Source: Phoronis australis
Lineage: Eukaryota > Animalia > Phoronida
Assembly (NCBI GenBank): GCA_002633005.1
Contig: NMRA01000006.1
Coordinates: 390,677-454,676, forward strand
Direction: 5' to 3'
Length of the DNA stretch: 64,000 nucleotides
The notes under the pieces were generated by a model, which saw only the letters and a program-made list of their open reading frames with translations, was not told the origin of the DNA and made no database searches. The position numbers and the translations under genes are program-made. Positions 1 to 64,000 of the stretch are shown here, piece after piece. Position 1 is the first letter of the stretch. Each line of letters starts with the position of its first letter.

Positions 1-2051
1 TGCGAAATACTGATAAGAGAGAAAATTCAAGAGAACATTTTTAAAACAACTCTGCATCAGTGCATGGCCCTACCTTTTGAGGACCATGGCCATGACATTG
101 TCTTTAGGGTCCCCGAAAAATCGAGAAAATTTGTGTACTAATTTATTGGATTATAAATTCAATAAGTCAATTTTGCGAATGCAAAAGTATATTTTTCCAG
201 ATGCCCCTCTCTGGCAGAAGATAACGGAGACAACTTTCGCTTTATTTTTTTTCTCGAAACTGTACATTACTTGAGAAAAATTGATGACCTGACTGATAAC
301 ATCAATTGCTGTGCATTTCCGGATATCTGAAAAAATAGATATTTTCATATTTAGGGGCCCCGCCCTTTGAAGGAACCCATTGATGACATTCAAGTGGCCA
401 CCCTATTTGTGTTTTTATTGACAAATTCTTACGGGGCCGCTCACGGAATCGATTACCTCTATTTTTTGTTTTTTTTTGTGGCTTTCATGTTGAAGGAGGT
501 CACTGACTGCATCATTTTGGGACCACACGACGGTGGAATTCATTGTCACTCTTTTTTCCAAGCTCAATGATGTTTAGCCTTCCATCTCAAGGTGTCCCAT
601 TTCAGACGGTACCCTCTCTCGGTGGAGCAGTTCGGGGAAAATGTCCGTTTGTCCATCTATACATACAAATCCGACACTGCCAAGTATCCACGATGGAAGT
701 TGAGATTCCAAATTCATCAAAAAAAAAACACAAAAACATTCGTGCACAGCACAGCCATTCGACCGAAACAACCAAAACTGTGAAAAAGTACAGTAGGATT
801 GCCGCGATCGAAAGGCCGTGGAATTTTGAAGAACGTGAAAACCACTATTTTGAATTACACAAAAGGATTATTTCCGACGATTAGTTATAAAATAATGTTA
901 CTGTTTCTCTTAGTATCACAAGAATAGCATCTCTATTGAAGATGGTTAATTACTATGAGGTGTTTGTAAGGAATTCCCACCTGTGGAAAACACCGCTGTC
1001 TATGCTACTATTTGTGATGACAGTGTACATGTCGAAAGGGGTACTTAAAGAATTCTCGCAATCATAAACAAAGATTTCAGAATTTTGTTTTGTCACTGGA
1101 GTTCAAGTTTACCTCGTAAACCGTTATAGGTATCATTGAAATGAGCAAAATACAACTTGATACGGATGCCCTATCTGCCGTATTCCCCCGGATACCTGTC
1201 AAAAGTCTGCAAGCATGCATGCGGATATTGCTTATAACATTCCGTTTTTGTAAACAAATACGTTGGTTTCTGATTTACTTGTTTGTGTACTCTACGAAAA
1301 TCGATAGATTCATAGATGATTTTTGACGATTAGAAGCTAATCTTGTAAGAATTGATGTTTCAGTGAATTTAATTGCAGCCTGAAGTTGGAAAAAGTCTAT
1401 AATCCGATCTCCAAATAATAAAGTACACTTACGTGTATAGACGATTTTTGCATATTTAAAATAACTCTCAAAGACATTGATGAAATTCAGACTCACAAAC
1501 CGTAGTAGAAAAAAACGTTTTATAAATCCTTAATTAAATAAAATTAAACTCATTGCTTGGAAAGGTTGTCTTTGCACTTCCTTGGTGTTCTTAGTTTCCA
1601 GTACTATTGTCGACAGCTGAGCAGTTCATCAGTCGAATGTGCTTAGCACGTAATTTCACAAAAACCCGAACAGACATCCCTGGACAGGTCCAAACCGCAT
1701 GAGCAAGGCGTCGATTCTCAGCTTGGCCAGCACACGGGGGTTTCACAGGCAAACACGGCGCTTGCGCGTTACTTTGCATTAGGCTTACTTGTTTGTAGAG
1801 TATTGCACGTCCCTCATCTCTATTTATTTTTAGTAGGACCAGCAAGCTTATTTATTGGTTTTATTCATTCATTTGGCATGGATTCGGGTATTGGCACAAC
1901 TTCACGTTCGAGCGCGTGCGCAGTAACAAAGTAATTGTTTTAAACTCATAATCTTAAATTGTCTGCAACTCGTTAATACGTCCTTTTGTGGATTGTCCTT
2001 ACACGTAACTTGAAACTTAAACACACTCTACTCATTTACTAAGCATGACAT

Positions 2052-4004
2052 TCAATCTGTGTTCGTGGCCGGCGGAGCCAGGTGTACCGGGTGATTTCCC
2101 AAACAGCTCAAGAATTTTGAAGCCGACAGCTCCCCTGCGCAAATTTTATGTATGGCAGTAAACAATGGGAACATATTTTCCTTGTTCCTGGCTTTTAAGA
2201 CGGTGTTTACTGAGGCAGCTACAGAGGCACCCAGAATGTTGCGTTCAGTTTGTAACAATTGGCGTTGCACGTCTGAAAGCGACTTCTCCGACAATTGAAA
2301 GTCTTGCGCTATCTTCTGGTTTCCTCGACCGTAGGAGGTAGCGATCAAGTCTGCCAAACCGCAACTCTCCATAAATGTAGTCATCTTACCACACGGGTAG
2401 AACTCCTCGACGAATCGGATCATCTCCATGAGACCTAGACGTATGACGGCGGCCTTGGTGTTGTCACCGTATCGAGTCCAGTCTGAAGAAATAAAATGGC
2501 TCCAGTCAAGAGTCAGGTCGACGCCGGGACCTCCTAAAAATTTCTGGTGCCACAGCCTAGTCCTGAAGAACATCTCACAACATCCCTCGAACACATTACA
2601 TGCATATGCCATGTACCAGACTAGGCTGTGCTGTTGTTTAAATTCGCATAATTATATTAATCAACTACAATGAAACGTGAATAAAATGCGTGTAATAACC
2701 TTCAAAAGTACAACTTCAAGAAGTAATACCTAGCCTAGAAAATGCGTTTTTCAGCCATAAATTGATTGTGTGACATTTTAAGATGCGTCGATTATATAAA
2801 GGAGATAGCTGTGTTTGTCAGATGCTCCATAAAACCTACGTTGTCACACATTTGCAGCACAGCAAGTTCAGCAAGTTCAAGAAGACATTGTTGGTGAATG
2901 AGGCGCATTGGCGTTTGCACATGGCAATTTTTAAAGCCCCAGATCAAAATCTGTTATACTAAATGGAAAGTATTGACTTGCGAATGGCAAACACCCGCGC
3001 ATCTTTTCCGAAACCAGATTCGATGAGTGAGGGCGTGAACTCCTTACAATCATTGACAATACGTGTTTTACTTCGCCGGTTCTATCGATTCTCGATGACA
3101 ACTTAGGGCGTTTGGTACCAAACAGATGTGTCTTCGCCTGATGAAATTGGCGAAGTGAATCAAATGCAACCATTGGTGATTTAATTGGGTAAAAATGTCA
3201 ATTTCTTAAGAACAAGGGGTCGGAGGAGATGGGCCTAAAGAAAAAAAATAGTGTGCATGGTTTCAAGAACATATTTTCTCTCCGCGGCTACCTTGTTTTA
3301 CCTATCGCTTCCACAGGTGTATTGGGATCCTCATTCGTCGCCACGCAGCTGATCACATCCGCCGCTACTCCAACGATCTCTTTCAACACTCCACACAACT
3401 CCACTGTTTCGTAATCGCGGACGATGCGAAGTCTCAAGTTATCCGTCTGCATAAGGTCCTTTAAGATTTGTCCGTGACTCAAGTTTCCGGATCCAATGGT
3501 TGCCTCACAATAGGTGTTTGAGGCCAATTCTTGGGGGCTAATGGCACCCATGAGAACGTTGCACTCAACTCCGATATAACTTTTGATGAACTCACATACG
3601 AAGCGCAACTGGCCATTTTCTTTGACATCAACGCCCTTAATGAAAGATACTGCAATGGCGCAAGGTTTGACAACGTTTTTAAGTTCTTCGCAAGTTCTGG
3701 CTATCGCCTCATAGGGCAAAACAAAAATTAACACGTCAGCATTTTTAGTCGCCTCTTTCACGTCGGTATGCGCTTTTACATTTTTTGGTATTTTATGTCC
3801 TTGAAGATTTTTGATATCCTCATGTGTAGTGTTGATAACGTCGCTGAGTTTTTGTCCGTTTATGTCTTCTTCCAACATGTACATTGTCACTTGGTCGTCA
3901 AACTTCCGGTTTGCTGCTACATTTTGTCCAATAATTGTGGCCAACGCGCACCCCCACGCAGCACCACCTACTATGCTAACTTTGAGAGGCACTTTGTCAC
4001 TCAT
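2052..4004 (-). CDS. GPD1: Glycerol-3-phosphate dehydrogenase [NAD+], cytosolic GPD1-like, divergent paralog; exons 4004-3302 and 2482-2052 (377 aa)
   Basis: Translation contains KVSIVGGAAWG, ADVLIFVLP, SFIKG, YCEATIG, VELCGVLKE, GDNTKAAVIRLGLMEM, TFMESCGLADLIATSYG and FPLFTAIHKIC. Donor ATAG|GTAAAA at 3302/3301 and acceptor tttcttcag|AC at 2483/2482 join in phase 1. AATAAA signals lie on the - strand near 1850-1865. Confidence 0.9.
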
Positions 4005-4871
4005 TTGTAAATGAATCTTAATCTTTTTTTCATGTGTAAAGGAAAACAAAATCGGGTTAAACTGAAAAAATACTTCACATTGTGACGTTTCTTTCTGTTC
4101 ATTTGAAAACTTGCATCTGCCGATTTCATCCCGTGCGTTTCTACGTTCGGCAGAAACGGAAATAGACGGAGGACAACGCCACGCGGAATCCATGTTACAA
4201 GTGTTTGCATATTTTCCGTTGGTTCACAGTTGCTGTCGTTTGCCACACTGATGGAATGACAACGCGGGTCTGGGTTGGGTTCTTAGATATAAGACAGTCT
4301 CGAGATCAGCTAGTGAGATCACGTACTTCAGTTGCTAATCATGGCGACATATCTCGTGAAATCTTGCGTGATTTTGCGTACAACGTTATCGGCGAAAAAG
4401 TAATTGTCAGAGATCAGCCTCAGCGGAGTGCTAAATTGGACCCTAGAGAAATATCCAAAATTGGCAAACTACAGAACAAATACCCCGCCATATATAAAAA
4501 ACGGTTTTATCGGATTCACATGAGAAGTTCAGATGTTGTGCTTTATACACTGCTCCAAAACTCTGTTAGGAATTGTTTTAAAATGTTCCACCATTGCAGA
4601 ATTGGTTATAAAAGGACAAAATTGCATATATAGGAAACGAAATGATGACTTAGAAAACTGTAACAGCGATTTGATATTTGACAGAGAACATTTGTATCAA
4701 ATGAAATTTGATCATGTTATTGATAACATTATGTGTTTTCCTATGTATGTACCTTTTTCTTTTGCCACATTTTAATAAAAAATGTTACGACGAAGGGCTG
4801 ATAATGGTTCCTGTACTTTGCTACACAGTGTTCTGAGTAGTCAGATAAACACATATTAAACTGCCTTTCCA

Positions 4872-5110
4872 TTAAAAAGACACTAAACTCGGGTCTGATC
4901 TATTAAAAATACATCATAGAACTTGTTTTAAAGGAAATAACGCTCTGTTACTATTGTCTATCCTCCAAAGTTTCGAGCAATTTCCTTACAAAGTCTGCTA
5001 AAGAGATAAGCGTGCCTAACGTTTTATGGAAAGACCGCTTATTACTTCAAAACACGAAATCCAATTTAGTGACTGTGGGGAAGTGCCTTAGTCGAAAAAT
5101 ACTTTTATTG
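4872..5110 (-). mobile_element. Partial copy of the same TTAA MITE family
   Basis: ataacgctctgt...aaagtttcgag...caaagtctgctaaa...aagcgtg matches the internal part of the 27526-27890 copy. Confidence 0.55.
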
Positions 5111-6451
5111 CATAAGTGGGTGAAATAACCAGCATTGTTGAAATCTCCCAAACACGGTTTAGTATCTTTCAACTATTAGAAAGTCCAGAACGGTCACCAG
5201 TGTGTGATGCAAACTCGTCGTGGCTTGCCCGAAAAGCACGCTATCGTTTTTGCAGCCGTAAGACGCAGTTTGGAATTGGAAGTGAAGGACTTTTTGAAGG
5301 AATCAAATGACAAGCGCTCGATGCCATTTGTATCACGATTCTTTATACCTGGGAGGAATTTGATGATTTTCGATTAGATTCCTGTTGGTCAAATTAATTC
5401 ATTGGTTCACAAACGAAAGTTGTTAACCTGCCATTTGTACCAATTTTAGCAATGCAATTGTTAAAAATGATAAGATTATAACTAATGAACGATCCTGAGC
5501 TGTTTATGTTCCATGGCCTTTACAAATTAGACTTAACTTTTCTACGGACTGGAGTATGAATTGAGTCAATTTGAAACCAAACAAGCAATATTCAAGCTTT
5601 GATGTCGTGAAGTCATGACCCAACACCAGTTTCCGAACACTTTCTTGCTATTTTCAGAAATTCCTCTTATTGTCGAATCCCCGTCTTTGACTAGAGCGCA
5701 ATGCAAAGCGGGTCGGGTGGTAACGGTACGTTTGACATTGACTGCACTTTGTCAAAGAAGTATGGTGAAAAAGTGACGTCTTGACAATTAATCCATTACG
5801 AGTTAGTTGATGAATATCAAATTATGGTGCCGATTTCACATGGAATCAATTAGGTTTGGTGCCGTTTTTAACTACATATTCTGGAGATTTGGCGGAAATC
5901 AGTGACTTATATTGCCAGTTGTTCATTGAAAACTTCTTTACCTGTCGAGGAATTCAAACATTTATTGAATGATTACAGAATCATGATGGTGAATCCTTGT
6001 ACGTATCGGAGCCGGAGGCTGGCCCGAGGCAATACAACAAAGGGCATATAACTCTCTGGAGACGGTGTGAGAGAGTGGCGAAATAGCTGGCTGAGTTGAC
6101 GGCACGTTTTTAGGAACCCCTCCCTGAGTTTGACCGTTCTGCCGTCTCAATTTGTGTGAACGTTAAAGGCTATGGCGCACAAAATTTGGTTGAAAGAACC
6201 AGTCGTGCGGCAAACTACAGTGTATGTGACCTCCACACTAACTATCCTTTGACGAACACTGGGGAGTCAACACCAGGCGAAACATGACTTCAAACAACGT
6301 AAAACCAAATGGCCGCAAAATACTTGTATTGAAGCTCAAAGTACACAGAAATACACTTCGAAATGTAAAAGTTCTCCAAATACTCCACGGCACGTAAATA
6401 AGAATAACGATTCCCCCAACCGGTGCTTGTAGTACAGTCCCAAGTGAACTC

Positions 6452-9400
6452 TCAGTCTTCTGGTGAGGGGGCGCAACACAAAAGGCGTCGCCACCAGGAT
6501 AGTCTCTTTTCGTCGTTTGTTCGTGACGGAGACTTATTCTTACGACTTTTCTTTTGTTTCAGATACCTGTGATCGTCATCAGTACATTCTTTTCTCACGC
6601 TAGCGCTGTCATTATTGACAGAAGTGCCGTGGCCCACGCGGTAACCTCTGTCACCAGTAAGGTCATTGACACGTCCATCGCTGCCACAAGAATGATCGAC
6701 AATGTCTCCGCGGATTCCATTGATAACGCCAGTTACAAGTCCGTTGTTGTCCTCTGTGCCACGACATTCCCGCATTCTATTCGTAAAAGAACTTTCAGGT
6801 TCAGTTTGAACATTTGTATCGCGCCCTGTATCACCATTTCCAAACAGAGTATCATGTCCCGGATCACCATTTCCATAAGGAGCATACGGAGTATCATGGT
6901 CAGGGTCACCATTTCCATGCAGAGTATCATATCTTGGATCACCTTGTCCACACAGAATATCATGCCCTGGATCACCATTGTCATACGCAGCATCATGCTC
7001 TAGATCACCATTTACATACGCTGAATCGTGCTCAGGGTCATCATTTTCATATGACATATCGTTGTTGGTATCACCATTTCTATAAGGAACACCCAAGCCA
7101 GGATTACCATTTCCATACGGAGTATCATGATCTGGATCACGAGTTCCAGTTTCATGCCGAGTATCATGCTTTGGATCACCATTTCCATACGCGATATCAT
7201 GCTCAAGATCACCGTTTACATAAGTAGCAATGTGGTTAGGATAACCATTTCCATAAGGAAAATCATGGTCAGGATTACCATTTCCACACGCATCATCATG
7301 CTCAAGGACACAGTTTCCACATGGAGTATAATATCCTGGATCACAGTTTTCACCTGAGATACAATGATTTGAATCAGCACTTCCATAAGGAGTGTGATGG
7401 CAAGGATAACTATTTTCATACGGGACACCAAGCCCTGGATCAGGAATTCCATACTGAACAAGATGCCTTGCATAACCACTTCCATTTGAAGTATCACGTG
7501 CTGGATCACCATCTCCAAACAGAGTATCATTTCCTGGATCACCATTTCCAAACGAGGTATCATGCCCTGGACCACCATCTCCATACGGAGTATCATTTCC
7601 TGGATGACCATTTCCACACGCAGCAGCATGCCCTGGATCACCATCTTCATAAGGAATATCATTTCTTAGATTACCACTTCCATGTGGAGTATCAGTAATT
7701 GAATCACAATTTTCATATGAAGTATCATGCCCTGGACCACCATCTCCATACGGAGTATCATTTCCTGGATCACCACTTCCACACGAAGTATAATGCCCTG
7801 GATCACCATCTTCACACGGAGTATGAATTCCTGAATTACCATTTCCATGTGGAGTATCATTCACTGGATCACCGTTTCCACATGAACTATCATGTCCTGG
7901 ATTACCATCTCCATACAGAGTGTCATTTCCTTGATCATCATTTCCACAAGAAGTATCATGCCCTGGACCACCATCTCGATACGAAGTATCATTTGGATTA
8001 CCATTTCCACACGAAACATCGTTCCCTGGATCACCAGTCGCGTCAGCAATGTGCTCCAGTCCTTGAATTGCAAGTACACCGTCTGTTTTCTCTTTACATT
8101 TTCCCTGTAGTTGGATCGCACCAAACTTATTGGTAATTTCACTGTTTTCATTGAAGTCATTCTTCTGATTCAGTGTGCTTTTGTTATCTACAGTGATAGT
8201 AGTAGGAAGAAAACATGGTTTGAGCTTTGTTTCTGAAGTTATGCTTGTGGTTGCCGCTGTTGTCATTTCCTGATGCCCGGGTGGTGTTTCTGGGATGTCG
8301 TCGAGAATGTCTTCAATATATTCATAGTGAACAGTTATGGTCTGTCCGTTTTCATCTACTTTAGTCAAAGTGATACTTGAATCTTCGTATTCCTCACTTA
8401 AGTCATCATCTTCAGAAACTCCCAGCATGACGGAAATTATTGCTGTTGTAATGTCCAATAGGTTCTCTGTGATTGATACTATATGTCGCTTGATAATATT
8501 CACAAACGCTGATACATACGTTTTTAGAAATATCACCAAGTCTGCTAATACCATAATGTGTACTTTAAGTGCCATATTCAAATTTGAATTCTGACACCCT
8601 GGATCACCATCTCCATACAGGGTATCATGTCCTGGATCACCATCTCCATACAGGGTATCATGTCCTGGATCACCATCTCCATACAGGTTATCATTTCCTG
8701 GATCACCACTTCCACACGAAGTATCATGCCCTGGATCACCATCTTCATAAGGAGTATCCTTTCCTGGATCACCATTTCCAAATGAGGTATCATGTCTTGG
8801 ATAACCTCTTCCACGCGTAGTATTCTTCACAGGTTCACCATTTTCAAAACCAGTGTCATGCTCAGGGACAACATTTCCATAAGGAGTATCCTCCTTGGGA
8901 TCACCGTGTTTATGTGGAATGCAGTTGTCAGGATCACCCTTCCCATACGGAGTATCTTTTTGGGTCTCGCCGTTTTTATAAGAAATATCGTTGTCAGGAT
9001 CACCATTTCTATGCTGAGTATCATTGTATCTATCACCCTTTCGATACGGAGTATCATGCCATGTAACACCATTTCCTTTCGAAGTATTATGCTCAGGGTC
9101 ACCATTATCACATGATGCCTCAAGAATAGAATCACGCTTGTCGTCTGAAGCGTCGGACCCATGATCACTTTTTCATATATAATACCAGGTCTGGGATCAC
9201 CCTCATTACATGGATCGCCATGCTTGTCTTCATCATTTTTATCCTGGGCATAGTTTCTGACATTTACTTTAAGAACAGCTTGTTCGTTTCCTTCGTCGCC
9301 ACCTGCGCTATTTGTCACCCGTCCAACAGTGCTGTTTTTAATGTCACGAACATACATGCCCATTCCATCTGTAACATCAGCAAGGCGTATGTTCTTGCTC

Positions 9401-9969
9401 TCGATAGCATCAAGTATGCATCTTTCTTCGTAAGCAGTCACGTCAGCAATGTGTTCCAGTCCTTGGACTGCAAGTATACAGTCTGCTTTCTCTTTACATT
9501 TTGCCTGCAGTTGTATGACGCCAACCTTGTTGGCACTTTCACTGTTTTCGTTGAAGTCGTTCTTCTGATTCAGTGTGTTTTGGTTATCTACAGTAATAGC
9601 AGTAGAAAGAAGACATGGTTTGAGCTTTGTTTCTGACGTTATGCTTGTGGTTGCCGCTGTTGTAGTTTCCTTATGCACGTGTGGTGTTTCTGGGATGTCG
9701 TCGAGAATGTCTTCAATATATTCATAGTGAACAGTTATGGTCTGTCCGTTTTCATCTACTTTAGTCAAAGTGATACTTGAATCTTCGTATTCCTCACTTA
9801 AGTCATCATCTTCAGAAACTCCCAGCATGACGGAAATTATTGCTGTTGTGATGTCCAAGAGATTCTCTGTGATTGGTACTATATGTCGCTTGATAATATT
9901 CACAAACGCTGATATATACGCCATTAGAAAGACCATCAAGTCTGTAAATACCCTCATGGGTACTGCCAT
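6452..9969 (-). CDS. Uncharacterised repeat protein (~1170 aa if a 1-nt frameshift at ~9169-9173 is corrected): duplicated N-terminal module, 11-aa G(N/D)GDPGHDTxY repeats, C-terminal WWRRLLCC
   Basis: ORF 9969-8827 leaves the repeat frame at TAT GAA AAA GTG. Adding one base gives a stop-free repeat frame (SDHGSD...NGDPEHNTS...NGEPVKNTTRG) that runs straight into the 792-aa ORF 8830-6452. Confidence 0.7.
6820..8036 (-). repeat. 33-bp coding tandem repeat array (with 66-bp higher-order units), array 2
   Basis: Recurrent ggatcaccatttccatacggagtatcatgccct-like units on the + strand; they encode GDPGHDTPYGN on the - strand. Confidence 0.9.
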
Positions 9970-9988
9970 ATTAAAATATGAATTCTGA
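8037..9988. repeat. Internal direct duplication of a ~550-bp module (8037-8594 and ~9437-9988)
   Basis: Long identical stretches, e.g. gtggtgtttctgggatgtcgtcgagaatg...ggaaattattgctgttgt, at about 8281-8448 and 9681-9848. Confidence 0.95.
8595..9220 (-). repeat. 33-bp coding tandem repeat array 1
   Basis: Same unit; near-perfect copies ctggatcaccatctccatacagggtatcatgtc at 8600-8700, more degenerate toward 9220. Confidence 0.85.
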
Positions 9989-10620
9989 CGTCATCAAAAC
10001 GTTGACGTCACACACGCAATACGCATTAATGAATGCGAGAGTGTGAAGCCATTTTTGCGACAATGGCGAAACTTTATACTAACAGACGTAATTTTCAAAG
10101 TATCGACACTTTTCGTTTTAGGCGCTGTGTTTGGAAAAATAAAGTGTCTGCGCTTTTGACTACATGTAAACAGCAAAATATATAAGATAATGTTAAATGA
10201 TGCATTCCGTTTCATGGCTATACAAAAGCCTACACATTCTTAGGAAATTCACTCGTTTTGCTGTCATTTGCGTACCCTTAGGCAAAGATTGTGCAAACCT
10301 AAGTTCAATTCTGATCTATATCGTTATCAACATAAACACAGAAAATAATTAAAGCAAATAAACTCAAGCTGAATTTCATATGCTCTTGCTGTGTGCGGTA
10401 AACTTGGCAATTATTTTCTTAGTTTTTACACTAGATATCCTGAATGGTTGCTAAATTATAAGACCACGCGCGTGAACTCCAAGCTCATACACAGTCCCCA
10501 GCTTCAAGCACTGCTCTTCCGTCCCACCAGGTGTCGCTGAACTACAGCGACAGATGGCACTGCGCACAACCACAACAACGAAAAGGATGATTGAACTGTG
10601 AAGTTGTCTTTAATAATAAG
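9986..10620. promoter_or_regulatory. Head-to-head promoter region for the repeat gene and the PARP gene; two CRE palindromes; probable PARP 5' UTR exon ending at 10620
   Basis: TGACGTCA at 9986-9993 and 10003-10010; CpG-richer patch at about 10465-10570; strong donor AAG|GTATGT at 10620/10621 upstream of the acceptor at 12683. Confidence 0.5.
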
Positions 10621-12089
10621 GTATGTCTTGAGAGAATTTCATATAACGCGAGAAAGCTGGTTATTCAGAAATGTGCTTTGACTATGCTAAGAATAATCAG
10701 CCGCTCTAGAAACAATCCAAACATAAGATGTTCAAGATATAGCAACATTGCGAGACTAACCTGAACACTAAAGGTTGAAACTGAAACTGGTTGGTATTCT
10801 GACTATTCTGGTTAAGTAAAAAAAACAAAAAAAAAACCAGTGTGTACACACTGGCAAGTGGCAAGACCTAGCCTACTGTTAGTAATAAGTAGCTTTGTGT
10901 TATGCAGCGCTGCGAAATGGGTGAGTGAAGTGAGAATCTACCGAAATTCTGAACAGTAAAAAGCTGTTTCAATTCCAATCCAATTGTGTACTTTTAGGCA
11001 CTCTGATCGGATCATGGTGGACTGTCTTTTAGAAAACCAGACAATCGCTGAATAATGAGCCACCTGTTACCCAGTGGATGAAACTGGTTCTCTAAGTCAA
11101 CGTCCACTATATCCAACCAGTGCTGTGTTTACTAATACCAAACTGATTGTGTATTTGACTTTCAGTCCTTTACAGCTAGCTGTCTTGTGAGCAAAATGCA
11201 CTCACTGCGTACAGAAAATACGTTATTGTAATGTATTAGGATCCTACTGTCAGACGATCTACACGTGTTTAACGCAAACCAGGATATTTGCAAGACTTTG
11301 TGACTGACTAAAATGAACAATTACTGGACAATTTACGTGGACTGTTGAAATGTGTTTATGTTTGTGTACTTGTAGAAATTGTTGAGGAGAGATGTAATGT
11401 TTTGATAAACATATAACAGATATATTACTCACGCATACCAGTTAGTGCAAGACTATAGTTTAGTTGATTCTGAGTAAAGGAAGTTCTATATATGGTATTA
11501 CCATTTCCATTGTAAGAATTGCATGCTGCTTAGTCATTGTTCTATATAAGCCACCTTGTAGTGAATTAAGTTAGCTCCAATAAAGTATTTGACTCAGCAA
11601 GGCTTATATTCTGACTTCGTAATATCAGAATATTACAGTTATTGTGACATCAATCAAATAACATAAATATTTTTGGTCCTAGCTCATAATCTAGCCAATA
11701 TATATGAGCACACATAGAGCTGAGTACTTGTTTTGTATATAAATCGCTCGTGTAACACACCAATATTGTATTAGAAGAGGATAGCAGGAACGACGATTGG
11801 TTGAATTTTCCAAACACTTATCCTTTTAAATAATCTCTTGTGGAGAGATATGTGATATCTAATGAAGTGGCTGGACTATCATGAGGTTCACAAACTAAAA
11901 TTTTCTGAAATACTGACAGCAAAACAGTCATGTACTGGCAGATAAAAATGGTTTACGAAGGATGGCTAGTAACTGTTGAGTGAAAACTAACGTGACTGGC
12001 ACAATCTAGATTCAATCCGGAGTATGCTACAGAAATAGCCAAAATCTTAACCAATTGGGGAAAGACCTGAACATAGGGATGTTCTGTTC

Positions 12090-12450
12090 AGTGGCTTTGT
12101 GAATGTGTGATAACATTTGACTCTTTTGATAACTGCTGAGTGCAGCCCTTTGCTGGGTAGGACTACAGGCAGGCTAATTACGGTATCTACCATGCTTCAA
12201 AGAGTTACTGAAACTGTAATGGGTTGGTACAAAATAGATTCTCTTAACTTTGGTTGTAGTTGGGCGTTATTGGTGATTCAAAAACTAAACATGATCAGTA
12301 TTTGACATTTAGAATTGTTATTGGTTTATGTTCAAACAGTTTATAACTTATCTTTTATGTTAATCAGCACTGCCCAGTCGAGCTGGAGAAGATCTTGTGG
12401 GAGATTAGAGCGATTATCGAACAAAAGAGAGCTAGCTTTCCAACCATAAA
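12090..12450 (+). mobile_element. Dispersed repeat; inverted copy at ~44450-44860
   Basis: gattagagcgattatcgaacaaaagagagctagc and ggttgtagttgggcgttattggtgattcaaaaactaaacatgatcag match the reverse complement of 44465-44660. Confidence 0.75.
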
Positions 12451-12689
12451 TACCACGATAATCAATCATGTAAGATTTTGGCTACATTGGTCAACCAGCC
12501 GACCCTTTCCTTTGCTATCAGATGGAACAAGTTAGGGTGAATGGGAGGGTGCCCTAATGAGGCCAAGTGAATTAAGCATGATTTATAAAGTCTGTCAGGG
12601 TCCAAAATCTACTCTTGGAACTCGTACTCAAAATCGGAAACTTAATGAATCATACAAATTTTCATGATTGTCACACATTGTAGGTTTCC

Positions 12690-15600
12690 ATGGAGGACAA
12701 TGTAGGCATGTATAGTTGCCAGACTGACATTTTACACAGCAATAGTTCTACAATCCCTATGAACTTGGCTAACCTCGAACTGAATTGTCCTATTGGGATA
12801 AAAAGTTCATGCAATCACCATGACACTAATTTCTATGGCGATAGTTCCGCCATCCACAATAAATCATGTGATCATGAACTGCCCTGCCCTGTTGATCTAG
12901 AAAGTGTACACGGTCACCATGGGAACAATTTCCGTTGTTATAACTCCATTGTTAAATGACGACAGTCAGGAGTGTGCTATATTTTCAGATGCATTACACA
13001 ATGTTAAGGACAGCTCCATGAACACCTCCACTGCGATGGACATAGGGGAGGGACCAGTTGTATTGCAGAGGGTACAGAATCACCATGACGACAGTTTGCA
13101 TCACAACAATGTTATGGATACCACCACTCTTATGGGCATCAGATCAGACTGCCTCACTGCAGTGGAGACATCAGATGATCACCATGACAACAGTAGTACA
13201 TGCTCAGAGGGTTCAAGTGACAATGAGCTGGATTCTTTTGATCTGTGGGTGGGTATATAATTCTGACAATATGCGTTGAATTCTTGAATATTTGCCATGG
13301 GCAGCAGTTTTACGTAACCGGTGTGACTTTTTGATGTTGTTTTTTTCTAAAGTTTCATTCACCTAGCTATTGTCCAAGATATTTCAACACTATTTTAACT
13401 CTGCATTTCCCTCGCTGTCCTGTAAACTTTGCAGGACTCTCCCTCTCACTAGAACAGTGCGTTGAATGTGACCGTGTCTGAAAAACACTTGGCTGTCTCC
13501 TAAGTAATCTGAAGCAAAGGTGCATGTGTATAGTACACGTACTCAGGCGCGCGCGCGCACACACACACACACACACACTTATACAAACACAAACTTATAC
13601 AAACACACACTTTACACATTAAGTAGAGATTTCAATTCTTCACTCAGGCACAGTCTGTCATCAGATGGATTTGAAGCAATTTTAACCGCAAAATGTTCTT
13701 GTTGCAGTGCGGCTTCTGTGATGATGAAGAAAGTGTCATGAACGAAAGGTTGACCAAGGAGATTGAGGAAGCAAGACAGTTTTTTGGTGAAGGTGCCGTC
13801 ATGCAAGCAAGTTTCGCCGAATTAGACCTAGTCTATGTAAAGTTGAGTGTTGATACATCCTCTTTGCAGGTAGGAGCCATGAAGACTGTTGCCAGTGTTT
13901 TTAATTCACTGCGTAAATGTCCTTCGTGACATTAAAACGACATTGTCGTCGAGAAAAGTAATTTTCAGAAATAAGAAGTACCATGAAATGGAACCCTCTA
14001 AAAGCTGAACTCTCTACCATTAAGCCAAATCCCCAATCCCAAAATGAAGGGTTTCATCCTTAAGGATGATTCAGAACCATGGTTTACATTCTGGCCTCTT
14101 AAGAGCGCGTTGTCAGGAACATATAAAACTTTCAACAATAATTGCTTCACTTTGTTTTCTGGCTAATTAGCCACGTGTCATTATCCTGTTAGGGGCAATG
14201 GATTTGAACTATTTGATTTCATTCTCTGACAGTTGAATTCCTTGTGGACATTCTTTTAACTTTGGACCCTGAAATTTTGTGCTGGGAGTAAAAAAATTTC
14301 ACAGTTTTCTACCTTAAAAGGATACTGAACCCTGTTTTCGGGATTTCCATCTATCCTCGTTCTTTTACGTGCTAATGCATTACTTGTATCAATCTTACAA
14401 GTTAAAGGCAGGAATCAACTAATGACTCATACTCCCTATGTCACAGATTGGACGTCTTAATCCTTAGTGGGTGGTAGGTCACGCTTGCCCGTTTTGCAGA
14501 CTTTGAATGGAGTCTTCAAATTTTCTTCCAAACTTTCGGAGTTGTAAAAGGTTACAGAGCATTATTTTGTTTCAGAGAACTGTACGGGAAAGTTGTTTTT
14601 AGTATTATTCTGTTAATTGGCCAAAACTGGGTTAACTTTGGTATCCTTTTTAAGAAGAGTCTTTTCCTGATGGAAATGCTTCTGTACCTTAAGGTATCAT
14701 AGTTTTATGTGTTTTAAAATTGCCAAAAAATGCAAATTTTTAAAGCAATTCATCTTCTGTGTTGGAAAAGTAACTTTTGCTGCAATTTGTCAGTTCACAA
14801 TTGCCTTTCACGCTAACCTGGCTGATAAGTGATACTCAGTGACTGTGTTATTTTTATTTTTTCCAGGAAAAGTTAGCGAATGCATGGAAGTTCAGTCGAG
14901 AAGAGCCCTTGATTGTTCGGGTATCTCTCTCATTGTCCAGATATTTAGATGGTTCAGGTATGTTAATTTTGGAGTTTACATAGTCTAAGTACTTTAAAGT
15001 ATACGTAGGGTGATGTGGGGATATTGAACATAATAGGTAAATCGGGGAACTTATTGTTGAAATTTGAAGCTGATATTCCAGTTAAATGTACCCCATAATT
15101 TTCAGCATTGATATAACTTTGAGCTTATCTAAATTGCCAATGGCTGGTCAGGTAAAAGAGGATACATATCATTAACATTAATTATTATAATGGAATCGTG
15201 CTGTCCGTTATCTTATTTACGCTCTGTTAACATGAATTAATTAAAACGAAAACTGACAAAATGCAAATCTGACTGGGTGCTCAGCGTGAATGAGAAAGAT
15301 TTTCAGTTGGCTGGCACGTTGAATTAACAGCAGCTGCAGTCTCAGTTGTTGACTGTATGCCTAGTAATGTGACTGTGACTGTGTACATGTTATATTCACA
15401 GCCTGTCTTTTGTCAAAGCTGGGTGTCAAGTGGACCATTGTGTTTTGGTTATGAGAGGGTGTTAACATGTGTTAGCAGGCCATGCCCCACAGTTTACTAA
15501 TCGAATTCCCCTAATGACTGGTGAATGGGGGATAGTATTGGCACCTTAATGCTGTAGCATGGAGCTAAGAAAAGTTTCAATTGATCATTATGTTGCCTAA

Positions 15601-18600
15601 TGAATATGGTGGCCTATAGAGGGCAGTAGAGCTGCATTGGTGGTTACTTGTTCATATCGCTGGTATTTTCTCAATTGAATCGTCATATTTTGTATCTTTT
15701 TAATTATTTGGTGTGTGTGGCTTTTTCCTTTCTAATGAAATAGAGTTTCTAATTTTAGTGCCGGAAGTTGAAGTGTATCAAGACGTACACCAGGAGAAAT
15801 TTGGAATTGCCAAGATGGTTCAGAGGTGGGACTTTTTACTGTGTCCTGTCTAGCTTTAAAATTCATCTTAGCCAAAATTTGTCTTGAGATGAACAACATC
15901 TGGCCAATGCCGGGAGTGATGAGGTTGACTCATATACTAGATTGGAAACAGTCCACCAAACTGGTATTGTTCTCTTTAAAAGAACACCAAACCCTATTTT
16001 GATGATTTCAAACAATCCTAATTTTGTCACCTGCTAATGCATCAGTGGATCAATCTTGAACCTTACGATGAAAGCAGGTACCAATTAAAACCCACACTCC
16101 CTGTGTCACAGATTGGACATTATGGTGCTAGGTGGGTGGTCTTTCACCACAGTTACTGTGTAATTCACTAAAAGTGACTTTGAAAGGAGGTTTCTCTGAC
16201 TTTTCTTGACGTCTATTATTTGGAATACGTCGATTTTAAAATTTAGTGAGTATGAGTTTCATAATTAGTGACTGATGTCAAAAATATAATGAAACATATA
16301 TTTAAACTTAATAACATCCTCCAGGTATAAGAAAATATTGTTTCTTAATTACTGTTTTTTTGTTTTTCTTTGATTCCCATACTCTTACATGTATTTTTTA
16401 AAATCCCAGGTTTTCATTTCAGAATCACTCAGACATTTGTGTCAGACAACTGGGCATTGTGGGAAACTGCTGACGTTAGTGATGGAAACCAACAAAATGT
16501 TCTTATTCAGGTGCAAACCCTAAATTAATATCATTTTTCACTTTGGGAGCATTCACAAGTCAAGACTTACAAGCTTTGCGGTATGATTAAGCGGGTAGTA
16601 AGCAATATCGCTTGCGTTTTACAAATAGACATACACGGATCTCTGTTACCTCATGGAGCTGTGTTTTAGTGTTTTCTGGGAACTGTGACCTTACTATTGA
16701 TAATGTGACTGATTAAATGTAACCTACAATAAAGTATTGTGCCAAAAATGAGTCATAGCGCAGGACTTTAGTACTCTACTTGTCTAGTAAACTCCAATCA
16801 TTTTATCGTACATTGTAGTTTTTCTATAGATAAGTACAAGAATCTCTAGCGTCATTGGTGACCAATATTATAAATCTTGATCCAATTCCCTTGTGTGTGC
16901 AACATAGCATTACCATTAGTGATGACTTTACGACTGTAAAATTTTAATGCAAAGCTGACCAATTGTGCATTACACTTAGAGGAACACTACAAATTGTATT
17001 CTAATCATTAGTTCAATTTTGAGTCTGAGTTCGAAGGTTAGCTCCCTCACCGGGAATAATTGCTAAATGGTAGAAACTTGTAGTGATATTTCTCTTGAAC
17101 TTGTCCTTATGACATTGTTGCAGATCGTAGACTACGTTCGACAACGCCTACCAACATTAAATAAACATTGTGTGATTTGTGATCAGACGCATATCTTCGA
17201 TACTCTTCAAATGGTGAAGGTAATTAAATTCGGCATATATTCTGTTCTCGTATAAATCCCCATCAAATGCAGTTGTGAGCTGCAGATCCTGCTGACTGTT
17301 GTTAACCAAGTACTCTATCGCCATTTGTTGACATGGCAATTATTTCATTAAGTCGTGGCTATAGACTTTGGAAAATTGCTGTTAGCTGTGTTGGCATAAT
17401 GCCAAAGTACAGAGTAGAATGTGCTGCAGTATGTTTTTACATGGCCTGCATTAAAGTGACTGATTGTTATACAATGACGAAAAATTTACACAAATTCCTG
17501 GTCCAAGTAAGTGATATTTCTGGATCAGGCGATCAAAAAACCACAATAGTCACAGTTGTTGTGTTTTTTTGTTTCAGCCTTCCGTGTGCAACAGAGAACT
17601 TTGTGTCTTCACTTTCCAGACCATGGGGTACATGTCTGGAGCTGCCGTTGACTTGGCAAGTGATACCAAGGCAAGTGAATTTGTGTGGTGAACCGCTACT
17701 GCCATCTTTGGGTACAGAACTCCTACCATGATTTGCGTTAAAATTTTGAGGTGGTGCTTTTGACAAAAATAAAGCAAAAAGAATTATACATAATATCTTT
17801 CTTTAAAACATCGAATTCTAAAGTAAACCTTTAATAAAAAGATGTTTAAAGCCGTTACTGACGATGATAAAATAATGTGTAATACTATACAGAATTTTTT
17901 AATCAAGTTTGTGGCGTATGTTATTAATAGAATGTCGTGTGTACTGCCTTCTCACCCACAGGTGATAGACTTGTTGATCACTCTGGCTCAAGCTGCGTGC
18001 GTATCCACCAGACGCGACCTTGTGTTTGACCCCTTCCCTACTGTGGTCAGTCCACTAGCCCCGAAACAGTTTGGCTTTCATCCGAGAGTGAGTTCATGTG
18101 GCAAATGTTTGTAGAACAGCGCTGCGGTTTGAACCGTGGACTCTGACTTGGGGGGTACTGAGTTTGAATGCTGTGTTGGCTGGCAGACAAGTATTGCACA
18201 AATTGTCTCACACCTTCATGTGCTGTATACTGACTTGGATGCATTACTGTTCTTCCAAGAAGTTAGCCTGGCGTCATTGTGTTGAAATAATACGCATGTC
18301 GGTGTCGACTCAAAACCAGAATAGTATCCAAATTCAGACAAAAAATCTAGTCTTTGTTTAAGCAGCTGTAATTTCGCCTTTCATCTCTAAAAACTCCTTC
18401 ATTTAGACGTCCGCTTAATGCTATGAAATTAACCTCAAATTGACCTCAAATTGACCTCAAATTGGAGAGCCTGTCAATTTCTTCCAAGCCCAGTTATCAT
18501 CCCTGTTTCGACAAAGGAACGATTTGGGGTCAATTGTTTATGGCATCTTATTTTATTCAGTAAACATGATCTGGTGAACTGTCGTTTCACTGCAAGACTA

Positions 18601-21600
18601 AAAATCACTTATAGCAGTAAGTGAGCTAAATGAAAATTTGGTTCCTTCGATGGAGTGCAAGTCATTGCTGCTGTAAGTGTTCCCGCCATTTTTTGTCCAA
18701 TCTCATGACTTGCACACCAGTTTTCGCCTTCCGCACTAATTGCTCTCCCATGGTGTGAGGTACGAAATAGCGGCACATCTCCAGATACGGCAAACAGGTC
18801 AGCAGCCTGGCTTTCGCTCCATGAAGATTCACCTGTTAGCATATGTCGTCTGAATACTTTATATTTTATATCATTAAATCAGTTTTATATCATGTTTGGG
18901 AAAGTATTACTGCTGTGCCATTGCCTATTCAAGAAAGTGGGATAAATTGGATAAATATCCATGGATTTGGGATGTCACTACCCCTTCCCAATAGTTCTGA
19001 AGGACGAAAGACTTGAAAATGTGCCTGTTATGTTCACTGCACCACCGTTTTACAAACGCTATTAATGTTACCTCATGGCTGAGAGTGGCACTCGATTGGA
19101 GTGCGGAATGCAGGAATTATCTATCATGCTTCATTGAGATTTATTTATTTGATAAAACCCAGTGGAGATGTGTATGAATACATTAAGGTGAGCAGATCCA
19201 CACTGGAAGCACTTGTCAACAAACCGAATCCAATTGCATTATTTTTGGCTAATTTTCATAGTATTTTGTTGAGAAAAAATGCTTCCAACCTAACTTATCA
19301 TGATTAAATCACTTTCAGAAACGGTTCGAATAAATCGCCAATTTCAGTACACGATATCGCAATATTTCTTTCATCCAGTTTTTCACTGCTGTGTATCAGT
19401 AATACAGCAGTTGCTTTGCTCCACCAAAAACTATCTTAGATCAATGTTCATGGTGTTGAAAATTGATGACACACGCAGTTCTTGTACAAATCTGTTCAAG
19501 AAGTATAAAGTGCCAGGAAATGTTTACTCATGGAAGGCAGTGCTTCGTACTTATGAGGTTCTCCCCTATTCAAGTATCTCCAAACTCTTAAGTATTAGGA
19601 GTATTTAGATCACTATTGAATGGACTTTGATGTGTGCAAGCCAAGTCAGCCTATTGTGTATAGGTTGCAGGCAGCATGCACGCACCCAGCCTAAAAATGG
19701 GGAGCTCGAATTTTTGATAATGTGGACCTTTTACTAAGGTTCGCAGGGTCCGTTCACAGCTATAAATTGTGCATTCACCAAAATTTGGTTGTTCCTGCCT
19801 TTTTAGTGGACTTTTGTTTCGTTTGCTACTGTTTTCGGAGATTTTGGTTCTCTGAGGCAGACCTTTTGCCCACTTCCTCAGTTCACTCAAAAAAGAAGCT
19901 GGTTGTATGGTAAACATGTTCATCTGATCTTTATGGCTATGTTAATGTTGGGAAGTGTATTGAAGCACTTGGGGTCCCGGGTCTAAACTTTTTACTTGAA
20001 ACTGAACTCAAAATTATTTTCAACATTTTCAGTACTCCTTCATTACAATCTGATGATGAGTAACTCATCTGATTATTCTAATGTATATTTCAGTTTACTT
20101 GGACCACTGTAACCCTATTTAGTGCTTGACCCCACCATTTTATTAGTTATAACATCAAGTCTGAACTCAAAATGTCAAGTTTTTACTCAAGTTTGCATCT
20201 CGAATCCAGGGGTCATCGAGTGCGAATTTGTACTACTTGGCGGGTTCTAATTAAAGGTGAATGCAAGCTTTCAAAAAAATTTCAAGTTCGGTTTCAGGTA
20301 AAAAGATTACACCTGAAACCCACATGTATCAGTTGATGATGACAATGTAGAAATGATGCAAACTGAAATGAAATGAAAATGTTGAATGACGATAAAATGA
20401 TGATTTGTAAGATTCCTAACATGACACCTTGTCATTCTGCATTTAATTTTAGACAAAGAATTTTGAGAAACTAAAGAAGAACCTGAGTCACCTCACAAAA
20501 TTCTGCCAGATGGCAACAGTGCACAGAGACGACATCAAGGAGAGACTAGATGCATTGGATGTTTTAGCCTATCCACTGTTGCTATGGTAACGCAGTTACT
20601 GTTAGTGCAAAGTGGTTATTTATTTTAAAGCCTCTGTTTAGAAAGTGGTCTAGCCATGCAAGTTTTATTGCACCTACCCAAAAGGTGTGAGAAGATGCAA
20701 ATTTATGGTTATTGTTCTTTGTTTTATATATATTAAAGTGGCGTTAAACCCTTCCTTTCTTTCAAAAACTGATTTAGGTCACTTTGGTCTTTTGTTCCTT
20801 ACTCAGTCACGTTTTGACCTGAAATTTTGTGACCTTGACCTGAAGAAATAACAAGCCTGCCAGTTTTTTCCAAGCCCTCCTGTCACACCTGTTTTGACTA
20901 AGGAACAACATGTGACCAATTTCATAATTTTTACGTAGTCTAAATCAAAACTGATTCATTTATTTCACAGAAAGCACGAGTTAAATGGCACTTTTCTAAC
21001 AGTTCAGTTTGTTAGTGAACCATAAATGATATTCTGTTAACTAGTCAAATGTTTAAGGATTTATTTTTCTCTTTATCTTGCGAGGTAAAAGGAGTTGGTT
21101 ACTTGCTTAAACAACTTTCAAGGTTTAAATTGAGGTTGAATTCAAACTTAAAGTAACAGGTAGTATTCAGACCCTGACAGGATCTATATAATATCCTGAC
21201 CGATGATCCGATGATAAAAAATTTTTTTGCTAATGGCTCTCAACGTTTCTCATGTTATGCTGATAATTGACGTACTTTGTTTTCAGGGTCATTTCGAGTA
21301 ATAGATCACACATTGTAAAACTAAGTGAACCTCAGGTAAGCATTCGATTTGCAGTCTGGTTTTACGGACTACTGTTCTTCAATCAATGGCAATTTGATCT
21401 CGTAAGAGGATAGGATGGTCTTGGAAAGAAATCTCCTTTGTCCGGGAGGTTGGAAACTTGTTTTACATTGGCCTCACTGTATAGATGTCTGACTGCTTTA
21501 GCCAGACAAACTCAAGTTCTTGCAAAGTTTGTCTGGCAAACATCTCTGGTGTGAGGCAGATCTTGGCTATGACTCTTCAGTTTTGTTGCCTACAACAGTT

Positions 21601-24600
21601 CAGATAGCATCAAGTCTATTTTCTGCAGATACGGATCTATAATCCCTGTTTCTGTTTTATTTGACAAAAACAGGGATGCACGAATCCATCTTTCATGGAT
21701 TGATTTTCCTTTTCCTGTTCAGCTGTTACAGTTTATGTGCACCCCCCACCAGTTCCTGTTAATGGCTTCAGGGCCATCTCATGAGGAAGTGTTCCAGCAG
21801 GCCAAGCGTGAACATGGCACTGTCTTTGCATTCCAGTAAGTCCTGCACTTGAAATCCGCAATTTTGAACTCTCTCCAGCTTAGCGTTAGTATTTTCCAAA
21901 CATTCTTTTGCGTATTGGTGCCTCTTTATGTTGTGTTTCTTTTGCCATTTTCACATTATAATGTCTCCTAATAAATCTTTACTCAAAATCTACTGTTTTG
22001 AATGGTAAGTTTTTTGGCTTTTGTGTTTGAGTACACGAATTTGCATTTGGTAACTCATAAAATGAAATTACAAAGTAACTCATGATTTCAAATCTGCTTA
22101 CAAGGAAAACGCGCATTTCTAGCTGTCTGAGGGCAAAGGGAATATGTGTGGCGACCAGTGTAACCGAGAAGTTTCTCCACTATCTCACGTTTCTAACTTA
22201 AGTCGAGTGTGATCATTATCTGCACATTTATTATCTGAGCACAAAAATCAAATACAAATTTTGTCTCAAATATCACTGCATAATATATGAAACTGAGTCT
22301 CGTACATTTGTCACTCATGAATCCCAACACATTGTCATAATAAAACAATGATCTCATATACGCCAATTCCATTTCAGTGGTTCTAGAATGGAAAATTGGC
22401 ACTCGATTCTTAGACAGGGTCTTATCAATGCCTCTGGTACAAAGATGCAGGTAAGCTATGTTCCATACTTCTCTGCAGGTTAATAATCACACTGGAATAT
22501 GGAGCTAGTGTTATGTGACTGTGCACATATTGACCTTCTTATGGTAAGAGATTCGTGGGATACCTGCAATGGATTGTGGGACACCAGTCGGCCAAGGTGA
22601 ATGAAAACAATCAGTGAAATCAGAGAATGTGCAATTACATTTGCTGCCAACAGATGGCGAAGAACGTGTAAATCCCACAATTCTCAAGCCATAAAATGAT
22701 CCATTTGCATCGTTTTATAAATCTTTATGTGGAGGAATGTGTGCCGAAGCTCAGAATATGACAGACTTGACTTGGTTAACGTTCAGTTGAAGGTGGCTTT
22801 CAAATCTAGTGCTTTGGCATTTTGGTAAAGATTCTTCATTGATAACATAGTTTTGCTGATTGAAACCAACGCAAATAAGAATGACAGAGCAGTGTGACTA
22901 TGTTTTTGCAGACGTAGGTCTGATGTAATATTAGGTAACCTCAAACAGCATACTCTAAACAAGGCAGAGTATAGATCTCCCATCTGAACAGACATGTAAT
23001 GTGATAATGTGCTGCTTATGTTTGTACATGGTCATATTGACATTCTATATAACAAACTGCAAACTAAGGCCGAGGCAATCCAAGCAATTTAACCAATCAA
23101 AACAAATCGAGGACATATCGTAGCAAATGCAAAGTCTGTTTTTACATTAATTTACTCTCTGACTCTATGCAACCATTGTATTGCAGTATTTAGTGTAGCG
23201 TTTATTTGTTACAGCAAAAACACTTCTCATTACATAGTTTCAGCAACATATGAATTGTAACAACAATTTGTACCCAGCCCTAATCGGGCTTGCTTGTTAC
23301 AAAGAAAAATGCCCAAAAATCTATTGAAACAGTAGTTTCTTTTTGTGATTTCACTACAGTTGCATGGGTCGGTTCACGGCAGAGGTATCTATCTCAGCCC
23401 GCTACTCAGCCTGGCCTCAGAATATTCTAAGATGGGCAAAGGATTGTTTGACCTCAAAGCAAAGCCACAAACGCGTGGTTCTACTTCCAGTTCCACTCAA
23501 AGGGGAGTTCATACGGGAACGCCATCTGATGGAAGAGGCTCTTTGGTCAGTATACTTTTGTTTTTGTTAGGCTACTGGCATTTCTTTTTCCTTTTCCACC
23601 TTGGGTGAAAATATTCCACCCAGGGTATAAATATTATGAAGGTCTACATTTTATTGTTTACGTCTATGTTGAAATTGTTTCCATTTAGGTCGAAATTATT
23701 TCCACATGAGTGAAACAGGAAAAATAGAAAATACAACTAAACTACTAGAGTTGTGATGATACCATTGGGCCACTGTACATTAATCATGATTTACAGAAAT
23801 TTTAAGCTCTTTAACATTGACTGATGTCATTAGTTCAGGATTACATTTGGAGTTAACTGTTGTTTAAATTTGTTACTTAACGTTCCCCTATACAACTGTG
23901 TCTCTCCTTGAAACATTTTGCTGTTGCTCAAGGACTTCTGTCCTGTCTACCTTGATCAATTGAACTTTCGAATAAAGTAAAAAACAAGCCTTTCTTTTCA
24001 TTCGTATTTTTGTTATCTTTTCAGTCCGAAAGTTTTGCAAACGATGGCAAACTGACCTGCATTGCACTCTGTGAAGGTAAGGTTTATGTTTTCTTGAAAT
24101 GCACAGGTTTGTAACACAGGTGTGTAATACAGGTCTCAACAACCAGTTCTTTATATAGACCACTTGTGAATTGTAAAATTGATCTCCAGTTGTTCCTCAG
24201 GGAAAATTGAGGAAAGTTCAGAGCTTGGAAAGAATTGCTAGTTCGTTATTGCTTGAGACTTGGCTGTATAACTTGGCATGTCACTGCATTTCATTTTATT
24301 TAGCGAGCATGATCTGTAGAAGACCAAAAATTAATTCCCATCTGAGTAAGGAACAAGTTGAAACTAATTTAATAGCAGCACCTAGTGGTCTAAATCAAAA
24401 GTTGGTTTCTGGAATGGAACATAGGTTTATAAGCACTTTAAGTGTAACGCATCATCGACTGATAATAACATTTTTTAAAAGCTCTAAAATTGCGAATCTC
24501 TTTTATTATTCTTCTTATAATATTTGAATGTTTCCAAGAATGAAGTTTAAGTCAAAGGGAAATTGGTTAAGACATCTTCTTCGTTTAGCTTGTTATGCTA

Positions 24601-27113
24601 ATGCATAGTTGCCAAAGTATCCATCTGGGACATCTGAATCTGGTATGCAGCATGGGCGGAAAATGTCTTCGTAACTCCCAGAGACAAAATGCTGGTGGCG
24701 TTTTCTAATCGTTCCTGTTGTATGGAATATAAAAATGGGAAACAGTGTGGAAAATTACAAAACCAAATAAGGGCTTGAGTACTATGTGCAATCATCACAT
24801 ATATCAGAATGTGATGTTGCTGATGCTGGACAAAGCTTCAAAAAAAAAAACGGAAGGTCTTGCCAAACGCACGAAAGAGCAGGCAATTATGTTCATGTCA
24901 GTTTTTATGATGGACTTATGCAGGCCTTATCAAGTACAGTCAATCAAAGTTACTGTAATGCATTAAGGTTTTGCATGACCCTCGAAAAATAGCCAAAATT
25001 GGCAAACTTTGGAACATCGAATCTCTGAAATGGCAGAGTGGATTCATATAAAATTTCAGACACCTTACCTTATGCAGTTCTCCAAACTGCTGGAAAGGTT
25101 TTTTAGTTTTCCACTTTTGCACGAGTGACTATCAAAAGTANGCAAAACCAAATAAGGGCTTGAGTACTATGTGCAATCATCACATATATCAGAATGTGAT
25201 GTTGCTGATGCTGGACAAAGCTTCAAAAAAAAAAATGGAAGGTCTTGCCAAACGCATGAAAGAGCAGGCAATTATGCTCATGTCAGTTTTTATGATGGAC
25301 TGCTTTATAGCAGATTGTTCATACATGCAGGCCTTATCAAGTACAGTCAATCAAAGTTACTGTAATGCATTAAGGTTTTGCATGACCCTCGAAAAATAGC
25401 CAAAATTGGCAAACTTTGGAACATCGAATCTCTGAAATGGCAGAGTGGATTCATATAAAATTTCAGACACCTTACCTTATGCAGTTCTCCAAACTGCTGG
25501 AAAGGTTTTTTAGTTTTCCACTTTTGCACGAGTGACTATCAAAAGTAGGACTTTACGGTTTTTCTAAAAAAAAGTGGCATCTAACAAAAATGAAATGACA
25601 GAAAAAGACGTAACTGAGATTTCACCTTATATATTTCTATCAAACAAAATTTTGTTATGTTACTGATATTCTTGTTTTACTACGGATTCACTTCTGTTTT
25701 TTGCTAAATTTTACAAAAACACGGTCACATGATCCAATTAATAAGAGATTGCCATAAAGTCAAAAATAAAATTCTACTGAAATAAAATTCTACTGCCTTT
25801 TTACTTTCAGAATATATATACTTTTTGAGTTAGGATCTATAGTTTTATAGACATTTGGCTAAATTTTCTGACCATTCGATAAGGTTCCACATAATCTTAA
25901 CTGTAATTTTTTTGCTATAACTGAGGCAACGCAGAATATTGTTTAGATTGTGATTCGCAATTTGCAGTGATCAATTTGCAGTGATCAATTTGCAGTGATC
26001 AATAGCCCCGAGTTGAAGAAGCATAATAACATCTGGGTGTGTCCGAAGTCTACTCATGTCAGCACAAGGTTCCTGTTTGTGTACGTATCTTATTTTAGTA
26101 TTGTCTCATGAGTCTTTGTAGTTTGCAGTGTAGCTTGGGGTTCTTGAAGATGATAAAACAACCATGAGCATTGTGTGGAAAACCCTCTTTCACTGCCTAA
26201 GGCGCCTTTTGCCAACTTACCCATTTACTGCCTAATGTGCTGATCGGCGAGCTGGGTACTTGACCATTCTTGACTGACTAAATCCTGACCTCCATAAAAG
26301 AGAACTATGTCATCGAATTTTACGATGAGTTTAATGCCAAGTTACGAATGAAAGTCGCGTATTTTCCCAGTTTCCTTTGACAAAATTGCTGCTAACTTAC
26401 CTGTCAAATTGTGTTTGATGCGATGACCTGTAGAATGTCCAATGGTGATGTTGAATTTTTAACTAAAATTCAAAACTAGACATGGGCCCTGAACGAGCTT
26501 GAAATGTCAGTCGAGATATGTTCCAGGCAGGTATAGACCGTTTAAGGTCTGCCTCAAAATATGTTATAAAAGTTTCATAACTACCCAACAACAACAATTT
26601 TTGAGAATTTGTTGCAATTGAGACACATTTTCTACATTTCTTCAAAATTTAACTGGTACTTCTTGAGAAATGCACTTAAAAAATTGTCAGTGAAAAAGTC
26701 ATTATTCAATCTATGATTTATGAATCTCAAAACGCGTGGATTATTCAAGATGTCTGTAGTAACATGTTTTTTTTTTCAGTACAGTAAAATGAGAAATAAT
26801 TACAACTTGACAACTGTTTGATAAAATTATAACTTTTAAAATTCACACATCCTGAGGCAGCAGACGTGGCTAAGCTCTGGGTGGCCTTCTGCCCAAAGCG
26901 GCACACCTGGACGTTATGGGACAATTTGGTTACCGTGTGACAAATGCTTGTAAAACATTGATTTGCTTATACGCTAATATCAAATCTCTATATTTGTAAG
27001 ATGTTATGTTTGTTTATACTTTCAGTTATGAGAATGGTTGCGTCGGTGGTTTTAATGTAAACACAGCAGTAAAAAGCATCCATGAGGAAATATTCAAGGC
27101 GATTCGTCAGTGA
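12690..27113 (+). CDS. PARP6: PARP6/PARP8-like mono-ADP-ribosyltransferase (~686 aa). Coding exons 12690-13248 (frameshift at 12954-12956), 13708-13869, 14867-14957, 15759-15825, 16423-16510, 17124-17219, 17578-17670, 17962-18087, 20453-20586, 21287-21335, 21723-21835, 22378-22450, 23360-23545, 24025-24076, 25996-26080, 27026-27113
   Basis: Phase-consistent spliced translation gives AWKFSREEPLIVRVSLSLSRYLDG, QRLPTLNKHCVICDQTH, PSVCNRELCVF, WVISSNRSHIVKL, FAFHGSRMENWHSILRQGLINAS, LHGSVHGRGIYLSP, CIALCEVI and NIWVCP...TRFLFVYENG. These are PARP6/8 hallmarks, with the H-Y-I triad. PARP6 versus PARP8 cannot be separated (probable co-ortholog). Confidence 0.92.
13548..13578. repeat. (GC)n(AC)n alternating purine-pyrimidine microsatellite
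   Basis: gcgcgcgcgcacacacacacacacacacac. Confidence 0.9.
14314..14653 (+). mobile_element. TTAA-flanked MITE (Kolobok-like), full-length copy
   Basis: ttaa-aaggatac ... gtatcctt-tttaa termini; internal sequence is shared with copies at ~4872, 15976, 27526 and 39415. Confidence 0.75.
15976..16190 (+). mobile_element. Partial copy of the TTAA MITE family
   Basis: ttaaaagaacaccaaaccctatttt...gctaatgcat...actccctgtgtcacagattggac...gggtggt. Confidence 0.65.
19971..20322. mobile_element. MITE with ~45-bp imperfect terminal inverted repeats
   Basis: Left ctttttacttgaaactgaactcaaaatt versus right aatttcaagttcggtttcaggtaaaaag. Confidence 0.6.
24758..25547. repeat. ~390-bp tandem duplicate either side of a single N (25141); probable haplotype or contig-join artefact
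   Basis: 24758-25140 is repeated at 25143-25547 with a few SNPs and a ~22-nt indel. Confidence 0.85.
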
Positions 27114-27525
27114 TGCATGATGTACTAGAGATTTCCCACGGGCTCGTTGGGAAAGGTCTATAGTTTCCCAAAGGGATTTTGCATCCAAAAACACTCAGGG
27201 GATTCTTTGTGAAGAAAGTAGTGGAGATCCTTTTGAACTTGTAGTGCTCAAGGCAATACCCTGATCAGTCACGGACTCAAAATGGGCTTTACTTTCCCAG
27301 TAATTTAGCCACTAATTAGGAAATTTTAGCGACACCTTGTTTGCCATGTTGCCTCCATTTTCCTTAGACTGTGCCAGGGATGCTATTAAAAAGAGACCCT
27401 ATAGTGGGGGGTCGTTTTCGGAAATTCCTGTTGTGCTGAAGTGTTAAAGTACCGTCATCAACCGTTACTACATTCCAAGTTCAAGCAATAATCTGTTTTC
27501 TGGACGGGTTCAAACTGTTTATTTT

Positions 27526-27890
27526 TTAAAAGGATACCAAAACCTTTTTGGCCTGTTAACAGATACTAAAAACAACTTTTTGATTCAGTTCTCTGAAACA
27601 AAACAAGGCTGTGTAACCCTCGACAACTCTTAAAAGTTTGGAGGAAAATTGTGAAAACTCCTTTCAAAGTCTGCTAAACGTGCAAGCGTGTCCTACGCTT
27701 TTTGTGAATTACATGGCAACTGTGGGAAAGACCACCCATCGAGGTCCATAATTTCCAGTCTGTGGCACAGGCAGTATGGATTTTAGTTGATTTCTGCTTT
27801 TAACTCGGGAGATTGATGTTAGTGATGCATTCGGAGGTGATAGAAAGAGGATTGGTGGAAATCATCGAAACGGGGTTTAGCATCCTTGAA
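27526..27890 (-). mobile_element. TTAA MITE family copy (inverted), downstream of the PARP stop codon
   Basis: ttaaaaggatacc ... gggtttagcatccttgaa; reverse complement aligns with 14314-14653. Confidence 0.75.
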
Positions 27891-30800
27891 ATTTACTTTG
27901 AAGCAAAACTTTAAGACTGGAAGTTGCAAATTTTAGACACATGTAATGAATGCATTCACAAGTTGTGCAATATTCCTCTTATTAATTAATCGACATTTTA
28001 TGAACCTAACTTACAAAATTCAGCAATGAAATACTTGTATTCAGTCACCTATAGCATATGAATGTTATTACATTTTTTTAGTTCATGCTTTATGACGTTC
28101 TCATTTTGATACTACAAAGTTTTAACTTTTAACATTAATGCTTTTATTTATATGTATATTTTTGATTTTTATGCTTAAAAGTGTATTGTTGAAATATCTA
28201 AGTGAGGCCCTGTCTTCTATTGAATGAAATGAACTATTTGTATCGACTTGTATCGTTTCCAGGGAGGGTTATTCACAGTGGTGGCTCTGTTTTTGTTATA
28301 TTAGCTATGCACTGTATTTAGTGACAAGAGGGGTTTAATTAACCCGCTCACCCCTCGCAAATCCGCCACTTGACTGTTACTACAATGCACGTAAAATAAT
28401 TTGTTAAATGTTGAATGAAATGTACAGTGAAGTGGCATTGTCGGGGAAAAAACCTTTTTCCGAGATCAGTCCCAGCCCCGATTCACTTTGCATCAAAATG
28501 TTGTGTTGGCCGAGCTAAATCCCACTCATTGTACGTCAGAGTATTTCAAAGGTATTTAACTGGTAAAGTCACCGGCCTCAATTTCAGCGAATGAGTGGCA
28601 GATGATGGCGAGAACTGATTGATAATAAAATCATTAAAACACAATGGATGTTGTTGTTTGATAGCTCTGATCAAAGTTAATAGGACCATGCAGTATATTA
28701 GTCTTCGGCTAAAGCATGTTTTTTATCGCATTTTATCCTCTATAAAGTTTAAAAAAAGATAATAAAATTTTACACCTTCAACAATAATCCCAAAATTTTG
28801 CCAAAACTTGTTGAGTTACGACATTGTCCAGTGGATTTAAAAATACTGAACATCTGAGAGAATGTTTGCTGAGAGACAAATTGAAAGTTATGAATGTCTA
28901 ACTTAAACGTTTATTGCACATGCACAAACAATCATGACTAGTAAACTACTGCCACCTGTCTGCCTGTCAGATAACTAGAATAGTACTTAGTCTAGTAATT
29001 CTCCAACTATTAAGCAAGCAATATGACACATGAGACAAATATGTTTTTCTCTTGAAAAAGAATGATTCAGAATATTTTGGTCTCGAGTTAAAATCTAACG
29101 AATTGCGAACAAAAGCGATTACCAAAACTCGCCTTTTTCATTTTTCAGAAACTTGCAAACCATTGTCTGTAGGCAGCTATGGTGCACAACTTGAACGTGA
29201 CAACGCATTTTGGTGCTACGTTTCTTTTACTACAAGAAATGACCAAACAAAATTTCACTTGTACGCTGTATTCTATCCCAAATTGGTGAGATTTTGTCGT
29301 ATTATTAACTTGCGTTGTACTGTGAATGTCATAAAGACCACTTGGCAAGTTTACATTATTTCCAACAAGGTGATCACTTTTAAAAATACATGTAGACATG
29401 CGTCACTTTTGCCAATTTGTTTTGGCCGAAGTAAGTCAAGATTTACTGTAATGGATTGCGATGTTATCTTTTTAGGACAATAACAGAAAGTAATGCAGAA
29501 TTCAACAAATTTTAAACTGAGTACCATCAATCACATCAATCAAAGCAGATTGAACCAACTTTCTGAACCCCCAGTGAATCCACTTTCAGAATGGAGAAAT
29601 CAATAAGTTACGAAGTTAACCTCTCAAAATTGTCAAATCCGGCATCTATGAACAACATATAGTCCTCCAAAGACTGACAACAGCACTTACTTTCATCATT
29701 TGGTCTCCCAAACATGGAGAGCAACAGTTGTTTTCCGCTTATTAGTAAGATTGACTCTGCACATCCCCTGGTGGTTCTGAGATTTTCAAATGTTGGCCCA
29801 CTCAATCGCAACATTCTGAATAATGACTTCTCCATTATGGTTAATTAGATTCAGTGGTTTTGAGTTAATTCAAATTTCAAAAGTAGAAACGTTGGCACAG
29901 AGACCTGAGACAACAAAATTTTGTGCACTGTTTACAAGGAAGCTGTTACAGCCAACTGCACGTATTTCTAATGAGTATTATGTGTGGTGCAGTTGACTAC
30001 AGTGAACAAAAAATTGCAATGACTTTCATTTCAGTCGTACACATGGCCCGTTGTTGTTGAGGGAGAGAAATAAACACTGAAACTAAATGGCTCGTCCCAA
30101 TGTTACAGGTGGGTAATATCACGTGGTTGGAAGAAATGATACGACCTGAGATTGAACCTGCTTGGGAATCGAAGCAACTGATCTTCACGTTGAAGAGAGC
30201 AACACTAGAAACATTTCTACGACACACGCCAAAAGCACTAACAGTGACTCGTAATTCCCAGCCACAACAGTTGAATTCATCATCGAGAGGCCTTCCCTCG
30301 TAACTGAGAATGATGGGAAATTAACGGGAAAAGTTGGTAAGGTGGCTACGCCATTCTGTAATTTTCGCAGACTCGAAACTCCCAAAAGATGGAGTTGTTG
30401 GAGTGGATAAAAGATTGCTGGCATGCATCAGTAATAAGACGCAAAATGTTAAAGTCAAACGCAGTACTTACGAGCAACACTCAGACGGTACGGGCAGTTC
30501 AAAACGCAATTACAATTTTGCCGCCATAAAACCTATTACAAGAAATTTTTGCTGTTTACAGACTTGGCCATCGTGACAGGGAAACGGTATTTTGTCTTAT
30601 TTTACTTTCGCGTGTACTGTACAATATCACAAAGGTACAAAATACCTCACTAATACACTTTACAATCATGCATACAGAGGGCATTGCTCGTCCTCAGCTA
30701 CGCAAGAAACCAGCTTCCTGCTGGCATCGCTCACGTGTTGTTACTAGATGGCAGCACACGAGCGGATTTCTTATCGGCAAGCTTTGAAGGCATGATCTTG

Positions 30801-31152
30801 GATTCTGCATGGCAACTGCGGAGGAATGTTAAAAAGAACGTCAGATTTCATTGTAGTAATGTAGCTTACCAATTTTGTTGTAATTCATTGTTAAGTTAAG
30901 ACACAATTGCCAATGAAATCAGAGGACAATTACAATGTAAATCATAAAAGAGAGCCCCCATGGAAAGCGGTGTAAACTGATGGGGTTACCCTCACTGTAA
31001 ATGTTCCATTAATAAGTAAATACATATTGATAAATAAATAAGAGATGTTTCACCCCGAAAACAGCAGAATTTCAACTACCATAAAGAACTCTAAAGGCAA
31101 CTTTAAGTTTTCCATTCTAAAATCAAGACAGCATAGTAAACATCTCACAAAC

Positions 31153-34100
31153 TTACGAGTAAAAGATGAATTCCGGGATCTGTCCGTCTTCAACAGATGT
31201 CCCGTTGTTGTTGCCAGCCGCATACGTGAACTGAAATGAGACTTTGCCATCGGAGAGAGATTCGTGCGTCACCTTTCGCAGACCTTTGGTCCCGTAAAAT
31301 GAGTCTGGTCCCTGAAATATGTTGTTGACGACATTTATGAAATTGGAAAGTACAAGTGAGTTACTATGGTAATCTGAAAACCAATCAGTTGGCGATGACT
31401 TTCAAACAGCGAAAAGAATTATAGCTAACTTTTTTGGCAAATGGCCAAATATTACTTGCCTATTAGTTGATTCTGTAAAATTTTGCACCAAATTTTGTTA
31501 AAAATAATCCCTGAAATTTTCACTTTCCTATTTACTAAAAGGCTGATTGTTGCGAATATTGAAAATATAATATATTCTACAACAGTTACTGTGATATAAC
31601 ACCAAGAGTAGACTTTTTATCAATCTTCCCTTTTATTGAGAAATTTTACAAAATAAAATTCCATGTTTCCACCAAAAGATGAAGAATTATAGAAACGTTA
31701 CTTAAAGTGACATTACCGGCGAGAAAAATAATTTTACAGAAATAGGCAGAAATGTAAAATCTAACATACTAACACCGCCGTAACAACCAAATGCTGAGCC
31801 TAATTCTGCTCATTGATTGTATTCAAATGGTAAAGACACACACCTTGCCCATTTTATTAGGGACATTACCACGCCCACATTCCTTGACACAAAATAAAAA
31901 CAGGAAAACAACATCATTTACTGACAGGAAGCACAAGCCTATGATCCCACCCCTTCCTGTAGACCCCGTAGACAATGTCATAAAAAGACATGTCTTGACT
32001 GACCTTGAGCGTAGCGCAGGCCGTGTAGTTAGTGTTGGGCAGGACCTCCACTGGCTCCTTGAACATGACGCGGAATGTGGAGTTGGTGCCGTCGCATTGG
32101 AACACCAGGTCATTGTGGCCGCAAATCTTACCAGTGTCCGTGTGAATCACCTGCAACCAACACGACGAGTTCAAAGGTCATGAACAGGCCAAATGAATTG
32201 GTAAAAAAATGAATTGAAGAGCGGCACATGGTTTGTTGTTCCAATGGTGAAAGGCCAAGTGAAAGCTGTAAGGAGTGGTCTTTAGGTATGACTGTTACTT
32301 CTGGATAACCCTCCCCTTTTCACACAATGGCGATTGTATATTTTCATCTAATTTGGTGATCCTCACCCAACTCGAGTCATGAAATAACGCAAGTTAAAAC
32401 TTCTGGTTTTCTACGATCACACAATGTTTGAAAACGAGATCACATGTTTCGTCTTTGCTTAATAAAGCACCTCATTCTTCTTTTGTCTTAATTTGATGTC
32501 GAGCATCCGCCCAGCTGGGATTGTTACTCCTCTAAGGAAAAAATACTTGGTACCTCTCTAAACTGTTGTCAAGACAAAATGGATGTTATAGAAGATGGTG
32601 AAAAACATGGTTTTAAGAAGATAGATAAAGTCAGTACATGACATTATGTATACCAATAGTTACACAAAAGATAGTTTTCCCCGTCTTGATAAGTAATGAC
32701 AACATGTCTCATCATTCCAGCTGCAGTGACCTTGAACTCAACTGACACTCAGATGTCACGAAGTGGACTTCCGTTCGTTCTCAGATGTCACGGCGAGAAC
32801 TTCTGGGGTAATTTTGCCTCATAATTCCAGGCATGTACTGCACAAACAGAGCAACATCACAGTTCAAGTTTCAACCTACCTGAATAAAACATTCGTAATC
32901 TGTTGGTCCATGAATACTGCCATATAAGCCAAAACCAACAAGAAGTATCCTGCGGTTCACCATAAATCTACAAAGAAATGAACAGTGTTTAATAAGATAA
33001 ACAAAATCACCTTGAAAAACTGGAGATAGAATTTTTCATCTTTTGCTGTGACTGGTTCCTTACTTGCCATCACAACGAATTATATTTGAATTTACAAAGT
33101 TTGGTAATAGAATGATACAATGGTATTACTGAAGCATGTATCTTTAAAACTTTAAATTTGGGAACGTAAAAAAACAAGGTTCTGAAAATAAAGCGGTATT
33201 AACTCCGATTTTAACACAAAAGCATTTAGTTATAAAGACTTTCACAGAACAAAAACGCCCAGCTTTTTTGATGGCTCAGTTTGAGAAGTAGGGACTTAAA
33301 GTTTAACTGTGAACTCCATTTATTTTGTCAGGACATTGTCAGAACATTACATACGGTCAAGGCTGGGTTCAACTCAAATGCTTGGTTATGTAGAGTAGGT
33401 CTATTGACGACAGCGTTAATCAGCTGATCAAAAAAAAGAGAACCATTGAAGCAAAACTCAATGTCACAAATTTCGTACAGTTGGGGGAATTAGAAGCACC
33501 ATAACAAGAAGAAGAACCACAACGATAATAAATTGTGACAATTTGTATCTTTGCACATGGGCACTCCACATTCCTGCCTACTACTTCCGCCTTGCCACCG
33601 TTTTTGAGCTGTGAGTGTGTAAGTGGCCACTTGACACCAATCATCTTGCACCGTGTCAAAAGCTAATGCCTAAACAGTACCATATATGGAGAAAAATTGT
33701 GTACACTAAAAATTCTTCAGTTTGGAACAAAGATAATTGGCCAATTGCCACATTCCTATATTTCAGAGGCTCACCAAATTGTTGTAAATGTCCACAACTT
33801 TACCAAATGTTGTTTGATAATAGCTACGCCATACAAACAACGCTAAAATCAAAAGTAAATTTTCCTGAAAAGTTATTTTTGTTGAGAGATTTAACAAAAT
33901 GAAATTTCCCCTGTCCGCCATATTGTGTCTCAAACTGAAGAATTTTTACCATACTCAAGACACTTCCAACCCACCTGATCCGATCACTTGTGCCACTGTA
34001 GCCCCACCTATGTTCAGTCTGGCAAAACCGCGACACCACCTGTTCTTTGCCAGTTAAGCAACAGCGGGGCGTGTCTGAGAAAGGCACGTCTGGTTTAGGG

Positions 34101-35224
34101 TTGACCGTGAAGTACAAAAACAACTTGACCACCTCACGATCGGTCAGTAGGCCCATCTGAGCTGGACCCACTGCGAACTCTTCCACACTCATAAGAGGAA
34201 AACGAATGAGATAGAGGGCACTACCAAGAACTTGTCGGCGGTTGTCCGGAGTGTCGGTCAGTCCCTGTCGATCGCACTCAGCCGACGCCCAATCGGTGAC
34301 CGATGCGAAGAGTCTGGATTCACGAATGCCCAATGTATCACGTTCAAGAACCACAGACAGCGTGTCCAGATCGATGTCAATAAATCCCTCTGCAGCTAAT
34401 GCCTCCGATGTGTTTTTATCAATGGTTTCCAGGCAAAGCTGAGCTAATTGATCTTCGTCAAATAAACGAGCTTGTGTCAGTAACATGAATGCATTCTCAC
34501 TGTTCAAATTGTTCTTGAGGAAATCAACGCAAGCTTTCTCCAAGGCAGGAATGGCGTATTTCTTGGCTGCGTATAGTGTGGTCATCACCGTCTCCGGCTC
34601 TATACTCAGCTCATCAGAGTAGACAAATTGTAAGAGATTCTTGAACGCTGCCGGCTCCACATCGGGTAACTCGACGTCGTCATTCGCCGTTGCCATGGCA
34701 CCGTTAAACATGGCGTCGAACACAGCGCTACTAATGGACAAGACAAACTTGTGTGCTGCAATACGCTCCACATTTGGCTCCTTGCCAACAATGAAATACA
34801 CATCACTCATCGTTTCGTATTTGTAAATAAACATGAGCCGCTCTTTTACCGTTGCCTTACAAGCCTGCCAGTTGTACTGAACATTGCCCTGCGGACTGTT
34901 ATGAGGGGGAGGTGCAGCTGCCGCTTCTATGTCATCACTGTGACCATGAAGAGCACTACCGTTGTTCGTAGCCAATACAAAGCCATTTCTAATGGCGCCT
35001 ATTGGTGCAGAGCTTGTCCAGCTACCTCTGATCTCGCTGCTTGTCGCGGGACTTGGCATCTGATTTGAGGGTGACACGAGCAACGATTGTGTTTCTGTAG
35101 GCTCCACGGTACCGATAGTGCTGGACTGTGAGGTCTCATTTGAACCTTGAGAACCACTCCTGCTTATGCTATGACCTCCAGAGACACCATTGGCCGTCGT
35201 TTGGAACGAGTCTCCACTGGCCAT
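31153..35224 (-). CDS. BTBD2: BTB/POZ domain-containing protein 1/2 (BTB-BACK-PHR, Cullin-3 adaptor; 547 aa). Exons 35224-33975, 32967-32880, 32150-32004, 31311-31153
   Basis: [94 protein letters not shown] and [20 protein letters not shown]. Canonical GT-AG introns with consistent phases. BTBD1/BTBD2 co-ortholog. Confidence 0.95.
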
Positions 35225-35434
35225 GTTAATGGCTGAAAACAAATGATCAACAAAAATTAAATTAAATTTCAAAGATGTTGTACTAAACTATATGTTCTGG
35301 GGTCAAAAAAAGAACTCTCTCTACAGGCTTATTTACAAATCTAAAGTAATGTTGTCCCTTTTTCATTCTTTGTTTTCATAAATTGAAATTAGTTACAATA
35401 AAGCGCCTGGAACACCTCACAAAAACATAATGAC

Positions 35435-35594
35435 ATTGGCAGATCCAGGATTTTTAAAACGGAGGGGGTCGAATTAAGGAATTTTTTGAAATTGGGGTCC
35501 AAGTCAACAATTTGAAAATTGTAGATTTAACATCACTAAATCAAGGGAAAAGGGGGGGGGGTTTGGACCCCCTTGACCCCTGGATCTGCCTATG
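35435..35594. mobile_element. Short hAT-like MITE (CAGTGGCGGATC-type TIR)
   Basis: cattggcagatccagg ... cctggatctgcctatg inverted termini; related termini at 51398-51683 and about 28360-28372. Confidence 0.6.
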
Positions 35595-36912
35595 AATGAG
35601 CTTGGTCTGAAACAATAAACAATATTAATAATATTAATAATAATAATAATAATTCTCAAGCCTACAAATAATTCTTATCCTGAGACTGATTTCACAACTG
35701 TAAGTTGTCTCAAGCAAGGGGGGGTTAACATGGTACGGCTTGGAACGGTTTGGTCCTTACTCAACAGCCTGCCAATCACCAGTGTCTGGCAAACTCAGCT
35801 TTGGGACAAGAACATCTAGTTATTTTTCTAAATTCTGTAAGTTAAAAACATTCCTTGCATTTGATTCAAGAATACCTTCACTGAAGTGATGACTACAGCT
35901 ACAATTGACTTATAGTTGTAACGTATTTGACATGCCGAAAGTTTTGGAGAAGGGTACATAAGCCTACCAATTAGACCATCCATAACCATTCAGAGATATG
36001 ACTTTCTGAAGTTTTCCAAATTTAGGCATTTTTCTAGGGTACTACAATTAACCGATTAGTCACTATATTTCTCTTGTATTAGTGTGATTAGTCATCATTG
36101 CCAATGGCTATGCCTGCATGCGTGATTAAGTTACCGCCAGGATTCACTATAGAGACAGATCAGTTGGTCAGGTACGGCATATATTGGCATGGATATTAAC
36201 CCAATCAACAAAGTTAACCGTAACTGGAAAACAGCACTCAGAAACATCAGAAATGAGTCTCGAATCAAACTCAACTCAACGTCAAAGAACAATGTTGAAG
36301 AAAGTAGTTGACGAATCTGCAAAACTCGAAGCTTATTTTGCAGACTTTGGCAAGACATTTTAAGTTGAGCGGTAAAGTTTTAGGTTAGCTAATATTACCT
36401 TCAACATCAAAGGACGGCTCTTTCACGCACACAATTTTATGTTACCAAAAATTCAGAGCAGGGACCTAAATGCATTTTACACGAAGACTTCGCCAAAATT
36501 GAACAACCTTCTCATCCTCAACCATGTTGAATTATAGGGACACCTGGTGGCGGTTTTACGTTATTCGTGGTTTGTCGTGTGTAGTCTGCAGACTCGGTGA
36601 GGCTCAGTCGGGCAAGGACTCGGTATACATACACTGTTAAAGTCCTTGATACACTCAGACTCAGGCCTTGTCTCGGGTGGACGGCTTAGTCGCACTGCTG
36701 TGCGTGACTGAACTTGAAATCTTGCTTAATCTCAAGATCGCGTATTCATGAACTTGGAATACAGAAGGAAACTTAACAAGTTCACTCTAGGCTACTAATC
36801 ACGTTCATGTTGATAAAAATTTGTGCTGCACTAAATTAAATTACATCAAGTTAATAAAATAATGTAAATTTGAACTAATTCTTTTTCAACTATTGGTAAT
36901 CCGATTATTCAC

Positions 36913-37090
36913 CTAACATAATTTAACCATTCACACATTTCAGCGATTCTTTGACACAAGATACGCTAAAGGAGAAAATGGGGGATCGTGCGGCCAATAA
37001 TTACAAAAATTCTTTATACTGAACAAAAACACATGAGCCCATGAGCGCCACCTCTCTCACGAGCAACATGCGCACGTGTGAGTGTAATCA
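36913..37090 (-). promoter_or_regulatory. Probable BTBD1/2 non-coding first exon and core promoter
   Basis: Donor TAG|GTGAAT at 36913/36912 upstream of the acceptor at 35233; overlapping NRF1-like/E-box motif catgcgcacgtg at about 37067-37078. Confidence 0.4.
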
Positions 37091-39414
37091 ACAGAATCGT
37101 CCACAAACTTTGAAGTCGTGGAATCTATCACTCAAGGTGAAAAATAACCGACAGCTCATATTAACAAATAGTATCGGCAAGTCCACTTGCTATGTGATAA
37201 GCCTGGGGCCAGGATTAACCTTGTGCTCGGGCCTCACGCTCTGTCAGACGTCATGGATCAATCTAGAGGGTCTGTGCTGGAGACTAGGGCCATGATCTAA
37301 GGCTTTCGACTCGAAATCGAAACTGTTTTTGGCATTTCCCGTTCTATTTTTTACCGTGACGAACTCAAGATAAGTGTAATATTATTCTGTGCTCGAAAGC
37401 ATCATAGTTTATGCAAATGTGTTTTTATTCCAACTGATCGCATTTGACTGATGACGCCTATAAGTTCTCAACTAAATACTCGAGTAAAAAGTCGAGATTT
37501 CGAGTTTAGACTCGAACTTTTACCTTCAACGATGGGTTCATTAAGTGCAAACTATAATGAGATAGATATCTACCAAAGCCATTATATTTTTAGCCTGAGC
37601 ATAATACAATCCTCTTAAGTTCGCGGCACAAAAATGCCAATTTCGAGTAAAAAGATCATAAACTCCCCGCCCGAGCCGGGTCTCATGAGCGGTTCGTGAG
37701 AAGCCGCTGTCTCCACTTTACGTCAACAAGGCTACAGGCACAATCATCCCTACCAAAATCATTAAACCAGTATAGTCTTGTCCCATCTTCATCAAGCTAC
37801 TATCTCAGAAGCCGGAGAGCTGAGGGTGAAAAATCTTCTCCACAACCTTAGAAATTGTTTGAAACACTTACAGGACGATAATTTTTGATACGTAGAGTAG
37901 GTTGCTTAAAAATAGAATAACGTTCTTCATAGCTTGTCGGCGTCTTTATCGACTCACCCATTAATGGCTGTAGGTAGTCGGTCTAGGGTTTGTGCTCTTA
38001 GAGCGCGCGGCCGCCCCAAAATGTACTTTTACGAGTCCTCATGGGAAAAAGTCGATGGAATCTAAGTATTGGAGTCTCAATAAATACTGTTCTATGCAAG
38101 GTCTATGTTCTGGAACAGTCACATACATGTAATACGTTGTGAATACCTGGATTCTTTACTATAGTTACAGTACACGTTCGGCAGTTCTCAAGCTTAGAAA
38201 ATTTCAAGCTGAAGTTGCCTCGTGCCCTTTTCTCAGGTACAAAAAGTGTGATCGACCATCGTTGGAACACTTTGTCAAGCAAGCGCTAGCCTATAAAGAA
38301 ACCAAAGATGGCAACGCCGGAAGACGTGTGTAAGAAGAGATATACCACAAAGTTTATACTCATTGACAAACACATTAAAAAGCACAGGGCCATTGCATTC
38401 ACGGATCCTTAGGTCCAGGCCACCCATGACCTACACAGTATGGTCTTTTTATCGTGGCAAGATATTTTGGAGATTTGTCTCAACGGTGGCGTCACTAAGT
38501 TGCAGGTGAAGATGAGGGTAGAGTTCAGCAGCTACCTCGCGACTAGATAAATCTAGCAAAAATCACGTGCTCTCCTTTAGGGTTCATCGTGCGTGTGTGA
38601 TTTGTAACGAGAGACGAGATTCTTCGCCTGCTGGAACTTGATTGCATCAGTGTATTCAAAGATAAAAGAAGAGCAACTCACTCATGTTTTGCATAGCGGC
38701 ATATTTTGGACCCAGTGTGACGGCATGTCTTTGCTTATTTCTGGGACCAAATTGCATCATCTCCTACCATAACACGTCATCACTAAACACCCGAATCACA
38801 TATTAAAGCAACTTGATGACGATCAGGAGGTGAAAGTTCACCTGGTTTATTAGAGTTGTCAGTCTCGGATGCTACTGGTGGCCATATTTTGTTTGAGACG
38901 GTACAGGAAGAGGGACGTCTCCCTAACAAGGTTTTAAATTGACCTTACTCAGTTCTCCCAATGTTCGTCTGCACAAGCACCCTAACCGTCGGGATTGGGC
39001 GACCGGTTTGCGCACCTCAGAATCTGCCGGTTTAGATCAAAGGCACCATGCTCTTGTGATTAATTAAATCGCCTCTGGCTGCTGATGTTATCGTTCTCTA
39101 GATTTATGAGACCAACCATAAACTCACTGCCGGCGACAACAGTATTTTTAAATTTTGGGTTTGAAAGTTTCTAAATACATGTAGTTCATTTGAGAAGTTC
39201 GAGAAAAGAACACGTGATGAATATTTTAATTTTGAAAATTAGAAAAAAATGTGGCTTTGCTACTTAAAACGTTTGTTTAATGTTGCCATAATACGTTTCT
39301 CATTAATTTTGCTGGGTGTGCAACAAAACTGGGCCAACTACCAAACCACCAGGCAGCAGTTGGATTTTAAAGTAAGTCACGTGTCATCGCACAATTCTTG
39401 GCATAGTCATATAC

Positions 39415-39743
39415 TTACAAAGATACTAAACCCTGTTTTCATGATTTCAATCAATCCTCGTTCTGTCTCTTGCTAATGCATCATTGGCGTCAATATTGAA
39501 AGATAAAAACAGGAATCAACCAAAAACTCATACTCCCTACACAGATATTGTTCTTGGTGGGCGGTCTTCCCCCACGGTTGTCCTGAAATTCGCTAAAAGC
39601 GTAGGTCACATGACGCTTGCCCGTTTCAGTAGCAGCGGTTGAAGGTTGTCGAGAGTTATAGAGCATTATTTTGTTTCAGGAAATTGGATGGAAAGTCGTT
39701 TTTACTTCCAGCCGAACCAAAACCGGGCTTGGTATAATTTTAA
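39415..39743 (+). mobile_element. TTAA MITE family copy
   Basis: aaagatactaaaccctgttttc...gctaatgcat...actcatactcccta...gagcattattttgtttcag shared with 14314-14653. Confidence 0.7.
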
Positions 39744-40747
39744 CGAGTCCACAAGTGGCTGTGTAGCCCTATAATGCATACTCGAACAGCACAAAATTTG
39801 TTGTAGCGAAAAATGGGTAGATGGGGAATGGTGAAGCGGTGCTAGAATCAATGTGGTCATGCGGTCCTGGCAAACAAAGTAACTAAATGATTGATCTCCG
39901 GCTGGCCCATTATTGTAAATTAACGGAGACTGAGAAGAAAATAGTTTTTCGATGTAGGTTAAATGAGAGAGTGGCTAAATCGACATGAAATGGTGGAATT
40001 GCCAAAACCATCTTATTGTATCTGCAATAATCAATGCCTTGCTCTTAGGGCACTGATGTGGAACATATAATTCCGAATACCTGCATGTGCAAATGTTTTA
40101 GTGGCGATCCGTTAATGAAGAATTAATTACTAATTTGTAATCTACTGTACGCAATGTATGCAATTAAATACTTAGAAAGTGGTTTTGTCGCAATGCCTAG
40201 TCAACATGGGCGACGCACCATAGGGGGCGGGGGGGGAGAGGGGCTATAGCCTCCCAATTTCAGTGCTGCGCCGCCCAGTGTTCTCAGTATTGTGAGATAT
40301 CGCGAAATAACGAGAATTTGGTAATGGCGGCACTAATTCGGCATAAAAACACACGTGGGGCATGGTTCAGCTTGTTCAATTTTGCTTTCTCTACTATAAA
40401 TTTACGCCGTACTAGACTAGATTAAGAATCAAGAATCTTTAATTAACGTCGTTCGAAGAACAGATTAACGTTAGCCAGTTGTCCTATTTCTACGACATTA
40501 AATTTAAAGTCCTTGTCTCACGCGTTGTTAACCCTTATTACATGGTTAGAAGATGTTATAAGGATCCAAGAAGTACCTACCCCATAACTAATACACGATC
40601 CGTACTCGAAAACAGTTTAAATGAACGCGCCACTCACGATTCGCACCCGAAGAAACACCGCCATTTTGAACTTGCCGCGAACCCGGAAGTACAATTCATT
40701 CAGGAACCCAGGCCGAGAAAACGCCGTCAGTGCGACTGGAGCAGTGC

Positions 40748-41525
40748 NNNNNNNNNNNNNNNNNNNNNNNNNNNNNNNNNNNNNNNNNNNNNNNNNNNNN
40801 NNNNNNNNNNNNNNNNNNNNNNNNNNNNNNNNNNNNNNNNNNNNNNNNNNNNNNNNNNNNNNNNNNNNNNNNNNNNNNNNNNNNNNNNNNNNNNNNNNNN
40901 NNNNNNNNNNNNNNNNNNNNNNNNNNNNNNNNNNNNNNNNNNNNNNNNNNNNNNNNNNNNNNNNNNNNNNNNNNNNNNNNNNNNNNNNNNNNNNNNNNNN
41001 NNNNNNNNNNNNNNNNNNNNNNNNNNNNNNNNNNNNNNNNNNNNNNNNNNNNNNNNNNNNNNNNNNNNNNNNNNNNNNNNNNNNNNNNNNNNNNNNNNNN
41101 NNNNNNNNNNNNNNNNNNNNNNNNNNNNNNNNNNNNNNNNNNNNNNNNNNNNNNNNNNNNNNNNNNNNNNNNNNNNNNNNNNNNNNNNNNNNNNNNNNNN
41201 NNNNNNNNNNNNNNNNNNNNNNNNNNNNNNNNNNNNNNNNNNNNNNNNNNNNNNNNNNNNNNNNNNNNNNNNNNNNNNNNNNNNNNNNNNNNNNNNNNNN
41301 NNNNNNNNNNNNNNNNNNNNNNNNNNNNNNNNNNNNNNNNNNNNNNNNNNNNNNNNNNNNNNNNNNNNNNNNNNNNNNNNNNNNNNNNNNNNNNNNNNNN
41401 NNNNNNNNNNNNNNNNNNNNNNNNNNNNNNNNNNNNNNNNNNNNNNNNNNNNNNNNNNNNNNNNNNNNNNNNNNNNNNNNNNNNNNNNNNNNNNNNNNNN
41501 NNNNNNNNNNNNNNNNNNNNNNNNN
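40748..41525. other. Assembly gap (N run)
   Basis: 778 consecutive N; the X-filled ORFs crossing it are artefacts. Confidence 1.
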
Positions 41526-41938
41526 TACACTGAGCTTTGGGCCAAGGCTTGGGTAACCCGGCGATGGTATGCGATGACCATCCCTTTAGAAGACGCCTTT
41601 TTCGAAGAGTTTGAGCAACCAGGTGCCATACAAAAAGGCATAGCGAACCTTTTACAGCATTGTGGCAAACAATAAAAAATAAGGACGATTGATACAATGA
41701 TAAATTACGATGTAAACTCTTCAAATATGACATAAGCAATGAATGTGTAAAGCAGCCGATACCCCGCCGTTCTCGTCACTGACACATCAGCCAATCAGCG
41801 ATCGCTTTCAGAATTCAGTGTTTTGACCATGAATTCGAATTGGCTTTTGTTTGGCACGCAAGTCAGGCAAATGTGAGTTTTATTTGTATGTTAGAACCGA
41901 TTAACTGCAACATTATTCTGACTACAGTCCCCTTTTAA
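41526..41938 (-). mobile_element. End of a Kolobok-like DNA transposon derivative with a THAP-domain start, running into the gap
   Basis: - strand MPFCMAPGCSNSSKK from 41641 (THAP-type M-x-x-C-x4-C-x-N start); terminus gactacagtcccctt-ttaa at about 41920-41938. Confidence 0.5.
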
Positions 41939-42438
41939 GCTAAAGGTAGTGGAGAATAACGCAGATATATAATTGTAAATAAAAATAATGGGTGTCGTAG
42001 TTTTTTGTCGCTTCCAATTTTAATGGGCGGTTGGCCGAAGTTAAGCAATCACAGTGGGTTAATAAAATTATATTTTTCCGTGAATGACGCGGCGCCCGCT
42101 CCTGAGGGCCGAGTACCTGCTACTAAGTCCAGAGTAGTGCAACTGAACGCATACTTTTTATGAGGTAGTTTAAAAACACAGGCTAACCCCATGGAGAACC
42201 GTATGTCTATCGTTGAACGCTGGCTGGAAAGCGTCGTCCGTAAATTACGCTCGTAATTTACGAACGACACTTTCGCAGCAGCGGCCAAAGAACGATACTT
42301 GCCAACTGTGAATGCTGGCTGCATGCGGCGAGACAAGTCGTGATTTCAGCGCCGCTCAGCGACTGACGCCCACCAATTCTTCAAGTGAGGAGATACGAAA
42401 CTGCATGTACGCTGTCTAAAATCACTGTGCAAACAAAC

Positions 42439-45400
42439 ATGTCGACAGTGGGCAGGACTATCGAGCTGCTTTTTACTTGGACTTTGGGCGTAATTTACAC
42501 TTTTCCCGTGTGTCTAGGGATATGCAAAAACTTAGTTACACGCCCTCGTGCGTATCTGTACTGCAAGAAACGAACTGAAAGGCCCAAATGCCTTGATGAC
42601 CCTGTGTTTAATCATGCGTTCATACGGTTGCAGGTGAGGCAGAACGTTGGTGCTGTGCGTGAACTTGGAATCCTGCTTAATCTCAAGATTAAGCGGAAGT
42701 GAGTGTTGCGTGAACTTGGAATTGAATATTCTTTAAGGCAAAAAGGTGAAATTTTTGTTCGGTGAAAAGAATTTTTGTAGTTAATGGCCTCGCGATCAAC
42801 CATTTTCTCCTTTACCGACGGTAACTTGTTTCGCTGAACTGGAGGAATATGTGAATGGCTAAATCGATTATTGTTTGGTGAAACTGATCGCCTGTAGTTG
42901 AAAAGGTTGTTTAAAATTGACATTATTTTATTCAAATGTAATTTGATTTAGTAAAGTGCAAATTTTTAGGAACATGAACGTGATTATTTGAGTGAACTTG
43001 TCAAGTTGCCTTACGCATTCCAAGTTCAGGCAACACTCACTTCCAGGATTCCAGTTCACGTTCAGTATTTCGACTATGCTGCATGCACACTGTCCAAACT
43101 TTAATCCAAGTTTTAATATCAAGCCTCCTTTCACTACTTTTCCAATCCTCATAACCTTTAGCACAGCCCTTGGGACAGTAGTCTTTAATGAAGTGCGGGC
43201 GGGGTGGAAGTGGACCACGTTGAGTTGTCAACCGAGAGACAGAAATATTTTCTTGGTCTTAAGGTCAAAGTCGCAGACTTTTAGTCAGATGACCCATAAT
43301 TTTCATGTTTAGGCCTGATAAAAACTGTGAGGGATATTATCGCAGTTTTGGCAGTGAATCATGTTCAACCTACTGTTCATAGGTAAATGTTTTAATATTA
43401 TTTGTTATGCTTTATTTGGTAATAGTCGGATGTAACACGCCCACATTTTGACGACCAGTTTTCTCCCGCGCTGAACAATGAAATCAAACTGGTTCTCAAA
43501 CTGTGGGCCCTTTATTTTATCAATCAAAAGGTAAATTCTTTTAGACATTACAGGATCACACCAAAGGCATCCAGGCGATGCCTATAAAAACATGCAGATC
43601 TGATATTTACTAGTGTTATTCCTAAGTGTCGAACTCAAGCTGATGTTATAGGCCTATCAAGATTCCATGTGCACTTTGCTGTAGCCAAGTTGTTTGTTTT
43701 CAGAATATCCGTATGCACTATGTATACGCCGGAGAAGAGGGAAAACCCCTCATGCTGTTTCTACACGGCTTTCCTGAATGTTGGTTCTCCTGGCGACACC
43801 AATTGAGAGAGTTCAAAGACAAATACAGGTATGTCCGTGAGTGTTCAATTGAGAACGGGACTTAAGCCTCGTGACTTGCACACAACTGAAAAGCCAGCTT
43901 GGAAGAGACTGGGAGATGCTTGATAATTATGTACAAGTTTCATTATTGGCCCCGGCTATCCAACTTCAAAGCCAGTCTTTTGTAATTTCTTATGATGATG
44001 TACAACAGCAACGTCAGACCTGTCAATTCCTGGAATGTGATAATTAAGAAAAAAATACGACAACTTTGTACTGATAATGTATGTGCAAGTTGTAAACATC
44101 TGTGTGCTCTCACATCTTACTACTGCATCCTGTGAAAAGAAGTATATCTGCATTGCACTGCATAATACACTCACACTTCACAATGTGAGCAAAACTAAGG
44201 TCCTTTATTTTGGTCTTGGAGGAGTAACTAGTCCCCATAGTGGCTTAGAATTTTTCAGACAGGTGTTGTTCTCACATTAGGCCTTCTGAATGTGACACGC
44301 AAGGTCAGTGAAAGTAGTTCTTTGTGAATCCTGCTCATGACGGCGACATCCTGTTGCTCCCAACTTGTTTGATTCTATAGCCCAACTACAAGTTGGGAAG
44401 TTTAGCTCCATAGCCAATATCTTACACGACTGATTAACTCCATTCTGGCATTTATGGTTGGAGGGCCAGCGCTCTTTTGTTCGATAATTGCTCTAATCTC
44501 TGATCAGATCATATCTAGCCTGACTGGGCTGGGCTGATAAAAATGAAAGTTAAGTAAAACATATTTGAGTTTAAACCAATAGCATTTCTGAATTCCTCAT
44601 CAAATGCTGATCATGTTAAGTTTTTGAATCGCCAAAATCGCCCAGCTACAACAGAATTTAAGACAATCTATTCTGTCCAAACGGATTACCAATGCACTGG
44701 GTTTGACTGTGTTCTGAATACGCGTTCGGTAATAGCGTGCAACCACCATACGTTTCCTTTGAAGCCTTGGGAGATAATTGGTCTGCTTGTTATCATACGG
44801 GACAAAAGACTGCACTGGGCAGTTAAAAAGAGCCAGATGTTATCGCACGTTAAGCACCCCTCATGTCTGGAAAACTTACTGAACGACAGAACGCTGTAAT
44901 GTTTAGTCACACAAGTGTCCAAGTTGGTCTGTGTAAGTACACAGCTTAATAAAGGATTTATGGTCCTGGCTGAGAAAATAACAGTTTCTGTTTTGTTACC
45001 CCCAAAGAGTTTTGAATAGCCAAGCCTAGAATGCTTAGCACCACTTAAAAAATGGAGAAGCTAGGTCTATTGACCGACCTAGAAAATTGTCCGTCTTAAG
45101 CTTGCAACTGTGGAACACCATGTCTCATGAAATGGGCAATTGGACTCATATAACACTTTCAAATACTTCTACATTGATCTATCCGCTGTTCTCCAAAGTG
45201 CTGTTACGACCGTAGGAATTGTTTCTGGAATGTTCCACTGTTGTATAGGGGGCTCTGGAATGTTCCACTGTTGTATAGGGGCTATGAAGAATGTGGGCTT
45301 GTACGATTTTCGTGAAAAAACTCGAAAGTTTTACATTGAAATGGAAATGACATTATACATTTAGAAAATTATTAGAGCGTTTTTGGAATTTCATCTTAAA

Positions 45401-48400
45401 CATTTGTCAAAAATTAGACAGATTTGGTAAATATGTTGTCGATATCAGTGTTCTGCTATCAACGAAAGTACCTTTCTTGCTACATTTTAATAAAAAGACA
45501 TATTCACGTGACCCAATTACTGTCAAAAAATCAAATTCTATCAGCTATAACATTCAGAAAATACATACTTTTACAGGATTAAAATCTAGATAGTTTTACG
45601 GTTATATGGCTAATGAAGCAGTCTTGCTGATATGGTCCTACATAACTTAAAAGGAATGAATAGTTAAAGATGAGGAGGATAAATAGGATAGTTTTAAATA
45701 ATTTAGTAGGCTTATGATCAATTTAGGAAGCAACTTCTGCCTTCGAAGGATAGCCAAGCACTCAAAGGTAATTTGACACCCCATCCAGATGTGTGTCATC
45801 ATTTCACTGGTGTTTCTTCCGTCAGAGTGACATATTGCCCATTCAGTGAGTCTTGATGATTTGTCTTACATTTTATGTATTTTTACATTCAATGGCCCAT
45901 GTCTAATCATTCTGTATGTTGATTATTTCACTTCAAAGAGTGGTTGCCGTTGACAACCGTGGCTTCAATGAAACTGAAGAGCCAACTGGTGTGGACGCAT
46001 ACTCCATTGACAAGATGAGAGAAGACACCAAGCAACTCATTGACGCTTTAGGTAAGATGTTACAGGGCTTGATGCTTAGCGTAGCGTTAACTCGCCAAAT
46101 GCAACCTGGTAAATTTCCCAGGTTGCCTAAGAGGAAATGAGCTTGCCCAAACAAGGATACCCCATATGGGGGGAGGGGGGTGTGCAGGTGAATCATGGTT
46201 GGTAACTGTCTAAAATTGAAGATTGGGGCATCTGAATTGAAAAGCCGATGCAACTGGACTAATGTCTGCCGTAATACCCTGAAACTCTTGTGTGGTGTGG
46301 TTTTTTAGCAGAACAGGGAGTTAGATGTCTATCGTCTCCTCAAGTGACAACCAAACAACTCCCCTTTACTCCCAATATACCACCTCCTATCTAGTATTGA
46401 TGCAGACCATTGGAACACGTCTCTGCATGCATCATATTAGGCCAGAGTAGGAGATGGCAATTTCAAAACTTGTATGGATATTCTTAAATTTAAGCGAGGA
46501 TTTATGTTATACACTTGTGGTTAATTTTAGGCCAAAGTAGGATATAGCGATTTTAGAGCTTGGACAGATATTCTTAAATTTAAGCGGCGTTTATGTTACT
46601 TACATTTGTGCATTAAAGTCATATTTTACTGAAATTGTTAAAATATACCTTGCTACATGCAGTTGTTTCATAATTTTTCAAAATGTGCCTATAAAATTGT
46701 GACTTTGGACCAAAAGAGAAAAGTTTAAATTTTCAGGAGAACTGGTTGTATGCAAGAGTGCAAAATTGAAAAACCACCATAGTTCATTATGTCATTAAAA
46801 AATAATTGCAGGCGTTGTACCATACATGCACAGGTCGCGCATGTGGGCCCATTGCACTGATCACCTGGAACCATTTTTATGCTTTATTAATATATGGTTA
46901 AAACCGAGCTGAGGAGCTAGAAACCTGACTCGAGGGTTTAGCAGTGTGATCTAGTGGGACTTGAACCCATGACCTCGAGTAAAGAATGCGGGCATCTATC
47001 ACACTAGGCCACACTGCCTCCCCTCATTATGTCATTGCTACGTTAGATGGCTTGAAGTAAACTTTCTCTTTCCAGGTTACAAGGAGTGCATCCTAGTGGG
47101 CCATGACTGGGGTGGCGCTCTCGCGTGGGACTTTGCTGCAAACCACCCAGAATATGTCAGTAAACTGATTGTTATGAACGGCCCTAATGAGGCGATGAAG
47201 GTCTTCTTGAGAAAAAACTTGAAGCAGTTCTTAATGTCTTGGTTAGTACTCACGACACCCCCATGTTGGTGTGAATTCTTACTAGATTTATGACAAAAGG
47301 TCACTAGTTTGATATTAGTCTGATCATCATTAACAGAAAACCCTTTTTGATCATTTATCATGGCCAGGACTTGGAATTACTAAGGACAAAAAAGAGGAAC
47401 ATTTTCCCAGTGAAGTATCATTCCACAAAAATAGGCTTATGTGGTAGATTTATTTTTTGTTGTAAAATTTTACTGAAATTAACTTTTTGCACAAATAAAG
47501 TCAAAATAATGATAAAATGAGACGAAAAAAAGAGAAAATTTGAAAGCAAAAAAGGGAAAATCAACACCAAAAAAGACGAAATCCTCCAAAAAGAGGAAAA
47601 TTTCAAGCCCTGCATGGCTTAGTAATAAGAATTCATTTAATTTATCATGATTGGCAACAAACCTTGCATGAAAAATAGTAGATTTCAAGACAGTCAATGA
47701 AATCCTTTAAATCCAAAAATCTTGGTGCAAAATGTTTTTATTTGTGAAATTTAGCATTGTTTTTGAAATCTACAAGGCACTCAGCTGACATGCTTTAACT
47801 GTGACAATCTGAAGCCACTTCTTTGAACTTTTGAAACTGACAAAAAGATGATTTTGGCAATATTACTTTTGTCTGAAGGTGAATCAGCTTTATTGGAACT
47901 CTGTGTTTCTTTTCACAGGTACATGTTTTTCTTCCAAATTCCTTTGATTCCTGAGTGGATGTTCTACAGGGCAGACATGGAGTTTATTATGACCCGAGCC
48001 TTCACTCCGCTGGTGAAGAAAGAGCTCATGACTGCTGATGATTTGGAGGGTTTGAAATTCGCCTTTAGAAATTCAGGTATTGCAAAATCTCTGCAATAGG
48101 GCCATCCAGGGTTACACAGCGAGACTCGAATATCGTTGTGTTTACCCACAATGCTGCAATCAAGCACTTTTGTGTAGCCTCGTGTTCTCAGCTTTTCTCA
48201 GCTGTATTACTCTATTCGTTCTTTCGATGCCAACAAAGTATTACTGCTGTACTGTGAGCTGCAACTCTGACGGGAGAAAGTTGGATAAACTTGACAAATA
48301 TTCGTGGTTGCGTGATGCTTAGTTCGGTTTCCGACATGACCTGTGAATATATGCGTGACATTAAACAAGGCCGATGAAAACAAGCTTTCTCACCTTTAGG

Positions 48401-49763
48401 ACAAAAGAGAGTTCTATCTCTCTGTAATCTGGGATGGCCCTATACAGCATGACAATGTCTCATTTCATTCATGGAATAATGTACAGTATGTCACGCCAAC
48501 ATGGCTCAGGATACGGCAGAGCACAGAGTCAAAATCGTTGTATGTGATTTTGCATTCTGTTTGGCCAATTGAACGCTAGGACTATTTAACTTTGAGGTGA
48601 ATCTGTATAGCGAATAATACAATTAGGTAAAACAAAAATTCAAACTGACATTTATCTAGTCTTAGCTAGATGAATTAAACGCCTACAGCTGAACTTAGGT
48701 ACAAAAAGTGTACTCCATAATTTGCTAAACCACCTTTCTGCTATGGCTATACTCCATAGTAAAGATTGTGTAAACAAAATCTAGCCTGTTGAATACACAG
48801 CATGAGTTGGTCCCTTTTGTTAATGTTCTCTGACACAACACAAAGCATATTATATGGTTATAAGGTTGTGAACAAGAGCATTAGTCTTGTGTTATGGTCT
48901 GGGTTATTCAAGATCACAGGATGAGAAGAGTAACTAGGACACTATATTCCTGAGAAAAATACACTGGGTTAATTTCTGCCTATGTAACCTCCTGTGAGGT
49001 TCATTTTTTGTCAAAAACGCATGATAGGGTGAAGCTTTGCAGTTTCATCTCTGCGAACGTGCATTAATTATTCTAGTTTGATGTTGACAGTTTTGACTTG
49101 ACCTATAATAATTATTATAATGAGGCAGTGGTGTCGGAATTTTGCGAAATAACGTACGTAAAACAGAAAGGCCAACACATTACTTAGGCGTTCTACTGCC
49201 CCATTGCAACAGACACTGTCCTTTAATATCACTGCACATACTCAGCAAGCCTTCCAGGCAGCTTGAGGAATTTTGCTCTATTTAAATGTTTTTGTTAGCT
49301 AAGGCAATTTTTACTGAAACTGCTTTACTTCCAAAGCATTCTTTTCTAATGCTTTGCTAAGTGAGACACTGATCGACATGGTGTTCCGATGTTTCATCTT
49401 CCATGACTTGTCCTATAGCTATTGCTGTATTGGCTTCAAGCATTTACCTCTTCTTCAGTTACTGGCCCCATAAACTACTACCGTGCGGCATTCCGACGGA
49501 AGCCACCCACGAAGGCGGGATTTAAACACCGCTACACGACCCCTACGCTACTCCTGTGGTCCGAGAAGGATGAAGCTTTGTCCACCGAACTGGGCCGCAT
49601 GGTGGCAGCCAAGGCAGACCAGTGCACATTTTACATCGTGCCAAAAGCGAATCACTTTATTCAACAGGAGTGCCCCCAGGTGGTGAATAAGGCGATCAGG
49701 GAATGGCTAGATACTGGAAAGTTGAGTTCTACCTCTGGAGTATCTGTGAAGTCTTCTCTGTGA
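42439..49763 (+). CDS. EPHX4: Epoxide hydrolase 3/4-like alpha/beta hydrolase (353 aa). Exons 42439-42633, 43704-43828, 45939-46051, 47076-47241, 47919-48076, 49459-49763
   Basis: N-terminal hydrophobic anchor, [35 protein letters not shown], nucleophile motif GHDWGG, lid tyrosines SWYMFFFQ and PINYYR, acid WSEKD and catalytic ANHFIQQE. All phases are consistent. Confidence 0.93.
42658..43060. mobile_element. MITE with long TIRs in EPHX intron 1; related fragment at ~36697-36762
   Basis: Left cgtgaacttggaatcctg...ggaagtgagtgttgcgtgaacttggaat versus right attccaagttcaggcaacactcacttccaggattccagttcacg. Confidence 0.7.
44450..44860 (-). mobile_element. Dispersed repeat (inverted copy of 12090-12450)
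   Basis: Reverse-complement similarity to the 12090-12450 copy. Confidence 0.75.
45224..45283. repeat. 30-bp tandem duplication
   Basis: tctggaatgttccactgttgtatagggggc x2. Confidence 0.9.
46438..46610. repeat. ~90-bp diverged tandem duplication
   Basis: taggcca(g/a)agtagga...gatattcttaaatttaagcg...tttatgtta x2. Confidence 0.8.
46810..47020 (-). mobile_element. tRNA-derived SINE
   Basis: - strand gaggcagtgTGGCCTAGTG...GGTTCAAGTCC (Pol III A and B boxes); body and tail shared with 56065-56309. Confidence 0.75.
48098..48441 (+). mobile_element. Non-autonomous ISL2EU/Harbinger-like element with THAP remnant
   Basis: AT|agggccatcc...ggatggccct|AT with ~25-30-bp imperfect TIRs; internal [16 protein letters not shown] at 48227-48322. 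Confidence 0.65.
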
Positions 49764-50124
49764 TTTTTAGGCACGTGATTTTCATCCTTTGGGATGCCTA
49801 AAAGCAAAACCAATGCCTATGATGCAAAAATCATATTTTTTCTGCTAATTCGTTTCATTTGTGTTAATCAATATTAGTGGTTATACCACTAGTTGACACG
49901 TTCACTTGACTCTTATTGTTTTGTTCTGTGGCTTCTTGATGATGTATTACAAAGTTTTTCCACCATTAACTTTTTGGATAGATTGAATTATTTATATGCT
50001 CATGAAAAGAGGTCAATGATTCAAACATTAACAATGTAATATTTTGTGCTTAGTTGCAAATCATTGTTTCTTAAGTGTCAGAGCTGTATTTTACCCTGTT
50101 TAGCCTGTTAAAAATGAACTCTGC

Positions 50125-50357
50125 AATTTGGGACAGTCTCTAGAATTTCAGACACAGAAACACCTAGAAATTGAACTTTCTTCATTCTAGAATTTGGGAC
50201 ACTGGCAACTGAGGGCCGAGGGGTGTTCATCATGTTTCTCAAATTTCGGACTACTTCATTGTACAGTTTGCAATCTACACAGTGGGTAATTTTTCCATCT
50301 TTCTGATAATTGAATTTGGGAGTGCCAATATTGTCTATTTCTAGAATTTGGGACAAG
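50125..50357. repeat. Degenerate tctagaatttgggaca repeat cluster downstream of the EPHX stop codon
   Basis: At least 5 copies of (tctag)aatttgggac or close variants. Confidence 0.65.
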
Positions 50358-51397
50358 CTCTGACCTTGAGCAAAATAATCAATTTTTCACTGTACCAATT
50401 GGAAAATTCTTACCATTGACCTTTTACTCTTATAAAGTCCATCTCAAAAGTTTCCTCACCATGATAACTAGGACTTGTTCACTATTAATACAAACACACA
50501 AACCTTCAATAGGTCAAAGAAGCATCGAAAAATTACTGATTTTATGGGGTAGTGGCCAACTCTTTGAAAATGGTGCATGATGAATTCTAAGTCACCCCAC
50601 ACAACTGCGACTATTTCCTTGATTGCAATAAACTGATGACCCCAGTTGACCTAGTTACTGAATGGTAACGTTTTGTTCATGTATATTTTACCAGGAAGTG
50701 AGTGACAGCAATTCCCTTGACTAGGTATTTTGTTGGCCTGATTTGTATGCATTGACTGAGACCAACTGACTACCGTTTCATTCAATGCCAACTTGGGTAC
50801 ATTACTATTCTTCACTTGGCAAAATTTTCTTTTCTGTTTGTCAAAAGCTGATTACTTTAATACAAATAATAGAAACTTTGCTGAATGTTGTTTTATAACG
50901 TCTACTAGGGCTTCAATCCAAGCAAGCAATGGGTTGCAGTTTTCCTAATTTTGAAAATATTGATTTTGAAAACAAAAAAAATTCACTTGTCCATCAATGT
51001 GTGTGCTAAATAGATGAAGAACGGCATAGTAATGTTTTTAAGTGCAGATTGATTTGGTTAAGAACTTGAAATATGTTTGATAGCTAAACAGGACGAAATG
51101 CAGCTTTCTGTGATATCTTTTGGTTTTTATGTGGGTGATTTAGGCAATCCTTAGGAAACCGTATGTAAAGTGTTATTGTCAGATATAAATTTAATTTTTA
51201 ATAAAGTTCCATGATTCCTGCTGAGAACTAGGAATAATTGTGAAGGACAGCTGCTCCTTTGTGCTGTCTTAGTAAGACCGACTTTTTATCAGTCTGGATA
51301 AAGCGTTAAATGTCTGTACAATGTTGGTAGTAGTTCGTAAATCATCCCCCGCAGTAATATTGTGGAGTTGGTCAACCAAGAGCGTGGAAATGGCAGA

Positions 51398-51683
51398 CAG
51401 TGGCGGATTTAGCCCCCCTAAAATTCTTCCAGATTCCATTTGTCGTCAGTTGGGGGTGCGAATTTCTGACTAGCATATGTGCGCACCCAGGGGGGCTCAG
51501 GGGACGAATGCACAATGCATAGACCTTGAACAAACCTCATTTGTTTTTTATTTTTTAGTAATAAGGTCCACAAACCCAAAAATTCCGAGACCCATACATC
51601 TTAGGCTGGGCGCGCGCATGGGGCGAAATTCTTGTTATTCCTGTGCCCTGCCCCCCTACTCAAAATCCTGGATCCGACCCTGA
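51398..51683. mobile_element. hAT-like MITE (CAGTGGCGGAT TIR)
   Basis: cagtggcggattt ... ggatccgaccctg termini with C-rich subterminal tracts. Confidence 0.55.
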
Positions 51684-52901
51684 GAGGACGAGTTATAAGT
51701 TAAACGTATTGAATGTTTCCAGGCCCAAAACCTGTCTTGCATCATTTAGCACACACCAACGCAGAAAAATTAGTTGGAGGTTGGTTCGATAGTTCGAAGG
51801 GGCGAGAATATCAAATTTGAAATTGGCCTGATGGTTGTCGGTCTGAAGGGCCCATAATTGACCCGAAAGACCAACAGTCCGAAGGGCTGATATTCGGAAA
51901 AGTGACGACTCTTTGGCTGACATATTTATTTACCAGGCATTTCACGCCTTCGAATTTCTTGATTGGCGACTCTACGGCTTGAAGCAAGCGCAATACCAGT
52001 ATCTAATCTACATGTATGGCTTTATCCGACGTCGAGAATTTGTCCGATTCCTAACAATTTGAAAACTCATTGAACTAGTGTTCAGAAAAAGGTGGAAGGA
52101 ATCATAGTTTCTGGGAAAGAATTTTTTTAAGATGCCATTACTTCATAAGAAATTCAGTGACTGATAAGTTCCGAGTTTTATTTTTACCGTATATTTACGC
52201 CCGTGCACCTACATTCGAAGCTATACATGTACATGTAGGCCTGCGCTTGTATTTGGTATCAGAGGCATATCCCTTAACACTTTAACGTGAACTGAAACCG
52301 TCAGTGCTTGAAAGTGATGCTCTGACACAACCCATCATTAAAAAACGCGTTGCTATGCTTGCTGAGTGTAGTGAAGATTGTTTTCAATGGTTTAGACTCG
52401 CTCAGCACGCCTGGCGAACCGTACGTGTACATGTAGGTGCTTGTCCACTAGTTTACATCCAGATTGAGCACTGACGTTTGTTTTTCAGTTGGAAATTATA
52501 GGCGAGAATCGCTGGCATCGTCAATTCAGCACGCACTGATCTAAGAGCCCTTCGATGGCAATAACCGCAGTCCGGTTTATTCCGAAACCATGGTTTTACA
52601 GCACTCACAAAATACTGGCTGACTGAATAAATTGCAATATCCTTACAAGGAAACTAGTGATTCAGTGTTTACTGTTTGGCTTCTGAATTTGAATTCCCAT
52701 AGACATATACTATAGTCTGTGATTCCCCGTAAATGTTAGGTCAAGATCAGTTTCCCTCGAAGGACGATGATAATTATCCAAAAATATGTAATTGGATTCG
52801 GTTTTACAAATCAGTATTTCAATTGGGATGCACGTTTTCATTGTGGTAGATGATTGGTTTGTGAGCCGTTTTGCGGGACAAAAGACCGTGCGAACGCTTA
52901 A

Positions 52902-53010
52902 CAGTGTGGTTCAGTGGTTTGAGCTCCGTACTCCCGTTTGGGAGACCCAGGTTCGAATCCTGGCTTTACTGGCAGACAATCGAGCATTGCACAAGTGTCT
53001 CCTCCTCTGA
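52902..53010 (+). mobile_element. tRNA-derived SINE head
   Basis: A box TGGTTCAGTGG and B box GGTTCGAATCC at tRNA-like spacing; no convincing acceptor stem. Confidence 0.6.
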
Positions 53011-53248
53011 GCTCGGTCTTACTAGTGAATTTATGCGAAAGTGATTTTTGGAGCTGTGCTCATATTAGAAAAAACAATAATAGATTTTCTCACGTGACCT
53101 GGAATGTGTTACGACACTGGTTAATAACACCGAGTACGTAATCTTTGATATTACATGGGCGAATCACAAAGTAGTGCGAAGTAGAAATCCATGCGCCTTA
53201 CATTTTATCGTCTGCAAAACACTAAAACCAATCAGATAAATATATACC

Positions 53249-53351
<103 letters not shown>

Positions 53352-54206
53352 CTCGTTGACTATAACAACCAAACGCATGCCAACCAAACAATGCTGGAAT
53401 TCCGAGAAGGTGACAAGGTTATGATTGACAAATCCGGTGTCGCAACTGTACGTACTCCTTGATGGAAGGACATGCAAACAACTTCTTAAACAGACCCATC
53501 TTCGGCAGCGAATTCCATATCCACATTCATTCAAACTGATCGAGACGAACCCCACTCAAGAAACGCGGCGAGACTGTCGAGCTGTGCTGTCTCAAGGTCA
53601 ATTCAGTGCTCACGCGCGGGTAAGCGTTGCTGACTGTTATTTATAAAAAAATAAATTTTAATATGACAACTTCAAAGATAATTTATTAGATTCTAACTTG
53701 AATATTTGTTACGAAAGCGGTATGCCATTTACATTTGTTAAGCTTAAAAACACCTTCTCATCTGAAATGACCTTTTCTCAAATATATGAGCTTCGAAAAA
53801 GGGACTTAAATAATAATTAATAATTAAGGTATTGCCCAGACAATACCACACTTGTAAAAACTATTAACAAAGAGTAACTGAATTACTTTACATTGCGCAA
53901 GCGTGTTTTTACAACAGTTGCGTCGTGGCTGAAAGTTTTAGACACGTCGAGTTTTTCGGCAAAGAAAACGTCGTTTTTACGGTTCATGTGAGAAAACAAA
54001 TCCTACACTCCTCTCATTTTTATGACATGGGCATAACCTCTTGGAAATTTCGTCAAAATGCCGAGGGATTTTGGCGAAATTTCCCAGAGCCTTTGTCCAT
54101 GTCATAAACCTGAGACGACTGTAGGATTCTCTAGAAATTGATGCACAGATTTGGAAATCTGACTGTCGCTTGGAGTTGAAACTAAACGACAAATATTTGT
54201 AATGTG

Positions 54207-57200
54207 CTATTTATTCCCATTTTGCAAGCCATACTGTTTTGGGGGCACCTTTATTTTGAACAGCAACATTTCACGGGAAAGTTTGCACTCTTCGTCGCCA
54301 TGGAAATCATTTTCGTAATCCACGCTCGTCTGCGGCGCCCGCACAACAATTAGGTCACGTGATTCGGCGCTGTTGCTGATTGGTGTACAGTCTCTGTGTT
54401 CGTCCCGTGAGCTGTCGGGTGATTCTTCGCTACTGCTCTCTTTAATAAATCTGGCATTCATTGCGGCAACAACGGTGGTCGCGTTAAGAAGACGCCAAGA
54501 AACATCCGGGACTTTTCTTCTCATCTCTTGATGACTGAAACGGACGCATTTAACAAAGCGGTCACAGAGAACTTTTTGAGAAATGGAAGTAGAAATGGCG
54601 GTGAGAATAATCCCAAGAAGAATTCTATTGACGTGGTAACTAGGGTTGTTAAAAGTTAGAATGCCAGGGTGCGCTATGAGCTTTGCATCTCATCTTGTCT
54701 TATAATCGGCAAGAATTGAATCCGTCACGCATCTGTGTATTTAATGAGACTCGTGGAACACAGCTGACTTTTTGCCTACAAAAATGCCATTTCAGTGGGA
54801 AAAAGCACTGAAGACGTGTGTTATAATCATATATACTGAAACGACGAATTAACAGTTACAGACTATTTCGTGCTGTTATTGCAGCCATCGGAGACATCCG
54901 AGTTGTCACTGAGCTGTTTTCTATAGAAGTGTAGGCAGGGAGACCAATTGCCGTGGCCCAGGCGACGAGCCTCTCAGCGCCCTGACTGGCGCTGTTTCAT
55001 GTAGTACCCGAATATGCAACATTTCCGAACGACTTACGTTGTTTTTGAGCAGTCGTACGCTCCGTGGAGAATGATCTTTAGCATTTCGTTGACCATGTTA
55101 CCACTTTGGAAGCTTTTCGTGACGATTTCTTTCTCGAGTTGATGCATGGCCTACGAAGACAGTCACGTGATTGACCATTTCATTAGTTACGAAAGTGGCG
55201 TGTGTATAAAGAGCGATTTAAGTTTTGTATTCAGAACAAAACAACGTCGTTATATTTTATAAAACTGGAACTGTCAAAGCCCTCGAACGTTGAAGCTGAG
55301 AAAAATAACTTTTAGGGTTATCGACCCTGTATTCGCCAAAAATATACAAAAGTCTAGGTTTTAGTTCAGTTGAAGTGTTTCTGAAATTGGAAAGCCGGTA
55401 GAATTTGATTTTTGTCTTTTTACCAACTGCTATTAAATGGGTCACGCGACCATTTCTTTTCGATAATATTTGGCGAAAAAGAATTACAGTATAAATAACA
55501 CGGTCAAATTTCACTTGATATAAATTTCTATGCAAAATCTCAAAAAACCCTGTTACAGCTTTTAAATCATTGTTACAGCTTTAGTTTTTTCACGAAAATC
55601 ATAAAAAGTCAACTTTAAGTTGATAGCCCCTCATATATAACAGGAGCATTTCAGTATCAATTCCTAACAGTGGTTTGAAGCACAATGCACAAAGCATGGC
55701 CTCTGAACGTTTTCATATGAATGCAGCTGAATCAGCCATTTGTGAGATATGACGTTCCGGATTTTAGACATTTTCTAGGGTCTTGCACAACCTTAGTTTA
55801 GACCACTTGAGTCAGGAGGAACCGACATATCGTTATTGCTCGAGACCGGCTCGATACTTTGCCTTGGCCGGCGGGCACCTTTATGCACGGATCACAACTT
55901 AATGAGCAGTGCCAAACACGGTTACTTCGAAAACCACTTCTAAGGTAATGCAGTTGAAGCCAGCTTTCATCGAAGCGTTTTTTGGTCTAAATCAAAAGTT
56001 GTTTGGTACTGATTGCGGACTCATTTTGAGAGCAGCAATACATATAACTAAGGCGGTCTAGTACACGTTGTAGCACTCACGTGCGCAGGTTGCTCTGGAG
56101 GGCCCATTGCTGTCATCACCTGAAACCATTTTTATGGTTTATTAATATATAATTGTAACTATATATTTATGAAATAAAAAAATTGTTAAAAACAGCTGAG
56201 AAGACAGTGACCTGGCTCAAGGGTCTAGCAGTGTGCCCCAGTAGGACTCGAATATAGGACTTTGAATAAACGAAGCGAACACTTATCCCACTAGGCCACA
56301 CTGCCTCCTCAAAACAGAATTAACACAAGACAGGAAACGTACTGTCGTAGGGACGGAGGAAGGAGAGAGTGTTTTTACTTCGTCAGTATTTTTCGTTGAC
56401 ATCAAGCCGACCAAGGGAACGGGATGCGAATAACGGTGAAGGAATTCTCTGAGTACGCGTCCTCAATGATGTATGGTAGAAATGCATTTTATCAAGTGCT
56501 AGACAACTAAATGCCCACCTACCAAAGTTAAGAAATCCTTTTTTTTCTCATTCAGCTTTTGACACGTGATAACGTCCTTCAACGAAGACTTCCGTTTCAC
56601 CTGTCCAGTGTCACCACCCATCAGAAGCGCTTCCGTGTCACTCCCACTAAAATCTTCGGTCGTTCCTTCGTCACTTTCCGCTGGTTTCATATCATTATTG
56701 GTAATGGTAATTTCACACATTTGCTTTCCCTGTTAGACGTACGCAAGTTAAAAGAAATCAGTACAAATTTACCCATGGCTATTGTTCATCTGCCGACTCG
56801 AAAGATGAATTGCTCCATCAAAGTAGATTATGTTTTTAACAACCTAAGTCACCTCAGCGCTGTTTGTAGGGACAGAAAATGTATGCCGTTTAAAACGTCT
56901 CCTGTTTTCCCACCGAGTGGCGTTTGATTGCGTGGATATACAGAAGTCATATTACGCTTACGTGCGGTATTTTGCAATTTCAGAAATCTACTTATTGTAT
57001 GGTGCAGAAACGCATTCCACATTTTTATCCCATGCGCGTTGACTCTGTCGAGGGAAATACGGCCATGTAATAAAGTTTTCCGTATTCACTTCCCGCACAA
57101 CTTCAACAGCGAACTCTGACATGGAAAGTTTAAAAGGTAGGTCAATGTCGACTCGACGTCTTCAGCCGGTTCGATCATCAAACTTTCCGAATATAGTTTA

Positions 57201-60200
57201 AAGTAATACAGTTGCAGCAGTGTAACTAACACTCGACATGCAACCAGACCCTAAAAGTAAAATCTGGAACAAAACTGTTGATTATAAGACACTTATGTCT
57301 CAGTTTTCAATTACTGAATACCATATCGGATCATTTCGTTTGCAACTCAGGCGCCGATTCCTAGGAAATTAAAATATCAATTGTTGTTTTTTAACTATTT
57401 CCAAGAGATGTTACAAGTTCACTGCACAGTTACCGTTGTTCTCATCTTTGCTACCTCTTTTCAAGAAATAAATCGTTACTTTTAAAACTGTTTATTTTAC
57501 AAGAGAAAACTTGCAAGCTAACGCGCAAGTACATACATATTGGATGCGATCCGACATATGAACAGTCTGGGTGACGTATTTGAAAAATCTGCCGAAAAAA
57601 TGTAAGAAACCTAGATGTTCGAAGCGCTTGGGATAAATACAAAACGTACCTCGATTGGCGTACATGACCGAGTATCCCACTCGACCTTATTCCGCGTATC
57701 GACCGAGACCGAAGAAGCGCTCGTTCGACATTCATCAAAGGGAGAAACAGGTTAAAATATCAAGAATTGGGATGATCAGTCGAGAAATTCTTTATGTTAC
57801 AAGCGTACCTGATTCGTAATTCGTTTAATTGTTTTCGTCACATCGTTTCCTGATTCTCCACCATTTTCCAACATTCGCCCAGTTTGCAATCGTCTTGAAT
57901 CCAGAATGCATTTTGTACAGGGGCACAAATTTGGACACTTGCAAAATCAGTCGGACACTTACGAATATTTATTAGTTCGTGACAATTCGTGGGAAAAGCT
58001 TTCGACATTTAACTGCTTACATCGTTACTTGTGCAGTGGCAGTCGCTTCTGTAATTAGCAATCATCATAACCTTCCGTTTGAAGTTCGCTTTATTCTCAG
58101 ACGTCATGCAGAGATCCCCTGCTTCTCGAACATCTCTTTTTGTGCGGTGACCTCTGTTGGCAATCCTCATAACTCTTCGTTTGAGGTTGGATTTGCTCAT
58201 GGTATTGCAGAAGTCCTCAATTTCCTGAACTACGCCGTCACAATCGGACGGGTCACCGCTGGAATCCAAGGTGGTGCGTAGCTTATCCCGGCATTCTGCT
58301 TCTCGCTGACAGCAATCTGCTATCACAGCAATTGCTGCTGCTACGTTGACGTCTGTACCTTGAAGAATATAGTAATCACGCTGGGAATATCCTCGATACA
58401 AATCTAATAACCGTGTTTCCCCACATTTTTTTTGTTCACAATACAAAATATGCCTTTGAGCACGAAGCCCGCTTACATAGCTGTACCTGGCGTTTTGTTT
58501 TAAGCATATTTATCTGCACGATAAACACACAAGCCTGGATTTCAGCGAATTTAACTGGCAGCCAACAGCGAGAATTGGCCAAGAACGTTACGTGAAGAAG
58601 TGTACCCCATCCAAGGAAAATCACAAAATGCGTTTTTCTGGCGATTATGCTCCTTTTAATCAGTTTGAGAAACGTAATAATTACATTCTCTCCTGATCTT
58701 TTTGCCATTTTCAAAACCCAGTCATTAAAACATAGACAGTGAGAATATAGTCCTTTGCCATTTGTACTTGCTGATTAAAGAATTTTTCGCGACACTAATT
58801 AAATGAGAACCGTTAACTGTAACTTAAAACGATTTCTTTCTTTAGCGTTGCACGTATTGGATACTAGTGCATCAATTTCAACATACCTTATAGGATCTAG
58901 TAGGTTATCCTACGAGACCCTATTTGACTTCGATACAGTACAGGTGATGTCGTTGCCAACAACATTTTTAATGCTCAGTATTGTCTTTTGTTACCTTTCC
59001 ATCACGTTCTAATCGCCGTAAAGGCGCGAAAACTGGGTGACCCTTACTCTCAACAACAGGTGGCGCCGTTTGTCTTTTTTGGATGAATGTATTACCAGTA
59101 AAGTAAAATGTATATTTTGACGGAGCAAGGTATGATTAAGATTAGTACACCGATAAAAATATATCTCTCTACAGATATGTTGTTTTGAGATAATTCAAGC
59201 TATCTTTTGTTCGACCAGTTCAGCCTGAGCTAAACAGAGTCGCTTTAAAAAGCGGTTCCCAACGTTTAGCTGACTGACACGAAAATCAAATTAGAGCTGT
59301 CACTCTCGTAAAATTGGTCTCGTAATAGTCGTTACCGCAGTTAGATTCCATTTCCGTTACCAACTCGAGTCAAAGACCATGCTAACACGCGCCATTTTCG
59401 AATTCGCAATTCAGGGTCGGGTCAACCGCAACAATAAAATCTGAATTGTTTTCTTGAGTCACGGTGGCTTGAGTGTTCCTGTTCATTTGGTAACGGAAGG
59501 AACATCACCAGACCGACTTTTTGTGAGAGTAATTTATATTAACATAATTTATGTTAACCAGCTAAACCCGTCGAAATGCAGCTTTAACTGAGAAGTCGAT
59601 CATTTTACACATCCAATCACAGTCATAAGCGTTACTCAAGGCTAACAAAGAGATGTTCTTGGATTGGCTGCCGTTTCACGGGGTAGAAACCGTAGATCAG
59701 CAAGTTTACTTAATTTATTTATTGTTTCCAAGTATGCCTTTTCTAGTGAGCATCTTGTACAAGTTCTTATGGGATTCAACATAACTATAATATGTGGCGT
59801 CCCTTAAGAATTCTTATCTTTTGTCACGTAGGTAATCCAACAGTCCCCTATTAGAATTCTTATAAAAATGCATTAGGATTTTATAAGATTCTACGAGACG
59901 TCTTACCTGAAATCCAACACGATCCTGTAGGATTTCTATTACATCATACGTTGGGCGAATGTTTAACAAGCATTTCCATTGGAACCCACCGGAAATTCCA
60001 TACGAAATTTAAAAAGAATTCTAACTGGGTACGGTCTTTATTTAAATTTTACAAGTTAAGAGCACTGAATGATTTGAAGACTTTGGAATATGCGATGTTT
60101 TTACAAATTATTTTACTTAAAATTCTTTAACAAGGTACTCGCACTAGCGGCCGTCCCTTGTCAAAGAATCTCTTTGACAAGGGACTCCCAATGCGAGTAT

Positions 60201-62756
60201 CCACGATTGATTCTTGGCGAAAACACCTGTACATGTACACTGGATGTTTAAAGATCGTAAACACCTGCTTCCCCTAAATCGCTTCCAGTACCACGGGATT
60301 AGCAAAATATAGTCAAGTTTTAACCTCAAATGTCAACGTACATCCTGCTCGTTAACGCTGAGATGTGCCTCGAGTTCGTTTTGTGTAATAACTTGGTAGC
60401 AGTTGATTACTTAAGTAATCGACCTTCCAACAAAAGAGAAATGTTTGACTTGATTTTAAAATATTAGCAGCCACGCACCTGAGATTCTTTGCCTCAACTT
60501 GTTGACTTTATTTACGTGTCGTTTCAGCAGAGTGGCGTACTGTTCTTCGATTTCTGCCCGCTCCTTGGCGATGAGCTGTATAATCTTGAGGTCTCTTAGC
60601 AAAATTTGAAAGTATCAGAGTCGCACTGTAGCGACAGTGAGAGAGCAGCGAGGTCATTTCCAGATGGAAATGCACCATGTACAGCAAAACTGTAGACTTT
60701 TAAGGTGCCTCCGAAGTAGCATTGCCACCAAAAGCGGTGATCTTTTTAAGAATACAACATCTGTTTTTTCATGAAATGGTTCAGCTCGTTTTTATAAATT
60801 TAGAAAACACTCACATTTTAGTTGAAAATAATCGTTTTAAACACTATGTTTTGTGAAACGTGAGTGAAGTTCGCGCGTGACGACATCCGGCTTAAAAACT
60901 AATCAGGGTCTTTTTTCATGAATAGTGACTACAGTCAGAAATTTGTTCTTGCGCTCCACGAAACTATTTTTGAAAAGTAATTCCATCTCACTTGAGTATG
61001 AACGCAAAGTCGCTGAGAATATACACATAACTGATAGTTACTGAGATAATATTCATAAATGAATTCGAGACTGTGACGCGCTCATAATTACTTGGCCAAA
61101 CCTCTTTCAGTAACTGTTAATTGGGAAAGTAAGACCGAATTTCTGTCTTATGTCTCGGGTCACTTTCATGAAACAGACGCCAGATGTCGCCGAAGCGAAT
61201 CAAGTGCAACCAATGACGTATATACGTGAGTGACCTCGTATCTTAAAGGGACATCATCGCTTTTACGACTGAAAAAAAAACGCAGTCGCTTGATATTGTT
61301 GGATGGGATAGACTTTGTGAAATTATTGGTTTTGACTAGAGCTCCAAAAAATAAAATCGGTTTGTTTTTGCGACTTTATTACAAAGTGCCAATTCTGACG
61401 CCGGTGTCTGCCAGCCATTCGCTGAAATCAAGGCCGGTGACTTTACCAGTTAGATACGCTTAACATTTATCTCAGCCAGCATGGTGTTTAACCGCCACCA
61501 TGAGGGTTCTACGTTCGTTTCCGTGCTTTAGCTGACTTCAGAAAGAACTTTTTCTCGCCGATAATGTCACTTTAAGAGAATGCCGCGTGCCTAAATCACG
61601 CCGCGTATGATCTATTGCTTCAACGAAGTGTCAACTTGATCCAGATTCTGTGTAAAACGTATGGTTCAATTTATATATCGATTGAAATTTCTACACACCT
61701 CTGATGATAGGAAATATCTCTAAATTGTATCCACAATTCTTCAACCTCTTTATCCCCGCTCATGACAACTCGACCTGAAGCGTAAAGTATATGACAGCAA
61801 AGACACCAGGTTTTGTGTATCGCTCAACGCCTGTGTAGCAAAAATTTTCGTGTCTAAACTCTTCTCGATTCAAAAACTGTTCCTCGTTGTAGGCAATGAC
61901 GTCTATCGATTATGATGTCACTATTTTACAGAGTTTTTATGTAAATAAGTTTCAAAACCTCAAACTTGCATTATGTATTTAGTTTTAAATTCATGACACG
62001 TGCCTGAATGTGATGTTTTCAACTATGCTTTAGTTTTGTTAAGTAGAAAATAAATCAGAAACCAAATGAGGTGATCCAGATTCTTTGGAGGATATTACTG
62101 TTGGACGAAACGTAGAATGCAGCAGAAAGGAAACAGCAATAATGGAACAACTGAAATTTTCGGATATAATCACATCCTTTCTCAAGAGACACAGAGATAA
62201 AGCAAAATCAAGCACATTTGTAGGTCTACGTGTAGTTTCCACATTATGCTATGATTCCGGAATTGCTGTTGACCATTATTGGGGTTCTTGCTAGAAACGA
62301 TGAGTCTTTTTTCAAATTAGGCTTCTCAATTTGAGGAGAGTGCTTGTGTTCCGCCTTGGCAGGCTCGTCGGAAAAAAACCGTTACTGGCATTCGGGTCAC
62401 TACAAAATTTTCTCCCATTCTTTTGGTTTATGCCCATTTCATCAATCGGTGAAAAGCCCTTCAGTTTGACAGGCCATCGGAGATGTGAGCAGGTCCGATG
62501 GTATTGAACTACCCGCGGGACAAAATTGAACTGAGATTAGCGGTTTCAAACGTGCAACATGAACTCGAGGTTTAAATTTAATATTTTCACATTGCATGGA
62601 TGTATAGTCAATATCGTCGGGATACCTATCGTCGTCAGGCTCCAATGGTCGTTCGCCATCTTCTTTCGCGTGCAGCACAGCCACGCGGGACTTAGCGTTC
62701 CAATCTGGAGTGCTCGTCTGCACGTTAGGTACTGACCTCTCGGGAGAAACACGCAT
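54207..62756 (-). CDS. Putative 453-aa FCH-only (partial F-BAR) protein. Exons 62756-62626, 60594-60516, 58513-58477, 58358-58021, 57937-57809, 56729-56523, 55150-55038, 54534-54207
   Basis: Eight GT-AG exons join with consistent phases (2,0,1,0,0,0,2) into one 1362-nt ORF containing KERAEIEEQYATLL and NVAAAIAVIADCCQREAECRDKLRTTL at F-BAR spacing. Three acceptors are AAG and two exons are short, so individual boundaries are uncertain. Confidence 0.55.
55260..55790 (-). mobile_element. Dispersed repeat family (other copies ~4440-4790 and ~45290-45620)
   Basis: Shared tatcaa(g/a)tgaaatttga(c/t)c.tgttatt, cgtgaccca and ccctaga(g/a)aa segments. Confidence 0.5.
56065..56309 (-). mobile_element. 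tRNA-derived SINE (same family as 46810-47020)
   Basis: gaggcagtgtggcctagtgg...ttcgagtcc...cacactgctagaccct...ataaaaatggtttcaggtgat...gcaatgggccc. Confidence 0.75.
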
Positions 62757-63670
62757 GGAGGAACTGATACGAAAATCGGTGCATTTACCGACTATTTAAA
62801 AACTTAAAAACTTATAGATTTTATTAATGCACTTTTTTGTTCATTTTCAGAAGATATTTTCGAATTAAATTTTCTTCAGACGGAACAAAAAACAACCCAG
62901 GGATTGTTTGTGCAATATATCTATTTGTTCCAGGCACTAACCGACACTTGTTAGGCCAAAGGAAAAACGCAGCAAGCAAATGCAACACGCTGGGTGCTTA
63001 AAGGAGAATGCCACCCAAAAAACAACCTATTTTGTATCAATTTAGATCGAGTAGTTCTACTCGAAAACGGCACGTTCGGTTGCGCTACCTGACACCTGAC
63101 GGCAGACGGAGGTGTTGAAATTATCCAATGACGTAATTGGTTTCACACGCAGTCTGTTCAGCAGTTCAAAACACGGGTTAGTGGTGTCGGCTTATTGCTT
63201 GTACTGATCGTTTAACACCAATAAATCATCAAACTTCGATGGAAAACCCTTAAAAATACACCGAGTTCTTATAAAAACGTGTTGTTTTATTTCGCTGTTA
63301 CGCATTTACTGGTATTTGGACACACAAAGTTCGGCAGGCGAATTACCAAGGCCCGTAGAGGCCGGGAGTTTGGGGTCTGTTCGGAGATAAATTCAGATAT
63401 TCTTCCGTGGAATACAGACAAGAGAACCTAGATCTGTATTGTTAATACTTGTGATTTTTTTAGTTCTAAACACACAAAACGCTTGTTATCCCGGTCAGTG
63501 GCTCGGACCCGGATGAGGCCCGTCGCGGCCGCAGGGACTGGCACGAACATAAACCAGCTTGAGTTAGAAACTAAACCTCCAGTCACGAAAAGACTATAAT
63601 AGTGAGCCGAAGGAATAATGTGTACGTAATTATTTATGTGAATTAGCCACGAAACTGAAAATCTACTTAC

Positions 63671-63715
63671 TTGTCGGGGGCCGCGAAGTCGGGTTCCACT
63701 TCCACTCACAGTAAG
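63671..63715 (-). other. Possible upstream (5' UTR) exon of the FCH-like gene
   Basis: Consensus donor CAA|GTAAGT at 63671/63670 on the - strand; candidate acceptor ttttcgtatcag just before ATG 62756. Confidence 0.3.
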
Positions 63716-64000
63716 GGCAAAGGTTGTACAGTAACAATGATTTGAATAATGTATTTGTATTTCTAAATAAAGATTCCCCTAACATGGGACCATATCATAT
63801 AAAATCGAGTAATTGTTTCACAACAGCTTTCTGTCAGCCAACACTGAATTAGATTGCGCTCGGTGCCCCAATTACCTTTGTTGCCGGCATCAAAAGCCGG
63901 TAAGGCAGTGGTTTATTCATTGCTGGCTTCTCAAAACATTTGCACTCACGAGCACTCCAAGACATTACAAATTGTATCTAATGAGACAGACTTTGTTTCA

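What the first reader, a model, noticed from the sequence alone, without database searches (positions are those of the whole stretch)
54207..62756. Cryptic 8-exon gene encoding a half F-BAR (FCH-only) protein with an unrelated C-terminus
Seen: eight short - strand segments splice with matching phases into a 453-aa ORF: ...DWNAKSRVAVLHAKEDGERPL...DLKIIQLIAKERAEIEEQYATLLKRH|INMLKTKRQVQLC|TDVNVAAAIAVIADCCQREAECRDKLRTTL. Established: F-BAR proteins (PACSIN, PSTPIP, FCHO) have W...DG.R....ERA.IE..YA..L, followed about 20 residues later by the T.+.A.......E.....H..+...L helix. Spacing matches here, but Ile replaces the usual Trp and Arg replaces His. Inference: similarity stops after about 110 aa, with no long distal helices and no SH3, RhoGAP or muHD domain. 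This would be an unusual truncated F-BAR architecture, possibly a non-canonical membrane binder or a modulator of F-BAR dimers.
Basis: partly seen in the sequence, partly recalled or inferred. Interest (0 to 1): 0.75.

Follow-up and report, generated by a model that had tools for sequence, protein, structure and literature searches.

The report
Orphan gene keeping one F-BAR helix
This is a real, spliced animal gene, active in two of three RNA samples, whose 401-residue protein keeps the first helix of the membrane-bending F-BAR domain but matches nothing known beyond it, so it is likely a fast-evolving offshoot that would dock on membranes without bending them.

Summary
Stranded RNA reads from two runs (30-62 reads per junction) give seven coding exons and a 401-aa protein starting at ATG 61763. 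A third run has no reads on the gene, although it covers the neighbouring transcript.

Exon 2 matches Pfam FCH (E=1.6e-5; 25.6 bits, cut-off 27.8) at the expected N-terminal place. 25 of 30 ESM-Atlas hits are FCH clusters, and 0 of 60 control pieces hit FCH. Against this, no solved F-BAR sequence was hit. Nothing after residue 60 matches a known family, and no homologue was found. The rest holds a 34-residue internal duplication, an acidic spacer and a likely disordered tail.

Best reading: a lineage-restricted, eroded F-BAR duplicate that has likely lost membrane tubulation. A full-length eroded F-BAR cannot be excluded, because the spliced chain was not folded or profile-scanned as one piece. 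A broken second copy gives about a quarter of the exon-2 junction reads. This is a new variant of a known kind, of modest interest.

The parts
61699..61763 (-). Coding part of exon 1 (ATG 61763, aa 1-22). The 5' UTR runs up to roughly 61900-62000; the start site was not mapped.
   Evidence: Junction 61699>60594 with 35/38 reads and depth 72.5/52.4. In-frame stop upstream; no ATG in 61950-61764.
60479..60594 (-). Exon 2 (aa 22-60): FCH helix 1 with K32-E33-R34 and the IE..YA..L motif; net charge +6 over aa 41-60
   Evidence: Pfam PF00611 E=1.6e-5, aa 27-56 = model positions 19-48 of 78; Atlas 25 of 30 hits FCH, score 0.92; donor 60479 used by 39/34 reads; charge.
58021..58358 (-). Exon 3 (aa 61-173): likely start of F-BAR helix 2 (inferred), then short helices
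   Evidence: Junctions. Single-sequence AF2 gives six short helices at pLDDT 55.6. No family or homologue.
58056..58202 (-). In-frame internal duplication, period 102 nt (34 aa), about aa 113-128 and 147-162; the first copy carries a basic cluster (K120-R122)
   Evidence: 32 of 45 nt identical; 0 of 300 codon shuffles reached this (maximum 28).
56523..56729 (-). Exon 4 (aa 174-242): acidic, Gly-rich spacer followed by a basic helix-like stretch
   Evidence: Junctions 43/30 and 52/54; composition; no Pfam family.
56081..56119 (-). Exon 5 (aa 243-255), 39 nt, Pro-rich
   Evidence: Junctions 52/54 and 62/62; too short to scan.
55038..55150 (-). Exon 6 (aa 256-293), Pro-free and helix-like
   Evidence: Junctions 62/62 and 62/42; no Pfam, NCBIfam or PDB hit.
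54207..54534 (-). Exon 7 (aa 293-401) with stop 54209-54207; one predicted helix, otherwise likely disordered. AATAAA at 54215-54210 overlaps the last two codons.
   Evidence: depth 35.7/28.8; AF2 pLDDT 40.7.
58775..60521 (-). 1747-nt stretch missing from a second transcribed copy (allele or paralogue); removes the last 43 nt and the donor of exon 2
   Evidence: Non-canonical joint 58774/60522 with 14/10 reads at 13/10 starts; flanking intron covered at 11-17x and the skipped part at about 1x.
61092..61518 (-). 427-nt stretch missing from intron-1-retaining reads; its loss creates a new GT donor that is spliced to 58358
   Evidence: Joint 61091/61519 with 6/9 reads; joint 58358/61519 with 3 reads in X2; junction context.
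62004..63000 (+). Divergent spliced transcript (intron 62220-62933) with the same sample pattern; longest Met-started ORF up to 64000 is 36 aa. Likely shares a bidirectional promoter.
   Evidence: Joint 62219/62934, GT..AG, 13/10/0 reads; ORFs.
62626..62756 (-).
   Evidence: No junction listed, minus-strand depth 0-0.4; no Pfam hit.
58477..58513 (-).
   Evidence: No junction listed; the main form skips it, 39/34 reads.

Best explanation
This is a transcribed, seven-exon, 401-codon gene that likely arose as a lineage-restricted, fast-evolving duplicate of an F-BAR gene; it keeps FCH helix 1 and is predicted to dock on anionic membranes through that basic helix without tubulating them. Shown: the exon structure, open frame, sample-restricted transcription, FCH similarity of aa 27-56, K32/R34, the internal duplication and the lack of recognisable accessory domains. 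Inferred: origin by duplication; aa 62-94 as the start of helix 2; loss of the helix 2-helix 3 arm, replaced by the duplicated short helices and the acidic spacer; and hence no crescent dimer. It would act as a helical scaffold with a disordered tail in one specialised cell type. Germ line is my guess for that cell type; the tissues are not known.
For: FCH hit at E=1.6e-5, in a register that puts model position 1 at about residue 9 of an ORF defined independently by RNA. Control 0 of 60. Atlas: 25 of 30 hits FCH, 196 of 256 features shared, recognition 2401. After aa 94 the longest Pro/Gly-free run is 32 aa, and aa 181-215 are acidic and Gly-rich. FBP17 needs aa 1-300 to tubulate and 1-250 fails; K33/R35 and K51/K52 are needed for lipid binding (PMC2063556 passages). 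The protein has K32/R34 and N50/K51 at the same spacing (the mapping is inferred). No homologue for exon 3 among 1.84 billion representatives. No fixed differences in 519 coding nt of exons 1-3, against 8 in 1093 nt of retained intron (p=0.045).
Against: The FCH score is below Pfam's cut-off (25.6 < 27.8). Exon 2 hit no solved F-BAR sequence at E<=10; the best hit was DRC2 at E=0.37. Exon 1 and the start of exon 3 gave no FCH hit alone, and exon 3 had no usable Atlas hit. No parent gene could be located (no genome). The AF2 models are single-sequence and low-confidence. Membrane binding, translation and tissue are all unmeasured. A broken copy supplies about a quarter of exon-2 junction reads.
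Confidence: 0.45

Rival explanations
1. It is a full-length but heavily eroded F-BAR. Residues about 243-330 supply the returning third helix and the short fourth helix, the six-helix dimer core is kept, and only the arms have degenerated. It would dimerise and bind flat membrane.
For: The span from aa 9 to about aa 300 equals the 288-aa FBP17 F-BAR (PMC5435084 section 6). Aa 254-301 are Pro-free and aa 303-331 Pro/Gly-free, with moderate heptad signal. The core uses only parts of helices 1-3.
Against: No Pfam, NCBIfam or PDB sequence hit for exons 4, 6 or 7 to any BAR-clan entry. A Pro-rich exon 5 and an acidic spacer interrupt the path.
Confidence: 0.22
2. It is an SRGAP2C-like dominant-negative modulator that pairs through helix 1 with the parent F-BAR protein and caps or poisons its lattice in the cells that express it.
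For: Precedent: SRGAP2C heterodimerises with and inactivates SRGAP2A (PMC5435084 passages). Helix 1 makes homotypic dimer contacts and is the only recognisably conserved part here.
Against: SRGAP2C keeps the whole F-BAR (aa 1-355) with only five substitutions. This protein is too diverged to hit any F-BAR sequence, and helix 3, which is part of the interface, is not recognisable.
Confidence: 0.12
3. It is a dispensable duplicate under relaxed selection, drifting toward a pseudogene; the FCH helix is a remnant without current function.
For: A second copy lacks the exon-2 donor and carries a +5 change at the exon-1 donor; it gives 14 of 53 and 10 of 44 exon-2 exit reads. No reads in X3, and none of the 8 listed X4 pieces lies on the gene; this could be gene absence in those animals rather than tissue specificity. 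No homologues.
Against: The frame is open across 7 exons in the reference, and all six junctions keep it in RNA. Depth is 36-47x per Gb read. Exons vary less than introns (p=0.045, weak). In exon 7, 1 of the 2 fixed differences listed is silent.
Confidence: 0.16
4. The FCH likeness is chance convergence of a charged helix in a de novo or unrelated coiled-coil gene.
For: The match is 30 residues long and below the cut-off; the best PDB hit is an unrelated coiled coil; shuffled sequences reach Atlas 0.9 in 4-10 of 100 cases.
Against: Two different methods agree on FCH, the position and register are N-terminal, and 0 of 60 controls hit FCH.
Confidence: 0.05

Closest known systems
FCH / F-BAR (EFC) domain, Pfam PF00611; CIP4 subfamily (FBP17, CIP4, Toca-1)
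   Same: N-terminal FCH helix 1 with K.R and IE..YA..L. The basic residues are spaced like FBP17 K33/R35 and K52 (PMC2063556 passages; mapping inferred). Exon 1 has an ELW motif and exon 5 a PPEQ motif that I recall from CIP4-family N-termini and the HR1 region; this is recall only and no call tested it.
   Different: No recognisable helix 2-3 arm, HR1 or SH3. It has an internal 34-aa duplication, an acidic spacer and a likely disordered tail. No sequence hit to solved F-BARs.
Human SRGAP2C (truncated F-BAR paralogue)
   Same: Lineage-specific, lacks accessory domains, and is a candidate modulator of a parent F-BAR protein.
   Different: SRGAP2C is nearly identical to its parent and keeps the whole F-BAR, losing only part of the Fx extension. 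This protein keeps about 30-60 recognisable residues, and its parent is unidentified.
PSTPIP2 (F-BAR without SH3)
   Same: No SH3 or other C-terminal domain (PMC4437251 passages).
   Different: PSTPIP2 has a complete F-BAR and tubulates membranes. 'FCH only' (FCHO) is also a complete F-BAR plus muHD, so that name does not describe this protein.

Membership tests
F-BAR/EFC domain proteins | N-terminal FCH helix 1 similarity | tested here: met
   PF00611 E=1.6e-5 for aa 27-56; Atlas 25 of 30 hits FCH; control 0 of 60.
F-BAR/EFC domain proteins | Complete FCH above Pfam's cut-off, including the start of helix 2 | tested here: inconclusive
   25.6-26.0 bits against 27.8 on the exon-2 piece. Exon 1 and the first 35 aa of exon 3 gave no hit alone. 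The spliced chain was not scanned as one piece.
F-BAR/EFC domain proteins | About 290-aa domain of three long helices with a helix 2-3 arm | tested here: inconclusive
   Sequence argues against it: longest Pro/Gly-free run after aa 94 is 32 aa, with an acidic Gly-rich spacer. The exon-3 model has short helices but pLDDT is only 55.6. No full-chain model.
F-BAR/EFC domain proteins | Antiparallel dimer with a six-helix core | not testable with these tools
   Needs a model of the spliced chain, or biochemistry.
F-BAR/EFC domain proteins | Basic lipid-binding pairs (FBP17 K33/R35, K51/K52, R113/K114) | tested here: inconclusive
   K32/R34 are present and N50/K51 keep one of two. The third pair cannot be mapped; K120-R122 is a candidate. 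The paper's alignment figure was not seen.
F-BAR/EFC domain proteins | Binds PS/PI(4,5)P2 and tubulates membranes | not testable with these tools
   Experiment needed.
CIP4, PACSIN, PSTPIP1, FCHSD, srGAP, NOSTRIN, FCHO, FES/FER subfamilies | C-terminal SH3, RhoGAP, muHD or SH2-kinase domain | tested here: not met
   No such Pfam family in exons 3, 4, 6 or 7 at E<=1. The stop at 54209 is in the RNA-supported last exon. Exon 5 (13 aa) was not scanned.
CIP4 subfamily | HR1 domain after the F-BAR | tested here: inconclusive
   Exon 6 gave no hit. Exon 5 is too short to scan, and its PPEQ likeness is recalled only.
SRGAP2C-type truncated paralogue | Near-identical, complete F-BAR shared with a parent gene in the same genome | tested here: inconclusive
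   No genome is held and there is no paralogue in the window. The lack of any F-BAR sequence hit argues against near identity to a conventional parent.

The most novel reading that the evidence does not exclude
Probability: 0.12. Interest if true: 0.62.

Novelty: new variant of a known kind. Interest (0 to 1): 0.3.

Why it matters
In the work I read, FCH functions only as part of the roughly 300-residue F-BAR unit (PMC2063556, PMC5487894 passages). A natural, expressed protein that keeps helix 1 while the rest erodes would show what that helix can do alone: membrane docking, dimer interference or a new partner. At present it is one orphan gene with no orthologue, no parent and no function, and degenerate lineage-specific duplicates are common (own knowledge). 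The practical result is a corrected gene model.

Tried and rejected
The run finder listed no indexed RNA holder; the raw-read runs came by species label.

Homologue searches, all blank:
- Word-index protein searches with exon 3, exon 2 and exon 7 against longer proteins: 0 of 190, 0 of 12 and 0 of 53 candidates scored. This is weak evidence; exons 1, 4, 5 and 6 were not searched there.
- phmmer of exon 3 against 1.84 billion representatives gave one hit, P0001, a CARD-ankyrin protein scored by summed repeats; rejected. Its cluster look-up could not be made.
- Metagenome scans: exon 3 gave 0 of 79 stretches. The exon-2 frame gave 2 of 590 stretches, which match mainly through the intron flank and contain a stop; rejected. 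That scan covered 54 of 64 parts.
- An FCH motif scan of viral contigs, run to obtain reference F-BARs, gave 7 matches. The two in long open frames look like phage proteins by eye and were not scanned further. So no F-BAR reference set or subfamily tree could be built.
- PDB sequence searches with exons 1, 2, 3, 4, 6 and 7 gave no F-BAR.

Structure: fold searches with the exon-3 model were uninformative (Foldseek best E=1.0; VIA-align best Z 5.5); this neither shows nor excludes a BAR fold. A complex prediction with the exon-2, exon-3 and exon-6 pieces, two copies each, returned 'no answer' (score 0.04, mark 0.34) and is not used.

Other: Rfam gave only a sub-threshold hairpin match at 54021-54106. 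Earlier scan notes had nothing near this place or like exon 3; the 8 BAR notes shown of 251 were 7 archaeal proteins and one bacterial ATPase.

Literature: I found no report of such a protein (swamped by an unrelated term). The listing was mostly SRGAP2C-related papers, and I did not check the 'partial F-BAR' wording in PMC2921345. The library lacks most subscription papers, and no supplements were read.
Full report
Setting. The window is intron-rich animal DNA of about 39% GC, and no whole genome is held. Neighbours are a glycerol-3-phosphate dehydrogenase-like gene, a BTB-BACK gene and an alpha/beta hydrolase (Pfam). Earlier unreviewed notes on this genome call it a likely mollusc; I did not test that.

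Gene model. Four runs with the same species label were offered. I laid all four on 50000-64000 and the three raw-read runs on 57900-63000; about 18-19% of each raw run was read. Runs X1 and X2 give six GT-AG junctions on the minus strand: 61699>60594 (35/38 reads), 60479>58358 (39/35), 58021>56729 (43/30), 56523>56119 (52/54), 56081>55150 (62/62) and 55038>54534 (62/42). Spliced, these give an open frame of 401 aa from ATG 61763 to the stop at 54209-54207, with an in-frame stop upstream and no ATG in 61950-61764. One search hid 61 weaker joints, so minor extra exons between 58021 and 54534 are not excluded, but the direct junctions are well supported.

Expression. Exon 3 reaches 47 and 36x per Gb read in X1 and X2, and 0 in X3. 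X3 covers the neighbouring transcript at 50000-50933 at 62-74x, against 20-31x in X1 and X2, so the blank is specific to this gene. None of the 8 listed pieces of the older contig run X4 lies on it (278 were not shown). Tissue, sex, stage or absence of the gene in that animal could each explain this; the labels are coded, and the three raw runs come from one study.

The FCH match. Exon 2 alone matches Pfam FCH at E=1.6e-5, 25.6 bits against a cut-off of 27.8; residues 27-56 align to model positions 19-48 of 78. This puts model position 1 at about residue 9 of the RNA-defined protein, where FCH domains sit. Of 801 stop-free 38-aa window pieces, the 60 richest in coiled-coil residues gave 0 FCH hits at E<=0.05. 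The ESM Atlas gave 25 of 30 hits in FCH clusters (0.92; 196 of 256 features; recognition 2401); shuffled sequences reach 0.9 in 4-10 of 100 cases. Against this, exon 2 hit no solved F-BAR sequence at E<=10, and exon 1 and the first 35 residues of exon 3 gave no FCH hit alone. So helix 1 is shown, and the start of helix 2 is inferred from spacing and pattern only.

The rest of the protein. Exons 3, 4, 6 and 7 match no Pfam, NCBIfam or PDB entry convincingly. Exon 3 has no usable Atlas hit (recognition 1324) and no true homologue among 1.84 billion representatives (the single hit is an ankyrin-repeat artefact). Exon 3 holds an in-frame duplication of period 102 nt (32 of 45 nt identical; 0 of 300 shuffles). 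Residues 181-215 are acidic and Gly-rich, exon 5 is Pro-rich, and the longest Pro/Gly-free run after residue 94 is 32 aa. Single-sequence AlphaFold gives six short helices for exon 3 (pLDDT 55.6) and one helix in an otherwise unfolded exon 7 (pLDDT 40.7); both are weak evidence. The spliced chain was not folded or scanned as one piece, and no F-BAR reference proteins could be obtained. Subfamily and the status of residues 243-330 therefore stay open.

Mechanism. The FBP17 F-BAR has 288 residues. In the related SRGAP2A the dimer core is built from parts of helices 1, 2 and 3, with helices 1 and 3 making the homotypic contacts (PMC5435084, section 6 and passages). FBP17 1-300 tubulates membranes and 1-250 does not; K33/R35, K51/K52 and R113/K114 are needed for lipid binding and tubulation (PMC2063556 passages). 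This protein has K32/R34 and N50/K51 at the same spacing, and net charge +6 in both aa 41-60 and aa 121-140. The mapping is my inference; I did not see the paper's alignment figure or supplement. I conclude that tubulation is likely lost, and that the retained basic helix most likely docks a helical scaffold with a disordered tail on anionic membrane in a specialised cell type (0.45). Rivals are an eroded full-length F-BAR with its core intact (0.22), a dispensable drifting duplicate (0.16), an SRGAP2C-like inhibitor (0.12) and chance likeness (0.05).

A broken second copy. Both expressing runs carry non-canonical joints 58774/60522 (14/10 reads) and 61091/61519 (6/9), with the flanking introns covered at 8-20x and the skipped parts near 0-2x. 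The ends are not spliceosomal, and the 427-nt loss creates a GT donor that is itself spliced to 58358 (3 reads), so both losses are likely genomic. This copy lacks the exon-2 donor, and its reads carry a +5 change at the exon-1 donor (61694; 6 of 6 and 9 of 9). By the reference sequence, read-through of exon 1 stops after 30 residues; if intron 1 were spliced, 46 residues would run into a 112-codon intronic frame. Allele or paralogue cannot be told without DNA reads. Exons 1-3 show no fixed difference from the reference in 519 nt, against 8 in 1093 nt of retained intron (p=0.045; two partial-frequency intron rows and two 3-read exon rows were not counted). Exon 7 has one silent and one replacement difference among the rows shown. 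This is weak evidence of constraint.

What is known. The nine mammalian F-BAR subfamilies are defined by a complete F-BAR plus accessory domains; PSTPIP2 lacks the SH3 but keeps the F-BAR (PMC4437251 passages; PMC5487894 passages). SRGAP2C is the truncated precedent, but it keeps the entire F-BAR. The atypical Toxoplasma BAR proteins are modelled as complete six-helix dimers (bioRxiv 10.1101/2024.06.13.598837 passages). My searches (listings only) turned up no described protein of this build. CIP4-like ELW and PPEQ motifs in exons 1 and 5 are recalled likenesses and were not tested.

Verdict. It is FCH-derived but not shown to be an F-BAR family member: a new variant of a known kind, orphan and without function data. 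Interest 0.3.

Noticed in passing
window 62004-62219 and 62934 onward, + strand: Spliced divergent transcript without a long ORF, present in X1 and X2 and absent in X3 like the gene; likely a bidirectional-promoter non-coding RNA.
   Followed up: partly
   Followed up: partly
window 2052-4223, - strand: Divergent glycerol-3-phosphate dehydrogenase-like gene in two long coding blocks (Pfam N- and C-terminal domains). Its nucleotide-binding loop reads GGAAWG; that this departs from the usual GxGxxG is recalled, not tested.
   Followed up: no
window 6452-9990, - strand: Two overlapping long frames (387 and 906 codons) built on a 33-nt tandem repeat of about 35 copies encoding an acidic Gly/Asp/Pro/His-rich 11-residue unit, plus a duplicated non-repeat block; no convincing Pfam family. 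Possibly one frameshifted gene.
   Followed up: no
window 33824-35287, - strand: Long single exon of a BTB-BACK gene (BTBD1/2-like by recall); ordinary.
   Followed up: no
window 46973-49763, + strand, with RNA at 50000-51400: Alpha/beta hydrolase exons (epoxide-hydrolase-like by recall); the downstream plus-strand RNA is seen in all four runs and served as the expression control.
   Followed up: partly
window 53999-54128: Inverted repeat of 64-nt arms, 83% complementary, about 80 nt past the stop codon; likely a small transposon-type hairpin, with only a sub-threshold Rfam match.
   Followed up: partly
window 54215-54207, - strand: An AATAAA signal overlaps the last two codons, suggesting a very short 3' UTR; the RNA end was not mapped.
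   Followed up: no
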